Origin: a virus
Length of the DNA: 64,000 bases
Reading direction: 5' to 3' (one strand)
Virus record (IMG/VR): IMGVR_UViG_3300023276_000007
Span: 32,001 to 96,000 of that record
Below the pieces are notes generated by a model. The model did not search any database and had not been told where the DNA came from. It was given only the letters and a program-made list of their open reading frames with translations. Numbering within the stretch: position 1 is the first letter of the stretch; the number at the start of each line of letters is the position of its first letter. The translations under genes were made by a program, and so were the position numbers. Shown here piece after piece: positions 1 to 64,000 of the stretch.

Positions 1-2
1 CA

Positions 3-596
3 ATTACAATTACTCACACCGATGCATGGGCTGACGTCACTATGGCGACAAGCAATGCAGTCGATATCACAGTATCAGACACGGCACATGTAGCTCCTCT
101 CAATACGACGGTTAACATCAACGATGGTACTAACACTGTTATCTTTGAGATTAAACGATCTACAGAACCTTTGATCAACCTTAATGCGTTACCTGTCGAC
201 AATGATACTGACGCAGCTACAACTCTTGCAGCTTTTGATACAGCAGTACAGGGCAGTACGTTAAACGTAGCTACTGATATAGCTGGTAGCATTTTGACTT
301 TGACACATGTACTAACCGATGCTAACTTTATTGCAAGTACTTTAGATGGAGACGTTTCGCTAGTTGATACATCATTCGTTCCGCCAACAGAGCCAACATT
401 TACTCTGCCGGACAATCTAGAGTTGATTAAGTCCGATTCACCCTTTGCACAAGGGTTTGATGAAAGAGACAGCGCGGATGCAGAAGCTAGGGCTGACTTA
501 TGGACAGCAGAGGTTACAACTAAGCTTAAGGCCGCAGTAACTGCCCTGAGAGCTTTAGACGACACATTTACTGGCGAAACCGTGGAGACATATTAA
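3..596 (+). CDS. Virion structural protein, 5'-truncated (frame open to window edge)
   Basis: Frame is open upstream of ATG42 (ITITHTDAWADVT-M). Thr/Asp beta-rich; segment TVNINDGTNTVIFEI...AAFDTAVQGSTL resembles an insert in the sheath protein. Confidence 0.55.
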   Translation: MTITHTDAWADVTMATSNAVDITVSDTAHVAPLNTTVNINDGTNTVIFEIKRSTEPLINLNALPVDNDTDAATTLAAFDTAVQGSTLNVATDIAGSILTLTHVLTDANFIASTLDGDVSLVDTSFVPPTEPTFTLPDNLELIKSDSPFAQGFDERDSADAEARADLWTAEVTTKLKAAVTALRALDDTFTGETVETY

Positions 597-598
597 TA

Positions 599-1402
599 AT
601 GGATAAAGAAGCACAGATAGTAGAAGCCCTACAAGGCGCAGGCTCTAGTATTATGGACTCCCTAAAGAATGCCCCTGACAAGGTATCCGAATTCTGGGGC
701 GGCTTATCAGATGCTCAAAAATCTACCGTACTAAATTCTTTAGCTGGAGCTGCCGCAGGTGGACTTGGTTCTGGCTTATTAGGTGGTGGGCTAGGAGACT
801 CAGCAGTCGCAGCACTACTAGGTGGTGGCGGAGCTGCTGGACTTACAATGGGATACAATTCACTATTCGGTGATTCTAGACTTCCATCTGAAGTTGCAAA
901 TAGTCCTGGACTCATTGACAGATCCCTAAGCACAGTAGGCAACCCTGTACTAGGTAATCCTGGTACTTCTATCGGAGGTGCTCTTGGTGCCTGGATAGCA
1001 GGTAAGCATGGCGGACTACCTTTCTCTGATAAAGGAACTGTAGAAGGATTCGAGCAATGGGCTAATGAAGCCAAAAATCGTAAAGTCCCTACAAAAGCAA
1101 ACCTCGGACTAGGTAAAGACATTGATGCTAAAAAACTTTTAGGTAAAATTAGAGATGCTGCAGGAACAGGCAGTGCTTTAGATCCTGAAGCAAGAGGTTT
1201 TAAAAACCTTGCCAAAAGAATTCTTTCCGGAGACTTCGGTGCGGTACTAGATCCTCAGTTAGGTACTAGAGGTATACTAGAGCAAGCCACACAAGGTACA
1301 GGAGCTTCTAGGTTCATGCCTAACAGAGCTGCTTGGATGGCGTTACCAGCAGGCTTAGCTGCCGGTGCTATGGCAGATAAATATGTACAGGGAGAGTTAT
1401 AA
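599..1402 (+). CDS. Gly/Ala-rich glycine-zipper protein, putative internal head/ejection protein
   Basis: Several GxxxG hydrophobic segments; starts MDKEAQ (K-x-A); stop overlaps protease start. Confidence 0.45.
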   Translation: MDKEAQIVEALQGAGSSIMDSLKNAPDKVSEFWGGLSDAQKSTVLNSLAGAAAGGLGSGLLGGGLGDSAVAALLGGGGAAGLTMGYNSLFGDSRLPSEVANSPGLIDRSLSTVGNPVLGNPGTSIGGALGAWIAGKHGGLPFSDKGTVEGFEQWANEAKNRKVPTKANLGLGKDIDAKKLLGKIRDAAGTGSALDPEARGFKNLAKRILSGDFGAVLDPQLGTRGILEQATQGTGASRFMPNRAAWMALPAGLAAGAMADKYVQGEL

Positions 1403-2847
1403 TGAGCGGGATGACCAAACTGATCTATAACGACAGTATGATAGACAGTAACTCTGAGTTCAGTATCCGTATCGTAGAAGATACCTCTACCCTAACAAAA
1501 CAAGCTTCTGTCTTTTCTAAAGTAGCAAAAGACATCCAGCCAGATAAAGATCATGTAGGCATACACGTCATAGCACTTGGTGAGTCCGAGCGTTATGGTT
1601 TCAATAGAAATGGTGATGCCTTCACTAAGAAAGCCTGTATCGAATCTCACCCTACCTTTGTTAAGCATGGTCATGTATATGAGCATCACCAGAACAAAGA
1701 CCCCGAGAAGAAGCTAGGGGACATCGTTAAGTCTGCCTACAATGAAGATATGGGTCGTATAGAACTATTCATACATGCACATAAAGACAAGGCCGAGACG
1801 CACCTGAACAAGCTGGCATCTAGTGGTGAAGTACCAGTGTCTATGGCATGTAGAGTAAAGGAAGACCGCTGCTCCGTATGTGACCAGCTAAGATCTTCTA
1901 GCAAAGACCCTCGCCAGTGTTCTCATATAGCTATGAGTCTAGGTAAGACTGCAGAAGACGGTCAGGTCATTGGTACATATAATGACCACCCTAAATTTTT
2001 TGATATTAGTTTCGTCTATCGTCCAGCAGACAGAATTGCTTGGAACCTTAATAAGACAGCCAGCGCCGCAGGTGTTGATAGTGTTAAACTAGCAGAGGAC
2101 GCAGGTTTGTGGACTCCGCCAGAACTTATTATGGAAGACGGCGCACCTTTTGATAAGCTTGATATCTTGAAGAAGATGGCAAGCTTTGAAGATAAGTACC
2201 GCAGCATTGCACAGAGAGGACCTCAAGACCCTTGGGAAACTCAAATGTGGGAGCTACGTAAAGCCGCTTATGCAACATCAGTACCTGATGCTTATATAAG
2301 TGACCTGCGTAGGTACGAGCCCGAAGATGTACTTTCCAATTTGGCGAGGAACAAGGTTATACTTGATCCGGAATCTTATTGCAAGTACGCTATGGGTATA
2401 GACCTAGGCCAATTGCGTCCGCATTTGGGTGAGGTTAAGAAGGCCTGTGATGGACTCTTTACTAGATTGTTAAAAGAAGGTAAGGCGTATGAGGTTTGTA
2501 GTGACAGTTACTATGACTTTATAACACCATCGAAGTATGTAATACCGCAAGCAAGTACACTGGACGCTAAGGTGGCAATGGTTAAAAGTGCGTCGTCTTT
2601 CTCAGATGACTACGTATTTAAACGTGCTGTTGATGCAACCGCTTCAGGTTTGAATCCACAACTTAGTTGTAAAAGTGTACCATCAAGTACTATTTCTCAG
2701 GTTGCAAAAGTTGTGTCGGAGAAGTATGCTAGTTATAAACTGGCGAGTATTAACGCGATGCGGTATTTCCACCCATCTGAAAGTGTGGACCGCCAATTAG
2801 CCATATTGGCTGTTCAAAGCATGTTTAAGCAAGAATCAGGAGACTAG
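1402..2847 (+). CDS. Prohead (capsid maturation) serine protease with Zn-finger insert
   Basis: NRNGDAF, HVYEHHQNKDP (His), VSMAC (Ser), CSVC...CSH, FFDISFV..PAD; sits before scaffold and capsid genes. Confidence 0.75.
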   Translation: MSGMTKLIYNDSMIDSNSEFSIRIVEDTSTLTKQASVFSKVAKDIQPDKDHVGIHVIALGESERYGFNRNGDAFTKKACIESHPTFVKHGHVYEHHQNKDPEKKLGDIVKSAYNEDMGRIELFIHAHKDKAETHLNKLASSGEVPVSMACRVKEDRCSVCDQLRSSSKDPRQCSHIAMSLGKTAEDGQVIGTYNDHPKFFDISFVYRPADRIAWNLNKTASAAGVDSVKLAEDAGLWTPPELIMEDGAPFDKLDILKKMASFEDKYRSIAQRGPQDPWETQMWELRKAAYATSVPDAYISDLRRYEPEDVLSNLARNKVILDPESYCKYAMGIDLGQLRPHLGEVKKACDGLFTRLLKEGKAYEVCSDSYYDFITPSKYVIPQASTLDAKVAMVKSASSFSDDYVFKRAVDATASGLNPQLSCKSVPSSTISQVAKVVSEKYASYKLASINAMRYFHPSESVDRQLAILAVQSMFKQESGD

Positions 2848-2852
2848 GATAA

Positions 2853-4160
2853 ATGTCCACTTCAAAAACAATGAATGAAATACTCGCAGACACTAAGCAA
2901 TTTCTTAGCATCAAAGAAGCGAGTTTTGGTAAACAGGCCAAGGAAGAAGCTTTGGATAACCCCAACAGCATCCCTGGATCTGCCCATGATAAGCCTGTAG
3001 ACGATGGTGCATCTGCGCCAGACAAAGAAGTCCAACAGGAATTACCCCCGAACACTGCAAATAGCAACGCTGGTGCTACTGAAGCTGAAAAGCTTGAGTC
3101 AGGCCATGCTACAGATGCTACACAAGCTGTTCAGGATGTAGCCAAGAAACCTATGGTCAGTAGCGACTCAAACGCTAAAGAAGCTTCAGCTGGTGTTAAT
3201 GCACATGCTCAAGACCTTATTGACCTTATCGGTAACTTCAACAGCGAGAAGACTGCTGCGAGATCAGCCGTTGACGTTTTGACAGACGAGAAGTGTTCCA
3301 AGTGTGATAAGGAAGACTGCGACTGTGAAAAAGAAGACGATTCTGATGACTCCAAGGAAGCTTCGCAGGAAGAGTCCAAGGAAGCTACTGTTGGTGGTGA
3401 AATCGAACTTAGCAGAGATGTACTCGCTAAGATCGCTTGTACAATCCTTTCTACTGAAGAAGGTGTAAATTTCACAGAAACAATTTTACAAAAAGAAGCT
3501 GGAGCTCAGGCTGCTAGAGACACTATGGAGTTTCTAAACAAGCAAGCTGAAGACTCTGAAAAACAAGCTGCATATGATGCCGGACAGGAACATGCTGACC
3601 AGTTGATTAATGAAGCTGTTAAACAAGCTGAAGATGCTAGATTTGAGCAAGCTTATGAAGCAGGTCGTAATGACGCGATTAAGTTGGCACAAGCTACTTC
3701 TCCAGACGGCTCTATCGATTATAAAGCTCTCGGCGCTACTGTTGCTGCCGAAGCTGTTAAAAGAGCACAAGCTGAATTGATGGGTATGGACCCAGCAGCT
3801 ATGGACTCTGGTATCGGCGCTGACGAAGCTTTAGCTGGCATGGCTGGCGAAGGTGAAGAAGCAGGTGACGATATCGCTCCTGAGGAACTTGAAGCGGCAT
3901 TAGCCATGATGGTTCAGAGTGGAGAACTCTCGGAAGAAGAAGTTGCAGCTATTATGTCGCAGATCGGAGCCTCTGAAGGCGCTGAAGAAGCGGGTGAAGC
4001 TGTAGGCGCTATCGAGGGAGCTGCTCCAGAAGGTTTAGGCGAACTAGAAGGACTTGAGGGACTTGAAGAAGCTCCTGCAGGTATGGAAGTCGCTGCATCC
4101 GCTAGTGTTGAGAAGAGCTTTCTAAACGCGCTAGCTACGGTTAGAGCCAACAGCAAGTAA
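2853..4160 (+). CDS. Acidic scaffolding/core protein
   Basis: Very Glu/Ala-rich and low complexity; many K-x-A motifs; between protease and capsid genes. Confidence 0.6.
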   Translation: MSTSKTMNEILADTKQFLSIKEASFGKQAKEEALDNPNSIPGSAHDKPVDDGASAPDKEVQQELPPNTANSNAGATEAEKLESGHATDATQAVQDVAKKPMVSSDSNAKEASAGVNAHAQDLIDLIGNFNSEKTAARSAVDVLTDEKCSKCDKEDCDCEKEDDSDDSKEASQEESKEATVGGEIELSRDVLAKIACTILSTEEGVNFTETILQKEAGAQAARDTMEFLNKQAEDSEKQAAYDAGQEHADQLINEAVKQAEDARFEQAYEAGRNDAIKLAQATSPDGSIDYKALGATVAAEAVKRAQAELMGMDPAAMDSGIGADEALAGMAGEGEEAGDDIAPEELEAALAMMVQSGELSEEEVAAIMSQIGASEGAEEAGEAVGAIEGAAPEGLGELEGLEGLEEAPAGMEVAASASVEKSFLNALATVRANSK

Positions 4161-4170
4161 GGAGCTTACC

Positions 4171-4572
4171 ATGAGCAATGATAAAAATTTAGAAGAGATC
4201 CTCGAAAAGAGCGCTGCTTATGTCGAAGAGAGTCAGAAAGAGATTAGTAATCTCAACGCTGCACTTTCTAAGCAAGCTAGCGAAAAGCTAACAGAAAAGA
4301 AAGCTTTTGATCTCCAGGCCCAACGCACCGCTGCCATCTTAGCAGATCGCGGCGTTATTGAAGCAACTAAAGTTAACGACTTTGTCGACAAGCTAGCCTC
4401 CTCTCCGGTAGAGGCCTTGAAGACACTTGAAAAGTTAGCTAAACTTTTAGGTACTTCTTCGTTGGGAGGACCCTCTGCGGTAAAGGAGGCTTCGGCCTCT
4501 ACGGACACATGTCCATTTGTAGCAGAATTATTTCCAGAGCTGGGTAACTCCCGTTCTGGATTGGTAGATTAA
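4171..4572 (+). CDS. Small coiled-coil head/scaffold-associated protein
   Basis: Helical, K-x-A-rich; SD AAGGAG upstream. Confidence 0.5.
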   Translation: MSNDKNLEEILEKSAAYVEESQKEISNLNAALSKQASEKLTEKKAFDLQAQRTAAILADRGVIEATKVNDFVDKLASSPVEALKTLEKLAKLLGTSSLGGPSAVKEASASTDTCPFVAELFPELGNSRSGLVD

Positions 4573-4595
4573 CATATTAAATTGAGGTAATTAAC

Positions 4596-5114
4596 ATGGC
4601 TAAAGGTCATTTTAACGTACTAAAAGGGGCTTATCCTTCTTTAGTGCAATTGGATAAAACCCTCAAGGTTAATGACGCTGTCACTAACCTTGTTAGAGGT
4701 AATTCCCTTCGAGTTGATACATCTGATAACACTTGGCTTAAGACTGCAGATGATGCAGCGTCTAAGGGTGCCGCTGGTACTCCTGGACCAATCATCTATT
4801 TTGCACTCCAAGACCAAGATCAAACAGATGTTGAGATGGCAGGCGCATTGACTGCACTTTCTTGCACAATGCCTATGGAAGTTGAAACGGATCAGTATAA
4901 CGGAACTCCTGCTTTAGGCGCACTACTTGTTGGTGGACTTGACGGTAAAGTTCAGGCTCATGCTGATGGAGAGACTGCGTGTGGCGTAGTTACTAAAGCT
5001 GAGTACCGTCGTTTTATCAACGATAAGACGGTCAGCGGAACTAGCACTAAAGGTGGATTCGGTATGGTATTAGGTTTTGCCACTATCTACTCACCTGACA
5101 TCGACGGAGTATAA
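4596..5114 (+). CDS. Head decoration/capsid cement protein
   Basis: 172-aa beta-rich protein immediately upstream of the capsid gene; ETDQY..TPALGALL..G..GK pattern typical of cement proteins. Confidence 0.55.
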   Translation: MAKGHFNVLKGAYPSLVQLDKTLKVNDAVTNLVRGNSLRVDTSDNTWLKTADDAASKGAAGTPGPIIYFALQDQDQTDVEMAGALTALSCTMPMEVETDQYNGTPALGALLVGGLDGKVQAHADGETACGVVTKAEYRRFINDKTVSGTSTKGGFGMVLGFATIYSPDIDGV

Positions 5115-5116
5115 TC

Positions 5117-6172
5117 ATGAGCGATAACATTCCAGTTTCAGTAATGAACAACAAAATTATGGAAGCGTTTAACGAAGGTAGCGATACCTCAATCAAGAAG
5201 GCACAAAGTGCCGCGACTGGTTTTACACGCATTCAGGTCCGTGAAGATTCTTTTACTTATAAGATCCTTCCTCCGGAAAAAGCTACAGATGACATTCTTA
5301 ATGTCTCTCTTGATAATGACATGCCTTCAGTTATTTGGGAAATCGAGCCAGATTCTCCAGGAGCTAAATGGGTACCACTTCAGTCTATTCCTGAAGGTGA
5401 GTATATCCAGGGTCGTCGTTACTTGATTCCTATGGCACGTATCGTTACTCCTAAGTTTACTAAGGACATCGACGAATTGCGTACCTACAGAATGGACCTT
5501 CGTAAAGTCCTTACTGACAACGCTATCAAAGACGGTCTCGCTGAGATTGACGGTAAGTGGATCGAAACCTGTGACGGTATCGTAATCGACCTTATGTGGT
5601 TGAACACTGCTACTGGCGCAACGACTGCTACAGTCTATGACCCAGATGCTGACACTTATACTGTTGCTAACCCTTACGCTGGTGACGGTGTTGCGGTTCA
5701 GACTCTTACAGGTAAAGTTCAGTACCGCAGATTCTCTGCTGGTCTTGACAGATCTGATATCGCCGAAGCTAAGAAGATGATGCCTTCTGGTTCACTCTTC
5801 CCAGGTTTCGAAGATAAGTTCCGTCTACGTAACTACCTAATGCTTATGAACGATGTTACTGCTCAGGACTTCCTGAAGTATCGTCGTGAAGACGCCGGTG
5901 GTGATCTATCTCAAGAATTGTTCGAGAACGGACTTACTCTTGAAAAGATCATGGGTATGAAGACCATTTACACTATTAAGGGCGGTATCGTTCCTGATGG
6001 TGTGGTTTATTTCTTCGCAGCTCCAGAGTTCCTTGGTAAGTTTTTCTATCTTACTGATTGGACTATGTACATGAAGAAAGAAGCTTACTTCATTGAATGC
6101 TTCGCTTACTGGCTTGGTGGATTCGCCATCGGTAACGTAGCTGCTGTCTGTCGTGCTGACTTTGTTGACTAA
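5117..6172 (+). CDS. Major capsid protein (HK97 fold)
   Basis: IQVREDSFTYKILPP, RIVTPKFTKDIDEL, VYFFAAPEFLGKF, GFAIGN pattern; position; codon usage looks biased for high expression; followed by terminator. Confidence 0.8.
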   Translation: MSDNIPVSVMNNKIMEAFNEGSDTSIKKAQSAATGFTRIQVREDSFTYKILPPEKATDDILNVSLDNDMPSVIWEIEPDSPGAKWVPLQSIPEGEYIQGRRYLIPMARIVTPKFTKDIDELRTYRMDLRKVLTDNAIKDGLAEIDGKWIETCDGIVIDLMWLNTATGATTATVYDPDADTYTVANPYAGDGVAVQTLTGKVQYRRFSAGLDRSDIAEAKKMMPSGSLFPGFEDKFRLRNYLMLMNDVTAQDFLKYRREDAGGDLSQELFENGLTLEKIMGMKTIYTIKGGIVPDGVVYFFAAPEFLGKFFYLTDWTMYMKKEAYFIECFAYWLGGFAIGNVAAVCRADFVD

Positions 6173-6214
6173 AGAAGTTAACAAGTCCAGCAGCCCTATA
6201 GGCAGCTAGTTCTT

Positions 6215-6253
6215 AGGGGCGTCTGGTGATTGTAACCGACGCCCCTTTTTTTT
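6215..6253 (+). terminator. Rho-independent terminator after capsid gene
   Basis: AGGGGCGTC...GACGCCCCT stem followed by T-run. Confidence 0.85.
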
Positions 6254-6281
6254 ATAACTCCTTACTTATAGGATAAAGCAA

Positions 6282-7160
6282 ATGATCGACGTAGAAAATC
6301 AGAACTGGATGGAAGGCTTTGTAAAAGAAAGCGCGAACTACGGGCTCAACCCAGACCAGACAAAAGAATTATTGGCGAATGCCACACATTTTCATATGTA
6401 TAAAGAAAGCGAAGCATATCGCGACGGTTTCGATAAAGAAGCTCAAAGATTTGGCGGACTAGGTAAAGCTCTTAAGGGTTTATTTGGTAAAGGCAAAGCT
6501 AAAGCTCCTAAAGTTAACTCTCCCAAGCTAGGACCTGTCAAGCCATTAGGCGGCAAGGCACCTAGAGTTCCAGCAACAGGCGCAGGAGCCGCAGCAGCAG
6601 GTATGGGCGCTATTAAGCCGATAGGTACTACAGCAGCTAAGGCAAAGGCAACAGCCGGAGCAGGTGCCGCAGCAGGCGCAGGTAAGAAGATGAAAGTTAA
6701 CTCTGAAAGTCTCAATAAGGCCAAAGACACCGCAGCCGCTTCAAGAGGGGCAGGTAGTAAGAGTACTAATAGCCAGAAGTCCACTACACCTAAAGATACT
6801 GCCGGCGAAACAGCAGCAGCAGGCGCAGAACAGTCTAAAGGATTCTTCAGTGGTACAGGAAGCGGCCTCAAAACTATGGGTACACTAGGACTAGGCGGTG
6901 CAGGCATGTATGGCCTTGGTAAAGCTCAAGAAGGTATTGAGAACCTTAGTAAAGGTGAAGACGAACTTGCTATGCAAAGTATCATGGAAGGCGGTGGTAG
7001 CGAATCATCCAAGATGCGCCAAATGCAGATGATGCTTAAACAAAAAGCTCAACGTGACTTTAACGCAGCTAGAGACACTTATGGCTTTGGTAAGGACAAA
7101 GGCGGCGGCGGTAGAAACTTCTACGGTATGAAGGACATCTACTCTGGCGCAGGAATGTAA
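6282..7160 (+). CDS. Gly/Ala/Lys-rich putative internal head protein
   Basis: WMEGFVKESA, GFDKEAQ; LKTMGTLGLGGAG segment shared with next ORF. Confidence 0.45.
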   Translation: MIDVENQNWMEGFVKESANYGLNPDQTKELLANATHFHMYKESEAYRDGFDKEAQRFGGLGKALKGLFGKGKAKAPKVNSPKLGPVKPLGGKAPRVPATGAGAAAAGMGAIKPIGTTAAKAKATAGAGAAAGAGKKMKVNSESLNKAKDTAAASRGAGSKSTNSQKSTTPKDTAGETAAAGAEQSKGFFSGTGSGLKTMGTLGLGGAGMYGLGKAQEGIENLSKGEDELAMQSIMEGGGSESSKMRQMQMMLKQKAQRDFNAARDTYGFGKDKGGGGRNFYGMKDIYSGAGM

Positions 7161-7169
7161 GGTACTATT

Positions 7170-7505
7170 ATGGATGAACATTGGTTACAAGGATTCATGC
7201 ACAGAGCCGAAGAGAGAGGGGTGGCACCCTCTGTCGCACAATCCCTGCTTAAAAAAGCAGGTTTAGGCGGCAGTCTTAAAACCTTAGGTACGTTAGGCCT
7301 AGGCGGAGCAGGTGCGTTAGGCGGACTAGCTCTAAAGGATACTATTGAAGACGTACAAAAGTCAGACAGTCAGGTAGATCTAGAACGGATGTTAGAGCAG
7401 ACGCAAAGTATGTCTGAAGGTTCTAGAGACGCATATATAGCTAATTACCTGAAAGACTTAATGAAGCGTAGACACGACAACGCTAAAGACATTTATAATC
7501 TATAA
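7170..7505 (+). CDS. Short paralog of the 6282 protein
   Basis: WLQGF.., LKKAG, LKTLGTLGLGGAG. Confidence 0.5.
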   Translation: MDEHWLQGFMHRAEERGVAPSVAQSLLKKAGLGGSLKTLGTLGLGGAGALGGLALKDTIEDVQKSDSQVDLERMLEQTQSMSEGSRDAYIANYLKDLMKRRHDNAKDIYNL

Positions 7506-7517
7506 GGGGTATTAGTA

Positions 7518-7952
7518 ATGGCTGACACACCGCAAGGAAATCCTGGGTTCATATCCGAAATGGATATAAGAATCTGGTTACGTGATACAGATCCGGAAGC
7601 GAACACGTTGTTACTTGACTTAGAGTTCAGCCCTGAAGAGATCCGTACAGCGCAGACCTTTGCTGTGGACCGATGGAATGAGACACCTCCTTTCGTCGCT
7701 CGGTATAGCGTTGCCACATTCCCATGGCGCTGGAACCTACTAAGAGGCACTGTAGCTAACCTGCTAACAATAGCAGGGCATCGCTACCGTAGGAACCACC
7801 TAAACTATAACGTACCAGGTGGTGCTATTAACGATCAAGATAAAGCTCCGGCATATGATGCTGCCGCTGCTAAACTATCCGCAGAGTATGGTCAGTTCAT
7901 TCATGATAAGAAGATCGAACTTAACATCGAAGGCGGATGGGGGTGGACTTAA
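7518..7952 (+). CDS. Head-tail adaptor/neck protein
   Basis: IRIWLRDTDPEANTLL...WNETPP...LNYNVPGG; position after the head genes. Confidence 0.55.
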   Translation: MADTPQGNPGFISEMDIRIWLRDTDPEANTLLLDLEFSPEEIRTAQTFAVDRWNETPPFVARYSVATFPWRWNLLRGTVANLLTIAGHRYRRNHLNYNVPGGAINDQDKAPAYDAAAAKLSAEYGQFIHDKKIELNIEGGWGWT

Positions 7953-8746
7953 TGCCAGAAGTCACCTGCGATATCTTTCAACAATTTGACATATTTCCGA
8001 ATTACTATGGTGGTTTTACTTTCGGATGGTTACTTAAAAAGCAGGCTGAGGTTCCTCAGCCTTTGGTGTTTAACGTACAGTACTCTCCAACAGGCCTAAG
8101 CGATTGGGAAGATCACTCCCCCGCTGTAGAGGGTTACACTTGGGCAGAAGAATGCCGTAACCGTAAAAATAAAAATAACAATTTATTCTTCAGGGTTAAA
8201 GCAACCTTCGGGGAAGACAACGACGTATGCTACTCTGATGTACAGACAGCCTTTGGTGGTCAAGAGTTAAAGGCGTATGCCTACTCTAAAGAAATCATGC
8301 GTAAAGAAGTCCTACAGATGAGAGGGCTTGCTGGCGTTGAGATAAACATTTTCAAGAAGATGCATAAGGGTGAAGAGTGTACAGAATGCTTAGACCCTAT
8401 CACTAAGAAGGTTATGGACCCTACCTGTGAGGTCTGTGGTGGAACTGGATTCCTCGATGGTTGGTACGGGCCTTTCCCTGCATTCGGAACTTTTAGCGTA
8501 AGAACTATACATAAGAAGCATGCCAAAGATGGCGCTTTCGTAGAAGACGATAGAGGACATAAGATAAGATTAGTTGGCAGTCCTTTATTACTTCGTGACG
8601 ATATGATAGTGGACACGACTAATAACCTACGTTATATTGCTAACATAATCAGTAACTTAACTGAATTAAGAAGGATTGCCGTAATCCAAGAAATAACAGC
8701 CAATGAGCTGGAGACTTCGGATATAAGATATAGCGTAGGTATATAA
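7952..8746 (+). CDS. Neck/head-closure protein with Zn-finger
   Basis: Likely start at ATG7952 (TAATG overlap); CTEC...CEVCGGTGFLDGW motif. Confidence 0.55.
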   Translation: MPEVTCDIFQQFDIFPNYYGGFTFGWLLKKQAEVPQPLVFNVQYSPTGLSDWEDHSPAVEGYTWAEECRNRKNKNNNLFFRVKATFGEDNDVCYSDVQTAFGGQELKAYAYSKEIMRKEVLQMRGLAGVEINIFKKMHKGEECTECLDPITKKVMDPTCEVCGGTGFLDGWYGPFPAFGTFSVRTIHKKHAKDGAFVEDDRGHKIRLVGSPLLLRDDMIVDTTNNLRYIANIISNLTELRRIAVIQEITANELETSDIRYSVGI

Positions 8747-9459
8747 TGAGCAAATCAGTAGAAAGACTTAACCTGGAAGATCAGCAGGCAGAATCACGGC
8801 TTAAAGACCCTACGCAGGTTAAGCCGTTGGAAACTATTGCTACCTACTTTCAGATGCGCCGCGACCCAGTAGTTCTTGAGGGAGGATTCCTGGAGATACT
8901 CCGCGCCATGTACAGTTTTGAGGATAACCTGTTACACCACACTAAACCATGGGACCCTTCCGGTAAAACGAAAGGCTCTCCATATATAGACGTGGATAGC
9001 ACCTGGGAAGACTCAGAAAACAACCCATACCCTATGGTGATCGTTGCCTTAGGGGATTTAAAATACTCAACTCAAGGTGTGCAAGGCTTAGGTGATAATG
9101 CCGGCTATAATCTAGAGGAAGGTATACAATATCAGGCTCGTGTAGTTAACGGGACTGTAACATTCAATCACATTGGAAAATCAAAATCGCAAGTTCTTTC
9201 ATATCAGGCGTCTACGTTAGATATGGTTGACTCTTTTGCGGAGATGATTAAGAGGGACTTATGTTTTGAAAAATTTGATGTGACTGATATATTTAAACCA
9301 AGGCAGCGTAAAGACCAACCACGTGAGTGGGAAGCCGGTGTTAGATCGCAGTTCAGGTTCCAGGAATTCTTTGGTAATAAGCAGGAATCACCTAAACTTA
9401 AACAAATGTCTATTAAGATGAAATCTGGTTTAGACCAAAGATTCAAAATGGTACAATAA
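8746..9459 (+). CDS. Tail completion/terminator protein
   Basis: Position directly before sheath; YPMVIV, beta-rich C-terminus. Confidence 0.45.
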   Translation: MSKSVERLNLEDQQAESRLKDPTQVKPLETIATYFQMRRDPVVLEGGFLEILRAMYSFEDNLLHHTKPWDPSGKTKGSPYIDVDSTWEDSENNPYPMVIVALGDLKYSTQGVQGLGDNAGYNLEEGIQYQARVVNGTVTFNHIGKSKSQVLSYQASTLDMVDSFAEMIKRDLCFEKFDVTDIFKPRQRKDQPREWEAGVRSQFRFQEFFGNKQESPKLKQMSIKMKSGLDQRFKMVQ

Positions 9460-9476
9460 ACTAAGGAGACAGTACA

Positions 9477-12400
9477 GTGACTTATGTAAAGCCACAAGTT
9501 AAAGTATTTCAAGAGTTTCAAGCCGCTCCGGAAGCTGTCGTTCAGAACCTGAACGCGTTCGTATTCGGACCGCACTATCAACTCTTTAGATACGCAGAAT
9601 CCTCTGAGAAAGCTTTAGTTAGCTTAGGGGATTATGATAAAGATAACGACACAGATTACTTGTGGCCTAATCAGCCGGCATTGTCTGTCGTTGACCAATC
9701 TTTCACCAAACTTTACGCAGACGATGCGCTTTTAAAGTATATCAGCTTTGCTGAGTCAGCGGTTAACCCGTTGGTTCTTACAAGTGCTAGTGTACGGAAT
9801 AAGCTTAGAGCTGCTCCAAGAATAGGTGCTACTACCTCTGCGGGTAACATTGACGTCACAGTCAGTGGTGTTCACAATGGTGGCGCAAATCTTCCGGAGA
9901 GCTATTACGTCTATCCTGCAGAAAGTTTCATTATCGGCTCAGCAGCCGGTGAATTAAATTATATTACGACTGACGGACTTAAAGGATCTATTGCAGTTCC
10001 TGCAGATGCTACGTTAGCTAACAAGGTTGTAGAAGGCCCGGACGGAGTCGCTTTAGACTTTGACCTTACTGGATTGGCAGTTAACGCTCCAAGACAGATT
10101 GTCGTGGCAGGTGCTTCATCAAGCTTCACACTTACACAGTTGAAGAGCAGAATACCTTCACACATTGCAGATGCAGAAGCAGCCGACGCTCTTAGAGTAA
10201 CGGTAGCAGATGCAGCACTCTCGGTTACATATAACCCAGGAACAAGCAATGAACTCTCTGTCAGCTTCGACATTGGCGGCGGTGGTGACTCAGTCGCTGC
10301 GGCTAGAGCTGCTGTTGTTGCAGTTACAGACATTCTCGAAGATTGGGAAGTAAGTGATATCTCTGGCGACGGACTCGATGCAGTTACTACTGTAGAAGAC
10401 CAAGACGCTGCAGACCTTGTTGCTGCCACTACTAACATCTTAGATGATTATGCGTTCTACACAGTATTCGCTAACTCAATTATCTTTAAGACTGAGAATG
10501 GGTTCAACCGTTCAGCTGGTCTTTTCAAAGACGTCGAAGTCGGTGACAGAATACGTCACGTCGTAACTCCAGTCAGCACAGGTGTCCCTGAAGAAGTCTT
10601 CAGCACAGTTGTTGGTTTCGAGCCAGACATCCTTAACGCTACAGTTTCTGACCAAACACCTGCCGACGACAACGCAGAGAACCAACTAAGCACAGATTTA
10701 AGTGCTGGTGATTCTTCCGTCCTAGCTGGTGGTGGTGATAATCAGAACACTGGACTTCTTGTAGGCGGTAACGCAGCAATCTATCTTCTCGATCAGACTG
10801 CTACTTACGATGACGCTTTCGGAGATCAATCACAAGGTGTAAGCGATCTAGACATCACAGTTACGATCGTAGCAGGCGGAGTTGCCACTAGTGGTAATGT
10901 CACTGCTAACGTCTCTAATGCTTCAGGAACGTACAACCGTACAGGTGTTCCAATAGTTGCAGATGCTAACTACCCTGATGGTAGTATCTATATCGGTAGC
11001 AACATGGTTCTCGCCTTTGACGCTACAGGTGATACTTCTGGATCAGGCGGTGGACCTGACAGAGAATTCAAAGCTGGTGACAGTTATGAAGTATCTGGAG
11101 TCCTTACCCCAGTTAACGCTGTTAACAATCTTATTGTCGAGGGTTCTTACTCTGGTCAGCAAGATACTACTTACAGACTAGAAGTTGTTCGTGGCGGACT
11201 TTTCGATAGAACAGTTGTTGCTCAGCCAGGTGTTAACTACTTCGGTAGAGGCCATAACGCTGTCTACGCTAATACAGTTATTACTTCTGCAGGTCAGCCT
11301 GCTGATACAGAAACCCTCACATTAAATGATGGGTTTAACAGTGTTGTCTTCGAGTTCGATAACAATGCTACTGTTTCTGGTACTAACGTTGCTGTAGTTA
11401 TCGGTGGAACTGCCGCAGACACACTAACTAACTTACTAGCAGCTATCCAAGGAAGTTCTCTTGATGCTCAGGCAATCGAGACTGTCTCTGGTACTGAGAT
11501 CACAGTTACGTCTAACAACCTAGCTAACGACCTCACTTCTGCAGGAACACCAACTAACTACTCTACAGTAGATACCGCACTATCAACTCCGACAGCCTCT
11601 ACGGTTATCGCAGCAGTAGTCGACATCTCTCAGTGGACTGGTGGTGATCTTGATGACGAGTATCGTCTAGTTGTTACTAAAGCAGGTGGTAACCTTGTTT
11701 CGACTGAGTTCGCTCTTGAGTCTAACGCTGGTGATAACCAGAACGGTATTTCCTTCCCAGCCTTCGCTACATCTGTAGACGTCGGTATCAAAGGACTTGC
11801 AATCACTCTTACTGATGGTGGCGCTGTTAACCCAGCCTTCGCTGTAGGTGAGACTTTCGTTCTAGACTTGAGACTCTCAAGACCTAAGCTTAAGATTACA
11901 GACTCTGCAGGTATCGATCAGCAGACTAACGTTGTAGTTGCAGATGGTGACATCATTAACGTCGGACTTAACGGCGTAACTGTTGAATTCCCTTCTAACA
12001 CCAACTCTAACGGTGGAATCGACATTAACGGCGGACTAAGCTTAGGCGACGTCTGGACTATTGAAGCTACTGCAAAAGCAAACGGACCTCTTAAGACTCT
12101 TGTTCTTAGTGAGCCTGTTTCTGATAACGTCGCAGCTGCAATCGACTCAGCAGGAGTTCCGGTACCAATACCTGACCTTTTCGCTATCGACCTGTTCTTG
12201 TTTAGCAACTCAGTCACTATCCCAAGTGAGCAGCGTGATCCTAACGTAGCCGCTGGTTTCTTTAACTGGCAAGGTATTGCAGCAAGCTTGACATCTAACT
12301 CTGGAATAACACTCCAGGATAGCAGATGGGTAGACCCAAGTGACAGTTCTATGCCTTACCTTGAATTATGGCAAGGTTCACTTTATGTAGAGTACAGAGC

Positions 12401-13715
12401 ATTACTCAGAGAGTATACTAGCTCAATCTTCTCTATATCTAACATTGACGATGTGGTCAGTTCACTCGGTCCAATTGTTCCAGACAACCCACTAGCTCTA
12501 GGTGTTTACAAAGCACTACAGAACAGTGCAGATGCTACCGTGTATTTCATGGGAGTTGAATCTGATGATGTTGCTGGATACTCTAAGGTCCTAAGTAAAG
12601 CTACTCTTTCTGATAAGCTTTACAGTCTCGTACCTCTTACGTTCGACGATACAATCCACGGATTGGTTGATGCGCATGTTGACGAGATGTCCACAGAAAA
12701 TCGTAAGAGATGGAGAATAGCATTCCTCGCAGCTGAGACCAGCTTCGAAAACGCAATCCTTTGGGGTGGTAACCATCCTACTAATGGAGTGTGGAACGCT
12801 ACTATCACTGACGATACACGAGCTGTCGGTACTCAATACACAAGAGTTGAGTTCACAGAGTTCGCAAACCTACTAGGTACTGTTGCAGTTGGCGATGAAA
12901 TTCGTTTCAACTTCGATATCGATGCTTGGGGTAACGAGACTCACACGTCAGCTGTCGTAGCAGAATTGGAAAGTAATCAGGTTCTTTACCTCGATGCCGC
13001 CCAGCCAGCCGCGATCACAACTGCAGTGAAGATGGAAATTTACCATCCTCTAAGCACAAGTGAGCAGGCTTCTAAACTTGCAGAAACTTCCGCAGCTTAC
13101 GCCGACAGAAGAATGTATGCAGTTTACCCAGACGTACTGTTTAACGAAGGCGTTGCAGAACCAGGATACTTCGCAGCAGCGGGTGTAGCCGGGTTAGCAA
13201 GCTCAGTAGTTCCTCAGCAAGGGTTAACAAACACTGAAGTAGCAGGGTTCGATGACGTTCCAGCTATCTACAGCATCTTTAGTGAAGATGACCTTAACAC
13301 TATGGCCGAGGGTGGTACATTGATCGTAGCTCAAGAGCTACCAGGTGGTCCGGTATTTATCCGTCACCAGATCTCTACCAACCAACGTAGCGGTGTTCTT
13401 GCTAAGACTGAATTGTCAATGGTTAAAAACTTTGACTCCATCAGTTACTACTTCGCTAACAAACTGTCCCCTTACATTGGTAAGTATAACGTAACTCCAG
13501 CACTTGTTGACCACCTCCGCACAGAGATTCTGTCTGGTATCAACTTCTTGAGTTCATTTACAGGTGTAGGTCTTCTTAGCCCGCAGGTCATTAAGGAAAA
13601 CAGTGAGATAGTTCTCATTCAGCAGCACCCAACGCTCGCTGATACGATTATCGCCAATGTGAACCTGAACTTACCAGCGCCGCTTAACGTAATCGAACTA
13701 CACTTAGTAGTATAA
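9477..13715 (+). CDS. Contractile tail sheath protein with large inserted domains
   Basis: N-terminal YVKPQVKVFQEF..FVFGP; C-terminal sheath core (AAGVAG..PQQGLTN, GGTLIV, IRHQIST, PAPLNVIELHLVV); GTG start with SD AAGGAG. Confidence 0.85.
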   Translation: MTYVKPQVKVFQEFQAAPEAVVQNLNAFVFGPHYQLFRYAESSEKALVSLGDYDKDNDTDYLWPNQPALSVVDQSFTKLYADDALLKYISFAESAVNPLVLTSASVRNKLRAAPRIGATTSAGNIDVTVSGVHNGGANLPESYYVYPAESFIIGSAAGELNYITTDGLKGSIAVPADATLANKVVEGPDGVALDFDLTGLAVNAPRQIVVAGASSSFTLTQLKSRIPSHIADAEAADALRVTVADAALSVTYNPGTSNELSVSFDIGGGGDSVAAARAAVVAVTDILEDWEVSDISGDGLDAVTTVEDQDAADLVAATTNILDDYAFYTVFANSIIFKTENGFNRSAGLFKDVEVGDRIRHVVTPVSTGVPEEVFSTVVGFEPDILNATVSDQTPADDNAENQLSTDLSAGDSSVLAGGGDNQNTGLLVGGNAAIYLLDQTATYDDAFGDQSQGVSDLDITVTIVAGGVATSGNVTANVSNASGTYNRTGVPIVADANYPDGSIYIGSNMVLAFDATGDTSGSGGGPDREFKAGDSYEVSGVLTPVNAVNNLIVEGSYSGQQDTTYRLEVVRGGLFDRTVVAQPGVNYFGRGHNAVYANTVITSAGQPADTETLTLNDGFNSVVFEFDNNATVSGTNVAVVIGGTAADTLTNLLAAIQGSSLDAQAIETVSGTEITVTSNNLANDLTSAGTPTNYSTVDTALSTPTASTVIAAVVDISQWTGGDLDDEYRLVVTKAGGNLVSTEFALESNAGDNQNGISFPAFATSVDVGIKGLAITLTDGGAVNPAFAVGETFVLDLRLSRPKLKITDSAGIDQQTNVVVADGDIINVGLNGVTVEFPSNTNSNGGIDINGGLSLGDVWTIEATAKANGPLKTLVLSEPVSDNVAAAIDSAGVPVPIPDLFAIDLFLFSNSVTIPSEQRDPNVAAGFFNWQGIAASLTSNSGITLQDSRWVDPSDSSMPYLELWQGSLYVEYRALLREYTSSIFSISNIDDVVSSLGPIVPDNPLALGVYKALQNSADATVYFMGVESDDVAGYSKVLSKATLSDKLYSLVPLTFDDTIHGLVDAHVDEMSTENRKRWRIAFLAAETSFENAILWGGNHPTNGVWNATITDDTRAVGTQYTRVEFTEFANLLGTVAVGDEIRFNFDIDAWGNETHTSAVVAELESNQVLYLDAAQPAAITTAVKMEIYHPLSTSEQASKLAETSAAYADRRMYAVYPDVLFNEGVAEPGYFAAAGVAGLASSVVPQQGLTNTEVAGFDDVPAIYSIFSEDDLNTMAEGGTLIVAQELPGGPVFIRHQISTNQRSGVLAKTELSMVKNFDSISYYFANKLSPYIGKYNVTPALVDHLRTEILSGINFLSSFTGVGLLSPQVIKENSEIVLIQQHPTLADTIIANVNLNLPAPLNVIELHLVV

Positions 13716-13730
13716 GGAGAGGTATTAACA

Positions 13731-14219
13731 ATGGCTGATATATTTGGTTATAACAGAGGGGCGAAAGCTAAGCAGGTGTTCTCTTCGGAGAATACTAGAT
13801 TGGACTTCGCCACAGGCGGCGCGGGCTTAGCGGCCAACGCCGGTGGTTACCTTGTACAAAACTGGGCCGTTAACTACGGCCAGCAAGTACAAGAAGTATT
13901 TGAATTAGGTTCTAACGCGCTTTACTGGGTGAAGGGTCGACCGCAAGGTTCTGGCACTATCTCCCGAGTAATCGGACCAGCACCAGCTTCCACAGGTCGT
14001 CAAGGTTTATTCCCACAGGAAGCCTTTGATATTTGTGAAGGTGGCGCAATGTTTAACTTGAACGTCCGAGGCGGTTCTTGTGATAACAACGAGCTGGAAG
14101 GTGTTAACATATCCATGGATGGCTGTGTTATTACTACTATCGGGTTCTCTGCTAACGTTGCAGACGCGCGTGTCATGGAAAATATAGGTTGGCGTTTCGC
14201 TCACCTAGAAGTGGCATAA
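13731..14219 (+). CDS. Tail tube protein
   Basis: Follows sheath; LVQNWAVNYGQQVQEVFELGS...GTISRVIG, GCVITTIGFS. Confidence 0.75.
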   Translation: MADIFGYNRGAKAKQVFSSENTRLDFATGGAGLAANAGGYLVQNWAVNYGQQVQEVFELGSNALYWVKGRPQGSGTISRVIGPAPASTGRQGLFPQEAFDICEGGAMFNLNVRGGSCDNNELEGVNISMDGCVITTIGFSANVADARVMENIGWRFAHLEVA

Positions 14220-14242
14220 GTTACCGAACTTAAGTTATTAAC

Positions 14243-14282
14243 GACCGGTAACCGCTCATGAGTGGTTACCGGTTTCTTTTTT
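14243..14282 (+). terminator. Rho-independent terminator after sheath/tube
   Basis: GACCGGTAACCGCTCATGAGTGGTTACCGGTT near-perfect inverted repeat followed by T-rich run. Confidence 0.8.
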
Positions 14283-14296
14283 AAAGGATCAGCTAT

Positions 14297-16651
14297 ATGC
14301 CCAGTAAGCTTTACAATGACAATTTTAAAAATTCTACCGGTACTAAAGGCGGTCCTAAAGGATGTCGTGGTGAGTTCAAGCAAGGAATCATCACCAGAGC
14401 ACTACAAGGTCAATTCTCTTATTCTGTAGAAACCGACAAAGGCGAGACTATCACATGTAAGTCTGCAGCTAGTATGGTTTCCAATATTGTAGGTGTGAAG
14501 GACTTAGCAACACTGTCGTCAGGAACTCCGGTAATATTATGGACTGACGCCCCTGGAGCACAGAATGGTGTTATACTGTGTGCCCTACCTACCCATGCTA
14601 AGGGTAAACAAGAAATAACACCTAGACAGTTCTCAGCAGACCCCGAGTCTGGCACAGCTATGTGGAGTAGTCAGTACTACCAAGAGATGTTGAAAAATAG
14701 AGATTTCAAACAAAAGATATTCGCTAACAATGGAAGACCTTTTGATGTAAACCCAGGGGACTGGGGTAAGATAAACGATCACGGAGTCTTCCTAGGTATT
14801 ATGGGAATGACTGCCACTATGCGAGGGTCGCAGCAATGTGCGATTGAAGTGCATACCCTCGACGACCTATTAAGACTCAGAAGCGGCCAGTACCAGCATT
14901 TCTCTTCTTTCGGAGAGCAACACATCTATAATGATGGTGGTAATATATCTGTAGAGATATGCGGATCTTCTAGGCAGCATGAAGTTTCTGGCAAGGACGA
15001 CATCGGTGAAGAGGTTTTCGAAGAGTCGGACGATATTAGCAATGACTATAAAGATTTAAACATCAAACCCAAAGAGGCAGAGGCTACCCTAAAACGTCGT
15101 TTCCAGATGTTCTTCGGACACCTAGGATTGCTACAGATGTTTGTTGCCAACCCTGAAGAGGGTGATGAGAAGTATTCAAGGAAAGCAAAGCATCAAGGAC
15201 TTTTTCATCTTAACATCGCAGACAGCGGGCATCTAGGCGTTACCTCTGCAGCAGGTATGGCGTTTACTCGTGACGATATCATCCCTATACCTAAGAAGCT
15301 TAAAGAACCTTGGGACCCGTCAGGCGACAAGACAGAAGACGGTGAGATCGGAGAAGAGAAGGAACCTTATAAGATACCCCCAGCATTTAAGGGAGGTACT
15401 CATTTACTTGTAAGAGATATGACTGCATGGTCTAGAAAGAATAGTTACCAAAGATTTGACGAGCAAGAAAAGGATTGGTATGTACCCGAAGCAGATGACC
15501 TAGAAACTCCTAAGGATAAGTACGACACGTTATCCAATGGTAAGGAGTCTACAGAAGAGTTCCAGGATAAGAAAGAACTTAGAGCTGGTGTGTATATAAA
15601 CCCAGACGGGTCTGTTACTATTATGGATGCAGCTGGAACACAGCTAGTCCTTGATGGTAAAGGCGGAATGCAGCTTGGTGGAGCAGGTGCTTTAACTTTA
15701 ATGCCCGGAACTAACGTAAATATATTAGGCGGTGACGATGTTGTCATTAAAGCCAAGAATAGCGTAGACATCACAGCTACAGATAAGGATGTACGACTTA
15801 AGGCTGAGAAGAACCTACATAGTTTCTCTAATGGCGGAATACTACTAGAGTCAGCAGGAGAGCAGTCTGGCCATGGCTTTTCAGACGGAACTGACGGTGA
15901 GGCAGTTAATAGTTCTGGTATTGTCCTTAAGGCAGCAGAAAGCTCTATCTTTCTATGGGGGCAGGAAGTACTCTTGTCTGGTATTAGAGGTATTGGCATA
16001 GAAGCTGTGAAGGGTGCCGCTAAAGGTGTCCGTATTGTAGGTGACGTCGTGAGAGCTATTGGCGACCGCATCCTAGCAGCTACTGGTGGAGCGTACTTAC
16101 AGCTAACTGACACACAAGCAGCTCTAGCTGCATCTGGTAACGCTTTCTTAGGTGGTGAGTCTGGCGCAGCTATCGGTGACGGTGGCGAGTATTGGGTGCC
16201 ACTAACTAAAGCAGGTGACGATGTTTCCACACCACAGCTAGTAGGAGCCAGTAGGCAAGAGAAGGCCTTCTCCTTTGATAGCAGGTCTTGGTTAAGTACT
16301 TTTGAAGAAGGACAACGTGATCCTATAAAGTTCACGTTCAGAAGCTCTGACGAGTATGCTACCAATGACTTTGAACTATATCAACTTTCATGGCAGATAC
16401 TTATAGATAAGAGCCCTATGGCACTGACAGATGCCGGCCTCACCTCTAGTGATTCCTGGCAAGAGATTGAAGTTAATGGAACAATGCCATTTCCGGGTAA
16501 AGACAAAATTAACAGTAACGTATATATTGTCCTAACCAGCGGCGAAGAAAACGTCGATGAGAATGGAAAGATGAAGAACCGTGAGTCTATGACAAACGAA
16601 CCACAGTTTCAGAAGACTTCCTTAAACGAATACAAAGTAACGAAAAGGTAG
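14297..16651 (+). CDS. Baseplate central spike (gp5/gpV/VgrG-like)
   Basis: N-terminal OB-like region; beta-helix-like repeats (DGSVTIMDAAG, DVVIKAKNSVDITATDKDVRLKAEKN). Confidence 0.55.
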   Translation: MPSKLYNDNFKNSTGTKGGPKGCRGEFKQGIITRALQGQFSYSVETDKGETITCKSAASMVSNIVGVKDLATLSSGTPVILWTDAPGAQNGVILCALPTHAKGKQEITPRQFSADPESGTAMWSSQYYQEMLKNRDFKQKIFANNGRPFDVNPGDWGKINDHGVFLGIMGMTATMRGSQQCAIEVHTLDDLLRLRSGQYQHFSSFGEQHIYNDGGNISVEICGSSRQHEVSGKDDIGEEVFEESDDISNDYKDLNIKPKEAEATLKRRFQMFFGHLGLLQMFVANPEEGDEKYSRKAKHQGLFHLNIADSGHLGVTSAAGMAFTRDDIIPIPKKLKEPWDPSGDKTEDGEIGEEKEPYKIPPAFKGGTHLLVRDMTAWSRKNSYQRFDEQEKDWYVPEADDLETPKDKYDTLSNGKESTEEFQDKKELRAGVYINPDGSVTIMDAAGTQLVLDGKGGMQLGGAGALTLMPGTNVNILGGDDVVIKAKNSVDITATDKDVRLKAEKNLHSFSNGGILLESAGEQSGHGFSDGTDGEAVNSSGIVLKAAESSIFLWGQEVLLSGIRGIGIEAVKGAAKGVRIVGDVVRAIGDRILAATGGAYLQLTDTQAALAASGNAFLGGESGAAIGDGGEYWVPLTKAGDDVSTPQLVGASRQEKAFSFDSRSWLSTFEEGQRDPIKFTFRSSDEYATNDFELYQLSWQILIDKSPMALTDAGLTSSDSWQEIEVNGTMPFPGKDKINSNVYIVLTSGEENVDENGKMKNRESMTNEPQFQKTSLNEYKVTKR

Positions 16652-16657
16652 ACCATT

Positions 16658-17404
16658 ATGTCAGACAGTGTAAAAGATAAGATTAGCAAGAAGCTAGGTG
16701 ACGGCGAAAGCCTCGGTAGTGGAGATTTTGCAGAATTCTCTCAGCCTAAGAAAAAAGGCGACGCAGAACTAAGTAGCTCAGTACCTGTAGTAGACAGTGC
16801 TAAAGACGACCCCATCATGGGCGCAGGATCAGATGAAGCTGCACCGACTAACGCCGCAAGGTTGAACTTACATAAGTCTGGTGCCGATTTAGGTATTACT
16901 ATAAACTATGACGAGGTAGAGATTACAGAAGACGATCGTGACGAGTTTCTAAACTGCCTTATAGATAACAAACGATTCACCAGAGAGTTTACCATATTTG
17001 GTGGAAAAGTTACCGGCACCTTAAGAAGCAGAACCTCTGACGAAAGTAGAGCACTTATCTACGAATCTCAAAGAAGAGTTACTATGGGAGAGATCCTATC
17101 CGACTCAGACTATGCAGCTGTTTTCAGAAGAGCTACTATGAGGTTTCAGATACAGCGGTTAAACGCTACAGAGTACCCAGAGGCTAAAGGGCCTTTCTTG
17201 GCACAAGCAACTTTTAAGTCGTTCATGTTGGATGACAAAGCAGCCGAAGCACCTAAGTGGTATGAAGAAGCAGAAACCGCTTGGCAAGGTATGCAAACAG
17301 GACTTGAAGCAGCTATCTTCGCAGAGATACTGAAATTTGAGTATAAATATTGGACAATGGTAGAGAATGCTAATAATCAGGATTTTTGGAATCCCGAAGG
17401 TTAA
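16658..17404 (+). CDS. Tail assembly chaperone (gpG-like)
   Basis: Upstream of the tape measure gene; ends in a slippery sequence. Confidence 0.6.
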   Translation: MSDSVKDKISKKLGDGESLGSGDFAEFSQPKKKGDAELSSSVPVVDSAKDDPIMGAGSDEAAPTNAARLNLHKSGADLGITINYDEVEITEDDRDEFLNCLIDNKRFTREFTIFGGKVTGTLRSRTSDESRALIYESQRRVTMGEILSDSDYAAVFRRATMRFQIQRLNATEYPEAKGPFLAQATFKSFMLDDKAAEAPKWYEEAETAWQGMQTGLEAAIFAEILKFEYKYWTMVENANNQDFWNPEG

Positions 17405-17419
17405 ACCTCGGCCTTCGGG
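17380..17419 (+). promoter_or_regulatory. Programmed -1 ribosomal frameshift signal
   Basis: G GAT TTT (17380-17386), 6-nt spacer, then hairpin CCCGAAGG(17393-17400)/CCTTCGGG(17412-17419). Confidence 0.65.
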
Positions 17420-17790
17420 CTCGCCTTCGGGGAATACCTACTAGAGATTCCGAAAAACATAGACACTCGGGAAAGTTCTACGCTACGGTATGTGAGGTTA
17501 TCGAGAGCGACATCCTTCGTGAAGTACGAGGACAGAAGTACACGGGTTTGATGGCAGGAGCCACTCACCCGACTATAGATTATGATAAAGCTATGGGTGT
17601 AGCTATAGATGCCTACTATAGCTTGTTAGAAACGATTCCTTACTTAACAGGAGGAGCCACTAAAGAGGACATGAAGAAGATGGAAAGAGAAAGAGCCGTC
17701 AAGGACTACCACGAGAACGTGGCCTTCGATAAGAGAGACAACTCTACCGAACCTCCACCTGTTTATGACCATAAGAAGGTTGGAGAATAA
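17380..17790 (+). CDS. Tail assembly chaperone C-terminal extension (gpT-like) via -1 frameshift
   Basis: -1 frame opens at 17377 with no good independent start; reached through G GAT TTT. Confidence 0.6.
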   Translation, partial: GFLESRRLNLGLRARLRGIPTRDSEKHRHSGKFYATVCEVIESDILREVRGQKYTGLMAGATHPTIDYDKAMGVAIDAYYSLLETIPYLTGGATKEDMKKMERERAVKDYHENVAFDKRDNSTEPPPVYDHKKVGE

Positions 17791-17792
17791 CT

Positions 17793-20186
17793 GTGGCGCA
17801 ATCCCCATATAACACCCAGTATACCCCTAACGCCGTAAGCTCTAACTGGATGGTTAACACAGCCTACCAGATGGGCACCAACATGATGGGTATGTCTCAG
17901 TCTCCTGGCTTTGTTATGGGGCAGCGCCCTTCCGATACTATGTTTGTAGTTAACGGAGGAAGCCAACGCAATCAAAAGGCCCATGAAGACCTCGTGGGTC
18001 ATATCAACATAATAAATTCGCTACGTAATACAGGAGGAGAGGCTGGAAACATCGCCAGTACTGCAAGTGGTTACGATAACATGGCTAACTCTTACTTAAG
18101 CCAATTTGATTTTGTAAAGCAGGCGACTGGGGGTAACCTCGACGAATTCTCTCGTAGGATGATTGGAGGAGCTACCAGCATTGCCGGTGGTGGTGACTTA
18201 ACTAATGCACCTGGTGCTAATAGTTGGCAGAAGCAGATGGCATTCCACCAGCAGCATGTACAGCGGGCTAAAAGTTTTGGCAAGAGTATACTAGACTCAG
18301 CATACGTAGGTGGTGACGCTACAAAGGTTAACAAGAGCTTCACTAGAGGGTTTAAGATAGAAGAGGTCGCTGATGTAGTTAGCCAACTTGGTTACGAAGG
18401 CGGGGTAAGCTGGACAAACCGAGACGGCAGCAAAAGATCAGACGAGCAGAATAAAGACGTAGTAAGTCAGCGACTAGGTAAACTTGCGGCAGCTAGAAAC
18501 GTCTTTGGAGAGGGTGACGTTAATTCCCTACAGCAGCAGACACAGCAACTACTCGGCTCCAGCCTAGGGTCTAACGATGATGCCTCCGGTAAAATACTAC
18601 AGCAGATTTCTGCAGAGGCTAGAGTTCTTAATAAAGATGTTAAGAACATGGTCAAGTCTAGAGAGGTCATTAAGAACACTCTAGTATCGTTAAATAAAGC
18701 TAGAGACTCTCGCGGTGTCAACTTAACCTACGATGGTACAGGGTCTATTAGTGGTGATATGGAAGTCACTGCAAATGCTATTGGGTCGTTAGTAGATCAT
18801 GCAACAGCAGGTCTTCCAGGAAAGACGCAAGCAGCTATGTCACGTAACATGACTAGAACGCTTATTAAAGACGTCGACTCTGACGCAGGGCAGTTAGCTA
18901 AGCTAATGCAAGCCGGTATGATGTCCGGAGAAGTTAGTAAAGAGGACTATAACATATTCCAACAGGCCCAACGCTCCGGTAACACCCGAGGAGCTTCCGA
19001 CATAGCCAGACGTACTATTAAGGACGTTGATAAGATAATGTCAGATAAAGTCCTTTTCGAGAATACTATAGGGTGGATGAATGAAGGGGCGATTAAGAAT
19101 CAGTTTGGAGGTAACGTTGCCGAATTCCAAAAAGCCAACGCAGGATACTCAACACAACGTGTTCGTAATATTGCGTTAGGAGGTTCCGCACAACAAGCCA
19201 CTAGGATGCAGGAGATGGGCACCAAACGACGGCTCAATGATATGCGTAAAATTCGCAGAATTACTGGTGTCGAAGAAGATGAGTATACCGACGAGAATAA
19301 AATAGCTGACTATAAAAAAGATTTAGCTATAGGCGCTGGGAACCAAGCCGAGAATGAGAAGACTATACAACGCCAGAAACATCAAAGAGGCGACCTAACA
19401 GATGACCAACTAAAAGAAAAGCTTGCCGAGATAGATAGTACTCTTGCAGACGACTTAGTCTCTATCAAAGGGGTTTCCGGAGATAGCGTCTCAGACGTCA
19501 GAGGTGCTATTAGGTCCGGAAAGGTGGGTATATCTGAAGCACGGGCCGACAACATTTCCGATGTAGCAGACGCTGGGTTCACCAAGCGTCGGGCTAGGAA
19601 ATACTTTAAAAAGGTTCAAAAGTCTGGCAAGCTAGGCGCCTATACTCAGCTAGACAGTCTTGTAGCCCGCAAAGCTATATCAAAGGACCAGATGGCCGAG
19701 ATAATGGATATAGACGATAAAGAAGAACGTCAACAAAAGATCGAGGGTATTATAGGCGAACACTTCGGTGGAGACACTCGACAAGAGGATATATTTAGAA
19801 AACAGACATCGGCAGAAGCAGGCCGCATGACTAACATGTATCTAAGAGACGTAACCCTAAGTGGGGACCGTGGCTTTATAGATCATAAAACATACGCCAG
19901 CAGGAATAAACTTTCCAACGCAGTAGGTAAACAGGCGGGCAAGAGTAAAGACATATCAGACGCCGCTACTGACGATATGAAAGCAAGCGAGAGTCTTGCT
20001 GGAGATAAGAATAATGCAGAAAAGATTCTTAGTGGTATACAAGAACTAGCCGCCGCAGTAACTGACGGCCAAAAAGCCAACCTCGACACCTACGGCGAAG
20101 GCGGTGTCCTGAAGGTTAAAATAATCAACCCTGAAGAAGTTAAGCCATCCGACCCACCTATGGTCGAAAGTGGCAGCGGCGGGTAA
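17793..20186 (+). CDS. Tape measure protein
   Basis: Helical Ala/Gly/Gln/Lys-rich, 797 aa, after the chaperone pair. Confidence 0.6.
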   Translation: MAQSPYNTQYTPNAVSSNWMVNTAYQMGTNMMGMSQSPGFVMGQRPSDTMFVVNGGSQRNQKAHEDLVGHINIINSLRNTGGEAGNIASTASGYDNMANSYLSQFDFVKQATGGNLDEFSRRMIGGATSIAGGGDLTNAPGANSWQKQMAFHQQHVQRAKSFGKSILDSAYVGGDATKVNKSFTRGFKIEEVADVVSQLGYEGGVSWTNRDGSKRSDEQNKDVVSQRLGKLAAARNVFGEGDVNSLQQQTQQLLGSSLGSNDDASGKILQQISAEARVLNKDVKNMVKSREVIKNTLVSLNKARDSRGVNLTYDGTGSISGDMEVTANAIGSLVDHATAGLPGKTQAAMSRNMTRTLIKDVDSDAGQLAKLMQAGMMSGEVSKEDYNIFQQAQRSGNTRGASDIARRTIKDVDKIMSDKVLFENTIGWMNEGAIKNQFGGNVAEFQKANAGYSTQRVRNIALGGSAQQATRMQEMGTKRRLNDMRKIRRITGVEEDEYTDENKIADYKKDLAIGAGNQAENEKTIQRQKHQRGDLTDDQLKEKLAEIDSTLADDLVSIKGVSGDSVSDVRGAIRSGKVGISEARADNISDVADAGFTKRRARKYFKKVQKSGKLGAYTQLDSLVARKAISKDQMAEIMDIDDKEERQQKIEGIIGEHFGGDTRQEDIFRKQTSAEAGRMTNMYLRDVTLSGDRGFIDHKTYASRNKLSNAVGKQAGKSKDISDAATDDMKASESLAGDKNNAEKILSGIQELAAAVTDGQKANLDTYGEGGVLKVKIINPEEVKPSDPPMVESGSGG

Positions 20187-20196
20187 TGGAGGAATT

Positions 20197-20715
20197 ATGC
20201 CAGTAATATTTGGAACAGACGAGAGTAGCCCTAGAGGCTGCTTTATGGCTTTTACCTTTGACGGTGGTAACAGCAAAGGAGCATTGCTCACGTTACCAGG
20301 CGGTAACTTAATAACTAAGCAAGACCCTACTTGGCCGTTGATTGTAACATCAGTCAAAACAGAGTTTAAAGAGAACACTCAGTTCCTTAAATGTTTTAAT
20401 GACCGTATCTACACATACACCTTCGGAGGTGACGTAGGTATTATGTCTGTGAACTTTATGGGATTCATCGAAGGTGGTGTAGAGGCTGGCGGCGGTGGAG
20501 GCGGCGCAGGAGCTGGCCAAGGACCTTGGGAGATTATGATAGATGGGTATAACGAAGCCCGAGTTTCTAAGTCATTAGACTTTGCAGTCTTAACAGTAGG
20601 TAAGAAGTCTATACAAGGTCTTGTGGGATCATTAACTTCCACCACACAGTCGCCAGAGTATGGACTACAAGGTTTTGCGCTAACATTAGCATACCTGCCG
20701 GAGGCTAACCAATGA
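20197..20715 (+). CDS. Tail tube initiator/baseplate protein
   Basis: SD GGAGG before ATG20197; tube-like fold pattern (QFLKCFNDRIYTYTFGG). Confidence 0.45.
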   Translation: MPVIFGTDESSPRGCFMAFTFDGGNSKGALLTLPGGNLITKQDPTWPLIVTSVKTEFKENTQFLKCFNDRIYTYTFGGDVGIMSVNFMGFIEGGVEAGGGGGGAGAGQGPWEIMIDGYNEARVSKSLDFAVLTVGKKSIQGLVGSLTSTTQSPEYGLQGFALTLAYLPEANQ

Positions 20716-21200
20716 TAAATCATGCAAGAACACTTTTATTAAATGCACAGATACCTAACAGCGAAATATACATACCAGAAACCTATGGTGCGATAACCAT
20801 ACCGTTGTATCTACAGCGGTTCAGGCAGCAGGCGTTAGGTGATGGTGAAAACTTACAAACCCTAGAGCCTACTGTAGACTCTTGGCTAGGGTTACTACAT
20901 CAGGCAGATAGAGAATCATATGTCTTGGCTATAGATAAAAGAATTACCTATAAGCCGTTAGGACGTAAGAATATAAATAACAATAAAGTAAACCTAGCCT
21001 CTAAAATAAAAGCAACAGTGTTAAGCGCTAGCCCTTTAGCCGGCTCGGGTAAGTCAGGACTGTTCAAGTTAGTCCCAGGCTACACGAAGCAGTTAGAAGA
21101 CTTAAAAGAGATATGGGACTCCAGCACTCGTGATGAGGACAGAGCCTGTGTAGCTGTCATTGGTTATATCTATCAGTTGGAAGGAATACGTAATGGCTGA
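20712..21200 (+). CDS. Hypothetical baseplate-region protein
   Basis: ATGA-coupled ORF in the baseplate module. Confidence 0.5.
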   Translation: MINHARTLLLNAQIPNSEIYIPETYGAITIPLYLQRFRQQALGDGENLQTLEPTVDSWLGLLHQADRESYVLAIDKRITYKPLGRKNINNNKVNLASKIKATVLSASPLAGSGKSGLFKLVPGYTKQLEDLKEIWDSSTRDEDRACVAVIGYIYQLEGIRNG

Positions 21201-23061
21201 TTTTGTTGTTGAGAACCTTCAAGAAATGTATGAACTATCCTTGTCCGCCTCAGGAGACACCTCCGAGGTTACAGACGAGGCGCTAACTTATATGCGTAAC
21301 GAGGTTGGTCCATATACTAATATAGACGGCTGGTCAGTACCAGTAGTTCCTATAGCTACAGCCCGTAGCCTTTTTGCTAGTGGGTCGGCAGTACCAGGCG
21401 TGGCTGTCAACGGAAGTGCGGGAACCCCAAAGAATAGCTCGGATTCCCAGAGTGGGTCTGAGAACAATGAAGCTAGCGATGATGTGTTCCAGTTCTTTAA
21501 AGAAAGTGCGGGAGACAACATAACGGTAACTATAGATGGAGACGACTACCCAGTAGCTGCTGTAGAGATGATTGCCACGCATAACGCCATACCATACTTT
21601 GTTTTAGTTATCGATGGCAAGCCTGTCAGCGGGTCTGACACAGGCAGCATAAGAAAACCCGACCTAGCAGAGATCCAAGAGGTGCGAGCATCTTTAAGTA
21701 AGTATATCTATGACTATGAGCAGCCAGTATCCTTTAAGTTACAAGAGGGTAACCTCAACGGTGTTACCCAGACTATGGAAGTTAAGGAGTGGATAATCTC
21801 TGGAGTAGGTAGTACTCAGATGGGAGCTTCTGGTGGCTATGCTATCAGTATAACAGTTAGTCATCCACTTATCATGGCAGACGTCACCCATACGAACCTC
21901 TTCAATGCTAAGGACGTCAAAGAACCAGCTAAGATAGATGGCGGCTCTAACATTAAAGATAAAGTAGTTAAGACTCTAGAAAAATACCTAGAGACTGTAG
22001 GTAGTGACGTCTTGTCTGTAAAAGGCATAGAAAAGGCTGATTGGGAAAAGCTTAAAGGAAGAGTTAAAAGAGCGGTGTCTGCTCTAGACGATAAACTTGA
22101 ATGGAATAATAAAGGCGGAGACGACCTGCCATTCTTTAAAGGGTCAGAGATAGACCTTACAGAAAAGCTTAGTAAGTACTTCGATACTGCCATCTGGCAT
22201 GAGGTATTCAAGGCGACAGAGGGTAACCACAGTCCGTTAAACACTATAAAGGCTTTTACACAAGGACTTTACGGAGTAGGTATGGATGGTGGGTTTAATG
22301 ATAAGCCTGTAATGCTTTCTCCTGAGGTACCATGGGGATTAGCTACTGCGACTATTTATGATGATGAGATAGCTCAGATATCCTTACCAGCGATAGACGA
22401 CCTACCGCTTGCTGGTTTAGTAATACCATACCCATCTAAGAAGGATGGAGCTACTTGGGACGTAGAAGCTCCTGGCCCTGACGGAGAGAACGAAAAAAGA
22501 AAAGATTCATGCGCGTTCTATATTGACCCAGCACTAGAAGGCCAAGTAGGTGCAATACCTTATGACTCCTTGCCAGGATGGTTACTATCTTACCCAGAGT
22601 TTGCAGTACAGGACTACGATAGATTTGACCCAGCAGACAGGAAGAATTATAGCATAGAGGCTCCTATCAGTACTGGAGACACCGATGATATTGCTGAGGA
22701 CTTTGAGAAGGCTGCAAAAGTATGGGCCTTGAATAGGTTTAGAGAATACTTCGGAGTAGGCAAGACCTGCAACATAAGCACCAAGCTAAACATCGGAACT
22801 GAGTGGTCTAGCATCTATACTGGCGACAATGTAGAAGTTAAGAGTAGGCAGACAGGTAAAGCGTTATTCTACTTTAATGTTAAGGCTATTAAGCATATTG
22901 TATCACCAAGTTCTAGTAAGGCCGGAACAGAATACTATGGTACACATGTAAGGCCACCAGAAGGATACCCGTCTGCTAAGATCACAGCAGGAGATGTCTC
23001 AGGAGGTATTCCTAACCTTCTATATAATGCTATAGCTAAATTTAATGTATCTGGAGATTAA
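21193..23061 (+). CDS. Baseplate hub (gp27/gpD-like)
   Basis: Likely start MADFVV; C-terminal TGDNVEV...FYFNVKAIKHIV pattern typical of hub proteins. Confidence 0.5.
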   Translation: MADFVVENLQEMYELSLSASGDTSEVTDEALTYMRNEVGPYTNIDGWSVPVVPIATARSLFASGSAVPGVAVNGSAGTPKNSSDSQSGSENNEASDDVFQFFKESAGDNITVTIDGDDYPVAAVEMIATHNAIPYFVLVIDGKPVSGSDTGSIRKPDLAEIQEVRASLSKYIYDYEQPVSFKLQEGNLNGVTQTMEVKEWIISGVGSTQMGASGGYAISITVSHPLIMADVTHTNLFNAKDVKEPAKIDGGSNIKDKVVKTLEKYLETVGSDVLSVKGIEKADWEKLKGRVKRAVSALDDKLEWNNKGGDDLPFFKGSEIDLTEKLSKYFDTAIWHEVFKATEGNHSPLNTIKAFTQGLYGVGMDGGFNDKPVMLSPEVPWGLATATIYDDEIAQISLPAIDDLPLAGLVIPYPSKKDGATWDVEAPGPDGENEKRKDSCAFYIDPALEGQVGAIPYDSLPGWLLSYPEFAVQDYDRFDPADRKNYSIEAPISTGDTDDIAEDFEKAAKVWALNRFREYFGVGKTCNISTKLNIGTEWSSIYTGDNVEVKSRQTGKALFYFNVKAIKHIVSPSSSKAGTEYYGTHVRPPEGYPSAKITAGDVSGGIPNLLYNAIAKFNVSGD

Positions 23062-23063
23062 TA

Positions 23064-23774
23064 ATGAGTGAAGTTGATAATGCGTATGCGACATGGCTAG
23101 AAGATCCAAACCCAAGGTCAATGGCTGCAATTATAAAGGCGTTGAGTCCAGCTGTTAACTCTGAGATCCAACAGTTCAGCGGACCTAAACAATTACTAAG
23201 ACAACGTGCTAAACTACTTACAATCAAAGCAGTTAAGAACTATGACCCCACGTCTAAGGCAAAACTTAAGTCTTGGGTCGTCACTAACATGCAGCCTCTT
23301 AAGCGATATAACCGCGAACTAGGTAACGCTGTCCACGTACCCGAGCAAGCACAGCAGCAGGCAGCCCTTCTTAACAGAAGAGTTGAGGAGATCAAAGCGG
23401 AAACAGGCGAAGAGCCTAATGACGGTCAACTGGCCGACGAGATAGGAATATCTACCGATCGAGTTAAAAACCTTAGAGCTATGTCTAAAGCCGTTGTTTA
23501 TGAAGGCACGGTCAAAACAGATGCAGAGACAAACGTTTCAGACCTTGCAGTAGATAGCGGCAGGGACGGACGTATAGACGCAGCCGTCGATACTGTGTAC
23601 AATTCCTTAGACTCAAGAGACCAGATGATCTACGACCTAAAGACCGGTATAAACGCCGCTCCTGCGTTGGATAACCAAGGCGTAGCCAAGAGGTTAGGAG
23701 TGAGTCCTGGGCTGGTAAGTCAGCGTAGTGCTGATATAAGTAATAGGATACTGGAGGCAAGAGATCGTGTCTGA
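23064..23774 (+). CDS. RNA polymerase sigma-70 family factor (group 3-like)
   Basis: Region 2 AVKNYDPTSKAKLKSWV..RYNR..VHVPE; region 3 GEEPNDGQLADEIGIS; region 4 LDSRDQMIY..VAKRLGVSPGLVSQ. Confidence 0.85.
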   Translation: MSEVDNAYATWLEDPNPRSMAAIIKALSPAVNSEIQQFSGPKQLLRQRAKLLTIKAVKNYDPTSKAKLKSWVVTNMQPLKRYNRELGNAVHVPEQAQQQAALLNRRVEEIKAETGEEPNDGQLADEIGISTDRVKNLRAMSKAVVYEGTVKTDAETNVSDLAVDSGRDGRIDAAVDTVYNSLDSRDQMIYDLKTGINAAPALDNQGVAKRLGVSPGLVSQRSADISNRILEARDRV

Positions 23775-24183
23775 GATTAAGGATGTAGTAAAGTGGTTAA
23801 AGAAAGTCCATGAAGACAATGCCGACGCAGCTATGAATAAGTCTGTTAAGCGTTGGTCTACTAGTGACTACGATAGCTATTCTGCGTTACTTAACGAAGT
23901 GGCCGACTCTGATGACCTTAGTGAGAAACTTGCAAAGAGCATTACAGAAGCCATCGATGGTAGCGGCGGCAGAGACTTCGCCAAGAATAATGCACAAGAA
24001 CTGTCTCTCCAAGTTGTTAATGCTATCAAAGGATCTTTACGACGTAAGTTTGTACACGATACAGAAGATAAAGAGTTTGCCAGCATAAATTTTCAAAGGT
24101 ATGCTGTAAACGAGCGTAAGGAAGCTGTAGTTATTTTAGAAAGATTAGAAGCATGGGCTGAGCAGGCTCTCGGAGGTGGCTAA
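23767..24183 (+). CDS. Hypothetical helical protein
   Basis: Overlap-coupled ORF with GTG start. Confidence 0.5.
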   Translation: MSEIKDVVKWLKKVHEDNADAAMNKSVKRWSTSDYDSYSALLNEVADSDDLSEKLAKSITEAIDGSGGRDFAKNNAQELSLQVVNAIKGSLRRKFVHDTEDKEFASINFQRYAVNERKEAVVILERLEAWAEQALGGG

Positions 24184-24671
24184 TGCCCGTTGCTATTACG
24201 ACAGACTATAGTGGAAGAACCGTAGATCTAGAATCTTTACAGACCGCAGACGGAACTGTAGGGGTTAGGGAGCTAAGTCTTTCTGTTAGAGACAATAACC
24301 TTTCTAGGAGAATCACTGGTATCCAGAAACTTGCACAGCGGTATGCTACCTTATTCCTCACACAAAAAGGTTCTGTAGGCTTCTCAGCAGGGCAGGGTTC
24401 TGACTTTATAGAACCAGCGACGACAGGGCAGATAGCCAATGGCGCGAACTTAACACATTTTTTTAACATAGCTAACTTTCAAACAACGAGGCAGATGCGG
24501 CTAGACGACGTTGATCCAGCTTTTGGTGACACGCCTCCAGATGATGAGCGTATACAAACTGCAACCCTCATTGACTTTGAAGTCGATAAATTCCAAGGAC
24601 GAATTTACCTTAAGGTTAGATTAACAAGTTTGGCTGGAGACGATTATGTATACGTTCTCCCTGCTATTTAA
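24183..24671 (+). CDS. Baseplate wedge/sheath initiator (gp25-like)
   Basis: ITGIQKLAQR..LFLTQKGS..GSDF, PDDERI, VRLTSLAG. Confidence 0.7.
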   Translation: MPVAITTDYSGRTVDLESLQTADGTVGVRELSLSVRDNNLSRRITGIQKLAQRYATLFLTQKGSVGFSAGQGSDFIEPATTGQIANGANLTHFFNIANFQTTRQMRLDDVDPAFGDTPPDDERIQTATLIDFEVDKFQGRIYLKVRLTSLAGDDYVYVLPAI

Positions 24672-24682
24672 GGAGGCCTGAT

Positions 24683-26347
24683 ATGGCAATAGATAGAAAT
24701 TTAAGCGACGTCAATCAAGATGACTTCGATGCTGCAGAAGCTAAACTCATCGCAGCTATAAGGGAATATAACCCCTCAGTAGACTTAAGAGTAGGTACTG
24801 CCCTGCGTGATTTATTAGTGAGACAATCGTCTCTACTTAACGCTTATAATGAGAAACTTAACGAAGACCTGCGTAACAGTCAGTCTTTACTAGCGGTTAG
24901 TGAGAACCCAGACTTAGCAGATGATGATGTAATTGCTGGAATACTTTCTAACATCAATGTAGTCCGACGAGATGGATCACCTGCGTCTGGGTTGGTAATT
25001 GTTACAGTACCTAACGAAGAGCGGTTTATTGTTCCAGAGGGATACACCTTTACTACTTCAGGCGGGGTTGCGTATGCTACTACTCAAGCCTACAGAGCTA
25101 GACCCTCTGCAGTATTTACTGCCGGACTAGACGAGTTATTAATAACAGCACACACTACTGACGCACTGTTGGGGAGCTTCTATGTTATAATACCTGTAGT
25201 CGCCACCACCACAGGTTCTAACACTAATATAAGTTCTGGCATAGCCATGACAGTGACAGAAGCTCTCGTAGTAGGGCTTACCAGTCAAGAGTCATATAAC
25301 AACTTCACAGGCGGAGCTGATCAAGAGTCTATTGATGAACTCTTGGCCCGAGTACCGACAGCCCTAGGGCAGAAGTCCATGGAGTCGCAACAGTCGATAG
25401 GCTCAGTTCTTCAAGGACAATTCCCGTCTGTCAGGGAGGTATCTGCAGTAGGCTTTGGTTTCGAAGCCCAACTTAGAGACAAACATAATATCTTCGGATC
25501 TGCTATGGGTGGCAAGGTTGATATCTATGTAAGACCATCTACAGCTCCAGAGACTCTCACAATACTAGCTACGGCTACTAAAGTTTCAGATGGTGTTTAT
25601 AGCGTAACACTTACACCAGATGTTGCAGCAGGTATACAATTTATAAGATCTGTAACGTCACCAGATGTTATTACCCCGGCAACCCCTTTAACAGACCAGC
25701 TACCTGTAATCGGTTCTTACCCATTTACATTCAGCAGAGGTTCTGCCGGTATGGATAGCAGCTACCACGACTTTGACGTTAATAACCTTTCTGTAGAAAC
25801 GGCATATAGCGCCTATCAGACTGTGACTCTAGTCGTTACCGATATACCAGCCATAGTCGAAGACGGTCAGTCAGTATGGCCAGATACCTTGACTCTTAAG
25901 GTCGAAGCATACGTTGCTAAGCTTATTAGAGAGATACAGTCCTATGTAGACAGTGAAGTAGTTAGAAACTTGAAAGCCGATCATGTAGTACGTTCTTTCG
26001 TACCAGTGATGGTATCGTTAACAGCTACACTCAATGAATCCCCAGGAGAGACTCTGGACACGACTGCGATAAGACAGGCGGTTGTGGACTACATTAATTC
26101 TAAAACATTTGGAGAGATTGTCACACCATCACAGATTGATAGTGTGTTACACACCTTTCCTATCGTTACCGTTAAAAGCCTAGAGCTGTCCGCCGTGACT
26201 GTAGACGCTGCTAATAACATCATACCTATTGCAGGGCCTACTCTAGATATTAGTGATGTATCGGTTCCGGAATATTTGTTAAACGGTACGACTGCTATGT
26301 TCAGCGCGGACATACGGGATATATTCATTACCACAACGGAGTCTTAA
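24683..26347 (+). CDS. Baseplate wedge subunit (J/gp6-like)
   Basis: DLRVGTALRDLL, ASGLVIV, FTGGADQESIDELLAR, GGKVDIYV. Confidence 0.8.
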   Translation: MAIDRNLSDVNQDDFDAAEAKLIAAIREYNPSVDLRVGTALRDLLVRQSSLLNAYNEKLNEDLRNSQSLLAVSENPDLADDDVIAGILSNINVVRRDGSPASGLVIVTVPNEERFIVPEGYTFTTSGGVAYATTQAYRARPSAVFTAGLDELLITAHTTDALLGSFYVIIPVVATTTGSNTNISSGIAMTVTEALVVGLTSQESYNNFTGGADQESIDELLARVPTALGQKSMESQQSIGSVLQGQFPSVREVSAVGFGFEAQLRDKHNIFGSAMGGKVDIYVRPSTAPETLTILATATKVSDGVYSVTLTPDVAAGIQFIRSVTSPDVITPATPLTDQLPVIGSYPFTFSRGSAGMDSSYHDFDVNNLSVETAYSAYQTVTLVVTDIPAIVEDGQSVWPDTLTLKVEAYVAKLIREIQSYVDSEVVRNLKADHVVRSFVPVMVSLTATLNESPGETLDTTAIRQAVVDYINSKTFGEIVTPSQIDSVLHTFPIVTVKSLELSAVTVDAANNIIPIAGPTLDISDVSVPEYLLNGTTAMFSADIRDIFITTTES

Positions 26348-26350
26348 TAA

Positions 26351-27991
26351 ATGAAATCAGTTCCTTCAGATAATGCACAGCCTTATGGCACGACGCTGTT
26401 CAATCTCTTAGGAGATTACTGGACACGTTTGTATGCTGATTCAGAACTGTTAGCTAAGTTTAGCAATGGTAATGGATTAGCAGCTGCTCAAACCTACCTT
26501 GATTTCGTAGAGACAGTGCTATGCCTAGACAGGCAAAACATGCCAGCGTACCATAGGGAGATGTTTATACCTATCGTCATCAAGGCTTCCGAAGTTAACA
26601 CAGGCGTTGCGCTTAAGATAGGTCAGCAGCCAGTAGTAGGTATCGGACCACAACTAGACGGAGATTATACTGGCGGTGACATATTTAAGGTGGGTGGTAA
26701 CGCAGCCCTTAAGGACACACTATCTTATGTCATCAACACAAATGTTCCTTTCGACAAGGGTATCGACTCTATAAGCAATAAATTATTTAGCGCAGAAGCT
26801 ACACTTGTTTCAGGTAAAGACTTCTATGTAGAAGGTAGCGTTTTATTCATTGATAAGACTAAAGACCCGTTCAAGTCTGATAGGTATATGGTGAGAGAGG
26901 TTAGTGGTGCTAACGGCACTAAAGACTACGAGATTCTTCTGTGGGGCTCTAATGCCTTGGTAGATGATGACTTTACCCACACTCATTATGGCTACCCTCT
27001 TGGTAGGTATGATAAGGACCCAGAAATATACCGTAAGCAAATAAACGCTCTGTGGGATTTACAATTTGTAGGCTTTGACATCCAAGTGGTTAAGAGAGCC
27101 TTAGCCACCTTGATTAACGTACCAAGTATTAACGAAGACGGTGAAGTTGTTGAAACTATCGTCGGAGGTCAGGATGGTGAGAGTTACGTCGTTACAGACA
27201 AGCATTCCTACTTAGTAGAGCTTCCAGACACGATCATGCCACATATAATACCAGGAGCAGTTCTTCTTAAAGGTGACTACCTTACGGACGCACTCAAGGT
27301 TTATTGGAACCTGGATACAACTAAGTTCGTCTACCCACCAAATGACAAGATCACGTTATCAAGCTTTGTAGCAGATGTACCATCACTGCACCTACCTAAA
27401 GGCGTAGCCGGTAACTACTCTGCAGACTCCGGTATCATCGTGGATTGGGCAGACAGCCCTATAACCTATGAAGGTCTTGATGAAAATGGTAATTGGAAGA
27501 TAAGGTTTGACCTCCAAGCTAACTTTGGTAAGTCAGACATCTTCTGGCAGGAGATATGGGATAGAGCAGAGGCTAACAGCACAGACCTAGCCGAAGTATT
27601 TGCAGAGTTCATAACAGGACCTGCTGGTAATGTAGGTAGCGTTGTTGGCTCTATTAATCCATTAAAGTATTACATGGATAACTTCCTAAAAGCCAATGCC
27701 TCAATTGTTACTATAAACTTCAATTCCCTACCAAGTAGTATAACTTCTTTACGAGCATTAACGAGGTTGAAGAGTATAGTACCTGCTCATACATTACTAT
27801 TACTGATTGGAAGACTGGCTATTACTGAGCTACCTTATGACTTAAGCGATAGTAGTCAGGATGTTATAAATTATTATGATGCTTTTATTGTAGAGGATGA
27901 AGGTAACATACACGGTGCTGTTAGTAGTGACACGAACCTGACGTACAGAGACGCTAACTTAAAAACTAAATGGATAAGACGATGCAGCTAA
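26351..27991 (+). CDS. Baseplate wedge subunit (I/gp7-like)
   Basis: Follows the J-like gene; LGDYW, YGYPLG, C-terminal IVPAHT. Confidence 0.6.
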   Translation: MKSVPSDNAQPYGTTLFNLLGDYWTRLYADSELLAKFSNGNGLAAAQTYLDFVETVLCLDRQNMPAYHREMFIPIVIKASEVNTGVALKIGQQPVVGIGPQLDGDYTGGDIFKVGGNAALKDTLSYVINTNVPFDKGIDSISNKLFSAEATLVSGKDFYVEGSVLFIDKTKDPFKSDRYMVREVSGANGTKDYEILLWGSNALVDDDFTHTHYGYPLGRYDKDPEIYRKQINALWDLQFVGFDIQVVKRALATLINVPSINEDGEVVETIVGGQDGESYVVTDKHSYLVELPDTIMPHIIPGAVLLKGDYLTDALKVYWNLDTTKFVYPPNDKITLSSFVADVPSLHLPKGVAGNYSADSGIIVDWADSPITYEGLDENGNWKIRFDLQANFGKSDIFWQEIWDRAEANSTDLAEVFAEFITGPAGNVGSVVGSINPLKYYMDNFLKANASIVTINFNSLPSSITSLRALTRLKSIVPAHTLLLLIGRLAITELPYDLSDSSQDVINYYDAFIVEDEGNIHGAVSSDTNLTYRDANLKTKWIRRCS

Positions 27992-28590
27992 AGGAATCAT
28001 ACTTAGGAACTCAGGGGCGTATAAAAGCTTCATGGGTTAAGAATAAGGTCGTAGACAAAGACCCGGCCTACAATGGTAAAAACATTTTCACATTTAATGG
28101 AGCAGACGTATTAGCTAAGCTAATCGGCGGAGATACTACCTTTGTTCCAAATCAGCTAGGCTTCATCTACGGACCACAAGCCGGCGCGATGGCAAACCCT
28201 TCAGCCACTAGACAGCATACCTGGGATAGCATTGCTTCCGACGTTGCTGCCTTAGGTGGTAATATGATCCTAAGCCCTATAAGTAGCTGCCCCTCTTTCC
28301 GGGTCGACGGCGATGCTACTCGTTACAATCATAACGTAGTGACTCTCAACGCTATCAGTGACCCTACAGCTAACCTTGTGTTCTCCGGAGGCTCTTATGC
28401 AACACAGCCACCACAGAACCCCGATGATAGATTTTTTCAGGTAGTCCTTATCTCAGCCGTTAAGAAGCTTGGTTCAACTACCCCAACATACGTTCCGCTG
28501 GCCAGAGCACAGCTTGATGCAGGAACCAGTGGCTTACTGGTGCAGCAGCAGTCAGACTTGGCAGTATTTTGGGACTTAATATTTAGATAA
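27970..28590 (+). CDS. Baseplate/tail-fibre attachment protein
   Basis: GKNIFTFNGADVLAKLIGG and VFWDLIF, typical of fibre-base proteins; start may be 27982. Confidence 0.5.
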   Translation: MDKTMQLKESYLGTQGRIKASWVKNKVVDKDPAYNGKNIFTFNGADVLAKLIGGDTTFVPNQLGFIYGPQAGAMANPSATRQHTWDSIASDVAALGGNMILSPISSCPSFRVDGDATRYNHNVVTLNAISDPTANLVFSGGSYATQPPQNPDDRFFQVVLISAVKKLGSTTPTYVPLARAQLDAGTSGLLVQQQSDLAVFWDLIFR

Positions 28591-28602
28591 TGGAGTAACG
28601 AC

Positions 28603-31284
28603 ATGCCTACATTTCCAGCCGTAGATGGTTATAAAAATGAAGAAGACGTCGAAGAGGATATCCTCAATCGACCTATATTAGCCCTTAAAGAGCGCACAGA
28701 GTTCCTTAGACAACAACTAGAGAACTTAGCAGGGCAGCAGGCCTTTGAGTCTGTAAGAATAACAGACGTAGACTTAAACACTGAAGTACCTCCCGTAGTG
28801 TACGATTTTGTATTTGTAGAGCAGGGTAACACCTTCTCTAAGGCGATTGCCGCTTCGTCACAAAATTTCTTAACACCTTATCAGATGGCAGAAGATTCTG
28901 CATTTGCTGTAGGTATCCTGACCAGCATCTCTGGTGCAGGTAAAGGAACAGTTGCCTTATATGGTAAACTAGACCTGCCTTCTAATGTTGATGTTAACAC
29001 ACTTCTTGAAAGCGGCGAAAGCTTCCGACCAGGACCATATTACCTCTCGACTAGCGAAGAAGGTAAACTTACTGCTACACCGAAAGGCCCGGCAGTCTAT
29101 GTTGGCTTTATTATAGATGATACCGCAGACACCTCTATATCTGCGACTATCATGTTAGCACCTCAGTATAAAGATTTATGGCAGGCCCACTCACATTTTA
29201 AATTTGTCTTATCCGACAATGTGGCTGGCCGTCATGTACGAACAGGTGTTGACGTTGATGATGCACATGGTATCGCACCATTCCAGACAGATACTCCTAA
29301 TGACTTAGGTTGTTTCATTCTAGGTGGTTATACCGCCGATGAGTCTGGTGTAGCTCCTGTGTACACTTTGGTTCTAGAAGGTACTGACTTTGATGACATG
29401 GTTCTCAAGTGGTCTACCGATGACGGGTCTGATGACGGACTAGCAGGCCAGGCTGATCCTAAGTACGGTGCAAACACTGGGGTAAGAATTACTTCACTGT
29501 ATAGACCCGTTAGCTTTGGTAGCTTTGGTTTCCAGTTTGTGCTACATGCAGACTTAGATCCATTAAGTATGCCAGCAGTGCCGTCACAGCCGTGGGTTCC
29601 ACCTTTGACAGCTACCGCAGCAGAACGTACATGGACACTTACATTACCAGATGACGCCAAAGGTTGGCTTCCTCGTATGCACTATTCCGAAGGTGTCAGC
29701 ACTACTGGTGATCTTCCATTTGCTATCTTCGGGTACAATTACGATAACACCGCCAACGAGACAGCTCCTACATTCTCTTTAGAAGTGACTGTAGCAGGTG
29801 ATGTCGATACAGGTGGCCCTTTTCCTGATGTCGAGGTATTCGATAGTGCAGGTACTTCACTAGCTACACTCTCTGCAGTGTCAGGCAACAGCTTTATCCC
29901 AATAGCGGATGGCTTGTTCCTATATATCCCGCTATTTACCTCCGCTGGTGCCGCAGCAACGTCTGCGTTAGCTCTAGCCGAGACTTGGGACTTTTCTTTG
30001 GAAGATAGAGTGCCTCAAAGCTTATTTGAGTACGCTATCGACATGGATAAGTCTTTAACGGCCTATTACCCACCATCGCCAGTTAGTTCTGTAGTTATGG
30101 AGCTTAATGGCCTAACTATGAGCCAACGTGGTGAATTTGAGGCTGGAAAAGGCCTATATACCCCAGATGTTGCTACTTTATACTGGTTTGCCGATACTTT
30201 CGGCGGAACGCCTTGGAATAGGGATATACAGTTTGAAGTTACCCCTGACGCCCGCTTTGACGCCGATGTTGCTATTTATATGACCAAAATGGCTCTAAAT
30301 GCTGCTGGTATCGTTAATTCTATAAAAGTAGAAGAAGGTGCGCCCCTAACTATCGTTGACTGCCACACAGGACTACCTGCGTCTACAGGCGACCTTTTAA
30401 TCAAGGCTGCGTTCAACTTCTCTATCTTAGAAGGTAACTTAGGCGGATTTAAGACTGTTAAAGGTGTAGATGCGGAAGGTAACTTCCTAACTGGCCCTGT
30501 AGTTGAGAAACTAGTAGCAGGTCCTAATATCCTTATAGAAGGAGATACTTCTGCCCCTGGGCAAGGTATTGTTAGAGTTTCCGCTATCATAGAAGGTTCT
30601 AACCGAGGGCAGTTCCACGACGTAAGCCTGTTGAACGCTAAGTACGAAAGACTTAGAGACAGGTTATTCACATTCTTAAAGCTACTCGCATGGGACAGTC
30701 AGTCTGTTAACAATGTAGAGACAGGCTTTACGATGCAGTTCCGGGTTCCCGACTATTTGACCAGTAACTATAAAGTAAGCATGTACCTCACAACGTTTGG
30801 CCTAGCCGATGTTGCAGCAGGCGGTGTTAATAACGGTAGAAAGTACGCCGGCCTTAACATCAGCTATAACGTAGTTCCTGACCTTACCAACGTTAATGGT
30901 AATGGAGTCTTTGCCTTTGTAGGTAGAAACCTTGTAGATGCAGGAGCTTCCGGAATACTTACAGGAGAAGTCGATGCCGACATCGTCTTAGGTGCCGACG
31001 GCTCAGACTACACAGCATATGACCCACTTCTCGTTACAAGCGATCCATCTATCTCTCCGATACCAGGGCAGGTAGTTCTTCCTGGAGGTCTCTCACAGAT
31101 TCCTTTCCCAGGCGGAGACATAGCACATGTTACTGCTGGAGACATTGTCACAATCAAAGTGTCAAGAACTTCTCCTGTGACAAACATCGGCTCAAGCCCT
31201 GTAGCGGGAACTGATTATGAGTATACTGATGAGATCGGTTTCCTTAATCTTGACTGGAAATTAACTGACGTAGGCACTGTCTAA
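28603..31284 (+). CDS. Large tail-fibre base/baseplate appendage protein
   Basis: LNRPILALKERTEFLR N-terminus; GPYYLS..EGKLT..P domain; beta-rich. Confidence 0.55.
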   Translation: MPTFPAVDGYKNEEDVEEDILNRPILALKERTEFLRQQLENLAGQQAFESVRITDVDLNTEVPPVVYDFVFVEQGNTFSKAIAASSQNFLTPYQMAEDSAFAVGILTSISGAGKGTVALYGKLDLPSNVDVNTLLESGESFRPGPYYLSTSEEGKLTATPKGPAVYVGFIIDDTADTSISATIMLAPQYKDLWQAHSHFKFVLSDNVAGRHVRTGVDVDDAHGIAPFQTDTPNDLGCFILGGYTADESGVAPVYTLVLEGTDFDDMVLKWSTDDGSDDGLAGQADPKYGANTGVRITSLYRPVSFGSFGFQFVLHADLDPLSMPAVPSQPWVPPLTATAAERTWTLTLPDDAKGWLPRMHYSEGVSTTGDLPFAIFGYNYDNTANETAPTFSLEVTVAGDVDTGGPFPDVEVFDSAGTSLATLSAVSGNSFIPIADGLFLYIPLFTSAGAAATSALALAETWDFSLEDRVPQSLFEYAIDMDKSLTAYYPPSPVSSVVMELNGLTMSQRGEFEAGKGLYTPDVATLYWFADTFGGTPWNRDIQFEVTPDARFDADVAIYMTKMALNAAGIVNSIKVEEGAPLTIVDCHTGLPASTGDLLIKAAFNFSILEGNLGGFKTVKGVDAEGNFLTGPVVEKLVAGPNILIEGDTSAPGQGIVRVSAIIEGSNRGQFHDVSLLNAKYERLRDRLFTFLKLLAWDSQSVNNVETGFTMQFRVPDYLTSNYKVSMYLTTFGLADVAAGGVNNGRKYAGLNISYNVVPDLTNVNGNGVFAFVGRNLVDAGASGILTGEVDADIVLGADGSDYTAYDPLLVTSDPSISPIPGQVVLPGGLSQIPFPGGDIAHVTAGDIVTIKVSRTSPVTNIGSSPVAGTDYEYTDEIGFLNLDWKLTDVGTV

Positions 31285-32180
31285 TGAGTAACGTACTTGA
31301 ATGGCTAAATGAGAACTCCTTAAGAGCTTACCCTTTTAAGGAAGATACCTCGCGCTCCGATGGTACGCATGTTATCCCTAACGACCTTATAGTTGATATG
31401 GCCTTCGTCGTACCCGTTGCTACCACAGACACGTTCTACCTTAAAACTTTAATGATATCAGGAACACAGATTACAGGTGTTCTTGCTAATCAAAACGAGA
31501 ATAACGTAGGAACGTTCTCAGTACCTGTAACTTCTCATAAAGAGAATGACGGCTACGAGATAGTAGGCGCTGGTACATACACGGATGCCAGAGGTAGAGT
31601 TGTTGTAGGAGACCTTACGGATCTTGCTATAAAACTTCCAGAAGGTGTTTATAACTATGAAGTAGAAGCTACAGCCTTTGAGCTTTCTGCTATCCGACCT
31701 GACCTTCGTAAGCTTAGGGGTATAAAGATAGAAAAGGCCGATGGGTCTGTATCCGACTTATTAACCGGTATAGTGACTCTGGTGTCAGGAACAAACGTAA
31801 CTTTAGAAAACCCTTCAGCAGGTCTTGTAAGAATCAATGCTATTGGTAACGAAGACTATATAGAAGACTGTGGAGATTGCCTTAACGGATTCTCTATACC
31901 TGACCCGATAAGAACTATTAACGGAGTGGGTGGAGACGAAACTGGCAATCTAAATTTAATCTCTACGGAGCAGTGTTTAGTAATAACCCCAGACGCATCA
32001 AACTTTGCAGTTAATCTTGCAGATACTTGTGCGCAGCCTTGTTGTGGCTGTACGGAGTTGGAATTCTTAACGACGTCATTGTCTACATTGAGAGATAGCC
32101 TCTCTAGACTTGATAACCTGTCCCAAGAGTTACAAGGTAGACAAACGGAGTTTTTCCAGAACGTACTAAGCTCACTATGA
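31284..32180 (+). CDS. Appendage paralog 1 (W-x3-N-x2-R-x-YPF family)
   Basis: EWLNENSLRAYPF; IRTINGVGGDETGNL; Cys cluster; C-terminal coiled coil. Confidence 0.55.
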   Translation: MSNVLEWLNENSLRAYPFKEDTSRSDGTHVIPNDLIVDMAFVVPVATTDTFYLKTLMISGTQITGVLANQNENNVGTFSVPVTSHKENDGYEIVGAGTYTDARGRVVVGDLTDLAIKLPEGVYNYEVEATAFELSAIRPDLRKLRGIKIEKADGSVSDLLTGIVTLVSGTNVTLENPSAGLVRINAIGNEDYIEDCGDCLNGFSIPDPIRTINGVGGDETGNLNLISTEQCLVITPDASNFAVNLADTCAQPCCGCTELEFLTTSLSTLRDSLSRLDNLSQELQGRQTEFFQNVLSSL

Positions 32181-33520
32181 TAAACGAAGAGTATTTAACA
32201 GGCAACGGGTTGATAGCCTACCCATTTAAAGAAACCTCCCGAGGTTTGACAGGAGATGAGAAATCGTCTACTGACTCTTGGGCTGCTGGTGAGATCCCTC
32301 GTGATGCCATCGTAGACTTCTTTATGTTTGTTAACAGCGATCCAGAATACCTAAGTCTCACGTACATAGCAAGATCTGGTACAGAGATGACGCTAAGATT
32401 CACGGACACCAGCTCTGTCGATGTATTCGAGGCTTCCTTTGATCTCTCGTCATTAGTGGAGTACCAAGCCTTAGTTCTTTTCCAAGACTTGATTGACCCA
32501 GATTTGCTGGATATTACAGGGGCTATGACAGTAGGTCCGGGATTACTAACGTTCCCAGACCTTATGACTATCTCATTCGATGTTGGTGACGTTATTCTTT
32601 TAGAATCAACTACACCTATTAAGACCAACCCGATAACCCAACTTAACGTAGATGCTATAACCGACGTCAATGATGACGGTATTATCACTATAAAGGAAGG
32701 TTACAATATTGAGATCAATGCTGCAACTGGTGATGATGAAGATACTACAGAGCTGACAATAATTGCAGGCCCCGGTCTGGGAGAAGGTAAGGTGCCTCCG
32801 GAAGCTCAAGTCTCTCCTACGTACCTGACTTCCTTAAACGATGTAGTCAAAGCAAACGCTGATGGCGCGGTCAATATAGCACAGGCTGATGACTGCCATA
32901 GGTTTATAGCTATGCCCAACTCTAATTCTATTGCTATACATAATGATTGCGACCCGTGCTGCGATTGTGCAGACTATGCCGGGCCAGTAACTGTCATGGA
33001 CGGCCAGTGGGAAGAACTGGAGGCACTTAGGATTAGACTCTACGCTGCTATCGATTTATATAATACCCACGTACTGCTATGGAATGATGAGCTACTACCT
33101 AACATAAGGAAAGTCTACGTTAGTGGTGTGGCTGTTAAGAGTTTCATTGCTGACCGCAATAAGCACACAATCAGTGTGAGCGTAATCAATCAAGGCCCGA
33201 GTGTTGCTGGTAGGTTCATAATAACGCTACCCGATAATACAGAAGAGGTTCTTAAAGCCGTACTTGAGAGTGAAAAAGAGTCTCCAAGGAAGTGCGCAGA
33301 CAGAGAAGAAGATGCGCCAGACCCTATAATTACAGGGCCGCACATTAATGAAGCAGAGGTTAGGGCTTTCTTTAAACCACTGTGTTACTGTACGACAGCA
33401 CAGGTTCTTATCGTTCTTAGGATGCCTGTAGAAACCGACCCATCTGAGAACGTCACGATTAGCTTTGTTGCTGATGAGGGTGACGAAGTATTAGCTACGA
33501 AGGTGCTACAATGGAAATGA
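32177..33520 (+). CDS. Appendage paralog 2
   Basis: EYLTGNGLIAYPF; NDCDPCCDCAD. Confidence 0.55.
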   Translation: MINEEYLTGNGLIAYPFKETSRGLTGDEKSSTDSWAAGEIPRDAIVDFFMFVNSDPEYLSLTYIARSGTEMTLRFTDTSSVDVFEASFDLSSLVEYQALVLFQDLIDPDLLDITGAMTVGPGLLTFPDLMTISFDVGDVILLESTTPIKTNPITQLNVDAITDVNDDGIITIKEGYNIEINAATGDDEDTTELTIIAGPGLGEGKVPPEAQVSPTYLTSLNDVVKANADGAVNIAQADDCHRFIAMPNSNSIAIHNDCDPCCDCADYAGPVTVMDGQWEELEALRIRLYAAIDLYNTHVLLWNDELLPNIRKVYVSGVAVKSFIADRNKHTISVSVINQGPSVAGRFIITLPDNTEEVLKAVLESEKESPRKCADREEDAPDPIITGPHINEAEVRAFFKPLCYCTTAQVLIVLRMPVETDPSENVTISFVADEGDEVLATKVLQWK

Positions 33521-34188
33521 ACACAGAATGGTATAATACTAATGAACACAGGAAGTACCCTGTCGCTAGTCACGTTTCTACAAAGGACAATGATGGAGAC
33601 ATACTCCCAACATCTCTTATTGCAGACTTGGCTGTGGTTTACAATGACACCGTACCAGCAGGAGACGGCCCGTACTTATCCAGTTTAGTTATTGGGCCAG
33701 CACTAGTTACTGTGTCTATATCTTTAGATGGAGCGGTGCTAGTGTCTGAGAGTTTCACTAAGCCAGTCGCTATAAGAAAAGGCCTTCCTCTTAAGGCTAA
33801 CTCTATAAGTGCCTCTGGTTACATAGTTTTCGGTATCGATATAAATGACACCACAGGTAGCTTCAGGTTTAGTAGTGCAGCACAGTCTGGACTAGATCCT
33901 AAAGCCGCTAGAAAGTTTTCTGCGTTACCCATCACTTCCCTATCTGTAGCGGGGGATTCAGAAGAACCTCTTACCGATATTATATCGCTAATACCTAAGG
34001 GTCCGATAGACATAACGCATGAAGGTAATAATGTAGTTAGTATATCTTTAAAGCCTGCAGCTAGGCGAGAGTTCTTAGGTCCATGTGATAATGCCATAAG
34101 CCCGGACGGCTGTGGTCCTGCACCTTTGAGAAGAATTAACGGAGTCGGTCCAGACAGTAATGGTAATATTTTTATCGAGGTGGAGTAA
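33511..34188 (+). CDS. Appendage paralog 3
   Basis: EWYNTNEHRKYP; LRRINGVGPDSNGNI. Confidence 0.55.
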   Translation: MEMNTEWYNTNEHRKYPVASHVSTKDNDGDILPTSLIADLAVVYNDTVPAGDGPYLSSLVIGPALVTVSISLDGAVLVSESFTKPVAIRKGLPLKANSISASGYIVFGIDINDTTGSFRFSSAAQSGLDPKAARKFSALPITSLSVAGDSEEPLTDIISLIPKGPIDITHEGNNVVSISLKPAARREFLGPCDNAISPDGCGPAPLRRINGVGPDSNGNIFIEVE

Positions 34189-35168
34189 TGCCAGCAGAAT
34201 CAATGTACCAAGAGTGGCAGTCTTCCAACAAAGATAGAGCACACCCATTCTCCGAGAGTGTTACTACAATCTCTACAAATGGGATAGAGTTCCCTAATAG
34301 AGTATTTACGGATGGTTTCTTCTACCCAATAAACCTTGTAGGCAGCCTATACATCTCAGAGGTCAACTATACGGCCAACACTATAACGGTGGCAGACAGC
34401 GAGGACGGTTCTGTTAAAGGTATATCCTCTTCCATCTTCGGCTCCGGTAAGCATGAGTTCTATGACGAGATAGGCAGATACATAGGTTGCCTTATTGAAG
34501 GACCTGCCGCAGCAAACCTAGACGCCGATTATGCCTTTACTGCCGATACTGGATTGCTTGCAGTGGCAGTAGTTTATGCCCAAAATCAACAAGGTGTACG
34601 AGGATTAAAGCTTGAAGACGGCACAGTTCTTACTGGAGAGGTTACCCTTGTAGGTACTGATGGTGTTGTCTTGACTACCAATAACGATGGTACGATAAAA
34701 GTGGATATCGTAGGAACACCTGGTGATCCTAACCTTTTATCCCCTATAATAAAAAACATTGTTGTATATGGCAACTGCGTACTACTTGCAACGCAGAACG
34801 ATAACGTTGCCGACATAATATCTATATATGACCGACCACAGGACATCTGTACAGCTAAGGCAAACATAATTACTCCAGATGGCCTATTTCCTATAGAAGA
34901 CAGCGATCCTTGTGTAGAGCCGCCAGAGCCTCCAGTATGGGAGCCATGCCCTCCTGCATTAGATCCTGGGTCACCTATACCGCCATGCGACCATGGAGGT
35001 TATTTCTTTTTCAATGCACTATCGCCTGTTATAGATATAAAGGCGTTAGAATACCCAGGTCCAGTAGTTTCTATAACTGGTGTCGCCTCTTCAGAAAACT
35101 TTGAAGAATTAGCTAACCTACTGCCGCCTAGAAGCTTAGGTGCACTTAGATTCAGTATGAAAGGGTGA
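34188..35168 (+). CDS. Appendage paralog 4
   Basis: EWQSSNKDRAHPF; Pro/Cys-rich tail. Confidence 0.55.
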   Translation: MPAESMYQEWQSSNKDRAHPFSESVTTISTNGIEFPNRVFTDGFFYPINLVGSLYISEVNYTANTITVADSEDGSVKGISSSIFGSGKHEFYDEIGRYIGCLIEGPAAANLDADYAFTADTGLLAVAVVYAQNQQGVRGLKLEDGTVLTGEVTLVGTDGVVLTTNNDGTIKVDIVGTPGDPNLLSPIIKNIVVYGNCVLLATQNDNVADIISIYDRPQDICTAKANIITPDGLFPIEDSDPCVEPPEPPVWEPCPPALDPGSPIPPCDHGGYFFFNALSPVIDIKALEYPGPVVSITGVASSENFEELANLLPPRSLGALRFSMKG

Positions 35169-35172
35169 TGAT

Positions 35173-36063
35173 ATGATACTTAACTGGGAAAACCTTAATA
35201 GATTTAGAAGCTACCCGTTTAAAGAGGATGCTTCTCGTAAAGACACGACAGACGCCCTAACATTGCCTAACGACTTTTTAGTTGCGTTCACTGCATCCTT
35301 CTATGGGAGTGCGGGTGCTACTATTATTCTTAGGACGCTAGACGTTGCTGTTGGTGGCGCAAGTTTGACTGCAACGTTCTTAGTTAACGGGGTGACTCCT
35401 GCTGCAGTAACTATACCTTCTGGCGCTGCATACCCATTCAACACAGAATATGTGGTTCAGTCGGGAAGCTTCTCTACTATAAGAGTAACCCCTATCTTCG
35501 GGCCGGGTGTTGATATCATTTTAGCCAACGCCACATACCATGGGAACATATACACGTTTAACGCCGAGATAGAGCCATCTCTGGTAGCTAGCCCATACAA
35601 CCATGCGCTAACTAAGCTGATAGCTAAAAACATAGATATAAATGATAATGAGATAATACTGCCGGATGTAGGAGAGGGAGCCATAACTTTCATAAATGGT
35701 TACAACTCAAAGATTAGCTCCGACGGTACAGACTCTCTGACGTTCAACGCCGCTAAAGGTGCTGGAGCCGGAGAACCTTGTGATCCTATATATGACCTAG
35801 TAGACTGTAGTTGTGGTATATACTTTATAAATGGAAAGCACCCGGACTGGCTAGGTAACTTCTTATTTGAAGCGGGTAAATATATGACTGTAATAAACGA
35901 CCCAAGTAACTTTAAAGTTAAAATTAAAACATCGATCCGTAATGGTACGCCTAAGTGTCAAGATCCTAATGATGACCCAGGAAGGCTGCCTCCAGAAGAA
36001 CCGCCGTGCGAACCAGAACCACTACCGGCAGAACTTCCTGTAGAACTTTGCGACAATGAATAG
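35173..36063 (+). CDS. Appendage paralog 5
   Basis: NWENLNRFRSYPF; IYFINGKHPDWLGNF. Confidence 0.55.
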   Translation: MILNWENLNRFRSYPFKEDASRKDTTDALTLPNDFLVAFTASFYGSAGATIILRTLDVAVGGASLTATFLVNGVTPAAVTIPSGAAYPFNTEYVVQSGSFSTIRVTPIFGPGVDIILANATYHGNIYTFNAEIEPSLVASPYNHALTKLIAKNIDINDNEIILPDVGEGAITFINGYNSKISSDGTDSLTFNAAKGAGAGEPCDPIYDLVDCSCGIYFINGKHPDWLGNFLFEAGKYMTVINDPSNFKVKIKTSIRNGTPKCQDPNDDPGRLPPEEPPCEPEPLPAELPVELCDNE

Positions 36064-36073
36064 GAGCTGAACA

Positions 36074-38467
36074 ATGGCACAAGGACTTATAACATATAAT
36101 ACAAAGGTCGACAATGACGGAGCTACCGACGAAGGGTTGGTACTACCTCAAGACCTTAATGATATTAAAAACATAGTTAATCAAAACTCGGCAGATGCTG
36201 AGTCTAGGTTACAGACCATAGAGTTGGGTACTGTCCAAGGTCCTGGGTCTGCTACGGTAAGTGCTATTGCACTATATGATAACGTGTCTGGAAAGATTCT
36301 TAAGAACAGCGTTGTCCTAGTCGATGCCTCTGGTAACATCACTGGTATAAATGAGTTAACTCTTAATGGTTTTCTTGCTATGCAAGAAGGTGCCTCCCCA
36401 TCTACACCAGCGTCAGGCTACGGGGTTCTTTACACAAAGTCCTCTGACTCAGGACTTTATTATAAAAATGACGGCGGCACAGAATTTAATGTCCTCGACA
36501 CAGGCCCAATCGGAAATGTTGTCGGCCCAGGGTCTTCTACAGATACCGCCTTAGCAAGATTCGATTTAGCTACCGGAGAATTACTACAAGACAGTGTGGC
36601 GCTACTAAGTGATACTGGAAGACTTACAGGCATAAGCTCTCTAAGCATGTCTGCAGATTTATGTATGGATGCGATGAATCCACCAGCCACACCACCAGCA
36701 GGTATAGGTTGCCTGTTCGTTAATCTTGCAGATGATAAACTTTACTACGGAAATAACTCTAGCGTTTTTGACCTAACAGAGGTAGGTGGAGACGCCTCCG
36801 GACCAGCATCTTCTACGGATAATGCGTTGGCAAGATTCGATTTAGCTACCGGCAAACTGTTACAAGACAGTGCGGCTATACTGGACGACGCTGGAAACCT
36901 AAGTGGCATCAACGACTTAACTATCTTAAATAACTTTCTAATAGCAGAAGGGGCTGCAGCGCCAACACCTGCCTCTGGGTTCATAGCACTGTACGCTAAG
37001 TCCGGTGATTCTAAACTTTATTACAAAAATGATGCAGGAACAGAATTTGGGCTAGGCGGAGACGTTTCAGGCCCAGGTAGTTCCACAGTCAACGCGCTAA
37101 CAAGATTCTCCACCACTTCAGGTAAGGACATCAAAAGCGGCTCGGCAACTTTAACAGACGCAGGCGTCTTGGCAGGTATCATAGGAATAGGGCCTGGTGC
37201 AGGCAATGACTTAGACGTAACGCTAGGTGATGACGCTGGTGTTAATAAGCTATCTATTAAGAATGCTTCTAACGCTGAGGTGGCTAGTTTAAATTCTCTA
37301 GGAGCCCTCAGCTTGTCTGTCGGGTTGCTGGCAGACTCTGTATCGATGCCAAAGATAGCTTCACCAACTTACGGCACATTAGAGGATGCAAGTAACCTAC
37401 TTTCTGGTGTCGGTCTAATAGCCGGTGCTGATTCAATAACAGATGCAGGCGCTGGTGCCGTAGACGTGGCTCAACTTGAGTTCCGTATTCGAGCGGCAGA
37501 TACCGACGTAGGACAAGTACTCTACGGAACAACAGCAGCTGTTGCAGCCTTGGCGTTGACAGACAACTCCTTAAACTATTTATATGTAGAATATAACGCA
37601 GGCACGCCTCAGGTAGTTGCGACCATTACTAAAAGATCTGACTATAATACCAACGTATACTTAGGTACGGTATATCGGATAGGTGCGGTGGTACATATTA
37701 CTAATGGTTTAGCAGTAACTCTAGGGAACCATGCAAGCGTCCTTTTGCGACGTGTTCAAGAAACCGCCTCAGTTGCGAGAGTTACTGGTATAATTATCTC
37801 TGAAACCGGAACAAGAAACTATGCGTTAACTGCAGGTGTAGTATGGCAAGGTCTTGATCGAATACTAGTAAATGCCGTCGATACTTCCGGAGGAGATACC
37901 TTTGCAGCATTCTATCAAGACGGTGTAGGTGGCTGGACAGAGATTCTGACACAGACTCAGATTAATAACACCCAGTTCGATGACGGCACAGGCGTGTTAC
38001 AATCTTTAACAAATAAGCGTTACGGGGTTCACTGGGAATTTAAAGGGTTAGATGGCCACAACTATGTAGTCTTCGGGCGGGGTGACTACAAGTTAAATGA
38101 AGCCCAAGCTGCGACTGTTCCGTCAAACTTACCGCCGCACTTTGAGGACCACGCTTTCGTTGTTGGTAAGATTATTATCAAAAAAGATGACGCAGCGTTC
38201 ACAGAGGTAGCTACTCCGTTTGTAGATCAGTTTACAGCAAGCGCTCCTGCGAACCACAGTGAACTTGGGGGGTTAGGGGATGACGACCATACTCAGTACG
38301 TATTAACAGACGGAACTAGAGATACTGCGAAGATGTCACTAACTGACGGTATAACCGCTCCAGGGGTCGTTGTTGGTCTAGCGCAGATATACGTCGACAC
38401 CGCCGACGGCGACCTTAAAGTAATATTCGGTGATGGTACCGTTAAAACGATAGTAACAGATTCTTAA
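36074..38467 (+). CDS. Tail fibre protein with internal repeats
   Basis: GPxS(S/A)TxxA(L/I)x(R/L)(F/Y) repeat x4; TPxxG...LYY repeat x3; DDDHTQYV. Confidence 0.7.
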   Translation: MAQGLITYNTKVDNDGATDEGLVLPQDLNDIKNIVNQNSADAESRLQTIELGTVQGPGSATVSAIALYDNVSGKILKNSVVLVDASGNITGINELTLNGFLAMQEGASPSTPASGYGVLYTKSSDSGLYYKNDGGTEFNVLDTGPIGNVVGPGSSTDTALARFDLATGELLQDSVALLSDTGRLTGISSLSMSADLCMDAMNPPATPPAGIGCLFVNLADDKLYYGNNSSVFDLTEVGGDASGPASSTDNALARFDLATGKLLQDSAAILDDAGNLSGINDLTILNNFLIAEGAAAPTPASGFIALYAKSGDSKLYYKNDAGTEFGLGGDVSGPGSSTVNALTRFSTTSGKDIKSGSATLTDAGVLAGIIGIGPGAGNDLDVTLGDDAGVNKLSIKNASNAEVASLNSLGALSLSVGLLADSVSMPKIASPTYGTLEDASNLLSGVGLIAGADSITDAGAGAVDVAQLEFRIRAADTDVGQVLYGTTAAVAALALTDNSLNYLYVEYNAGTPQVVATITKRSDYNTNVYLGTVYRIGAVVHITNGLAVTLGNHASVLLRRVQETASVARVTGIIISETGTRNYALTAGVVWQGLDRILVNAVDTSGGDTFAAFYQDGVGGWTEILTQTQINNTQFDDGTGVLQSLTNKRYGVHWEFKGLDGHNYVVFGRGDYKLNEAQAATVPSNLPPHFEDHAFVVGKIIIKKDDAAFTEVATPFVDQFTASAPANHSELGGLGDDDHTQYVLTDGTRDTAKMSLTDGITAPGVVVGLAQIYVDTADGDLKVIFGDGTVKTIVTDS

Positions 38468-38477
38468 GGAGCCAACG

Positions 38478-39017
38478 ATGGGAAAACCGATGTATCAGCT
38501 TGATGAAGACATTAGAAGGGTAGACCACAATAAGTGGCCAAAGCGCTTGGTGTGCGGAAATTACCTATCTTTAAAAAAGATGACCTTCCAAACTAGAGTA
38601 GTTGGATATAGGGCGGAGATTATTAGAGAGTCTGATGGTCAATGCCTAGCTAAACTATATAAGAATGGAAAGATTACAGTTTTCCCTGGATACTACTGGG
38701 ACGGGCCTAGTGGGCCTACTGTGGACACCGTGGCTTTTGTTATTGCTTCACTACCTCACGACATATTTTATCAAATGCTGCGAGAAGACTTACTTATAGA
38801 CGTAAGTAACTATGTAGCATTCCCAGAACCTTATTATGAAGAGTTTGAAAAAGTTAGAAGGTGGGCAGATGATACTATGCGTGAAGTTAACATAAAGAAT
38901 GGTATGACTAAGTTTAGGGCGTATTATACATATAAATTTGTACGCTGGTATGGCGAAGAAAGTGCCTTATCACGGTATGTTAAAGACTACAATGAATATT
39001 GGATGAATCACGGTTAA
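38478..39017 (+). CDS. DUF1353-like protein
   Basis: VFPGYYWDGPSGP...ASLPHDIFYQ...ADD..R...Y.FVR..G. Confidence 0.65.
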   Translation: MGKPMYQLDEDIRRVDHNKWPKRLVCGNYLSLKKMTFQTRVVGYRAEIIRESDGQCLAKLYKNGKITVFPGYYWDGPSGPTVDTVAFVIASLPHDIFYQMLREDLLIDVSNYVAFPEPYYEEFEKVRRWADDTMREVNIKNGMTKFRAYYTYKFVRWYGEESALSRYVKDYNEYWMNHG

Positions 39018-39027
39018 CGGATAAATT

Positions 39028-41190
39028 ATGGCACGACAACCTTTTGAGTATGGCCCCGATTGTGATGGCCCTGATGTAGATATTAACATAATACCTACAT
39101 CTTTCCCATTGTGTGATGAAGTCGTCTTTGAAGATCCTGACTTACTACCCACCTGCACCGACTTTGAGACTGTAGATTTTATAGTTCCCCCAGTCTGCCC
39201 ATGTTTCCCTGAACGTATGGGTCTTACTGATAACTCGAATGCAAGTATTGCTTGTGGCGGGCCTCTACCTTCAATAACCTTTGATGCAGCTATCGTTAAC
39301 GTAGCACCGGACGACTGCTGTGCTCCAGAGTTTAAGCTTGATATACAGTTAGATATACAAGTACCTTGTGTAGGTGCTGTCGGAGGCTGTGCCGCTATAG
39401 TTGGTCAAGTTGACATCAAAATTGATGAAGGTCCGCTTGGATGGTTCTTTGATTGGGAAAAATGTATCGATGACCAAGGTAACATTATAAACGACCCCTG
39501 CTGTATTCGGCTAGTGGGTGAGATGTTTATACCTTGTATAGACGGTATAACATTTAAAGTTGAACATAATATCCAAGAGACCGGTGCAGTAGATATCCCT
39601 ACCATCGAGGAGTTTACTATAGAAGCGTCTGATGACGTTCCATGTGAATACGATGTAGTATTCGACATGCTAGTTCCTTTACCAGAGGACCCTACAATAC
39701 CTATAAGCCCTACAGACCCAAATATACCACCCGGCCAGAACTGCTGTAATGGTGTAGGTTATTGTCCCGACGAAGGTACGTTTAGCGACCTAGGAAAAAT
39801 GAAAACAGAGACTATTTCGGTCGTCACCAATATTACCTGTGATCTGGAAGGTAATTTAACTGTGGAGAGGACAGAACTTGAGTATGTTTGCGGGCTCCTT
39901 AAAGATTTCAGGATAGCTGGGAACGACGCGATTCCCTGCGCTGGGGCTCAGTCGTACAATGAGGATTGCTGTCCAAGCACTACGACGACAGATCCGGACT
40001 ACCCACCACCAACTACAGAGCCAGGTGAGGGCCCCTATGGCCCGTATATCCCGCCAGAAACCTGTCAGTGTCGGTGTGACAAATATTACGTGTGTGACAA
40101 AGAGACAGGGAAGACAATCCCAGACCTCTATGTTGAGGTTTACGACCTGTCCGGCGATGGTAGCTGTGCTTACCGTATTGTAGATGGTGACAGTGTAGAC
40201 GAGAATAACAACGCGGTAATTATGCACGAAGGCCTAGGATGTCCAGACCCTGACGAAAATATATCTAACGGTTCTACTACGTGGGTTCTAGCGTGTGAAC
40301 CCTGTAGTGATTGGCCGGATAACAGTACCACGACAACTACTACTACCACGACAACTACTACTACACCGCCTATCATCATCGATGAGAAGTACTATTGCGT
40401 ACAGATCGGTACCGGTGCTCCGAAGCAATGCGTTATCGGTGCAGCACTAGTTCCAGGATCACCAATCTCAGCAGGACCTTTCGATAGTGCGTCTGAATGT
40501 GCAGCAAACTGTAATACAAACAGCTACGAGTATGAAGAGTGCCCTGCCTCGACAACAACCACAACCACGACGACGACAACCACAACCACGACAACCACGA
40601 CAACCGCGACAACCGCACCTCCTATGGCGGCGGCTTGTGGTACTGACAATGGTCACCCAACTATGCTAGTCACTATGACTTGGACAGGTGGCCCAGCTAC
40701 TCGTGATTACATGGGATGTAATGACTGGGAGTCAGGCCAGCAGCGCGTCTTAAATGCCGATACCTATGACCGGTACCAGAACACCATGGGTGGTTGCCTA
40801 GGTGAAGAAGGTGAATATTGGAGAAAGGGTGCAGACAGTGACGCATTTAACATGTCAGGTTTCGTAGATTTCTTCGGAGGATTTTTCTGGCAACTTAAGA
40901 ATGAATATAACGGCGTTGGAGAATTGAACCATGGTACAGCAGCTATTGATGGTTACGTTTATGATAGCCTCTCTGCGTTCTCACCAGGGCCAGGCGCGTT
41001 TTACCCTTTCGGTAACTCATTCCTAGACGGCCCTTTTGGTGGAAATACCGCCTTCCCTCCGCCGTCCACAGGCATGAGCGGGTGTTTAACCGGGGCATAC
41101 CTCGGAGATCTTAAATCTGCACAGCTCAGCGGTAGCGTGACGTTCGCTAACGGTGTTACGGTGACGTGGGAACAAGGAACAGGATGGTAA
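39028..41190 (+). CDS. Cys-rich virion protein with poly-Thr tracts and variable C-terminal domain
   Basis: Dense Cys; T13 and T18 tracts; C-terminal HPTMLVTMTWTGG...SGSVTFANGVTVTW. Confidence 0.6.
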   Translation: MARQPFEYGPDCDGPDVDINIIPTSFPLCDEVVFEDPDLLPTCTDFETVDFIVPPVCPCFPERMGLTDNSNASIACGGPLPSITFDAAIVNVAPDDCCAPEFKLDIQLDIQVPCVGAVGGCAAIVGQVDIKIDEGPLGWFFDWEKCIDDQGNIINDPCCIRLVGEMFIPCIDGITFKVEHNIQETGAVDIPTIEEFTIEASDDVPCEYDVVFDMLVPLPEDPTIPISPTDPNIPPGQNCCNGVGYCPDEGTFSDLGKMKTETISVVTNITCDLEGNLTVERTELEYVCGLLKDFRIAGNDAIPCAGAQSYNEDCCPSTTTTDPDYPPPTTEPGEGPYGPYIPPETCQCRCDKYYVCDKETGKTIPDLYVEVYDLSGDGSCAYRIVDGDSVDENNNAVIMHEGLGCPDPDENISNGSTTWVLACEPCSDWPDNSTTTTTTTTTTTTTPPIIIDEKYYCVQIGTGAPKQCVIGAALVPGSPISAGPFDSASECAANCNTNSYEYEECPASTTTTTTTTTTTTTTTTTTATTAPPMAAACGTDNGHPTMLVTMTWTGGPATRDYMGCNDWESGQQRVLNADTYDRYQNTMGGCLGEEGEYWRKGADSDAFNMSGFVDFFGGFFWQLKNEYNGVGELNHGTAAIDGYVYDSLSAFSPGPGAFYPFGNSFLDGPFGGNTAFPPPSTGMSGCLTGAYLGDLKSAQLSGSVTFANGVTVTWEQGTGW

Positions 41191-41194
41191 ACTT

Positions 41195-42211
41195 ATGAGT
41201 AGCTTATTTTTTAAAGACGACCACGGTCAATTTATCAAACACGGCAACAAATGCTACACGAAGGTAGGTGCCTCTCAGGTTATGCCCGACGTTACAACAG
41301 CCCCGGATGGTGGGTCTTCTTTTGTTGATTGCGATGATTGCAACTCTGGTACTACGACCACTACTACGACCACTACTACGACAGCCTTATCCGGGTTATC
41401 ATTTGGGCAAACCAACACTCCTGCAGAAGGCGACCCAGAAAGTACAGTAGTTGGCGACTTAACACCTACCGGCGGTACAGGCCCGTTCACGTATGCAATG
41501 AAAGCAGGGGCAGGTGATGGTGACAACGGTAGTTATAAGATTGTAGGATCACAGTTACAGTTAAGCGCGGCACCTAGTATCTCGGAACCGACCGACAGTA
41601 TACGAGTAGAAGTTACCGATAGCCTAATGGCCACCTTTGACGACACCTTCTCAGTTGATGTATACCCAACAACAGGATCTATGACCGTTGAACTAGCAGA
41701 AGGTTCACCGCTATACGACGACGCCTCTCCTGGTGAGGACGTAGGTGAAGTATCTGCAGGAACTAACTTAGGCGACATAAACGCTGCCAATGGTAATCCA
41801 TCCACACGACTAGTTTACGTATCAGGACCGGAAGTCTCCTTCTTAGGTAAGGACTGGAGTCCTAACGATTACGGCGAGCTCTATACAGACGCAGTTCCGT
41901 ATTCAGTGCCAGACCAGCACGAGTGGGGTAGTGATACACCTGCCAACCCTGGTTTGTATATGCACGACTATCACGAAATGCCTTATGTAGGTGATTATGT
42001 GTCTCGGGTATCTTTCCGTATAGATGCAAGTAACCAATTAGACATTACTAACCAGACAACAGGTGGTACTATTGATAATAGCGTCGGCGTGACCTCTGGT
42101 AACGATCCAAACTTATTAGTACCAGATGGAACCATCGACACAGCCGCTTTTCAGGAAGTGACTTTTGCTAACGGACAAACCTGGAAGTGGCAACAGGAAT
42201 CTGGATGGTAA
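41195..42211 (+). CDS. Poly-Thr + cadherin-like domain virion protein
   Basis: T11; cadherin-like VVGDL..FTY..GAGDGDN..IRVEVTD; half-domain; C-terminal VTFANGQTWKW. Confidence 0.65.
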   Translation: MSSLFFKDDHGQFIKHGNKCYTKVGASQVMPDVTTAPDGGSSFVDCDDCNSGTTTTTTTTTTTALSGLSFGQTNTPAEGDPESTVVGDLTPTGGTGPFTYAMKAGAGDGDNGSYKIVGSQLQLSAAPSISEPTDSIRVEVTDSLMATFDDTFSVDVYPTTGSMTVELAEGSPLYDDASPGEDVGEVSAGTNLGDINAANGNPSTRLVYVSGPEVSFLGKDWSPNDYGELYTDAVPYSVPDQHEWGSDTPANPGLYMHDYHEMPYVGDYVSRVSFRIDASNQLDITNQTTGGTIDNSVGVTSGNDPNLLVPDGTIDTAAFQEVTFANGQTWKWQQESGW

Positions 42212-42253
42212 GTATGTATAACTTAAAAACAATAAAACTATAGAGGAATTAAC

Positions 42254-42841
42254 ATGGCCATTACATATACAATAGAAGCAGACCCTACCGCAGGCGGAAA
42301 CGATGCGAATAACGCAGACTTTGACATAGAGAATCCAGACGTACTGGAGCTGTCCTCTAATGCACCTTTAGCAGGCGGTAGTTATAAAGTTACAGTAAAA
42401 GCTGTTGATGGCGTATCTGGTGAGTTTGGCTATGGCTTCTTTACGGTAGTAATCAACCCTAGAATCACAGCCCTAACACTGAATCAGACTAACGTACCTA
42501 TCGTTGGCGATTCTGCAGGTACTCTTGTTGGTGACCTTCAAGTTACTGGCGGTACTGCTCCGTTCACGTTTGCTTTAGTAGCAGGTGCAGGAGATGGAGA
42601 TAACGGTAACTATCAAGTAAACGTTGCTGATATTGAAGTAAAGGCTGCGGCTGTCTTGACAGACCCAACTGACGCAATAAGAGTAGAAGTTACTGATGCG
42701 GCGGGTGACACGTTTGAGCAAGCACTCACAGTCAACGTACAACCAGTAACAGGAACTCTGACAGTTATATTGACTCTAGGATCTCCACTATTCGACGACG
42801 ACAGTCCTACAACAGACGTCGGTACAGTAAGCGCGTCTTAA
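42254..42841 (+). CDS. Cadherin-like protein (half + full + half domain)
   Basis: SD GAGG; FALVAGAGDGDN..IRVEVTD..FEQALTV; N-terminus nearly identical to next ORF. Confidence 0.7.
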   Translation: MAITYTIEADPTAGGNDANNADFDIENPDVLELSSNAPLAGGSYKVTVKAVDGVSGEFGYGFFTVVINPRITALTLNQTNVPIVGDSAGTLVGDLQVTGGTAPFTFALVAGAGDGDNGNYQVNVADIEVKAAAVLTDPTDAIRVEVTDAAGDTFEQALTVNVQPVTGTLTVILTLGSPLFDDDSPTTDVGTVSAS

Positions 42842-42866
42842 CCTAGCGCAGACAAAGGAAGCGTAA

Positions 42867-44711
42867 ATGGCTATAACATATACAATAGCAGCAGATCCAA
42901 CGGCGTCGGGAAACGACGCCAATAACTTGGACTTTGAAATAGAGAACCCAGACGTACTGGAGTTATCTGCTAACGCCCCTTTGACTGCCGCCACCTATAA
43001 GGTAACGGTAAAAGCCGTTGATGGTGTATCTGGTGAATTTGGCTACGGCTTCTTTGACGTAGTAATCAACGCGGCTGTCACAGCGCTATCCCTTAATCAA
43101 ACAAACACCCCTCAGGCGGGTGACCCAGTAGACACTTTAGTAGGTGACCTCCAAGTTACAGGGGGAACTGCTCCTTACACGTTTGCTTTAGTAGCAGGTG
43201 CTGGTGATGGTGACAACACACATTACCAAGTTGATGGTTCTAATATAGAGTTAAGTGCCTCTGGCGGCACAACAGCCGGAACTGATGCAATAAGAGTAGA
43301 AGTTACCGACGATAAAGGCTATACGTTTGAACAATCTTTAACTGTTAATATAGCCGTTGCTCCGACCACGACCACTACGGCCGCCGCTACTACGGCACCT
43401 CCAGGACCACTAGCCTGTGGAACCCCTAATAGCGACCCTACTATGATCGTTACTATGTCCTGGACGGATGTTGATGTAACCAAGAGTTACCTAGGGTGTA
43501 CCTGGACTAATGGGGAAACTAAAGAATTATATACCACCTTCTATCAGGCAGTGGTTGGATCGCTGGAAACGTGGCGTAGAGATGCAGGACCAGACCCACA
43601 ACTGTTTCATTTACACGGTAATGAATATTATCCGGGGACAGCCCCCTCCCTCTACGAAACCATATTGGGAGGAGCTAGTATCGGCGTAGTATATCATACT
43701 AATTATAGACTTCAGATCTTTAAGGATTCAACTTTTACAGGATCCTCTGGCAATGTAGGAGTAAGTGCGTCCTCCCCGACAGCGGGTGCTCTAGTTACGG
43801 GTGCCCCTATAGCCCCAAGTCATAAAAGTGGTTCGGTCACTTTCACGAATGGCATCACCGTAAGTTGGGGGGAAGGTAACTTATGGCCACCACCGATTAC
43901 GGATATAACCCTTAACCAGACTAATACACCGACAGAGGGTGACCCAGTAGCTACTTTGATTGGTGACTTAACACCGACAGGTGGTACTGCATCATTTACG
44001 TATGCACTGGTAGCTGGTACCGGAGACACTGATAACTCTCATTACCAAATAACCGGCGCTAACCTAGAGTTAAGTGCCTCTGGTGGCTCAACATCCTTAA
44101 CAGACTCAGTACGTATAGAAGTGACTGATGCGACTGGACGTAAATTCGAGAAGGCCTTTACTGTGACAGTCGACCCCGTACCTATGGCAAGCCCTTGTTT
44201 ACCAGACCTCGGACATCCGTCTATGCTAGTAACACTGTCCTGGACAGGAGGACCAGCCACTAGGACATTCTTAGGGTGTACTGATTGGGCACCAGGACAA
44301 CAGCGCGTAGTGAACGCAACTGGCTATAACTTAACTTACACGCCGACCACCGCAGTATCTGGCGTTAATTCTGCTGGATGGAATGCTGCCGGCGGTGGCG
44401 ACGGCGACCTTATTAGATTCGGAGGGACTACCCTTCTAAGCTCATTCTCTAGTAGACAAGCTGGTAGCGTACGGTTTAACGGTATAGAGGGTGTCATCGG
44501 TGCCCCTGCCGACCCAACCTTCTCAATCTTTCGAGTTGACTTTAAATCCTTTACTGGCTACAACGGGAGCTTCAACAACTTAGTTACGGCAGGGTTCAGT
44601 CCTACTAAAACTAATGTCGGCGTAGGGGTACCTCTAGACGCCAGTAGAAAGAGCGGCTCAGTTACCGATGTAAACGGTATTACGTATAGCTGGCAACCTA
44701 ACGGCTGGTAG
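42867..44711 (+). CDS. Cadherin-like adhesin with Thr-rich linker and two variable domains
   Basis: Two full cadherin-like domains, PTTTTTAAATTAPP linker, two P(T/S)M.VT.SWT domains. Confidence 0.7.
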   Translation: MAITYTIAADPTASGNDANNLDFEIENPDVLELSANAPLTAATYKVTVKAVDGVSGEFGYGFFDVVINAAVTALSLNQTNTPQAGDPVDTLVGDLQVTGGTAPYTFALVAGAGDGDNTHYQVDGSNIELSASGGTTAGTDAIRVEVTDDKGYTFEQSLTVNIAVAPTTTTTAAATTAPPGPLACGTPNSDPTMIVTMSWTDVDVTKSYLGCTWTNGETKELYTTFYQAVVGSLETWRRDAGPDPQLFHLHGNEYYPGTAPSLYETILGGASIGVVYHTNYRLQIFKDSTFTGSSGNVGVSASSPTAGALVTGAPIAPSHKSGSVTFTNGITVSWGEGNLWPPPITDITLNQTNTPTEGDPVATLIGDLTPTGGTASFTYALVAGTGDTDNSHYQITGANLELSASGGSTSLTDSVRIEVTDATGRKFEKAFTVTVDPVPMASPCLPDLGHPSMLVTLSWTGGPATRTFLGCTDWAPGQQRVVNATGYNLTYTPTTAVSGVNSAGWNAAGGGDGDLIRFGGTTLLSSFSSRQAGSVRFNGIEGVIGAPADPTFSIFRVDFKSFTGYNGSFNNLVTAGFSPTKTNVGVGVPLDASRKSGSVTDVNGITYSWQPNGW

Positions 44712-44713
44712 TT

Positions 44714-45211
44714 ATGGATAATCACGGAGTGACGATACATCTCTACGGGTACCCATGCTCCGGTAAAACTACGATAGGTGGTTCGTTAGCTAAAGCATTA
44801 GGTAGAACTATAATCCTAGATGGCGACTATGTAAGAAAACATATAAGCAAAGACTTAGGATTTTCTAAGAAGGACCGTATAGAGAACGCCCGCAGAATAG
44901 GTAGCTATACCTCCCTATTAAACGACCAAGGGTTTAATGCGGTAGTATGTACAGTAGCTCCTCATAAGAAGTGTCGAAGACTAATACGCGACCACGTCAA
45001 GTACTACACCTCTGTGTTTATAGACACACCTTTAAAGGATTGTATAATGCGTGACACTAAAGGTATGTACAAGAAGGCTGTGTCCGGAGAGATACAAAAT
45101 TTTACAGGAGTACATTCTTTTATAGATAGAGGTACACCCGACATCGTAGTAACACCTGGGCCAGTACATCTTCAAGTCCAGTACATAATTTCACAATTGG
45201 CTGGAAATTAA
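44714..45211 (+). CDS. cysC: Adenylyl-sulfate (APS) kinase
   Basis: P-loop GYPCSGKTT; LDGDYVRK..SKDLGFSKKDRIENARRIG; RDTKGMYKKA..GEIQNFTG. Confidence 0.93.
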   Translation: MDNHGVTIHLYGYPCSGKTTIGGSLAKALGRTIILDGDYVRKHISKDLGFSKKDRIENARRIGSYTSLLNDQGFNAVVCTVAPHKKCRRLIRDHVKYYTSVFIDTPLKDCIMRDTKGMYKKAVSGEIQNFTGVHSFIDRGTPDIVVTPGPVHLQVQYIISQLAGN

Positions 45212-45265
45212 GTACTAACTGTTTATACTAACTACACTAATACGAAAACAAAAAAGGTACTAACT

Positions 45266-46390
45266 ATGTTGAATATCGTAAGCGGTTGTCCTCGCTCTGG
45301 GACTAGTCTATTAATGAACGTCATGCTCTCCATCTTTGGTGAAAAAAACATTATGGGTGGTGGCAAGCCCAACCTTGACTTTGACTACGACGCTGAGCTT
45401 GCTAAGCTAAGCAACAGAGAACAGGCTATGGTTTGGTCTCAAGAGAGAGCCTTAGCTGCAAAAGGCCAGACGAGAGAAAAGAGGTTGGAGATACAAGCGA
45501 AAACTATGGATCTTAACCCCAACGGGTTCTTCGAGTGTCAGTACAGCGTTCAAGGTATTTCCTATAACTACCCAGACCGCGAGCAACTTAAAAAGTATGT
45601 TAGCGACGGCGGGGATAAACTATGCATGAAAATAGTCTCCAGTGGTCTGCGGGTTAGTGACCCAAGGTTTATTGGGAAGGTAGTCTACCTTATAAGACAT
45701 CCTAGGTCTGTAGCTAAAAGCCAAGAAAGGCTACGTACGCAGCTTGATATGCTTTTTGAATCAAACCCTGGTTATGAGGATATGAAGCAAAAGATGGTTA
45801 TACATTCCCCGCGTATGTATATCAACTCTACAAGAGCAGCTTCCGAGTTTTTCCTAGAGAATCCAGACATACCTGTTCATCCATTACACTACGACGAGCT
45901 CATTGCTACTCCTGAGAAAGTTATTAAAGACTTAGCGGGATTCTTGGGTAAGAACAAAAAAACCGTATGGTCTAAGGCTAAAGGTATCGTAGATCCTAAG
46001 TTAAAGAGAAGTTACCCTGAAGATATCGAAAGTGACCTATGGGAAGACGCAGAAGAGGTTTACCGACTTTTTGATAAGCAAGACTACCAAGGCGTTGTCG
46101 ACTACCTCAAGCCTATGCACAGAAACACTAATCAAGCAAACTCTAATTGGGTATGTGCACGTAACGGTATTCTGACTAACAAGGCACAGTGTACAAACTG
46201 CATCAATAATGAAACCGTAAGAACCAACTTTAAAAAAGCAGCTAACGAGAAGAAGATTGATTGGCGTAATGAGCCTTGCCTCTTTGAGTGCGGTATGAAC
46301 CTCTCCTTAGAAGACGATAAGGTACTTACCTTAGAAGAAAGCACCAAGAATAACTTCTGGAGAGCAGGTGCTGAAAGGCTGGTTAAATGA
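45266..46390 (+). CDS. PAPS-dependent sulfotransferase with Cys-rich C-terminus
   Basis: 5'-PSB motif SGCPRSGTSLLM; 3'-PB motif LIRHPRSVAKS; YDELIATP...L..FLG. Confidence 0.85.
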   Translation: MLNIVSGCPRSGTSLLMNVMLSIFGEKNIMGGGKPNLDFDYDAELAKLSNREQAMVWSQERALAAKGQTREKRLEIQAKTMDLNPNGFFECQYSVQGISYNYPDREQLKKYVSDGGDKLCMKIVSSGLRVSDPRFIGKVVYLIRHPRSVAKSQERLRTQLDMLFESNPGYEDMKQKMVIHSPRMYINSTRAASEFFLENPDIPVHPLHYDELIATPEKVIKDLAGFLGKNKKTVWSKAKGIVDPKLKRSYPEDIESDLWEDAEEVYRLFDKQDYQGVVDYLKPMHRNTNQANSNWVCARNGILTNKAQCTNCINNETVRTNFKKAANEKKIDWRNEPCLFECGMNLSLEDDKVLTLEESTKNNFWRAGAERLVK

Positions 46391-47325
46391 ACAAACTAAC
46401 CTGTATTCTAACCTTCTTAAATGAAGGTATAGAAGTCTTTAGGACGGTTAAAAGCATACGGGACAGTGTAGGGGATACTGTAGATATCTTATTGGTAGAC
46501 GACTCCAGTACAGATGGGGTGCCCTATAAAGTTGTTGCCAACAAATTTAACTGTGACTATGTGAAGTCGGATACTCGACAAGGAGTGGCTGGCGCGAGAG
46601 ATCTTGGAGTGTCTTTAGCTAAGACGCCATACTGTATACTCTTCGATGCCCACATGAGGTTCGACAAAAGAAGTAATTGGGCAGAACGAGTTGTAGAAGA
46701 AATAGAAAATAACGACAGGCGTATTTACTGCACAACTTGTGTATCCTTGTGGTATCCGTTTATAGAGCAGTCCCAAAGTGTTACCCACCAAAGAAGCACA
46801 GGAGCTTACCTAGCGACATCTTTCAAGGATAGCCACACTAGCCTTGCGGCTAAGTGGATACCGCTCAAACTAACAGGCGTAGAACCAGTTCCTTTAGTTC
46901 TTGGGGCGACCTATGCCTTCTCTGTAGAGTACTACCGTGAGTTGCGAGGTTTAGCCGGCTTGAAGTATTATGGCAGTGACGAACCTTGGATATCCCTAAA
47001 GTCTTGGGCGATAGGTGATGGCTGCGCAGTTATAACAGATGTTAACATAGGCCACCTATTCCGATCCAAGCACCCGTATCCAGCGTATGGACTAGACGCC
47101 CTCTATAATAAACTTTTTATGGCGGCTGTAGTTTTTCCTAAGAAGACTAAGTGGTTAGAGGACCTAATGAGGTTGGGCGGCCCAAAGGTAAGTAAGATGT
47201 TTAAAGAAAATGAAACTCAGTTTAGGGAAACAAGGTCTTGGTTTGCAGAAGTGGAGAAGCCCGGCTGGCGGGAGACATTCTCTCAATTGAATGGAGAATT
47301 TACTGAACAGGTAATTACGTTATGA
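46387..47325 (+). CDS. GT-A glycosyltransferase resembling polypeptide GalNAc-transferase (GT27/GT2-like)
   Basis: FLNE, RTVKSI, ILLVDDSS, GVAGAR, FDAH, YGSDE, GHLFR..HPY. Confidence 0.85.
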   Translation: MNKLTCILTFLNEGIEVFRTVKSIRDSVGDTVDILLVDDSSTDGVPYKVVANKFNCDYVKSDTRQGVAGARDLGVSLAKTPYCILFDAHMRFDKRSNWAERVVEEIENNDRRIYCTTCVSLWYPFIEQSQSVTHQRSTGAYLATSFKDSHTSLAAKWIPLKLTGVEPVPLVLGATYAFSVEYYRELRGLAGLKYYGSDEPWISLKSWAIGDGCAVITDVNIGHLFRSKHPYPAYGLDALYNKLFMAAVVFPKKTKWLEDLMRLGGPKVSKMFKENETQFRETRSWFAEVEKPGWRETFSQLNGEFTEQVITL

Positions 47326-48017
47326 ATGAAGTCTACTTAGTAAGCAAACATACTTCCTACCGAAATATGGGGCTAATGGAGCAAGAAACGTTACAGAGTG
47401 GTTTTGTAGCTGCCTTAGACGGTTATCTTGATGGACCTTTCTTAGAGTCTGGTGTAGTGCCTATGATGCAGCTATACACACCCGAAAATGGGATACCTAC
47501 GGAAGTTGTAGGAACTAACGTGGTCAGCCTTAGCTACTCTGGAAAGGTGCGGAACGCTTTAGATAAAATATTTAATTACTTCCCAGCAGACCAGGCCGTT
47601 GTGGTTAGAGTATTAGGCGCCGACCTTCTTGAAGAACTGACAGCAGATCCAGAGTTCTATGAGATTATAGAGGAGTGGGTTAGCAGGGATCGGGGCGTTA
47701 GTGTCGTCTACGACGGAGCAGTTGCTTCCCCAAACCACTTGATACCTATCTATACATTTAAAGATAAGAAACCTATCCGAAATGATGGTGGTGCGTATGC
47801 CTGCGACCTCGACTATCGATGTAAAGACTATAGCCGTAAGGATGAAAGCCATGTTTCCAGAGAAGTATATTTGAAGAGGTGGAATACTTGTATAGGCTGC
47901 CCTGCTATGAAGCAGAGCGGAAAGACCATGCAGTGCTCGCTATGCACCTGCGCAATGAAAATCAAAGCTAAATGGAAAAGTGCCACCTGCAGTGACAAGG
48001 CAAACCGTAAGTGGTAA
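47322..48017 (+). CDS. Protein with C-terminal Cys cluster (DUF6171-like)
   Basis: RWNTCIGCP...QCSLCTC..KIKA....C.....W. Confidence 0.5.
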   Translation: MNEVYLVSKHTSYRNMGLMEQETLQSGFVAALDGYLDGPFLESGVVPMMQLYTPENGIPTEVVGTNVVSLSYSGKVRNALDKIFNYFPADQAVVVRVLGADLLEELTADPEFYEIIEEWVSRDRGVSVVYDGAVASPNHLIPIYTFKDKKPIRNDGGAYACDLDYRCKDYSRKDESHVSREVYLKRWNTCIGCPAMKQSGKTMQCSLCTCAMKIKAKWKSATCSDKANRKW

Positions 48018-48085
48018 CACCTTATTCAGGTGGACGTTTCGGTGTTTAGCATATATAATTAAGAAAGCTTATGAGGAATTTATAA

Positions 48086-48487
48086 ATGCCCGCATCGATA
48101 ACGTTAAAAAGAACAGTAAGGAAGTCCGACCCAGCACTTTACATGGGCTATGCTATGATAGTAGAGGTCACCAACGCCATCGATGTAGCGGAGGAGATAT
48201 TCGTCATACAGCGTAAGGTAGCTCCTTCGGTTTCCGCAGAAGATGATGAGAAGACTGACCGATTTATGAAAGTAGGATCTCCTGTTGACCTACAAGACTA
48301 CCCACCAGCCCCTACAGAGTTTACCGAAGATATACCCTATTACCGTGTAGCATCCGTTGAACTGTGGTTCCGGACTGAAGAGGAACGAGATGACACTTGG
48401 ACCCTTATACAAGAAGATGTTACCGGCCTATTAAACTTTTTAAACAACCACTTAGACGATACGTTTACAGAGGAGGTTACTCTTTAA
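48086..48487 (+). CDS. Hypothetical virion-associated protein
   Basis: SD GAGGA; EIFVIQR..SPVDLQDYP..PYYRV. Confidence 0.55.
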   Translation: MPASITLKRTVRKSDPALYMGYAMIVEVTNAIDVAEEIFVIQRKVAPSVSAEDDEKTDRFMKVGSPVDLQDYPPAPTEFTEDIPYYRVASVELWFRTEEERDDTWTLIQEDVTGLLNFLNNHLDDTFTEEVTL

Positions 48488-48762
48488 TGGTAGTGGTTAT
48501 AAGTATAGGTTTAGTAGGAAACGCCCTACGGAGTAGTAAATTTAAGAGTGCATTCCCTGAGTTCAATGGGATCGTAACACAACCTAAGACAGGGTGTCCT
48601 GGTTGTGGTTCTCGCAGTAAACAATTAGTGGCCCCTACTCAGGTATCTGTTTTCTTGCGTATCATGGAGTCCCTACCTACAAGTAAGCTTGCATCTTTTA
48701 AAAAGTATTTTAACGCTGGGTCTTTACAATACCGGCTAAACAATGAAGTGAGAACATTATGA
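48487..48762 (+). CDS. Small protein with CPGC motif
   Basis: TAATG coupling gives start 48487; GCPGCG. Confidence 0.5.
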   Translation: MVVVISIGLVGNALRSSKFKSAFPEFNGIVTQPKTGCPGCGSRSKQLVAPTQVSVFLRIMESLPTSKLASFKKYFNAGSLQYRLNNEVRTL

Positions 48763-50987
48763 GCAAAGATAGATCTAACGCTTTCAGCCCTGATCAGGGC
48801 TACAGTCCTATAGGTGATGACGTTAAGTATGCGCACATGGTGCCAGTGCTTGACGAAAACGGGTTACTAGACTCTAGCCTCTTTAACGTCGACACAGGTT
48901 CTCCTTCTGGCGGTGTATTAATTGACCAAGGGTTTTACTACATCGACGTAATCAACGGTAACGACACTACAGGCGACGGAACTATAAGCCTACCTTACCA
49001 GACCATCAATAAGGCAATCGCCGACGATGTTGCTAAGGCTGGGGCAAATACTACGCTGGTACTCAGCCTGCTAGGTTCTACTGGAACCAACTACGCAGCA
49101 GCAGCTACTGCAGAAGCTAGACATGAAAAGGTTGTTATACAGAGTACATTAGGCGTTCCTGCAAATGTTGACAGTTTTACTTTTAATAATACACCTGTTG
49201 GTGGTAACGTGGAGCTTCTAGTTACGCAAGGCGTTAAAGTTGCCGCGGCTACAAGTAGCGACGGTGCTGTCGACTTCACAGTAGACTGTAGAGATGGTGG
49301 CTATGTCACTACAGCCAGCACTGCGCTAACAGGAACCTTCTATTCTTATGGGAACCTAAACCCAGCAATGTCGCCAGGTTTCACTTTTGTACCTTTTATA
49401 GACGCCACCTTCGTCAGCTACACTCCTGGCGACGCAGGCGACTGGTCAAGTGTACCATCACTAGCTTCTGCTGCTTTAGATATATTAGCTAACGACTTGG
49501 CAAATAAACTTAATGTTGCCGTAGGTGCGGTGGCAGCCGGAGAGCTTGCCGTATTTGATGACGCTACCGGAGAGAACATATCTTCTGCAAGCATCTTAGC
49601 ATCTGCACTCTACACAACCCTAGCAGATGCTGGTGGTGGTTTATCACTCATTAACGCAGATGCTGCCCCTTCTTTAACTTTTAATACTTTTGGCGACAAT
49701 GCACACCCTGCGTTAACTATGTCTAATATCTCAGACGTACTTACTGTGAGCTTTCTTCCAGGTAACTTAGACCACGACGAGCTTAACGGCATAGGCGATG
49801 ATGACCATACTCAGTATGTACATAATACTGTAGACAGGACTATCTCGGCCAGTCACACGTTTAACCCTACAGTAGCAGGTACTCCTTTTATTCTTGGAGC
49901 AAATGCCCTTGACCAATTGGTAACAGGACTTAACGCAGAGAAGCTAAGTGGTAACGTTGCGTCGGACAATGTTTGGAATGCAGGATTCTTCGACGGTATA
50001 GTCGCAGACGCCGCAGGTATCACTGACACACAGTATATGGCGTATGACCTAGCACAGAATAAGTTTTTACCAGCGTCGCCGTTAATCCCTACAGTAGCTC
50101 AGTTCAACGCTGATAAGATTGTAGGTAAAACTGTTGATGACGCCAACATAGCCGACGGAAGAGTGTTGGCGTATAACTTATCAACTACGAACCTTGAATA
50201 TGTAGACGTGTTGAATCCGGCAGTAGCTCAGTTCAACGCTAACCGCATACAGGATATCACTGTAGACCTTACTGGTATGTCGGATCAGGATGTTCTTCTT
50301 TATAATCTTGGCACAAATACTTTTATCGCATCAAGCTCTCTTAATCCGTCGGTGGCTCAGTTCAACGCAAGTCAGATACAGAGTAAGGTTGTCAACGATG
50401 CAGCAATCGCAGATACTAACGTATTGGCCTATGACCTAGGTGGTGACGAGATCATTTATAGAGCTATCCCTCTAGAGACTACAGAATCTTTCAATGCCAA
50501 CCAGATCATGAGTAAGACTGTTAATAATACAGCCATCGCTGACAAGTACGCTCTTCTGTATGACCTAGGTGGTGACGAGATAATTTATGCACCAGTTCCG
50601 TTTGCAGAGTCTGGTGTTAGAGCTATTGAGTACAGGTTCCTTGCAGATGACGTAGATCTTAAGTCTCTGTCAGACACTACCATATTTACAGTACCTGCAG
50701 GGCAGAGAGTTGTTATCGACGAAGTGCAGGTTCTTATAAAAGATGCTTCAGGAGTAACAATACCACCTGAAGTATCTGCAGGTATTACAGGTGATACTAC
50801 CAAGTACGTAGCAGCCGTAGTGTTAGGTGCCCCGTCAATAACCGCTGGTAACAGAGAGGACCTTACACTAGCAAGTTTGACACAAGTGTCGGCAGGAGAA
50901 GATATTACTTTCTCAGTAACCACAGTAGGCACAGCGACAGGCTCTTATACAGCTACTATACTAATCAGAGGAACAATATTAATTTAG
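48759..50987 (+). CDS. Tail fibre/spike protein with ~39-aa repeats
   Basis: YYIDVINGNDTTGDGTISLPYQTINKAI (DUF1565-like motif); DDDHTQYV; (Q/S)FNAxxI...LxY repeats. Confidence 0.65.
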   Translation: MSKDRSNAFSPDQGYSPIGDDVKYAHMVPVLDENGLLDSSLFNVDTGSPSGGVLIDQGFYYIDVINGNDTTGDGTISLPYQTINKAIADDVAKAGANTTLVLSLLGSTGTNYAAAATAEARHEKVVIQSTLGVPANVDSFTFNNTPVGGNVELLVTQGVKVAAATSSDGAVDFTVDCRDGGYVTTASTALTGTFYSYGNLNPAMSPGFTFVPFIDATFVSYTPGDAGDWSSVPSLASAALDILANDLANKLNVAVGAVAAGELAVFDDATGENISSASILASALYTTLADAGGGLSLINADAAPSLTFNTFGDNAHPALTMSNISDVLTVSFLPGNLDHDELNGIGDDDHTQYVHNTVDRTISASHTFNPTVAGTPFILGANALDQLVTGLNAEKLSGNVASDNVWNAGFFDGIVADAAGITDTQYMAYDLAQNKFLPASPLIPTVAQFNADKIVGKTVDDANIADGRVLAYNLSTTNLEYVDVLNPAVAQFNANRIQDITVDLTGMSDQDVLLYNLGTNTFIASSSLNPSVAQFNASQIQSKVVNDAAIADTNVLAYDLGGDEIIYRAIPLETTESFNANQIMSKTVNNTAIADKYALLYDLGGDEIIYAPVPFAESGVRAIEYRFLADDVDLKSLSDTTIFTVPAGQRVVIDEVQVLIKDASGVTIPPEVSAGITGDTTKYVAAVVLGAPSITAGNREDLTLASLTQVSAGEDITFSVTTVGTATGSYTATILIRGTILI

Positions 50988-51047
50988 TAAGTTTGAAAGT
51001 ATAATAATTTATTTTATGTTATAGTTAAGTTAACCGGAGAATTGTAA

Positions 51048-51509
51048 ATGCCAGGACCAGTAGGAATACCACCCAAGAGTGGGCCGATTCATAAAAGGAT
51101 ACATAGTTTGTATCAAGGCGATTATTTCTGCATGGACACTGACGCCTGCTTCCCTAATGGCGAGGTAGCTACCCCGGAAAACTCACGACTATTATTTACC
51201 GTCGTTGACGACAGATACTGCCAGGACGATGTTAATACTTTCTATACCGCAGAGTGGAACGATAACATAACACAAATAGAAGACTCTGTTGGAGGTGTGA
51301 AAGTCTGTATACCTCAATCTGTTACTTGTCGGTTCCGTAGAGGTACCTTTAAGTACAGTCTAACACTTTCAGATAAGCTGGGTCAGAATAGAAGAACCCT
51401 TGAAGACGGCAACCTTATCGTTGAGTACGCAGCAGACGCGCCACTACCTGACGCTAAATACAGGGAAGGTTTAAATACCCAGAATCACACCCTCGGAGAA
51501 TTAAAATGA
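51048..51509 (+). CDS. BppU-like Ig-fold baseplate/appendage protein
   Basis: QGD..LLFTV..VCIP..T..F..GTFKYSL..G.LIV pattern. Confidence 0.4.
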   Translation: MPGPVGIPPKSGPIHKRIHSLYQGDYFCMDTDACFPNGEVATPENSRLLFTVVDDRYCQDDVNTFYTAEWNDNITQIEDSVGGVKVCIPQSVTCRFRRGTFKYSLTLSDKLGQNRRTLEDGNLIVEYAADAPLPDAKYREGLNTQNHTLGELK

Positions 51510-51943
51510 ATGAACGAGATATAATAGCGATGCTGGGTCAGGTTAAAACCCCTACACCAACGCCGCGTAAGAAGAAAAAGAAACCTTTACTAGCCAACCC
51601 CTTTCCAGACTTTGGTAAATCAATAGTCACACAAGGTAAGGGCGACCCAACCACCTCAGGTCTTTTACGAGGGGCAGGTACTGGTGCTCTTGGTGCTGTG
51701 CTTGGTGCTCTTGGTGCTAAAACTATGGATGCCAGTAATAAGGACACAGCATTGGCTGCCCTACTTGCAGGCTTACTTACCGGTACTGCTGGGTATAGCT
51801 CTGGTAAACGTGAGCAAGAGAGTGACAACACTAGACTGTTGGCACTCAGGCGTTTAGGCATCGAAACACCTGGCGAGCAGGAATTCTCTGAAGAGTATCC
51901 TTTACTCTCCACTAGAGTAACTACTAAAGGAGTTAGAATATAA
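51506..51943 (+). CDS. Glycine-zipper protein
   Basis: GAGTGALGAVLGALG; basic N-terminus. Confidence 0.5.
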   Translation: MNERDIIAMLGQVKTPTPTPRKKKKKPLLANPFPDFGKSIVTQGKGDPTTSGLLRGAGTGALGAVLGALGAKTMDASNKDTALAALLAGLLTGTAGYSSGKREQESDNTRLLALRRLGIETPGEQEFSEEYPLLSTRVTTKGVRI

Positions 51944-52554
51944 TGAAATCTGACTTACTTAAAAAACTTTTAAGCGATGACATTAGGGCGATAGCTGGTC
52001 GAGGTGCCCTTGGTGCCGGAGCAGGTGCCTACCTAGGTCACGAAGTCACACCACAGCTATTTGGCTATGAAGATGACGAAGCAGCTAAGAATATGAGTAC
52101 ACTACTTGATGCAGCTCTTTATGGAACACTTGGAGGCCTCGGCCCTAAAGGTGTTGGTAAACTTATGAAGAAAAGCCCAGTAGGGTTCGCCGGCTCAGTA
52201 GCTGGTGGTGAGCTGTTACCCGTAGGTATGCACGGGGCGCAAGAAGGTATCAAAGCCATGGGTGCCGGGACTCGTGCAATGGACGAATTTAACCCACCAA
52301 CTGCTTCTGAGCAGATGGCTTCTATACTAGGCTCACCAGAGTCTAGAGGTGCTATGGGTGGCGCAGCGGTCGCCGGTATAGGTTCCCTACTATCAGGTTT
52401 ACTCAGATCTAAGTCTGAGAAAGAAAGGCAGGAAGATAAGTCTCGTGGCGGAATGGTCACAAACGACTTCCTGAAGTATTTACTACCAGCAATGGTCGCT
52501 GGTGGTGTATTAGGTAATGTAGCCAAAGGCGATCAGCCGCCGAAGCAAGTCTAA
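51943..52554 (+). CDS. Glycine-zipper protein
   Basis: Multiple GxxxG hydrophobic helices. Confidence 0.5.
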   Translation: MKSDLLKKLLSDDIRAIAGRGALGAGAGAYLGHEVTPQLFGYEDDEAAKNMSTLLDAALYGTLGGLGPKGVGKLMKKSPVGFAGSVAGGELLPVGMHGAQEGIKAMGAGTRAMDEFNPPTASEQMASILGSPESRGAMGGAAVAGIGSLLSGLLRSKSEKERQEDKSRGGMVTNDFLKYLLPAMVAGGVLGNVAKGDQPPKQV

Positions 52555-52565
52555 GGAGAAAACAA

Positions 52566-53612
52566 ATGGACGTCATCAACGACAATTCAAAACGGGGCTG
52601 GATCAAAGTGGCAAATTCCCACCAGGTACCAGCTTATGTAAGTGATCACACACCTCTAACTAAGGAAGCAGCAGCATCTGTATCTGACGAGTTATTCGCA
52701 GACGACGCTAAGAGACTGTTCCCTATAAACTCAAAAGCCGACGTATGGCTGTCAGCAGCTTACTTTAAAGAAGCTTCTGCCACTTATGGTTCCGCTATGG
52801 GTGATTATGTTAAAGATCGTATCGAGAAAGCAGCTTCTGTGTACGGAATATCTGCCGACGTAGAAGAAGCCTTCAACGCAGCACAAGTTAAAACTGCATC
52901 TGCTACAGATGATCCGACCAACTACTGTTTGGTAGACGGAGCAGGTACACGTAGCTACCCTGTATTTGACAAAGAAGGCGCAGCTAAAGCTATGCGTTAC
53001 TTTGAAGAGCATAGACTCGGGTACCCTCTTGATACTCGTATTAAGCTTGCAAGAAACATTCTTAAGAAAGCTTGTGACTATTCACTGGACCCTTCTGAAA
53101 TCCTTATGAAAGAAGCAGGCTTTGCTGTTCCTAATAGAGCTCAGCTCATGGAAGAGATCCTGGAAAGAGCCAAGACGAGTAGTGACCCAGAGATTTCTGT
53201 TAAGTTTGCAGAGATCAATGAAGTTATCGCTAATTCTTCTAATGAAGAGTTCATAGGCAGCCTTGACAAGATAGCCGAGGTTATTGACGCTCTTGACGGG
53301 TTCAATGGTATGCGCAACCAGTATGATGTTAAACTATTGTCTCCGCAAGAAATAATTTATTCTATGTCAGTCAAAGAAGCCAGTGCTATTCTAGAGAGCT
53401 CTCTTGTGCTTAATAGGCATACGTTTAAGCTTGATAAGATGGCGGAACTTAACCCCGACACATTCAACGTTTTGGGTGATAACTTTTCTGATGAACTTTC
53501 TACAGATGGCAAGCTGGACATTAAAAAGATGGCAGCTATACTACCAACGCTCCCAACTCCCGACAAGCGTTTGCTTGAAGAGGAAATTGAAGCGAGCTTT
53601 GGAGTTATCTAA
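52566..53612 (+). CDS. K-x-A-rich putative internal head protein with two DUF6582-like repeats
   Basis: RLFPI....VWLSAAYF and RSYPV.....KAMRYF; many KEA/KTA/KMA motifs. Confidence 0.5.
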   Translation: MDVINDNSKRGWIKVANSHQVPAYVSDHTPLTKEAAASVSDELFADDAKRLFPINSKADVWLSAAYFKEASATYGSAMGDYVKDRIEKAASVYGISADVEEAFNAAQVKTASATDDPTNYCLVDGAGTRSYPVFDKEGAAKAMRYFEEHRLGYPLDTRIKLARNILKKACDYSLDPSEILMKEAGFAVPNRAQLMEEILERAKTSSDPEISVKFAEINEVIANSSNEEFIGSLDKIAEVIDALDGFNGMRNQYDVKLLSPQEIIYSMSVKEASAILESSLVLNRHTFKLDKMAELNPDTFNVLGDNFSDELSTDGKLDIKKMAAILPTLPTPDKRLLEEEIEASFGVI

Positions 53613-54268
53613 TGTCAACTCACCGAGAAAGATTCTTGGTAAAAGAAGCCTTAGAGTCGCCAGAAACCCTGGCGGCTGTTCTTTACTTTATTGTTAAAGA
53701 CACCTTTGGTGACGATGCCTTCTTCTGGGACCCTACCACATTATTCCTCGAACTTAAAGACGAGTTTGGAGCTACACCAGCTTCAGAAGTAATGGATAGG
53801 CTATCTGCCGTGCAGGTATTAGTCACAGGAGACGTATTCTTTGAAGACCCTAGTGCATTTATTAACATGGTTAATACTTTCGCCGATGGAAGCCCTTCCT
53901 TCTCGGTATTCAACCCAGCAGAGGTTGAGGAAATAGCATGGACTGCAGTAGAGGTTGCTATCATTAGAGACTTACTACCATTCAGCTATAACATTAAGCA
54001 ATACGTAAAGAAGATGTTGCACATAGACGGCTACGGCGACGACTACCCAGAATTGTTTGATGAAATCCTAGGAGCGGCTCCTGATAGAGCTGACGTGATT
54101 GACGAGGCTCAAGAGATAGTGCACGAAGATCAAAGAGGCATTATAGAAGACTTTGTTAACGATAACCTAAAGATTCTTTTACACCAAGCTAATAAGCTAC
54201 CTAAAGTATCTGAGGATCTATGGGCTTCGATGCGTAGCCAAGAGCAGGAGGGAGTAACACTAGTATGA
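53612..54268 (+). CDS. Hypothetical acidic helical protein
   Basis: TAATG-coupled ORF. Confidence 0.5.
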   Translation: MSTHRERFLVKEALESPETLAAVLYFIVKDTFGDDAFFWDPTTLFLELKDEFGATPASEVMDRLSAVQVLVTGDVFFEDPSAFINMVNTFADGSPSFSVFNPAEVEEIAWTAVEVAIIRDLLPFSYNIKQYVKKMLHIDGYGDDYPELFDEILGAAPDRADVIDEAQEIVHEDQRGIIEDFVNDNLKILLHQANKLPKVSEDLWASMRSQEQEGVTLV

Positions 54269-55293
54269 AGCTCTCAAAGTTAAAAGGTATGTTAGGGTTA
54301 GGCGCTGCAGCAGCTGGCGGTGGCGCTATCTATGGCGGTAGTGAGTATAAACCTGGCGACGACGTAAAAGTACATGGCAACTGGGACGACATAATAACAG
54401 AAGACACCCCGAAGCTTACCAACTGGGGTATGTGGCAAAATAAGCGACGATTAAATAAGATACATGAAAGACTTGCGTCAGGTGACCCTAAGGATGTAGA
54501 CGTATTAGTCGATACCGGCCTACACAGGGTTAAAGCCCCTAAGGAAGATATAAACCTTAAAGCTTTGAAATACTTAAATTTTACACCCTCTCTTATAGCA
54601 GTGCCAGAACGTGGTCAAGACAAGATGATGACCTTTAGGCAGTATGGTACTAACCTGCATATGCACCAACACCCTAAGAATAGGTTCTTCCATAAAGATA
54701 GATGGCCTTCTTTAATGATGGCGTGGAACCAGACAGAAGGAAGACCCCGAGAACAAAGGTTAGCGGCGATAAAGGATTCCATGAAGCATATAACCTTGGA
54801 AGGTATTCCAGGGTTTGCGAAATACTTTAAGAATGTAGCAGATGACGCACCTACCTTTGAGGAGCTAGTTAAGAACAGTGCCGACAGTACAGCATGGCTA
54901 AACTTTACTCCGAGAGAAGGTAACTCCATGGTGCCAATGCGCTTCGAAAAGCAAGCCGGAGGGTACAGTCCTTTAGTTGCTGAGGTTGTAGAGACTGACC
55001 ATAATGCTATACTAGGTTTAAGTAATATAGATTTTATCCCCGAAGATTACGGGATGCTTTTTAAGCAAGCCAATGGGTTTTGGATGCCTGAAGTTAAATT
55101 TGATCTTGACGTTATCTATATGGATAAGGTCGGACAGATTCAGGAAGTTCAAAGAATGGTAAAAGTAGACGGCGGTATACCACCTGTGTATCGACCAGAA
55201 AAGACGGCAGCAGTAGCTTTGGAGACCCGACCAGGCTGGTGTGAGCGGAATAATATTAAGGTAGGCGATAAGCTTGCCGTAAATGGAGACTAA
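54265..55293 (+). CDS. Protein with C-terminal DUF192-like domain
   Basis: GLS..IPEDYGMLF...FWMPEVKFDLDVIY.D..G.I...ALE..PGW...IKVGD. Confidence 0.7.
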   Translation: MKLSKLKGMLGLGAAAAGGGAIYGGSEYKPGDDVKVHGNWDDIITEDTPKLTNWGMWQNKRRLNKIHERLASGDPKDVDVLVDTGLHRVKAPKEDINLKALKYLNFTPSLIAVPERGQDKMMTFRQYGTNLHMHQHPKNRFFHKDRWPSLMMAWNQTEGRPREQRLAAIKDSMKHITLEGIPGFAKYFKNVADDAPTFEELVKNSADSTAWLNFTPREGNSMVPMRFEKQAGGYSPLVAEVVETDHNAILGLSNIDFIPEDYGMLFKQANGFWMPEVKFDLDVIYMDKVGQIQEVQRMVKVDGGIPPVYRPEKTAAVALETRPGWCERNNIKVGDKLAVNGD

Positions 55294-55295
55294 CT

Positions 55296-55685
55296 ATGTC
55301 CTATGTAATAACAGGTGTTAAAAGAAAGGCTGACTATAAAGGTACCGGATCAAACAGCGGTAACCGTCGGCAACAATTAAAGTCAAGAGCCGCGAGTGTG
55401 GACGAAATTGACAATTATGGTAACGGAGCAGTAGCAGTGTCTACTTATGCACCAGTTACTAAGAGTTTAGTAGACGAGGCAGGCGGTGGCGTTATATATG
55501 TTGGACAAGCAGCTCCTGGAAGTTTATTGGCAGACCCCGTGTGGCGTATTAAGAAGCTTACTACTGTAGGTACTGTGACAACCACTGAGTGGGCTGTCGT
55601 AGTTGCTGGAGACGCAGATGCTGGTGATCAGCTAGCTGGGTTCCATCACATTTGGGATGGCAGAGCAGGGCTAACCTACCTATAA
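55296..55685 (+). CDS. Small virion structural protein
   Basis: YVGQAAPGS..DPVWRIKK...WA...WDGRA.LTY. Confidence 0.5.
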   Translation: MSYVITGVKRKADYKGTGSNSGNRRQQLKSRAASVDEIDNYGNGAVAVSTYAPVTKSLVDEAGGGVIYVGQAAPGSLLADPVWRIKKLTTVGTVTTTEWAVVVAGDADAGDQLAGFHHIWDGRAGLTYL

Positions 55686-55697
55686 AAGGAGGCTATC

Positions 55698-55973
55698 ATG
55701 CCCGTAATATTTGATAGAGCTCAGTGTCGCCCGAGATTCATCTCAGATAATGCACTTGCTAATGGGGGTTATTACTTCGACGTAATAAACTCCCAAGATG
55801 GCTTTATACCACAAGATGCCATTTCTAAGACTTTATACCTAGACCCGCTAACCGGACTACTAACGTATAAAACAGCAGGCGCAGTAGGACCGGCACCTCA
55901 AGATTTCCTTTTTGCAGACGGTACTCCGTTCCTCTTTGCAGATGGAAGCCAATTCGAATTTTCAGGAATTTAA
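55698..55973 (+). CDS. Small fibre-associated protein
   Basis: SD AGGAGG; FLFADG repeated twice. Confidence 0.5.
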   Translation: MPVIFDRAQCRPRFISDNALANGGYYFDVINSQDGFIPQDAISKTLYLDPLTGLLTYKTAGAVGPAPQDFLFADGTPFLFADGSQFEFSGI

Positions 55974-55997
55974 CATTTATAATACAGGATTTTTATT

Positions 55998-57167
55998 ATG
56001 GGAACACTAGAAGGAAGAGGCGCTTACCCAGCCCTATTGACGTTAGACGACATTATCTACGTTGATAAGTTTGGTGGCGCAGTCACAGAAGACGGTTACA
56101 TAACCCTTACACAACTACAAGCACTTTTAGATGCAACTCTGAAATCAGACACATCCTTAACAGGTAACGGTTACTTTAAAAACGATAGTTCGTTTGCAAC
56201 CCCTGACGCATCGAAAGTACCGTCAGAACTTGCCGTAAAGGTTTATGTTGATGCAAACATAGCGGGAGTACCTGCCAAAGAGAACGCTCACGTAGCCACA
56301 GATACCTACTTAGACAATGTAGGTGTAGGCACTTGGACAAAAGCAGGAACTAAGGCTACAAAGACTTTAACAGCCGGAAGCGTAGGTATACTCACTATAG
56401 ATGGAATTGCTACAGTGTTAGGTGACAGAATTTACATCAAAAACGAAGATGGCTCGTCAACGAACTTAACTGACGTTGACCAAGGTATGTATGATGTTAC
56501 TACAGAAGGTACAGCCGGTGTAGCTGCTATTTTAACTAGGTCGGAGGACTTTAACGGAGATCCCGCCTCAGAAGTTAAAAATGGCGTATACGCTTATGTG
56601 ACGTTAGGTACGCTTAATAGTAATTCAGGCTGGAGAGTATTAGCCGTAGGAACCGTCGATGTCGATGTCGATCCTATGGTGATCACACAATTCCAGGGAC
56701 TTCCTGGAAACCATGCCGCTTCTCATACTAACGGTACTGATGATATTCAAGATGCTACACTTGCTCAGAAAGGCTTAATGACAATAGCTCAAGCAACTAA
56801 GCTAGACACAGTTGAGCAGCGAGCCAATCACACAGGCACACAGCTAATGTCTACAGTTAGTGATGCAGGAGCTTTGGCTACACTAGATCAAGTAGATACT
56901 CCTGAGATAGTAGATCTAGCAGTAACAACCGCAAAGCTAGCGGATCTATCAGTAACCACACCAAAGATAGTTGATGATGCAGTCACTCCTGAAAAGAACT
57001 CTCAGTTCTCTGCTAACGGCGAGGAAGGGTCAACTCAGGCAATGGTCCCGTTTACAGCAGCTCCGATTGTCCCTGTAGAGGGTACCTTTTGGTTCAGCGT
57101 GATCGGTGGGCTAACGTATATAAACTACCATATAAGTGGTGTAACAAAATCAGTGGAACTTAGCTAA
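55998..57167 (+). CDS. Tail fibre-like protein
   Basis: AVKVYVD, TIDG..GDRI.IKN..G.Y.V..LTR..DF, HAASH, RANHTGTQ, AVTTAKLAD repeats. Confidence 0.65.
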   Translation: MGTLEGRGAYPALLTLDDIIYVDKFGGAVTEDGYITLTQLQALLDATLKSDTSLTGNGYFKNDSSFATPDASKVPSELAVKVYVDANIAGVPAKENAHVATDTYLDNVGVGTWTKAGTKATKTLTAGSVGILTIDGIATVLGDRIYIKNEDGSSTNLTDVDQGMYDVTTEGTAGVAAILTRSEDFNGDPASEVKNGVYAYVTLGTLNSNSGWRVLAVGTVDVDVDPMVITQFQGLPGNHAASHTNGTDDIQDATLAQKGLMTIAQATKLDTVEQRANHTGTQLMSTVSDAGALATLDQVDTPEIVDLAVTTAKLADLSVTTPKIVDDAVTPEKNSQFSANGEEGSTQAMVPFTAAPIVPVEGTFWFSVIGGLTYINYHISGVTKSVELS

Positions 57168-58651
57168 TGCCTAACCTGCTAACAGTACCTCCTGGCTACC
57201 AACGTACGGTAGACCAGCTCTGGACGCCTCAGGCTATCCAGACAACATGGTGGCTTGATGCTGCAGATCCTAATACGATTATAGACTCAGGAGGAGCAGT
57301 CAGCCAATGGAATGATAAAAGCATCAAGCAAATTGATCTAACTCAAGGTACGGCATCAAAGCAGCCGACTACAGATGCTCGAACATTAGGCGGGTTAAAT
57401 GTACTTGAGTTTGACGGTACAGACGTTTTCCAAACCAATCAATCAAAGCATGGGACAAGTTACTTAGTCGCCATAATGCTAGATTACGACTCGGGTAGTT
57501 CGGTTCTATCGGAGAGTAGTAGTGGTGGTAGTCAATCATTTACTATCGGTGACGCTGGAGTAACATTGCAAGCAGACTCTAATATAGTATATAGTGGAGG
57601 ATCTCTTAGCGGCCCTACACTATTGGTACTGAAAATCGACAGAGTGTTGAATGTAGCAACTATATATAGAAATGGAATTAGTGAAGGAACGTCCGCCCTT
57701 ACTGCAGATGTCGGAGGTGGGGTAGCGGTTAGGATAGGGTCTAACTTTGTCGGTGGTATATCTTATGATGGAGGATTGGGCGAGGTAGTATATTCTGATA
57801 ATATAACAGATACAACGAGACAGCTACTAGAAGGGTACTTAGCTTGGAAATGGGGAACAACCCTTCCAGTAGGACATCCTTATGAATTTGCAAGACCTAC
57901 AATGAATCCTATATGGACTCCGCATCACGTAGAGAAGTTAGGATGGTATGACCCTTCGGATATATCTACTATTACAGATACAGCAGGTGCGGTGTCTCAG
58001 ATAGACGATAAATCAGGTACTGAACATTTAGTTCAAGCGGTAGGTTCAAAGCAACCAACTACAGGTACTCGTACTATAAACGGTTTAAATGTATTAGACC
58101 ACGATGGTGATGACTTCCTGGAGAAATTGTCTTTCACGCTACCTTCGAGTGGTGACGTTGCATTCTTTATGGTATGTGAAATAGATTCTGTAGATAATAC
58201 TTTCGATTCCATATTCTCAGTGAATGGGACAACAGATTTCCAACTTGAAGCTCGTAGCCCTTCTCAGTTTTTAGGAGCACTGAAATCGACAGGACTAGGC
58301 GGTGGTATTATAAACTTTGTAGATGGTCCGTATGATGGCGCTGGCACAATTATAATGTGTGCGATATTCGATAAGACTAATAGTTTACGGTATGTGTTTT
58401 CTAATGGAGCAGAGCAAGGAAGTGACGTATATACTACTAAACTATCACCCACTACAATACTAAGCGCATTTACAAACCGTGCGGCTGACGCAAGTCCTAA
58501 CGGTGCGATGGGCGAGTTTATTATCACTTCTAATGTTAGTGCTTATTCAAGACAAAAGATCGAAGGCTACTTAGCTTGGAAGTGGGGATCAGTAGAGTCC
58601 TTGCCAGTAGATCATCCCTATAAAACTGATGGGTCGCTTTTTGGCTATTAA
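57167..58651 (+). CDS. LamG/concanavalin-A-like adhesin, 2 repeats
   Basis: WTP..W.D..D..I....VSQ..DKS ... EGYLAWKWG..LP..HPY x2. Confidence 0.7.
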   Translation: MPNLLTVPPGYQRTVDQLWTPQAIQTTWWLDAADPNTIIDSGGAVSQWNDKSIKQIDLTQGTASKQPTTDARTLGGLNVLEFDGTDVFQTNQSKHGTSYLVAIMLDYDSGSSVLSESSSGGSQSFTIGDAGVTLQADSNIVYSGGSLSGPTLLVLKIDRVLNVATIYRNGISEGTSALTADVGGGVAVRIGSNFVGGISYDGGLGEVVYSDNITDTTRQLLEGYLAWKWGTTLPVGHPYEFARPTMNPIWTPHHVEKLGWYDPSDISTITDTAGAVSQIDDKSGTEHLVQAVGSKQPTTGTRTINGLNVLDHDGDDFLEKLSFTLPSSGDVAFFMVCEIDSVDNTFDSIFSVNGTTDFQLEARSPSQFLGALKSTGLGGGIINFVDGPYDGAGTIIMCAIFDKTNSLRYVFSNGAEQGSDVYTTKLSPTTILSAFTNRAADASPNGAMGEFIITSNVSAYSRQKIEGYLAWKWGSVESLPVDHPYKTDGSLFGY

Positions 58652-58668
58652 CGATAACGGAGTAACAA

Positions 58669-60858
58669 ATGAATAAAATGACAGTAAGTCCGTTTTGGAC
58701 TCCTGAGTATATAGATACAGAGTTATGGCTTGATGCATCTGATACAGATACTATCACAGAAGCTGCCGGAGCTGTTAGTCAATGGAATGATAAAAGCGGA
58801 AATGATTGTCATGCAGTTCAAGCTTCTAGCATAAGTCAACCAATAACCAACTCACGCACATTAAACGGTTTAAACGTCCTCGACTTTGATGGTAGCAATG
58901 ATGATATGTCTATGGTAGCGGGGCCACAGCCTGATTCCGCACAGACAATCATGATAGCAGTAGTAGACTTGGATTCGCCATTGAAAGCAGAAGGACAACG
59001 ATTGCTTAACTTCCAAGTAGGCGCGAGTTCACGGTGGTCGTTACGTCTTGAAGATGAGCTTCTTGCTCAGTATACCAACGCAGCTTCTTTTACTGGCCCC
59101 GAAATAGCCATAACATCAGGAGCAAGACTAATATCTGGCTATCGAGATGGTACGACAGTTGGGGTGAGTGTTAATGGCGGTGTGCCTGTTACAGATACAA
59201 GTGGAGGAAATGCTACAGTAGATACATGGAAGGTGGGTTCGTATGATTCAGCGAATGATTTCCTAGATGGAGGATTTGCCGAAGTTGTTGTTTTGAAATC
59301 ATACACCTTAGAGACTCTCCAAAAACTAGAAGGTTACCTCGCTTGGAAGTGGGGAATACAAACTTCTTTACCACTAGATCACCCTTATCGTTTTAACGGA
59401 ACACTATTTGGGTATGCTCTTACATATTGGACTCCTGCCGATATAACTACAGAAGCTTGGTATGATGCAGTTGATTCAAGCACCATCACAGAATCAGGCG
59501 GAGAAGTTAGTCAGTGGGATGATAAAAGTGGTAATGGGAATCACATGGAACAAGGAACGGGATCTAAGCAACCTTTAACCAACTCGACAAACATAAACGG
59601 ACTGAATACCATATCCTTCGACAAGACATCCTCTCAGTTAATGGAAACATCAAGCAACCCTTTCGGTGGAAGCGTTGTTGATGCTCATGTGTTTCAAGTT
59701 TTCAAAACAGCTTCTACCTTAGTAACTGGTACAAACTTTAGTTTAACAGGTAGTAGCAACGGTGGTAACAAATGGCAGGCTCTTGTTTGGGATGATACTA
59801 ATTGTTACTTTGATACCGGTGGAATTAGTCCACCAAACCGACTCCAAACCAATAGTTGGGCTACAACCAGTGAAGAAATTATGGGGTCTTTTTACGGTTC
59901 AGATACCGAAGAGGTGCAGGAAATCTGGAAGAATGGTACTCTCTCTGCGAGTGATGCCACAGGCCACACAGTTAGTACAGTAGGTAACATGCAGATAGCT
60001 GTTCAAGGTACGATTAATCATCAAACATTTGAACTTGCTGAAATGGTTGTTGTCAATGGGACCATGACTACTTCAGATAGGCAGAAGATGGAAGGATACC
60101 TCGCTTGGAAGTGGGGACTAGTTACCAAACTTCCTTCAGACCACCCTTACCGATTTGATGGAACACTATTCGGATATGAGAAGTTTTGGTCACCGGAAGA
60201 GATAGTCACAGAAGCTTGGTACGACGCTTCTGATGCAAGCACCATTACAGAAGCAGGTGGATCTGTTAGTCAGATTGATGACAAGAGTGGAAATAATGTG
60301 CATGCTGTCCAAGCAGTTGGTGGAGATCAACCGTTGATAGTTGCGGGTGCTATGAATGGATTAGATGCCCTTCATTTTGTAGGGAGAAATAATCACATGG
60401 ATGGTAATAGCCTTATCGATTTTGACTGGGTTATAACTGTTATCCATTATCTCGCTACCCCTGCTTTTAGTCAAGCGTTAGGTAGCCAAACTCTCCCTAG
60501 GGTGGGATACACCATCCAGTACAGAGGAGATATCAACATTGATAGATGGAACTCTAGCCTGTACACAAATGGTAACCCACTAAGCACTGTCGGAGCTACC
60601 CCGATAACCGTCGGTCCGACTATAGTTGGACGAGACTTACAAGGCTTGTCTAACTTCGCCCTACAACTAGGTGGAGATCGTGGACTTCCCAATCGAGGCT
60701 GGGATGGATACATAGGTGAGGTTATCTACGGTAATCAGACTCTCGATACAGCCACAAGACAACTACTAGAAGGTTACCTTGCATGGAAGTGGGGAACACA
60801 AACTTCCCTACCAGTAGGTCATCCTTACAAAACTGATGGAAGTCTCTTCGGTTATTAA
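58669..60858 (+). CDS. LamG/concanavalin-A-like adhesin, 3 repeats
   Basis: Same repeat unit x3. Confidence 0.7.
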   Translation: MNKMTVSPFWTPEYIDTELWLDASDTDTITEAAGAVSQWNDKSGNDCHAVQASSISQPITNSRTLNGLNVLDFDGSNDDMSMVAGPQPDSAQTIMIAVVDLDSPLKAEGQRLLNFQVGASSRWSLRLEDELLAQYTNAASFTGPEIAITSGARLISGYRDGTTVGVSVNGGVPVTDTSGGNATVDTWKVGSYDSANDFLDGGFAEVVVLKSYTLETLQKLEGYLAWKWGIQTSLPLDHPYRFNGTLFGYALTYWTPADITTEAWYDAVDSSTITESGGEVSQWDDKSGNGNHMEQGTGSKQPLTNSTNINGLNTISFDKTSSQLMETSSNPFGGSVVDAHVFQVFKTASTLVTGTNFSLTGSSNGGNKWQALVWDDTNCYFDTGGISPPNRLQTNSWATTSEEIMGSFYGSDTEEVQEIWKNGTLSASDATGHTVSTVGNMQIAVQGTINHQTFELAEMVVVNGTMTTSDRQKMEGYLAWKWGLVTKLPSDHPYRFDGTLFGYEKFWSPEEIVTEAWYDASDASTITEAGGSVSQIDDKSGNNVHAVQAVGGDQPLIVAGAMNGLDALHFVGRNNHMDGNSLIDFDWVITVIHYLATPAFSQALGSQTLPRVGYTIQYRGDINIDRWNSSLYTNGNPLSTVGATPITVGPTIVGRDLQGLSNFALQLGGDRGLPNRGWDGYIGEVIYGNQTLDTATRQLLEGYLAWKWGTQTSLPVGHPYKTDGSLFGY

Positions 60859-60884
60859 TTAAAACTAAAACTAGGAATAATAAA

Positions 60885-61199
60885 ATGGAATACTACATAT
60901 TCGCAACAGAAGCAGGCGCAGTCGCTTGTTTGAACTATATTAACTCAACACCTTGGTTCCCATTAGCGGGACAGGTGAAAGGGCAGCCTGCGCCAGAAGC
61001 TAACCAGAAGACTACTAAATGGGCAGATGCTCCACAGGAAATGGTTTCGGGAGAATGGGCAGTACCTAGAATTCCCGAATCAAGGTTAAACTACCTAGAG
61101 GTCCCACAAGCAGACAGAGATAACTTCATAGCTGCGTTCGGTCAAGATATCCGCCAGCTGACTTCAGCAGATTTTCCCGTCATAGAGGAGGAGCTATAG
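60885..61199 (+). CDS. Putative fibre assembly chaperone
   Basis: Small acidic ORF after adhesins; TTKWA..GEWAVP. Confidence 0.4.
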   Translation: MEYYIFATEAGAVACLNYINSTPWFPLAGQVKGQPAPEANQKTTKWADAPQEMVSGEWAVPRIPESRLNYLEVPQADRDNFIAAFGQDIRQLTSADFPVIEEEL

Positions 61200-61270
61200 G
61201 GTTGGACTAACCAGCAGAAACCTGTATGTTATGACCTGACCTGCGAAATAAAATTAAATGGTGATTAATA

Positions 61271-61843
61271 ATGGACTATAGCGACGTAATAACAGCGGCA
61301 GTAACCACAGTATCCACTCTGGTATTGACGTACTTTGGCTACGTTAGGAAACGCCTTGTAACTATAGACAAGGTGTCTAAATCTGTGCATGGGGACGAGG
61401 ACTCATCTGGATTAGTAAAGACGGTTAGTAAGATAACTGACGCCCTCAACGGGGTCGGTGCTGAAGACGGTGTATTAAAAGAGTTAAGAGAAGTAATCGA
61501 AGAGCTAGAAAAAATAGACAAAAAGGTCCACAACCATGATGAGTACCTAAATGGTAATGGCGTCTATGACGGGGCGATGAAGAGGTTGAAGGAGCTAGAA
61601 GATCATTTGGAAGAATGCCTAGCCCGAGCCGCCACAGTTACTGCATTTGGAAAAACCTTAGACTCAATACAAAGACAATTAGATGACCTTAAAAGAACCT
61701 CTACGAAAGATACCCAAGAGCTAATTAAAGAGGCGCTAAAGCCTCTGTGGGCTGTTATGGAAAAGAAGATCGGTAAAGATCTTGCAGACATACAGTTCAA
61801 ACACATGATGAGCGAAATAGAGAAGATAGGCCGCGAGAGATAA
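61271..61843 (+). CDS. Single-TM coiled-coil protein (holin/lysis-like)
   Basis: N-terminal hydrophobic helix followed by RKR, then coiled coil. Confidence 0.4.
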   Translation: MDYSDVITAAVTTVSTLVLTYFGYVRKRLVTIDKVSKSVHGDEDSSGLVKTVSKITDALNGVGAEDGVLKELREVIEELEKIDKKVHNHDEYLNGNGVYDGAMKRLKELEDHLEECLARAATVTAFGKTLDSIQRQLDDLKRTSTKDTQELIKEALKPLWAVMEKKIGKDLADIQFKHMMSEIEKIGRER

Positions 61844-62248
61844 ATGCACACATTAACTAAGGATAGCACTATGTCTAAAAAAACCATTAATACTAAAAGT
61901 AGCACCCAGACTGTAGCAGTCTTTGACGATGACGAAAGCATCTGCAAAACTATACAAGCTCTGGTCGAAAAGCAAGGGATGGTGTGTGTTTCAGCCACGT
62001 CTATCCCTGGTGCTGCATTCGAGATAGGGAGAAATAAGCCCGACATTATAGTAACCGACTTCGAGTTTCAGCATAGCTTCAACATAGCCTTATTGGCCGA
62101 ACATCTAGAAGCAAGCGCAGACCGGGTTATTATCCTTACAGGTGGTAATCCTAAAGAAATTCTCCGCAAGTATCCAGCACTTTCATTTGCAAAATTTATA
62201 AAAAAGGGTAGTCCTTTACGTAACGTAATTAAAGAAATTACGGCATAA
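61844..62248 (+). CDS. Stand-alone response-regulator receiver domain (CheY-like)
   Basis: VAVFDDD, PDIIVTD, VIILTG, FIKKG; start may be ATG61871. Confidence 0.8.
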   Translation: MHTLTKDSTMSKKTINTKSSTQTVAVFDDDESICKTIQALVEKQGMVCVSATSIPGAAFEIGRNKPDIIVTDFEFQHSFNIALLAEHLEASADRVIILTGGNPKEILRKYPALSFAKFIKKGSPLRNVIKEITA

Positions 62249-62266
62249 TACGAAAAGGACATACGA

Positions 62267-62470
62267 ATGAAAACATACACAATTACAGAACAGCAGATCC
62301 AGACGCTAGCCGCCTATATGGGCGAGATACCTTATAAGACAGTCAAAGAGGCTATGGCGATTATACACGTAGTAGCCTCTCGCCAAGAGATAAAAGAGAT
62401 AAAAGACACACCAGCCCCAGAAGACGCCAAGAAAAAGGCTGTTCCAGACGCAAAAGAATCGGCTAAATAA
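62267..62470 (+). CDS. Small hypothetical protein
   Basis: SD AAGGA; YMGEIPYKTV. Confidence 0.5.
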   Translation: MKTYTITEQQIQTLAAYMGEIPYKTVKEAMAIIHVVASRQEIKEIKDTPAPEDAKKKAVPDAKESAK

Positions 62471-62482
62471 CGACCTTAAATA

Positions 62483-62491
62483 TGTTATAAT
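62483..62491 (+). promoter_or_regulatory. Extended -10 promoter candidate
   Basis: Perfect TGnTATAAT in an intergenic AT-rich region. Confidence 0.45.
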
Positions 62492-62539
62492 AACTATACA
62501 CCAGTTAGATATCTCGTAGCGTCTAACTTAAAGTGTTTC

Positions 62540-62616
62540 AAAGCCTCCTTTGTTATTCTCATTACACTAAGTACTTTATACTAACGTAATGAACATAACA
62601 AAGGAGGCTTTTTTTT
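62540..62616 (+). terminator. Long hairpin with T-run (terminator, also masks the SD of the next ORF)
   Basis: AAAGCCTCCTTTGTTAT/ATAACAAAGGAGGCTTT 17-bp stem plus inner stem; T8. Confidence 0.7.
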
Positions 62617-62777
62617 ATGGCTACAATAAATAAATCCGCTGAGTACTATAGGTACACAGCCAAATTAGCAAGAGGTCAAGATATTGAATCAAGCCAAGGT
62701 ACCTGTAAACGGTACCAAACAAATAATATTCTCTCAGCAAAGCGAGATGACCGCCTAACGCACGGTCGACCAGGAAA

Positions 62778-62987
62778 ATGGTTACCGTATTTGCCGGGGT
62801 CGTATTCTTCGGATCTGTCATAGCTGCAGGCTCGTCAGAGATTAGTTATAGGAAAACTGTTAAAAGAAGGGACGATAAAGTTTCGGAATGGAAGCAGGCT
62901 TCTAAAGAACTACTCAGACAGCAGCAGCGCGTAGCACAGACCAAGGTAGAATACGAGCGAATCAAGAGAATCTCTTCCCTTGATTAA
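62778..62987 (+). CDS. Small membrane-anchored protein
   Basis: Hydrophobic N-terminus, basic coiled tail. Confidence 0.35.
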   Translation: MVTVFAGVVFFGSVIAAGSSEISYRKTVKRRDDKVSEWKQASKELLRQQQRVAQTKVEYERIKRISSLD

Positions 62988-63027
62988 TTTATAAATACGA
63001 AACAAACAAAAACGAAAGGAGCGGCGT

Positions 63028-63483
63028 ATGATCGCAGAAGCTCTTCTATTAGGCTCTATAGCCGGAATGGTTTATGCAGACCGTCGTAAAAGAAAACGAC
63101 ATCTTGTAGCCAGGCATAATATAGTCATGCAAGAACAGATCGATGCGGATATAGAGGCCAGTAAGACTCTAATGGAGCAGGCCAATATCCAAGAAGCCTT
63201 GATATTAAAACATCGGGTAACGAAACAAGGAGTGGCATTGTATCAAGCCACCCGACTAGATTATGAGCTGTCAGATAAGTCTGAGACGCTTTTAACTATG
63301 ATAATGAAGCGAGTTCCAGATTCGGTACTTGCTTTTAAAAGTCTTAATAGTAGGATGCCTACTATTGATGACCACGAGGTGGTTACAGTGGACGACCTCG
63401 TATTTGTCGAGGCGTTAAGCAAATGCTTAGGGGGAAATAATAAGCAGCGTCCAAAAGGTCGCCCTTCCCTCGCACTAGCCTAG
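63028..63483 (+). CDS. Hypothetical protein with N-terminal hydrophobic segment
   Basis: SD AAGGAG; followed by terminator. Confidence 0.55.
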   Translation: MIAEALLLGSIAGMVYADRRKRKRHLVARHNIVMQEQIDADIEASKTLMEQANIQEALILKHRVTKQGVALYQATRLDYELSDKSETLLTMIMKRVPDSVLAFKSLNSRMPTIDDHEVVTVDDLVFVEALSKCLGGNNKQRPKGRPSLALA

Positions 63484-63499
63484 CAACCCCCACGCAGAT

Positions 63500-63553
63500 G
63501 AAGCGATAACTTTCTTGTACATATATACAAGAGAGTTATCGCTTCTCTTTTTT
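63500..63553 (+). terminator. Rho-independent terminator with 20-bp stem
   Basis: GAAGCGATAACTTTCTTGTA/TACAAGAGAGTTATCGCTTC followed by T-run. Confidence 0.8.
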
Positions 63554-63605
63554 ACCTTAATAAATAAATAAAATAACTTAAATTTAGCTATTGGAGAAAA
63601 TAGAC

Positions 63606-64000
63606 ATGCTAACAAACAATATGATTAACGTAGACCCATTCTGCGACGTAGACATGAACTCACTAGAAGCAGTAGGCCTACCTGATAAATTCGTAGTACG
63701 CCTTCGGGACACAGACAGCGGTGATATGGTTCCTATTAATACTAAAGGAGCAATCCACGGACCAGGTTACCGTTTAGTTCCGAACTCTCGCGTTAACCAG
63801 ATTACACAGGATGTATTAACCCGTACAGGTATGGACTGGGAAGCTCTTCCTAAGTATGGACAGTCTAAAGTGTCAGACCAGGAATGGGATGGTAAGAAAT
63901 TCGCACAGCGCTTTTTCATACCAGAAGTCAACATCGACGTTGAAGAAGGTGAAGGCACTAAGCTCATGCTTGGTGTAGAAGCGGTTAATAGCTATGATGG
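63606..64000 (+). CDS. DUF932/DUF945-like protein, 3'-truncated (missing from ORF track)
   Basis: SD GGAG; reads MLTNNMINVDPF...GYRLVPN...WDGKKF...GVEAVNSYD(G), matching the family Y..V.N and NS(Y/H)DG motifs. Confidence 0.6.
   Translation, partial: MLTNNMINVDPFCDVDMNSLEAVGLPDKFVVRLRDTDSGDMVPINTKGAIHGPGYRLVPNSRVNQITQDVLTRTGMDWEALPKYGQSKVSDQEWDGKKFAQRFFIPEVNIDVEEGEGTKLMLGVEAVNSYD

What the first reader, a model, noticed from the sequence alone, without database searches (positions are those of the whole stretch)
39028..48017. Candidate phage 'sulfomucin' system: poly-Thr virion adhesins next to APS kinase, sulfotransferase and ppGalNAc-T-like glycosyltransferase
Seen: three virion-type genes with Thr-rich tracts (39028, 41195, 42867) are followed, 2 nt after the last stop, by cysC, then a sulfotransferase, a GT-A enzyme and a Cys-cluster protein; the last three overlap (ATGA). 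Known: CysC makes PAPS, PAPS is the donor for sulfotransferases, and ppGalNAc-Ts start mucin-type O-glycosylation on Thr/Ser clusters. Inference: the phage O-glycosylates and sulfates its own fibre linkers, giving stiff, protease-resistant, anionic stalks. These might also mimic sulfated polysaccharides as bait for a sulfated-glycan-eating host. Phage cysC is usually labelled a sulfur auxiliary gene, but here the context points to virion modification.
Basis: partly seen in the sequence, partly recalled or inferred. Interest (0 to 1): 0.92.

Follow-up and report, generated by a model that had tools for sequence, protein, structure and literature searches.

The report
Phage fibre glycosylation and sulfation genes
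A marine phage encodes, directly behind tail-fibre genes that carry long threonine runs, an enzyme that makes the sulfate donor PAPS, a phage-only sulfotransferase and a sugar transferase related to animal mucin-starting enzymes. Related phages keep the sulfotransferase gene pressed against the same fibre-tip gene, so the phage probably decorates its own fibres, which nobody has shown.

Summary

- **Enzyme identities:**
  - APS kinase matches Pfam at 6e-38.
  - The sulfotransferase has intact PAPS-binding motifs and a confident sulfotransferase-fold model.
  - The glycosyltransferase's 15 best solved relatives are all polypeptide GalNAc-transferases (profile E 8.5e-26 to 3e-16; next family 6e-12), with the D-x-H...H metal triad invariant.
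- **New result:** the sulfotransferase belongs to a family I found only in phage contigs. In 11 of 22 loci it lies next to a gene ending in an unnamed ~180-aa "tip" domain. In about 10 more, the neighbour carries a similar C-terminal motif.
  - The conserved partner is therefore the tip domain, not poly-Thr.
  - Only 4 of 22 loci have long Ser/Thr runs and only 3 have a neighbouring glycosyltransferase.
  - The best-matched of those glycosyltransferases resemble protein-glycosylating enzymes: GT27 here, GmaR/SunS in L032.
- **Verdict:** virion-fibre modification is the best reading (about 0.45). The specific "sulfated mucin on poly-Thr" version is about 0.2. Host-surface modification remains a serious rival.

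Nothing here is biochemical. This scan has noted similar fibre-sulfotransferase cassettes on other phage DNA. I found no published report.

The parts
38478..39017 (+). Tail (fibre) assembly chaperone-like protein, 179 aa, directly upstream of the first Thr-tract gene
   Evidence: phrog_1158, 3.4e-13
39028..41190 (+). 720-aa fibre-like protein. It has Cys-rich N-terminal modules, an S+T13 tract (nt 40324-40365) and an S+T18 tract followed by ATTAPP (nt 40549-40605). A C-terminal tip domain follows (about aa 514-720).
   Evidence: Translation. Tip HMM 2.5e-23. No Pfam or PHROG family.
41195..42211 (+). 338-aa fibre-like protein with a T11 tract (nt 41351-41383). It has one repeated ~95-aa Ig/cadherin-like module. 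Its C-terminus carries only the terminal tip motif (VTFANGQTWKWQQESGW).
   Evidence: Not hit by the tip HMM.
42254..42841 (+). 195-aa protein made of the repeated Ig/cadherin-like modules. Its N-terminus is a near-duplicate of that of the next gene. It has no Thr tract.
   Evidence: Only a weak FlgD_ig hit below the cut-off.
42867..44711 (+). 614-aa fibre-like protein. Order of parts: modules, TTTTTAAATTAPP linker (nt 43365-43394), tip domain A (aa 168-341), module, tip domain B (aa 435-614).
   Evidence: Tip HMM, two domains at 3.3e-21 and 1.1e-22. BLAST to L032 and L036 tip proteins.
44714..45211 (+). APS kinase (CysC), 165 aa. It starts 2 nt after the fibre gene's stop codon.
   Evidence: PF01583, 6.4e-38, residues 5-139 of 165. 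Junction read.
45266..46390 (+). PAPS-type sulfotransferase, 374 aa, with a C-terminal Cys-cluster domain (C297, C309, C312, C338, C342). It belongs to a family found only in phage contigs.
   Evidence: PF13469 and PF00685. 264 cluster representatives in the protein library. Invariant PRSGTS and RxPxxxxxS motifs. AF2 pLDDT 91.7. VIA Z 13.8 to CurM/OLS ST and 12.4 to TPST.
46387..47325 (+). Soluble GT-A glycosyltransferase, 312 aa, ppGalNAc-T (GT27)-like. It has no membrane anchor and no lectin domain. It overlaps the sulfotransferase stop (ATGA).
   Evidence: PF00535. PDB top 15 hits are all ppGalNAc-T. D87, H89 and H223 are invariant in 15 homologues. It is the only GT2 in the record.
47322..48017 (+). 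231-aa protein of unknown function with a C-terminal Cys cluster (DUF6171-like lead). It overlaps the GT stop (ATGA).
   Evidence: phrog_13558, 1.4e-5. The Cys cluster aligns with a 138-aa protein that lies between the tip gene and the sulfotransferase in L032 (E 5e-4). Atlas lead below 0.9.

Best explanation
This is a late, co-directional module that modifies the phage's own tail-fibre tip proteins after translation.

Proposed steps:
1. CysC phosphorylates host-made APS to PAPS. The enzyme identity is shown; the step is inferred.
2. The sulfotransferase uses PAPS to sulfate the fibre proteins in the cytoplasm before or during assembly. The acceptor is inferred. It could be a residue of the conserved tip domain or a sugar attached nearby.
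3. The soluble ppGalNAc-T-like enzyme adds a first sugar, probably a HexNAc, to Thr of the poly-Thr/Pro linkers that lie directly in front of the tip domains (inferred).
4. The 231-aa Cys-cluster protein is an accessory of unknown role.

Likely benefit: charged, protease-resistant and extended linkers or tips, or tuned receptor binding.
For: 1. Gene identities and tight coupling with the fibre genes: a 2-nt gap and two ATGA overlaps, all on one strand.
2. The sulfotransferase family is phage-only in what I could search.
   - 264 cluster representatives in the protein library.
   - 23 IMG/VR loci.
   - No relative in 185,579 species genomes.
3. Its neighbour is a tip-domain gene.
   - Tip HMM hits lie directly beside the sulfotransferase in the window and in L030-33, L041 (three tandem copies), L044 (two copies), L046, L050 and L052. 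L036 joins them by BLAST.
   - Seven more loci share a second family. One member is hit by the tip HMM at 8e-6, and the C-terminal strand motif matches (hhalign 89%).
   - There were no tip hits in 109 control loci totalling 1.46 Mb.
   - Gaps are 0-20 nt or overlaps, which suggests co-expression with late structural genes.
4. In L044 the tip genes stand where siphovirus tail-tip or receptor-binding genes stand: tape measure, two genes, tip x2, sulfotransferase, cysC.
5. APS kinase recurs in 6 of 22 records that carry the sulfotransferase, and is adjacent in 4.
6. Glycosyltransferases next to the cassette are of protein-modifying types where a match exists.
   - GT27-like here.
   - GmaR/SunS-like with TPR in L032.
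   - A GT-A fold enzyme directly after a tip gene in L137.
   - L048 has a 1279-aa protein that is 57% Ser/Thr, then the sulfotransferase, then GT9, GT4, GT2/7C, a second sulfotransferase, GT8 and methyltransferases.
7. Runs of 10 or more Ser/Thr are enriched near this sulfotransferase: 5 of 270 proteins in 3 of 21 loci, plus 2 here. The control count was 0 of 993, with at least one control tract (L010) missed by the ORF filter, and the controls are unmatched.
8. Both transferases lack signal peptides and membrane anchors. They are therefore in the compartment where fibres fold.
Against: - No chemistry has been observed.
- Most loci with this sulfotransferase have no GT and no Ser/Thr runs. 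The sulfotransferase therefore does not need a phage-made glycan, and the 'sulfomucin' form cannot be general.
- The structural neighbours of the sulfotransferase do not identify the acceptor. CurM/OLS ST, TPST, Stf9, Teg12 and heparan 3-OST all fall within about 3 Z units.
- No universally conserved acidic-Tyr site is evident in the tip domain.
- Two tip loci (L137, L140) lack the sulfotransferase.
- Adjacency to receptor-binding genes is also what receptor-masking genes show.
- The wider family of this GT sits in gut-metagenome multi-domain proteins with no fibre context.
Confidence: 0.45

Rival explanations
1. Host-surface remodelling. The sulfotransferase (fed by CysC) and the GT modify a host cell-envelope glycan or glycoprotein that serves as the receptor for these fibre tips. 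This would block superinfection or stop progeny virions from sticking to debris. Such a gene travels with, and co-evolves with, the receptor-binding gene.
For: - Strict adjacency to receptor-binding-type genes is also typical of receptor-masking genes. Examples from established knowledge are llp beside the phage T5 receptor-binding gene and O-antigen conversion genes beside tailspikes.
- Cytoplasmic GT2 and sulfotransferase enzymes can act on lipid-linked precursors.
- Dedicated PAPS supply paired with a sulfotransferase is how rhizobia sulfate exported glycolipids (NodPQ/NodH, established knowledge).
Against: - Neither the sulfotransferase nor the tip family was found in 185,579 bacterial and archaeal genomes. 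These look like virulent phages, for which surface conversion pays less.
- The genes are co-directional and often overlap late structural genes.
- The GTs with solved relatives resemble protein glycosyltransferases, not polysaccharide ones.
- Long Ser/Thr tracts, which are natural O-glycan acceptors, sit in the fibre proteins themselves in 4 loci.
Confidence: 0.25
2. Direct protein sulfation only. The sulfotransferase puts sulfate on a Tyr, Ser or Thr of the tip domain, in the manner of TPST or RaxST. The GT acts independently on the Thr linkers or elsewhere. There is then no sulfated glycan.
For: - The sulfotransferase-tip pairing holds in phages with no GT.
- The PRSGT(S/T)L loop and the invariant Glu90 resemble the Sulfotransfer_3 clade, which includes TPST and CurM ST.
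- TPSTs head the Foldseek list at 8e-5.
- Tyr43 and Thr162 of the tip domain are nearly invariant.
Against: - By VIA, TPST (Z 12.4) ranks below CurM/OLS ST (Z 13.8), and many classes lie within about 3 Z units.
- The conserved Tyr has no consistent acidic flank.
- The tip model is only moderate (pLDDT 67).
Confidence: 0.15
3. Unrelated cargo. cysC is a sulfur-assimilation auxiliary gene. The sulfotransferase and GT are morons with small-molecule or DNA targets that merely sit in a variable region beside fibre genes.
For: - Phage cysC is usually annotated as an auxiliary metabolic gene (papers listed).
- Regions beside fibre genes often collect cargo.
Against: - The record has no cysH, no ATP sulfurylase and no thymidylate-synthase-type base-modification gene, though it is about 57% complete.
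- Conserved sulfotransferase-tip adjacency across about 20 divergent phages is not what random cargo gives.
- cysC recurs with the sulfotransferase.
Confidence: 0.07
4. Non-catalytic role. The sulfotransferase-fold protein is a fibre assembly factor or a virion adhesin that binds the fibre tip, like gp38 encoded downstream of gp37 in T-even phages.
For: - Its position directly after the fibre gene is the usual place for fibre chaperones and adhesins.
- Its C-terminal Cys-cluster domain could be a docking module.
Against: - PAPS-binding residues are invariant across 40 divergent members.
- A PAPS-making kinase travels with it.
Confidence: 0.05

Closest known systems
Polypeptide N-acetylgalactosaminyltransferases (CAZy GT27; e.g. 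human GalNAc-T2 and T10, PDB 2ffu and 2d7i)
   Same: - The similarity covers the whole catalytic domain (profile positions 5-272).
- The D-x-H plus distal His metal triad is present.
- An altered Gal/GalNAc-T motif is present (YGSDE in place of WGGEN).
- The 15 best PDB hits are all GT27.
- Plausible acceptors of the mucin type (TTTT..APP) are encoded next door.
   Different: - It has no membrane anchor or stem and no ricin-type lectin domain. A short helical tail follows the catalytic domain instead.
- It would work in the cytoplasm of a bacterium.
- Identity is about 25%.
- Donor and acceptor are untested.
- More distant relatives are fused to a second GT2 and a LanC-like domain.
Virus-encoded virion glycosylation: mycobacteriophage capsid and tail glycosylation by phage GTs (my own knowledge; PMC11256854 mentions the idea for phage Maravista), and giant-virus fibril glycosylation clusters
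   Same: The virus carries its own glycosyltransferase or glycosyltransferases beside or among structural genes. The presumed acceptor is a virion surface protein.
   Different: This module adds a PAPS kinase and a sulfotransferase. I found no report of sulfation for any phage virion. The GT is GT27-like rather than the GT types described there.
Protein O-glycosyltransferases encoded next to their substrate: GmaR-flagellin in Listeria, Aah/AIDA-I and TibC/TibA, SunS/ThuS with glycocins
   Same: A cytoplasmic GT-A or GT9 enzyme is encoded beside the Ser/Thr-rich or repeat protein it modifies. The L032 neighbour of the same cassette hits GmaR (1.3e-14) and SunS. L048 has GT9-type genes.
   Different: Those are bacterial surface or secreted proteins, not phage fibres. 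None is coupled to sulfation.
Dedicated sulfation systems: TPST1/2 and Xanthomonas RaxST with RaxPQ (protein tyrosine), rhizobial NodH with NodPQ (glycolipid), CurM/OLS sulfotransferase domains
   Same: - A PAPS-dependent sulfotransferase fold with the PRSG(T/S)(T/S)L loop and the RxxxxxxxS 3'-phosphate motif.
- A dedicated PAPS-supply gene travels with the transferase.
- CurM/OLS ST and TPST are the nearest structures (Z 13.8 and 12.4).
   Different: - An extra conserved C-terminal Cys-cluster domain.
- Found only in phage contigs.
- Only the APS kinase step is phage-encoded here.
- The acceptor is unknown.

Membership tests
CAZy GT27 (polypeptide GalNAc-transferase) | Best sequence similarity is to the GT27 catalytic domain over its whole length | tested here: met
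   - phmmer: 15 top PDB hits are all ppGalNAc-T, 1.7e-10 to 9e-6, residues 4-240.
- Profile A1: 8.5e-26 to 3e-16 over positions 5-272; the next family scores 6e-12.
CAZy GT27 (polypeptide GalNAc-transferase) | Mn2+ triad: D-x-H plus a distal His in the (V/I)GH(V/I/L)(F/Y)R motif | tested here: met
   D87, H89 and H223 are invariant in 15 homologues. They align with DSH and VGHI(F/Y)R of GalNAc-T9 and T10.
CAZy GT27 (polypeptide GalNAc-transferase) | Gal/GalNAc-T motif WGGENxE | tested here: inconclusive
   The aligned segment reads YGSDEPW. Y195, G196 and E199 are invariant. Acidic residues are kept, but the Trp and the second Gly are replaced. No PF02709 hit.
CAZy GT27 (polypeptide GalNAc-transferase) | Type II membrane anchor and C-terminal ricin-type lectin domain | tested here: not met
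   The protein is 312 aa and starts directly with the first beta-strand of the GT-A fold. It has no hydrophobic N-terminus and no lectin domain. I therefore call it GT27-like and do not file it as a member.
CAZy GT27 (polypeptide GalNAc-transferase) | Transfers GalNAc from UDP-GalNAc to Ser/Thr of polypeptides | not testable with these tools
   Needs an enzyme assay.
PAPS-dependent sulfotransferases (PF13469 / PF00685) | 5'-phosphosulfate loop and 3'-phosphate motif, in a sulfotransferase fold | tested here: met
   - The PRSGTS loop (residues 9-14) is at least 90% conserved across 40 homologues. In the R144-x-P146-x5-S152 motif, R144, P146 and S152 are invariant.
- Pfam hits are above the cut-offs.
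- AF2 pLDDT 91.7.
- Z 13.8 (rmsd 3.2-3.6 over 187-188 residues) to CurM/OLS ST.
Tyrosylprotein sulfotransferases (TPST / RaxST) | Specific relationship to TPST rather than to other sulfotransferase classes; acidic-Tyr acceptor | tested here: inconclusive
   TPSTs head the Foldseek list (8e-5). By VIA they score Z 12.4, below CurM/OLS at 13.8 and within about 1-2 of many classes. No consistent acidic-Tyr site in the tip domain.
APS kinase (CysC, PF01583) | Family profile match over the full domain with P-loop and LDGD motifs | tested here: met
   6.4e-38 and 130.6 bits against a cut-off of 21.1, positions 2-143 of 152. GYPCSGKTT and LDGDYVR are read in the translation.
Virus-encoded virion glycosylation systems | Virus-encoded GT plus a virion protein that carries the glycan | not testable with these tools
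   The GT is present and lies beside structural genes. No virion chemistry is available for this uncultured phage.
Fibre tip domain - sulfotransferase cassette (defined here) | A sulfotransferase of family A2 encoded directly beside a gene ending in the tip domain (A4/A5) | tested here: met
   In the window, tip B ends at 44708. cysC follows, then the sulfotransferase at 45266. The same pairing holds in L030-33, L036, L041, L044, L046, L050 and L052.

The most novel reading that the evidence does not exclude
Many uncultured, apparently virulent phages sulfate their own receptor-binding fibre tips with a phage-only sulfotransferase family. They bring an APS kinase where the host's PAPS supply is short. 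This marine phage adds a minimal, cytoplasmic, ppGalNAc-T-like enzyme that starts mucin-type O-glycosylation on poly-Thr linkers. That would be the first sulfated virion modification, and the first mucin-type O-glycosylation machinery, described in a bacterial virus.
Probability: 0.3. Interest if true: 0.85.

Novelty: new variant of a known kind. Interest (0 to 1): 0.7.

Why it matters
- Sulfated or glycosylated phage fibres would be a new layer of host-range determination and virion stability. Sequence-based receptor-binding predictions and phage engineering ignore it at present.
- Phage cysC genes, now counted as sulfur-cycle auxiliary genes in ocean viromes, would need re-reading as donor supply for a structural modification.
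- A 312-aa soluble GT27-like enzyme and a compact sulfotransferase with defined neighbouring substrates would be handy tools. They would also give a bacterial-virus view on the origin of mucin-type glycosylation.
- The unnamed tip domain gives a concrete, testable substrate candidate.

Tried and rejected
- **No hits in reference phage sets.**
  - INPHARED phages gave nothing for the 9-kb DNA (megablast), the sulfotransferase or the GT (tblastn).
  - A single-protein scan of IMG/VR with the sulfotransferase also found nothing. Alignment-based scans worked.
  - The contigs of the closest relatives could not be read. These are GT P0002 at 61% with sulfotransferase P0025 at 62%, both on a 65,577-bp contig, plus P0006 and P0026.
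  - The metagenome scan did not return them either.
  - The direct test of 'poly-Thr travels with cysC/ST/GT in sister phages' is therefore still open.
- **Complex prediction** of the sulfotransferase with tip domain B gave no verdict (score 0.00). This is not evidence either way.
- **Tip-domain model** (pLDDT 67): no Foldseek match at E <= 0.001, and best VIA-wide Z was 4.3. No fold could be assigned.
- **Genome scans** of bacterial and archaeal genomes with the sulfotransferase and tip alignments found nothing. The host therefore stays unknown.
- **No RNA holder was listed** for the stretch.
- **Promoter and terminator scan** was at chance level.
- **No PDB relative** for the L048 GT9-like protein or the L137 GT-like protein.
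- **w47322:** the Atlas gave only sub-threshold leads, DUF6171-like at 0.89 and STAS-like at TM about 0.35.
- **Phage DNA glycosylation** was considered and set aside. There is no thymidylate-synthase-family gene in the record and the genes sit inside the structural block. The record is incomplete, so this reading is weakened, not excluded.
- **Mini ATP sulfurylase**, a lead from earlier scan notes: no PF01467-type gene in this record.

Full report
**What is there**

The window is part of a single 106,765-bp virus record, about 57% complete by CheckV. Nearly all genes are on the + strand. The region is a tail and baseplate block:
- a tail-sheath-like gene at 9477 and a baseplate wedge at 24683;
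- a tail (fibre) assembly chaperone family protein at 38478-39017 (phrog_1158).

Four genes of no known family follow, at 39028, 41195, 42254 and 42867. After them come:
- a 165-aa APS kinase (PF01583, 6.4e-38);
- a 374-aa sulfotransferase (PF13469 and PF00685);
- a 312-aa GT2-type glycosyltransferase (PF00535);
- a 231-aa protein with a C-terminal Cys cluster.

The fibre gene ends TAG, then TT, then the ATG of cysC. The last three genes overlap by ATGA.

The Thr tracts are real. They are S+T13 and S+T18 in the 720-aa protein, T11 in the 338-aa protein, and TTTTTAAATT followed by APP in the 614-aa protein. They are encoded with mixed ACN codons. Runs of 10 or more Ser/Thr occur nowhere else in the record. 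Two of the tracts, followed by Pro-Pro, lie directly in front of a C-terminal domain discussed below.

**The enzymes**

*Glycosyltransferase.* It is clearly ppGalNAc-T-like.
- With the single sequence, the 15 best solved relatives are all polypeptide GalNAc-transferases over residues 4-240.
- With a profile of 15 homologues they score 8.5e-26 to 3e-16 over positions 5-272. The next entry scores 6e-12, and ordinary GT2 enzymes match only the first ~90 residues.
- D87, H89 and H223 are invariant and align with the GT27 Mn2+ triad.
- The WGGEN motif is altered to YGSDE.
- There is no membrane anchor and no lectin domain, so I call it GT27-like and not a member.
- It is the only GT2 in the record. 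That fits an initiating, single-sugar enzyme.

*Sulfotransferase.*
- The PRSGTS loop is at least 90% conserved. R144, P146 and S152 of the R-x-P-x5-S motif, and Glu90, are invariant.
- The model is confident (pLDDT 91.7).
- Its nearest structures are CurM/OLS ST (Z 13.8), TPST (Z 12.4), Stf9 and Teg12, with heparan sulfate sulfotransferases near Z 11. This confirms the fold and says little about the acceptor.
- A C-terminal domain with conserved Cys297, 309, 312, 338 and 342 has no counterpart in those structures.

*APS kinase.* The record has no cysH, no ATP sulfurylase and no thymidylate-synthase-type gene. The kinase therefore does not look like part of an assimilation set, within the limits of an incomplete record.

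**What the relatives show**

*The sulfotransferase is a phage family.* Nothing similar is in the reference phage collection. The family itself is large: 264 cluster representatives, 154 of them below 1e-30. IMG/VR holds 23 loci. A scan of 185,579 bacterial and archaeal species genomes found none.

*Its constant neighbour is a fibre tip domain.* I clustered all neighbours. The one recurrent partner is a gene whose product ends in an unnamed domain of about 170-190 aa.
- The domain has a conserved start (C..DP.M.vTVtG..GT.NWCG.TW.LP..SG..K..CP..Y).
- It has a conserved last strand (G.T..W..G.GW).
- Its core is variable.
- An HMM of this domain hits the gene directly beside the sulfotransferase in the window (three domains) and in L030-33, L041 (three tandem genes), L044 (two), L046, L050 and L052. 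L036 joins by BLAST.
- Seven further loci have a second upstream family. One member is hit by the tip HMM at 8e-6. The last strand aligns at 89% hhalign probability, on 25 columns only.
- Four more loci show the motif by eye.
- The HMM found nothing in 109 control loci totalling 1.46 Mb.
- Gaps between the two genes are mostly 0-20 nt or overlaps.

*The tip genes are tail-tip genes.* In L044 the order is tape measure, two genes, tip x2, sulfotransferase, APS kinase. That is where siphoviruses keep tail-tip and receptor-binding genes.

*The tip family is also phage-only.* It was absent from the bacterial genomes scanned. It has no Pfam family and no recognisable fold at the quality of model I obtained.

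*APS kinase travels with the sulfotransferase.* It occurs in 6 of 22 records that carry the sulfotransferase and is adjacent in 4.

**What does and does not travel with poly-Ser/Thr and GTs**

Long Ser/Thr runs lie beside the sulfotransferase in the window and in three other loci:
- L036, with a poly-Ser tract directly before a tip domain;
- L038;
- L048, with a 1279-aa protein that is 57% Ser/Thr.

A glycosyltransferase lies beside the cassette in three loci:
- the window (GT27-like);
- L032, where a 572-aa protein has GmaR, the Listeria flagellin O-GlcNAc transferase, as best solved relative (1.3e-14), followed by the peptide S-glycosyltransferase SunS and a related glycosyltransferase (7msk), with a TPR part;
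- L048, which has GT9, GT4, GT2/7C, a Sulfotransfer_2 enzyme, GT9, GT8 and two methyltransferases.

In L137 a tip gene is followed by a GT-A fold enzyme instead of a sulfotransferase. This rests on an Atlas lead (0.97 by features, TM about 0.7).

Different phages have thus placed different modifying enzymes directly after tip-domain fibre genes. Where a solved relative exists, it is a protein glycosyltransferase.

On the other side, most loci with this sulfotransferase have no GT2 and no Ser/Thr runs. The wider family of this particular GT sits in gut-metagenome proteins of the form GT2 + GT27-like + LanC-like, with no fibre, cysC or sulfotransferase context.

**Reading**

*Best reading.* The phage modifies its own fibre proteins: PAPS from CysC, sulfate transfer by the phage-only sulfotransferase, and sugar transfer to the Thr linkers by the GT27-like enzyme. 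I put this at 0.45.

It cannot be the general role of the sulfotransferase, whose conserved partner is the tip domain. I give it about 0.2.

*Main rival* (0.25). The enzymes alter the host's receptor, which would also explain linkage to receptor-binding genes. Three points count against it: the absence of both families from bacterial genomes, co-orientation and overlap with late structural genes, and the protein-type GTs.

*Other rivals.* Direct protein sulfation without a glycan, unrelated cargo, and a non-catalytic role are listed with their tests.

*Untested.* The idea that sulfated stalks mimic polysaccharides as bait is untested. The host is unknown. The stretch is held by seawater metagenome runs from several studies.

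**Novelty**

Full-text searches found no report of a phage sulfotransferase tied to fibres or of sulfated virions. Hits for 'sulfotransferase' in phage papers were PAPS reductases. Phage cysC appears in auxiliary-metabolic-gene papers.

Virus-encoded virion glycosylation is known in mycobacteriophages and giant viruses. This rests on my own knowledge; PMC11256854 mentions the idea. I therefore class this as a new variant of a known kind.

Earlier notes of this scan describe fibre-sulfotransferase, APS kinase and GT cassettes in other phage genomes. They agree with what I derived here from IMG/VR loci, but they are unchecked AI notes and not independent evidence. The particular additions here are the GT27-like enzyme next to poly-Thr linkers and the definition of the tip domain as the conserved partner.

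Noticed in passing
window 40567-41187, 43368-43889, 44169-44708; also L030-L033, L036, L041, L044, L046, L050, L052, L137, L140: An unnamed fibre tip domain of about 170-190 aa, found only in phage contigs. It has conserved ends and a variable core, and is often present in 2-3 tandem genes. It has no Pfam family and no fold match. It is probably a receptor-binding module.
   Followed up: partly
window 47322-48017 and L032:9513-9929: The C-terminal Cys cluster of the 231-aa protein (C..C...C..C.C...C) aligns with a 138-aa protein that lies between the tip gene and the sulfotransferase in L032 (E 5e-4). There is a DUF6171-like lead. Both loci also have a GT beside the sulfotransferase.
   Followed up: partly
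window 45212-45265: The 54-nt spacer between cysC and the sulfotransferase holds three copies of TACTAAC (45213, 45226, 45258). The motif is not enriched across the window (20 seen against 15 expected), so this is a local cluster. It could be a regulatory or RNA-processing site.
   Followed up: partly
L001, L054, L061 and many of L053-L120: More distant relatives of the GT27-like enzyme, mostly from gut metagenomes, are multi-domain proteins: GT2 + GT27-like GT + LanC-like domain (about 800 aa), or GT + LanC-like (about 550 aa). L061 has three such genes in tandem. Their function is unknown.
   Followed up: partly
L048:6058-20175: A 159-kb phage record carries a 1279-aa protein that is 57% Ser/Thr. 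Genes for the same sulfotransferase family, GT9, GT4, GT2/7C, a Sulfotransfer_2 enzyme, a second GT9, GT8 and two methyltransferases follow. This is a much larger candidate fibre-glycan factory.
   Followed up: partly
L041:9902-11248: This sulfotransferase homologue carries the C-terminal Cys-cluster domain twice (second copy 2e-18 to profile positions 283-353).
   Followed up: no
window 42254-42400 and 42867-43010: The 195-aa and 614-aa genes begin with near-identical N-termini (MAITYTI.ADPTA.GNDANN...), which indicates a recent local duplication. The repeated ~95-aa module in these genes has no Pfam match apart from a weak FlgD_ig hit.
   Followed up: no
window 9477-13715: A 1412-aa protein matches the tail sheath family only in its last ~150 residues (phrog_279, 4e-14). 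That is unusually long for a sheath protein.
   Followed up: no

Follow-up and report, generated by a model that had tools for sequence, protein, structure and literature searches.

The window, i.e. the whole stretch of 64,000 nt analysed here, belongs to a large uncultured tailed phage which is represented by a 106.7-kb contig from which about 43% of the genome is missing. Three consecutive genes on the plus strand of this window encode proteins that contain complete as well as incomplete cadherin-like domains. The incomplete pieces are referred to as half1 (the plug) and half2 (the socket), and a further kind of domain as GW. In detail, the following features can be found:

Three adjacent genes with cadherin-like domains

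41195–42211, plus strand: ORF 41195, 338 aa, beginning with an N-terminal region
41351–41383, plus strand: Thr11 tract of ORF 41195
41384–41668, plus strand: complete cadherin-like domain of ORF 41195
41669–41761, plus strand: half1 (plug), first copy, residues 159–189 of ORF 41195; candidate A-B hairpin
41762–42208, plus strand: C-terminal GW domain of ORF 41195
42212–42253, plus strand: AT-rich spacer of 42 nt with the Shine-Dalgarno sequence GAGGA
42254–42841, plus strand: ORF 42254, 195 aa
42254–42457, plus strand: half2 (socket, strands C-G) of ORF 42254
42458–42745, plus strand: complete domain of ORF 42254
42746–42838, plus strand: half1 (plug) of ORF 42254
42842–42866, plus strand: intergenic gap of 25 nt
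42867–44711, plus strand: ORF 42867, 614 aa
42867–43070, plus strand: half2 (socket) of ORF 42867
43071–43358, plus strand: complete domain of ORF 42867, followed by a Thr-rich linker and a GW domain
about 43890–44177, plus strand: second complete domain of ORF 42867, followed by a second GW domain

The chain encoded by ORF 41195 has no half2 and that encoded by ORF 42867 has no half1. Exactly two half1 and two half2 copies are present in the whole contig, the gene order being plug, socket plus plug, and socket. Residues 1–162 of 42254 and 42867 are 75% identical, and residues 71–194 of 42254 share 53% identity with residues 65–188 of 41195. At the DNA level, the similarity between the paralogues 42254 and 42867 starts at the ATG and is absent upstream of it.

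The coordinates, sequences and gene boundaries given in an earlier, sequence-only reading of this DNA were borne out on re-reading, as were its statements that both genes starting with a half domain possess their own Shine-Dalgarno sequence and that the 25-nt gap is out of frame. In detail, GAGGA (42243–42247) precedes the ATG at 42254, and an in-frame TAA (42233–42235) lies six codons 5' of this ATG with no other start in between. The frame of ORF 42254 is an open stretch of 201 codons which ends with TAA at 42839–42841. The gap (42842–42866) contains AGGA at 42856–42859, and the following ATG at 42867 is out of frame with ORF 42254 (613 mod 3 = 1) and immediately preceded by a TAA (42864–42866) in the frame of ORF 42867. 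Because this TAA directly precedes the ATG, the two ORFs cannot be fused by a frameshift. Inspection of the sequence revealed neither a slippery run nor matched take-off and landing codons in frame at the junction, and a fusion product made by programmed frameshift, bypass or readthrough is ruled out by the TAA ending the 42254 frame together with the TAA before ATG 42867. A sequencing error, which the earlier reading had named as a possible cause of the split, is largely refuted as well; no frameshift or readthrough path joins the two frames.

None of the Pfam cadherin families matched any of the three ORFs at E <= 1, a match at the gathering score being absent, and no significant family was obtained from Pfam or PHROGs for the four fibre-like ORFs. 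Since no family from these collections matches, it is only from the position of the genes, which follow a gene for a tail-fibre chaperone within a block of myovirus structural genes, that we infer the proteins to be virion fibres. A representative protein library contained 1483 matches. The proteins are homologous to PF00028-carrying proteins: P0009, which carries PF00028, was matched at E 3.3e-21, and P0010 was matched at 3.2e-8. In addition, a domain profile made from bacterial sequences only matches the complete domains at 1e-9 to 7e-16 (Z = 1e6). The calcium-binding linker motifs (xEx, DxD, DxNDN or NVNEAP) are absent when the phage domains are compared by eye with the bacterial consensus; in the same comparison they show TGGT for TDPD and VNVQPVTG for NVNEAPT, and they have no FDFE. 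A profile search against PDB sequences gave nothing for the short form represented by ORF 42254 and E 2.8 only for the GW domain, for which the ESM Atlas held no usable match either.

The AF2 monomer model of 42254 (pLDDT 92.2) matches cadherin EC domains at Z 9–10 from strand C onward. Its complete domain (residues 68–166) has the cadherin EC fold, a beta-sandwich of about 95–100 aa, and can be superimposed on EC domains with Z 9.1–10.2 and an rmsd of 2.4–3.1 Å over 91–98 residues. The best Foldseek matches to the model are all cadherins; P-cadherin and E-cadherin EC1-2 entries are among the structure matches, and several chains align residues 1–195 of the model to three consecutive EC domains (e.g. 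6bx7, 186 residues). The alignment behind this model consisted of 5 sequences and 73 in-register slices of bacterial arrays, and with the 5 sequences alone the pLDDT was 39. In the model, half1 appears to extend past the complete domain and not to fold back, an "open" arrangement which was read from aligned ranges only and towards which, as towards the half1 hairpin, the contiguous slices of bacterial tandem arrays bias the model.

The two halves of the divided domain and their conservation

Half2 consists of strands C-G of a cadherin-like beta-sandwich that is truncated at its N-terminus. Aligned with hhalign to a profile of 90 bacterial cadherin-like domains (P = 5.6e-6), its residues 3–56 correspond to profile positions 37–85, and in the relatives HMMER aligned residue 3 to profile position 36; half2 is an incomplete Ig-like sandwich which covers profile positions 36/37–91 only. 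In a VIA-align comparison, residue 1 of the 42254 model was aligned to residue 32 of E-cadherin, and giant bacterial cadherin-repeat proteins can be aligned contiguously to residues 12–195 of 42254. The socket always constitutes the first 68 residues of its protein. It starts with M-A-x-x-[YF] throughout the homologues of either protein type, the start being fixed by upstream stops. No other part of the protein is conserved as well: the socket has 85% identity between 42254 and 42867 (counted by hand from the alignment) and is under strong purifying selection, with a dN/dS of 0.09 at a dS of 1.04 between these paralogues compared to 0.16 for the complete domain. Given a dS of about 1 with this dN/dS, the duplication of the socket is old and constrained. 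Its high conservation between the paralogues fits what would be expected of a shared docking module.

Half1 plausibly represents strands A-B of such a domain. This stretch of about 30 aa immediately follows the complete domain in 41195 and 42254. It starts at the position expected for the A strand of the next domain, matches A-B in length and stops at the B-C loop position, where half2 sets in. Residues 13–194 of 42254 were aligned to positions 10–195 of a two-repeat bacterial profile, which places half1 in A-B register. To the match with the tandem profile half1 adds 4.3 bits in 42254 and 3.5 bits in 41195, values that are reached by 2 and 11 of 200 shuffles, respectively. Half1 of P0002, P0004 and P0005 added no score against the bacterial tandem profile, and against the phage's own complete domains half1 did not score above shuffles. 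The division into halves proposed by the sequence-only reading is thus robust for the second half in 42254 and 42867, while the first half in 41195 and 42254 is plausible but statistically weak.

A half1 HMM run over the 106.7-kb contig found two matches only, at E 2.7e-17 (41195) and 3e-17 (42254), the next hit having 0.74. Each copy belongs to a gene that is directly followed by a socket-first gene, and nine half1 positions are invariant among homologues of 47–96% identity. For the compatibility of half1 and half2, a direct-coupling analysis was based on 1,784 bacterial domains and yielded couplings which resemble contacts. The analysis was set aside as lacking power: its held-out AUC was only 0.71, it did not separate the complete domains of this phage from random pairings, and half1 was not placed in the alignment by hmmalign. 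A putative compensatory pair of plug V189 and socket Y44 (Y and K in the relatives) was dropped, as its columns rank 2002nd in this analysis.

Homologues of ORF 42254 are P0001, P0002, P0004, P0005, P0165 and P0167. Short forms of 195–221 aa with the same start and end show 96, 62, 57 and 47% identity to 42254; independent sources yielded the same 195-aa product, which is also encoded on a contig of 90,631 nt with 96% identity, and the forms of 200–221 aa have 47–62% identity. The homologue P0161 of ORF 41195 also has 338 aa and lies on a contig equal in size to that of P0001 and P0008, the latter (622 aa) being a homologue of ORF 42867 with the same layout. The three-gene set is repeated in the 96% relative, and the short form is paired with a socket-first tip protein in three to four further lineages; in all these cases co-occurrence and gene adjacency were read from equal-sized contigs. 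A plug-only partner was not identified in the more distant lineages. The socket-first tip proteins 42867, P0008, P0166, P0168 and P0068 have the same 68-residue N-terminus, an orphan socket, followed by differing C-terminal domains.

Searches of INPHARED phages by DNA and by protein, and of JGI metagenome contigs with the 42254 alignment and P0005, gave no useful relative. In IMG/VR the sole match to 42254, its alignment, P0005, P0002 and the chaperone was L005, a distant cadherin-like sequence. A protein search for relatives of 41195 returned only its own cluster of at least 90%; this is not evidence of absence, because known relatives in which an EC domain is followed by half1 escaped the same search. 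The earlier reading had also considered that relatives might carry these ORFs in fused form. No fusion was found among the relatives examined, whose short forms keep the same ends down to 47% identity, and judged by these comparisons the split is neither an error nor a recent pseudogene.

How the divided domain might be completed

An Ig or cadherin sandwich without strands A and B would have an exposed core, which is the reason why the socket would need a partner, and half1 is the only candidate for it in the contig. Since the chain of 41195 carries a plug but lacks a socket, and that of 42867 the reverse, any completion of either must take place in trans. As the best explanation, we suggest that one cadherin-like beta-sandwich is cut at the B-C loop with its two pieces on different proteins, and that the plug of one protein would complete the socket of the next, giving a non-covalent joint. 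ORF 41195 would provide the N-terminal part and a plug, with its GW domain as a side branch; 42254, with socket and plug, would act as an adaptor or extender; and 42867 would follow with its socket and two GW tip domains. The product would be a beads-on-a-string virion fibre which is possibly branched, direct joints between 41195 and 42867 being equally possible. We regard the chances that trans-complementation of the split domain forms a fibre joint, with binding between plug and socket, as evenly balanced.

A less probable explanation, which nevertheless deserves serious consideration, is that the halves do not pair, half2 docking on or being completed by another virion component and half1 being a conserved linker or hairpin. 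This would agree with the marginal or absent likeness of half1 to strands A-B and with its position in 41195, where it occupies the place of the Thr-rich linker in 42867. In addition, half1 of the relatives contains two Cys and a Thr-rich tail, and may because of this be an autonomous stapled hairpin. Among paralogous phage fibres, conserved N-termini usually point to a docking site in common, whatever its nature. However, start, length and end of half1 fit A-B up to the very loop where half2 begins, plugs and sockets occur in a ratio of 2:2 in adjacent genes with the order expected for pairing, and no further half1-like piece exists in the 106.7 kb, a contig lacking about 43% of the genome.

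If the halves do pair, it has been proposed by the sequence-only reading that 42254 forms a head-to-tail homopolymer, with 41195 as anchor, (42254)n as shaft and 42867 as tip, resulting in a filament of adjustable length. Such a homopolymer is speculation and rather improbable. In its favour, no protein other than 42254 combines socket and plug. The sockets of 42254 and 42867 share 85% identity and the plugs of 42254 and 41195 are homologous, so self-association is not obviously forbidden if pairing occurs, and at least four lineages have kept the short form. The same data are, however, accounted for by a 1:1:1 chain or by direct 41195-42867 joints, and a virion part of defined size would not usually be left to polymerise without control. 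Equally doubtful is the broader picture in which the phage would use two-strand donor complementation to build a branched receptor-binding fibre that can be extended, with 42254-type subunits setting the length and interchangeable socket-first tips sharing the joint, i.e. a modular docking standard with tips swappable by recombination.

Closure in cis, by which half1 of 42254 would fold onto its own half2, so that the monomer would be compact, with two domains, and amount to a circular permutation, is very unlikely. Both halves are present in the 42254 chain, and the geometry would be conceivable with the two sandwiches side by side and antiparallel. However, the chain has only very short linkers (by DSSP, half2 and the complete domain are about 3 residues apart), the AF2 model seems extended, albeit biased by its alignment, and the orphan plug of 41195 as well as the orphan sockets of the five tip proteins would be left unexplained.

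Finally, the view that the split stems from an error in sequencing or assembly, from a recent mutation producing a pseudogene or from recoding into one long protein is largely refuted and hardly tenable: 10 of 154 cadherin-repeat proteins examined do start inside a domain, and partial domains are common in fragmentary metagenome gene calls, but the short products recur at 96% (195 aa) and 47–62% identity (200–221 aa), the two socket copies have diverged to a dS of about 1 under constraint, the frames of 42254 and 42867 differ with an in-frame TAA before the latter's ATG, and no fusion would restore a contiguous domain at the start of 42254, because a complete GW domain and the 42-nt spacer, not half1, precede it.

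Comparison with known systems

If the pairing of plug and socket is true, the locus would provide a naturally split beta-sandwich that serves as a protein-protein joint in a virus, with a two-strand hairpin as donor and a cadherin-like fold. It would explain how tip proteins with a common 68-residue N-terminus (42867, P0008, P0166, P0168 and P0068) are attached to the virion, and would offer a split-domain connector that is small and can be genetically encoded. Should the two halves not pair, the finding reduces to an oddly truncated yet conserved N-terminal docking domain.

In classical cadherins, the N-terminal A strand of EC1 can be exchanged between two chains in strand-swap dimers. The fold is the same; whereas that swap is reversible and involves two complete domains, in the phage the cut at the B-C loop is a permanent one, the halves of the domain being encoded by different genes. 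Homologous repeats are also found in bacterial tandem cadherin-repeat adhesins (P0009, P0011, P0012, L006-L026), with which 42254 is contiguous over two repeat lengths. These adhesins contain 10–50 whole repeats per chain, in register with domain boundaries, whereas in the phage proteins the cut is displaced from this register by about 30 residues. Compared by eye with the consensus, the phage domains are without the NVNEAP, TDPD and FDFE motifs. Cadherin- or Ig-like domains are already known from phage decoration or fibre proteins, such as the BFVD matches from Caulobacter phage CcrBL9, Rhizobium phages RHph_N34 and RL38J1 and Cyanophage SS120-1; a split across genes is reported for none of them. 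No phage precedent for donor-strand complementation was found in the literature searched.

A close parallel to the proposed assembly is offered by fibres that form by donor-strand complementation or exchange, i.e. chaperone-usher pili and the TasA biofilm fibres of Bacillus subtilis (PMC9674648). As in these, an incomplete Ig-like sandwich would be completed by strands of its neighbour, resulting in a non-covalent head-to-tail chain in which initiator, adaptor and tip subunits may be distinct. In contrast to them, the phage plug would contribute two strands (an A-B hairpin) and not one, the fold is cadherin-like and its complementation is a proposal here, and the setting is a structural module of a phage with no chaperone or usher, in which donor and acceptor occur both on separate proteins and together on a single one.

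Gene boundaries and genomic setting

The window covers bases 32001-96000 of its source contig (106,765 bases, IMG/VR virus), which has an estimated completeness of 57%; all large ORFs of the window lie on the + strand. The phage is a large myovirus, since residues 1192-1342 of a 1412-aa ORF (9477-13715) match tail sheath (phrog_279) and ORF 38478-39017 gives a match to a tail-fibre assembly chaperone. The sheath-matching ORF is far longer than usual sheath proteins, and most of its length has no assignment. Four ORFs lie 3' of the chaperone gene, and all four were searched without a Pfam or PHROG family match:

ORF 39028, + strand, 720 aa
ORF 41195, + strand, 338 aa
ORF 42254, + strand, 195 aa
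ORF 42867, + strand, 614 aa

Downstream of them (44714-47325) follow APS-kinase-like, sulfotransferase-like and then glycosyltransferase (GalNAc-transferase-like) genes. No near relative of this phage was found in the phage, IMG/VR and metagenome collections searched; public data contain the phage of the window itself in a longer assembly (121,091 nt; P0163, P0159, P0007).

The sequence-only reading held that a cadherin-like domain is split across these genes, and the sequences it quoted are indeed found in the window. As it stated, ATG 42867 sits 25 nt past the 42254 stop (TAA, 42839-42841) in another frame, and both genes have their own SD (AGGA 7 nt before ATG 42867, GAGGA before ATG 42254). 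A TAA at 42864-42866 is in frame with ATG 42867, and another lies in frame six codons 5' of ATG 42254 with no alternative start codon between, so that both N-termini are fixed by sequence. Fusion of 42254 and 42867 by frameshift, bypass or readthrough is ruled out by these stops and frames.

Residues 1-162 of 42254 and 42867 are 75% identical, residues 71-194 of 42254 and 65-188 of 41195 are 53% identical, and the DNA similarity of 42254 and 42867 starts exactly at the ATG and ends where the complete domain ends. Identical terminator-like hairpins on the minus strand (42334-42348, 42947-42961) were rejected as being two copies of the conserved coding stretch NPDVLEL in the N-terminal piece; their count is not above the shuffled expectation.

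A truncated cadherin-like domain at the N-terminus

An exhaustive HMMER search returned 1483 relatives of 42254. The best matches are giant bacterial proteins that carry 10-50 repeats in tandem and align to it contiguously (e.g. query 12-195, 14-194 and 4-191); Pfam PF00028 was present in one relative, P0009. From a sample of bacterial arrays (21 loci, 193 domains located), a profile was built with 90 complete domains. It matches the complete domains of the phage over positions 3-96 and the N-terminal piece of the relatives from position 36, the F of the FTYSL strand, and in a profile-profile comparison residues 3-56 of this piece matched bacterial positions 37-85 (P = 5.6e-6).

With an alignment enlarged by 73 in-register bacterial slices, the AF2 model of 42254 reached a pLDDT of 92.2 and a pTM of 0.72 (pLDDT 39 with the five-sequence alignment). 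Five strands fall in residues 1-67 of the model, seven in residues 71-161 and two in residues 171-194. By Foldseek and VIA-align the model matched cadherin extracellular (EC) domain tandems only, the complete domain giving Z values of about 9-10 (rmsd 2.4-3.1 A). The first residue of the model is aligned with residue 32 of E- or P-cadherin EC1, which is strand C. As the sequence-only reading had proposed, the N-terminal piece of 42254 and 42867 is thus a truncated cadherin-like domain; it begins at strand C. We refer to it as the socket.

Conservation of the split and the candidate first half

Sequencing error or recent pseudogenisation would also leave such half domains; against this, short forms recur, dN/dS is low and the duplication is old. 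P0001 (195 aa, several sources) is 96% identical to 42254, and it, the 41195-like P0161 (338 aa) and the 42867-like P0008 (622 aa) are each recorded on a 90,631-nt contig. Five further short forms (P0002, P0165, P0004, P0005, P0167; 200-221 aa, 47-62% identity) keep the start M-A-F-T-[YF] and end just past the first half, or plug, a candidate A-B hairpin of about 30 aa, here with two Cys and then a short Thr-Pro tail. For each short form, a socket-first tip protein (socket, complete domain, GW domain) is recorded on a contig of equal length:

P0002 and P0166, 8,937 nt
P0004 and P0003, 4,270 nt
P0005 and P0168, 65,577 nt

P0068 (326 aa, same layout) is found on a 257,096-nt contig, so the socket-first family reaches jumbo-sized phages. 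The two sockets of the window differ with a dS of 1.04 and a dN/dS of 0.09 (0.16 for the complete domain); they go back to an old duplication, and no other part is as constrained as the socket. By six-frame HMM search the whole contig contains exactly two plugs (41195, 42254) and two sockets (42254, 42867), the next best matches having E > 0.2. The gene order is plug, socket plus plug, socket; a socket is lacking in 41195 and a plug in 42867. The split is real and maintained.

The C-terminal piece is a plausible, weakly supported candidate for the missing A-B part. Of the claim that it is a first half, register and length stand, fitting strands A-B, while the gain in score is small and is zero in three relatives. 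Joined on paper, plug and socket align end to end with complete domains, only the B-C loop being absent. A bacterial two-repeat profile covers 42254 residues 13-194 without a break (positions 10-195) and 41195 residues 72-188 (positions 76-195), the plug adding 4.3 bits in 42254 (reached by 2 of 200 shuffles), 3.5 bits in 41195 (11 of 200) and nothing in P0002, P0004 and P0005. Alone, it matches the profile of bacterial domains with P = 0.044, and the register is as expected; against the phage's own complete domains its score is not above shuffles. The hairpin that the AF2 model shows here does not count as independent evidence, since A-B strands stood in these columns of the supplied alignment. 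Nine positions of the plug are invariant among five homologues. In P0002, P0004, P0005, P0165 and P0167 one Cys falls in each predicted strand (VAC...DYC) and a disulfide between the two could hold the hairpin together; both plugs of the window lack Cys.

A possible joint between fibre-like proteins

When strands A and B are missing, half of one sheet of a cadherin or Ig sandwich is lost, and its core would be exposed. As the five-strand remnant is conserved and under selection, the socket most likely binds something that supplies these strands. The plug is the sole candidate donor in the available sequence: its length fits, and it runs from the point where a next domain would start to the point where the socket begins. 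We infer a plug-and-socket joint in which 41195 would bear the plug, 42867-type tips the socket, and 42254, with both, would act as adaptor or extender. Closure of 42254 in cis, its own plug filling its own socket, seems unlikely, since its linkers are short and model residues 1-195 align to three consecutive EC domains (6bx7, 186 residues; 5dzw, 182). These aligned ranges, read without coordinates from a model biased by its alignment, suggest an extended form. A coupling analysis based on 1,784 bacterial domains was underpowered out of sample (AUC 0.71) for judging plug-socket compatibility.

The B-C loop lies, by fold topology, at the domain end nearest the preceding domain, so that after a break there the GW domain of 41195, or the Thr-rich tail of the relatives, could leave the joint sideways. 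The GW domain (about 150-190 aa) occurs in four copies:

40627-41187, + strand
41759-42208, + strand
43383-43892, + strand
44175-44708, + strand

It ends in VTFxNGxTxxWxxGxGW; both ends are conserved, often with a pair of Cys close to the start, and the core is divergent. It recurs in P0006, P0166, P0168 and P0068, had no match in Pfam, PHROG, PDB sequences or Atlas, and is presumably the binding tip. Poly-Thr tracts separate domains of the fibre-like proteins (41351-41383, 43359-43406, further tracts in 39028-41190). BLASTP of the 41195 N-terminus (41195-41365) against ORF 39028 (39028-41190) gave a best E of 0.9.

In the full-text literature, covered incompletely, no phage turned up whose fibre is held together by complementing a split Ig- or cadherin-like domain. 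Classical cadherins swap strands, and cadherin-like domains are already known on phage proteins. Pili and TasA are known cases of donor-strand complementation (PMC9674648).

Follow-up and report, generated by a model that had tools for sequence, protein, structure and literature searches.

The window is a 64,000-nucleotide stretch of a 106.8-kb viral contig that is about 57% complete and belongs to a large, as yet uncultured phage of the tailed type. Four ORFs on its plus strand open the locus. P0171 (39028..41190, 720 aa) is Cys-rich and contains two poly-Thr tracts, T13 at residues 434-446 (40327..40365) and T18 at residues 509-526 (40552..40605), both written in mixed ACN codons and followed by a C-terminal tip module that is paralogous to P0173 (E 3e-20). 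P0172 (41195..42211, 338 aa) consists of a small Cys module, a T11 tract (nt 41351-41383), an Ig/cadherin-like domain and a tip module. P0174 (42254..42841, 195 aa) has an Ig/cadherin-like domain and no poly-Thr tract; it is a paralogue of P0173, 75% identical to its N-terminus, and gave weak matches to Big_13 and FlgD_ig. P0173 itself (42867..44711, 614 aa) has Ig/cadherin-like domains, a Thr-rich TTTTTAAATT linker (nt 43365-43394) and two tip modules. The Thr tracts of P0171, P0172 and P0173 are built from mixed Thr codons, and Thr runs of at least T4 occur in these three proteins (39028-44711) and nowhere else on the contig. Searches of the poly-Thr proteins against Pfam and PHROGs returned nothing above threshold, only sub-threshold Ig-like matches. 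From these weak matches and the location of the genes after the baseplate genes, we infer a role as virion fibres for the poly-Thr proteins.

The poly-Thr set stops 2 nt short of a plus-strand block encoding an APS kinase, a sulfotransferase and a glycosyltransferase. The kinase, CysC (44714..45211, 165 aa), which would make PAPS, matches PF01583 (E 6e-38) and carries the P-loop GYPCSGKTT; its TIGR00455 score of 129.5 bits falls slightly below the cut-off of 138.7. The PAPS-type sulfotransferase (45266..46390, 374 aa) matches PF13469 (33 bits) and PF00685 (27.8 bits), both above their cut-offs, and has a 5'-PSB-like GCPRSGTS and a 3'-PB-like IRHPRSVAKS motif. A CysC domain with its P-loop and a sulfotransferase domain with its PAPS-binding loops, the elements of a PAPS sulfation module, are thus both present in the sequence. 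The closest solved relative of the sulfotransferase is CurM (E 0.006), which is uninformative on the acceptor. Its stop codon overlaps the start of the glycosyltransferase gene in an ATGA, and a second ATGA joins the stop of the glycosyltransferase to the start of p231 (P0175; 47322..48017, plus strand), a 231-residue protein with a C-terminal Cys cluster. p231 is a conserved partner of the glycosyltransferase, with a homologue 3' of the glycosyltransferase gene in the metagenome locus L105 (tblastn E 1e-19). A homologue search with p231 found only its own cluster, the ESM Atlas gave a sub-threshold lead to DUF6171, and the AlphaFold2 model (pLDDT 41.6) was too poor for a fold search. The longest contigs among the glycosyltransferase relatives and among the sulfotransferase relatives have the same sizes (65577 and 14143), which suggests that this gene pair is conserved among relatives. 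A scan for promoters and terminators gave counts no different from those of shuffled sequence.

The glycosyltransferase, P0001, is encoded at 46387..47325 on the plus strand, reading from an ATG. It is a standalone, soluble protein of 312 residues, assigned as a GT27-like GT-A enzyme by Pfam, by whole-domain PDB matches and by fold. It is the sole PF00535 gene of the contig (58.6 bits, cut-off 23.3, E 1e-15, residues 6-119); the PF00535 model also covers GT27 catalytic domains and so does not discriminate. The first-pass annotation had recognized in this ORF the full motif order of the eukaryotic polypeptide GalNAc-transferases (GT27). All of the motifs that it quoted were located between residues 10 and 231: FLNE (10-13), RTVKSI (19-24), ILLVDDSS (34-41), GVAGAR (66-71), FDAH (86-89), PLVLGATYA (169-177), YGSDEPWISLKSW (195-207) and IGHLFRSKHPY (221-231). 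The order stands, with one exception in content: the GT27 motif WGGEN reads YGSDE, with Glu for Asn. The annotation was also right about the domain architecture. Pfam reports PF00535 alone in P0001, with no ricin-type lectin domain, and the chain stops at residue 312 after the catalytic-domain helices. Neither a type II anchor nor a stem was found at the N-terminus, which lacks a hydrophobic segment and begins with strand β-1 (residues 4-10).

The predicted metal site is of the GT27 type. The DxH motif D87-A-H89 (46645..46653, plus strand) aligns with the DSH of GalNAc-T2 and PGANT9, and H223 (47053..47055, plus strand), a candidate third metal ligand, lies in IGHLFR, which aligns with VGHVFR of GalNAc-T2. 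Among 169 family representatives, D87 and H89 are each conserved in all 169, H223 in 168, and the NE motif is invariant. Having DxH where other enzymes have DxD is a specific trait of GT27 and GT60, the two polypeptide Ser/Thr O-glycosyltransferase families with this signature (PMC7185993). The catalytic position is different. Y195-G-S-D-E199 (46969..46983, plus strand) is by alignment the counterpart of WGGEN, the xED motif, with E199 opposite Asn335 (N335) of GalNAc-T2; a helix begins at residue 198 in the AlphaFold2 model, and Glu occupies the E199 position in 168/169 representatives. The GT27 form of this motif, WGGENxExSFRxW with Asn at the xED-Asp position, was therefore not found in P0001. 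Inverting polysaccharide glycosyltransferases typically carry an acidic residue at the catalytic-base position (PMC7185993). Since Glu199 occupies this position, the donor sugar and anomeric outcome cannot be assumed to be GalNAc and retaining α; judged by this residue, P0001 may be inverting, unlike GT27, and mucin-type α-GalNAc chemistry is not supported because Glu199 replaces the GT27 Asn.

Comparison with solved enzymes placed P0001 next to GT27. A phmmer search of all PDB sequences gave 15 top matches, every one a polypeptide GalNAc-transferase, the best with E 1.7e-10 over residues 4-240. A profile built from 21 members of the family matched GT27 at E 8.2e-25 over profile positions 7-238, a likeness well above chance. 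The AlphaFold2 model (pLDDT 89.8, pTM 0.90) superimposes on GalNAc-T1 with Z 27.8 (283 residues, rmsd 2.8 Å) and on Toxoplasma GalNAc-T3 with Z 27.6. The best non-GT27 fold, the K4CP chondroitin polymerase, reaches Z 18.6, about 9 Z-units lower, and the next-best folds as a group are chondroitin and heparosan synthases (Z 17.9-18.6). With Foldseek, the top ~50 matches to the model were all GT27. Sequence identity to GT27 is 17-21%. The structural comparison came out in favor of the GalNAc-transferases. The grouping with lipid or polysaccharide GT2 enzymes that would have spoken against it was not seen; these non-GT27 enzymes align with the first 90-130 profile positions only, which is the nucleotide-binding half. 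By sequence and predicted fold, P0001 is a soluble protein related to the catalytic domain of GT27 and lacking the lectin domain, and no known family stands closer to the eukaryotic polypeptide GalNAc-transferases than its own. The proposed kinship with GT27 is thereby supported, and membership in GT27, given the Glu at the xED position, is not.

The likeness to GT27 (mouse GalNAc-T1, 8v9q; human GalNAc-T2, 2ffu/4d0t; PGANT9, 6e4r; Toxoplasma GalNAc-T3, 8uhv) extends to the GT-A motif order, the DxH plus C-terminal His metal site, and a Gal/GalNAc-T-type motif followed by S.(K/R).W and GH.FR..PY. Thr-rich polypeptide acceptors are likely also common to both, for P0001 on the basis of its context. 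Unlike GT27, P0001 is predicted to be cytoplasmic, is of phage/prokaryotic origin, has no anchor, stem or ricin-type lectin domain, and has an invariant Glu in place of the β-face Asn of WGGEN, so that its mechanism or donor may differ. GT60, the polypeptide α-GlcNAc-transferases of Dictyostelium and Trypanosoma (PF11397), likewise has DxH, acts on Ser/Thr polypeptides and is placed with GT27 in GT-A clade 5 (PMC7185993). P0001 is nevertheless not a GT60 enzyme: PF11397 matched nothing in the contig with the E threshold relaxed to 10, nor did it come up in the Pfam scan. No solved GT60 structure was among the fold matches of the model. The SunS glycocin glycosyltransferases (GT2; 7msp/7msn) are also bacterial GT-A enzymes that modify ribosomal peptides. 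An identity of this type was dropped because the fold is distant (Z 12.0-12.6) and there is no sequence match. As an S-glycosyltransferase, SunS modifies Cys, and its C-terminal domain is different.

The family of P0001 has 1762 members that searches can detect; 285 score E<1e-30, and most are from Bacteroidales. The idea of a eukaryotic enzyme carried by a phage does not hold against this, as P0001 sits inside a large prokaryotic family and is not a eukaryotic capture. The family signature, NE, D(D/N)xS, DxH, (Y/W)Gx(D/E)E, S.K.W and GH.(Y/F)R..PY in that order, is conserved across the 169 representatives, and all of its elements are in P0001. In a tree of the family, P0001 falls in a clade of standalone ~310-aa enzymes (98% support).

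In the Bacteroidales members the domain is part of a fusion protein, joined to a classical GT2 domain, a LanC-like domain or both. These GT2-GT27-like-LanC-like fusions are 35-46% identical to P0001, share all of its catalytic residues and lie in a peptide context. In 68/80 Bacteroidales loci a radical-SAM/SPASM maturase, a C39-peptidase ABC exporter or an HlyD protein is encoded no more than 8 kb from the homologue. Double-glycine-leader precursors are present at 43 loci, and 23 of the 43 have poly-Thr or TP tracts. The fusions would work with the maturases and C39 exporters on secreted peptides of ~100 aa, and P0001, unlike them, stands alone beside large structural-type proteins and sulfation genes. 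A control with the TIGR04148 radical-SAM family found the glycosyltransferase in 2/12 loci examined, and the precursors of these clusters have no poly-Thr tracts whether the glycosyltransferase is present or not. The bacterial poly-Thr link is therefore limited to the EGxLRGG|F precursor class. Areas with rSAM, LanC and "GlyS" in Bacteroidales RiPP clusters have been recorded in silico (PMC10352776), and the TIGR04148/TIGR04150 "GG-Bacteroidales" systems are part of the Bacteroidales RiPP-cluster comparison group.

Pairing of the glycosyltransferase with poly-Thr proteins is found beyond this contig. Glycosyltransferase homologues with the same motifs adjoin otherwise unrelated poly-Thr/Ser proteins in four further viral or metagenome loci, L105, L107, L005 and L006 (L105-L108 are metagenome-contig matches of the family alignment A2). 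The pairing occurs in 5/9 family loci against 1/15 control viral GT2 loci (Fisher p 0.015). Because the three poly-Thr genes of the phage contig are paralogues, their adjacency to the glycosyltransferase counts as a single event. No poly-Thr protein was found within 10 kb of the glycosyltransferase in the phage loci L002/L003 and L004, which keep its motifs, nor in L007 and L009, where the homologues are more divergent. A metagenome scan with the single P0001 sequence gave no match, nor did viral-contig scans with the sulfotransferase and with alignment A2. The phage collection contained no match to the region or to P0001, and no paper in the literature searched described the pairing. A complex prediction of P0001 with residues 28-92 of P0172 and Mn scored 0.01, which counts neither for nor against it.

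These features make it rather likely that P0001 acts in the cytoplasm, O-glycosylating the poly-Thr linkers of the fibre proteins of the phage, and that the glycan is probably then sulfated. P0001 would be a soluble, Mn2+-dependent GT-A enzyme of a prokaryotic/phage family. During infection it would most likely move a sugar from a UDP-sugar onto Thr hydroxyls, the targets being the poly-Thr linkers of the three fibre-like proteins encoded directly upstream, and the modification would take place in the host cytoplasm ahead of assembly. The phage CysC would supply PAPS to the translationally coupled sulfotransferase, which would probably sulfate the attached sugar. Acceptor, donor sugar, anomeric outcome and sulfate on the glycan are all putative in this scheme. 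Such linkers would become mucin-like spacers, stiff, negatively charged and resistant to proteases, that keep the C-terminal tip modules extended. The suggestion of a protein acceptor, already made in the first-pass annotation, is backed by context: the poly-Thr ORFs upstream, the four other loci and the peptide-maturation kin. A GalNAc donor and a retaining α-linkage do not follow with it.

P0001 might instead be an ordinary GT2-type enzyme whose acceptor is not a protein (host capsule, LPS, a lipid carrier, a small molecule or phage DNA, for instance), with the sulfotransferase modifying the same product, the poly-Thr tracts serving as plain linkers and the adjacency due to chance. This would fit the report of PF00535 alone by Pfam, the weak NCBIfam matches of P0001, which are to polysaccharide glycosyltransferases, and the invariant acidic residue at the base position; a WGGE(D/N)-type motif is also present in the chondroitin and heparosan synthases, and some homologous phage loci have no poly-Thr proteins. 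Such an enzyme seems unlikely when set against the N-terminal-only alignment of the polysaccharide and lipid GT2 enzymes, the Z gap to GT27, a DxH that is a GT27/GT60 trait, the location of most of the cellular kin in peptide-maturation clusters and not in polysaccharide loci, and a poly-Thr/Ser pairing that repeats with unrelated proteins.

About equally unlikely is a peptide or protein glycosyltransferase with other targets (host proteins, other phage proteins or a small secreted peptide), for which the upstream poly-Thr proteins would not be substrates. The cellular kin do lie in RiPP-like clusters with ~100-aa precursors, those of the TIGR04148 type lack poly-Thr tracts, and L002-L004 have the glycosyltransferase and no poly-Thr genes nearby. 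Yet the ORFs at 39-51 kb include no double-glycine-leader peptide, radical-SAM enzyme or C39 exporter, the only Thr runs of the contig are directly upstream of the block, and the pairing recurs in the four other loci. A true GT27 orthologue recently taken from a eukaryote and making retaining α-GalNAc-O-Thr (the Tn antigen) would account for the motif order and fold, but it is highly improbable in view of the low identity to GT27, the embedding in a mostly Bacteroidales family, YGSDE with its invariant Glu in place of WGGEN, and the missing stem, anchor and lectin domain.

Glycosylation of the upstream poly-Thr linkers, the favored reading, can be carried a step further. In a more speculative form, which is possible but doubtful, the phage makes its own sulfated mucin by means of a cytoplasmic enzyme whose prokaryotic family is sister to GT27 and a sulfotransferase dedicated to the task and fed by phage-made PAPS: a sugar on every linker Thr, followed by sulfate, would turn the virion stalk into a polyanionic bottle-brush. 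The combination of the DxH of GT27/GT60 with an acidic residue at the catalytic-base position would make the family an intermediate between inverting (GT7/GT2-CHS) and retaining (GT27/GT60) enzymes, and a candidate for the prokaryotic origin from which mucin-type O-glycosylation in eukaryotes arose.

Mucin-type O-glycosylation is considered a process of eukaryotes that takes place in the Golgi, and to our knowledge protein glycosylation of phage particles has been documented experimentally in a few actinobacteriophages only. Virion glycosylation in mycobacteriophages (Freeman et al. 2023), as summarized in a citing description (PMC12619734), places glycans on capsid and tail-tube subunits of actinobacteriophages, at their C-termini. 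According to that description, phage-encoded glycosyltransferases there likewise decorate the structural proteins of the phage itself. Set against the mycobacteriophage system as so described, the candidate sites here are internal poly-Thr linkers of fibre-like proteins, and a GT27-like enzyme goes with a PAPS-sulfation module.

If the favored reading is true, it would explain the poly-Thr tracts that are common in phage fibre genes, and a small, readily expressed enzyme would be at hand for glycosylating Thr-rich peptides. It would also imply that gut Bacteroidales make a new class of glycosylated peptides (RiPPs) and provide a test case for the origin of GT27 and the inverting/retaining switch in GT-A clade 5. 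Large environmental phages would then decorate poly-Thr linkers by means of soluble kin of the animal initiating enzymes, here together with a sulfation module.

The reading frame at 46387-47325 is genuine and encodes a glycosyltransferase (GT) of 312 aa. The first-pass annotation had likened it to the eukaryotic polypeptide GalNAc-transferases of family GT27, lacking anchor and lectin domain. Both are indeed absent, and so is the stem, in which GT differs from GT27. All of the quoted motifs were located (residues 10-13, 19-24, 34-41, 66-71, 86-89, 169-177, 195-207 and 221-231), and the GT27 motif order was upheld except that WGGEN is replaced by YGSDE in both HMMER alignments, which place Asp198 opposite Glu334 and Glu199 opposite Asn335 of GalNAc-T2. 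Pfam assigned PF00535 alone (residues 6-119), the GT60 Pfam model gave no match, and NCBIfam returned weak matches to polysaccharide glycosyltransferases, all sub-threshold. In a search of all PDB sequences, polypeptide GalNAc-transferases took the top 15 places, with a best E of 1.7e-10; the alignments cover residues 4-240, which take in DxH, the Gal/GalNAc-T motif and GH.FR..PY. A 21-sequence family profile improved the E value to GT27 to 8.2e-25; TagF, TarP, heparosan synthase, DPMS and similar enzymes matched only its first 90-130 positions. The AlphaFold2 model of GT is confident (pLDDT 89.8, pTM 0.90), and GT27 enzymes fill all of its leading ~50 places in Foldseek (E as low as 6e-18). 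An all-against-representatives search independent of Foldseek gave Z scores of 27.8 for GalNAc-T1 (283 residues, rmsd 2.8 Å) and 27.6 for TgGalNAc-T3, with non-GT27 folds far lower (K4CP 18.6, B4GALNT1 18.5, PmHS2 17.9, SunS 12.6). The GT27 resemblance is beyond chance.

Over 169 family representatives, Asp87 and His89 are conserved in all, Glu13, Glu199, Lys205 and His223 in 168 each, and Asn12 in 165. According to Taujale et al. 2020 (PMC7185993), DxH replaces DxD only in GT27 and GT60, both polypeptide Ser/Thr O-glycosyltransferases. [quoted passage not shown] Residue 198 starts a helix in the GT model. With a GT27/GT60 metal motif and a conserved Glu199 at the xED position, the family thus joins DxH with an invariant carboxylate at the base position of its inverting relatives.

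An exhaustive search with a threshold of E<1e-3 recovered 1762 cluster representatives; 285 scored below 1e-30. Among 170 proteins matching the domain model, 60 are standalone, 62 have a C-terminal extension, 14 an N-terminal extension and 34 both; the added parts are a GT2 domain of the classical type and a LanC-like one (PF05147, E 6e-30 in the fused member P0028). The 80 genome loci of the family are nearly all Bacteroidales. In three Bacteroidales genomes the family members matched at full length with E<=1e-54, and all other GT2 genes matched in the N-terminal part only, with E>=1e-11. GT itself falls in a clade of nine standalone enzymes of ~310 aa (98% support), including that of the viral/metagenome locus L105.

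The operons of the fused genes also contain a peptide maturase of the radical-SAM/SPASM class and a small ORF, together with an outer-membrane beta-barrel, an ABC exporter with a C39-peptidase domain, and HlyD; the B. fluxus type adds a TIGR04150 pseudo-rSAM protein (258.6 bits, above cut-off). By tblastn, rSAM is present at 59/80 loci, C39 at 37/80, and one or more of rSAM, C39 and HlyD at 68/80. Precursors with a double-glycine leader (..EGxLRGG|F..) and CxNxxC-type repeats were found at 43 loci, at 23 of which a poly-Thr or (TP)n tract precedes a hydrophobic tail. Areas with rSAM, LanC and in some cases "GlyS" have been listed in silico, without experiments (PMC10352776). By gene context the cellular relatives are thus putative peptide-tailoring enzymes. 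Their link to poly-Thr is partial: in a TIGR04148 control, two GT-holding loci have precursors without the tract, which is therefore not universal. At L125:7331-8878 and L126:7290-8837, a 516-aa GT27-like protein lies in TIGR04148-type radical-SAM clusters whose short precursors (..LVGG|..CNCACYYANSGGSS..) lack poly-Thr, so the acceptor residues of this subtype may differ. The Prevotellamassilia timonensis operon L061:7245-16469 encodes a ~800-aa GT2-GT27-like-LanC-like fusion, a radical-SAM/SPASM maturase, a ~975-aa outer-membrane beta-barrel, a C39-peptidase ABC exporter and a ~100-aa precursor with EGxLRGG|F leader, CxNxxC repeats, poly-Thr/TP tract and hydrophobic tail. Similar operons, conserved in Bacteroidales, occur at L037, L043, L048, L066 and others; their products may form a family of peptides that are glycosylated and of the thioether type.

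On the phage side, scanning the composition of every ORF in the window singled out three directly upstream of GT: P0171 (39028-41190), with tracts T13 and T18, P0172 (41195-42211), with T11, and P0173 (42867-44711), with the Thr-rich stretch TTTTTAAATT. Thr runs of at least four are confined to these three in the whole contig. The tracts are encoded by mixed ACN codons, so it is the amino acid that is conserved. Together with P0174 (42254-42841) they form four modular paralogues (E 1e-14 to 1e-78) with Ig/cadherin-like domains, matched only below threshold, and a ~180-aa C-terminal module downstream of the Thr tract. Across the region 39028-44711 that encodes the four proteins, the common Ig/cadherin-like unit reads ..LNQTN.P..GD..VGDL..TGGT.P.T.ALVAGAGDGDN.., and the C-terminal module ends ..SGSVTF.NG.T..W..G.GW. 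The N-terminal half of P0171 is very Cys-rich.

The pairing recurs. At L105 the GT is 52% identical and two unrelated proteins with T9-T18 runs lie directly upstream; at L107 a 315-aa homologue (32% identical) is surrounded by six large poly-Ser/Thr proteins. L107:1-12085 is a metagenome contig, and one Ser/Thr run there exceeds 150 residues. Homologues 24-27% identical, with unchanged catalytic motifs, are domains of ~820-aa proteins at L005:9641-12118, preceded by a protein with a 56-residue S/T run, and at L006:9773-12238, preceded by one with mucin-like TTTTEAPG tandem repeats. No poly-Thr/Ser neighbour was seen at L002/L003, L004, L007 or L009. The pairing occurs in 5/9 family loci versus 1/15 viral GT2 loci, a rough control set (Fisher p 0.015).

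The four paralogues are followed, after a 2 nt gap, by cysC (44714-45211; APS kinase, PF01583 E 6e-38), a sulfotransferase (45266-46390) that passes the cut-offs of PF13469 and PF00685 and shows PAPS-binding loops, then GT and p231 (47322-48017), a Cys-cluster protein of 231 aa; ATGA overlaps join the last three genes. Besides GT the contig holds no PF00535 gene, and it lacks a PF01370 epimerase, an ATP sulfurylase and a PAPS reductase, a pattern consistent with a simple glycan and with APS supplied by the host. Among 286 sulfotransferase relatives, P0179 has a longest contig of the same length (65577) as that of the GT relative P0002, and P0180 likewise agrees in length (14143) with P0007, which hints that GT and sulfotransferase are a conserved pair. 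The C-terminal cluster of p231 reads RWNTCxxCP...C..C.C. A homologue (E 1e-19) follows the GT at L105:7976-8662, and in both cases its start overlaps the GT stop codon. p231 gave no family match, only a weak DUF6171 lead, and no predictable fold.

The source is a linear IMG/VR virus record of 106.8 kb (estimated completeness 57%), and all genes in the window lie on the + strand. A contractile tail is encoded, with a baseplate wedge (24683-26347, +) and, in ORF 9477-13715 (+), a tail-sheath domain that matches phrog_279 in the last ~150 residues. At 1412 aa this ORF is unusually long for a sheath-type protein. ORF 58669-60858 encodes a structural protein of the virion (phrog_10356, E 1e-75); its closest isolates, cyanophages and phages of Pseudanabaena, Rheinheimera and Erythrobacter, point to a presumably aquatic phage. 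One database record labels a homologue "botulinum neurotoxin type A", apparently a mis-annotation.

Capture of a eukaryotic GT27 gene would account for the fold, but with relatives concentrated in Bacteroidales it is most improbable. A non-protein acceptor is unlikely; the sub-threshold polysaccharide matches lean that way, the whole-domain GT27 alignments and the poly-Thr neighbours the other. Action on other peptides or proteins, as the bacterial peptide clusters might suggest, appears equally unlikely beside the Thr tracts directly upstream. The favored reading, which we hold to be reasonably probable, is that GT O-glycosylates the poly-Thr linkers of the fibre-like proteins in the cytoplasm. 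PAPS-dependent sulfation of the attached sugar is a more tentative next step. Virion glycosylation is known in mycobacteriophages, as cited in PMC12619734. A literature search found no paper linking phages, glycosyltransferase and mucin-like threonine-rich proteins, and none on a phage module of sulfation and glycosylation. By analogy with mucins and cellulase linkers, the modified tracts would likely serve the tip modules as a spacer that is extended, charged and resistant to proteases.
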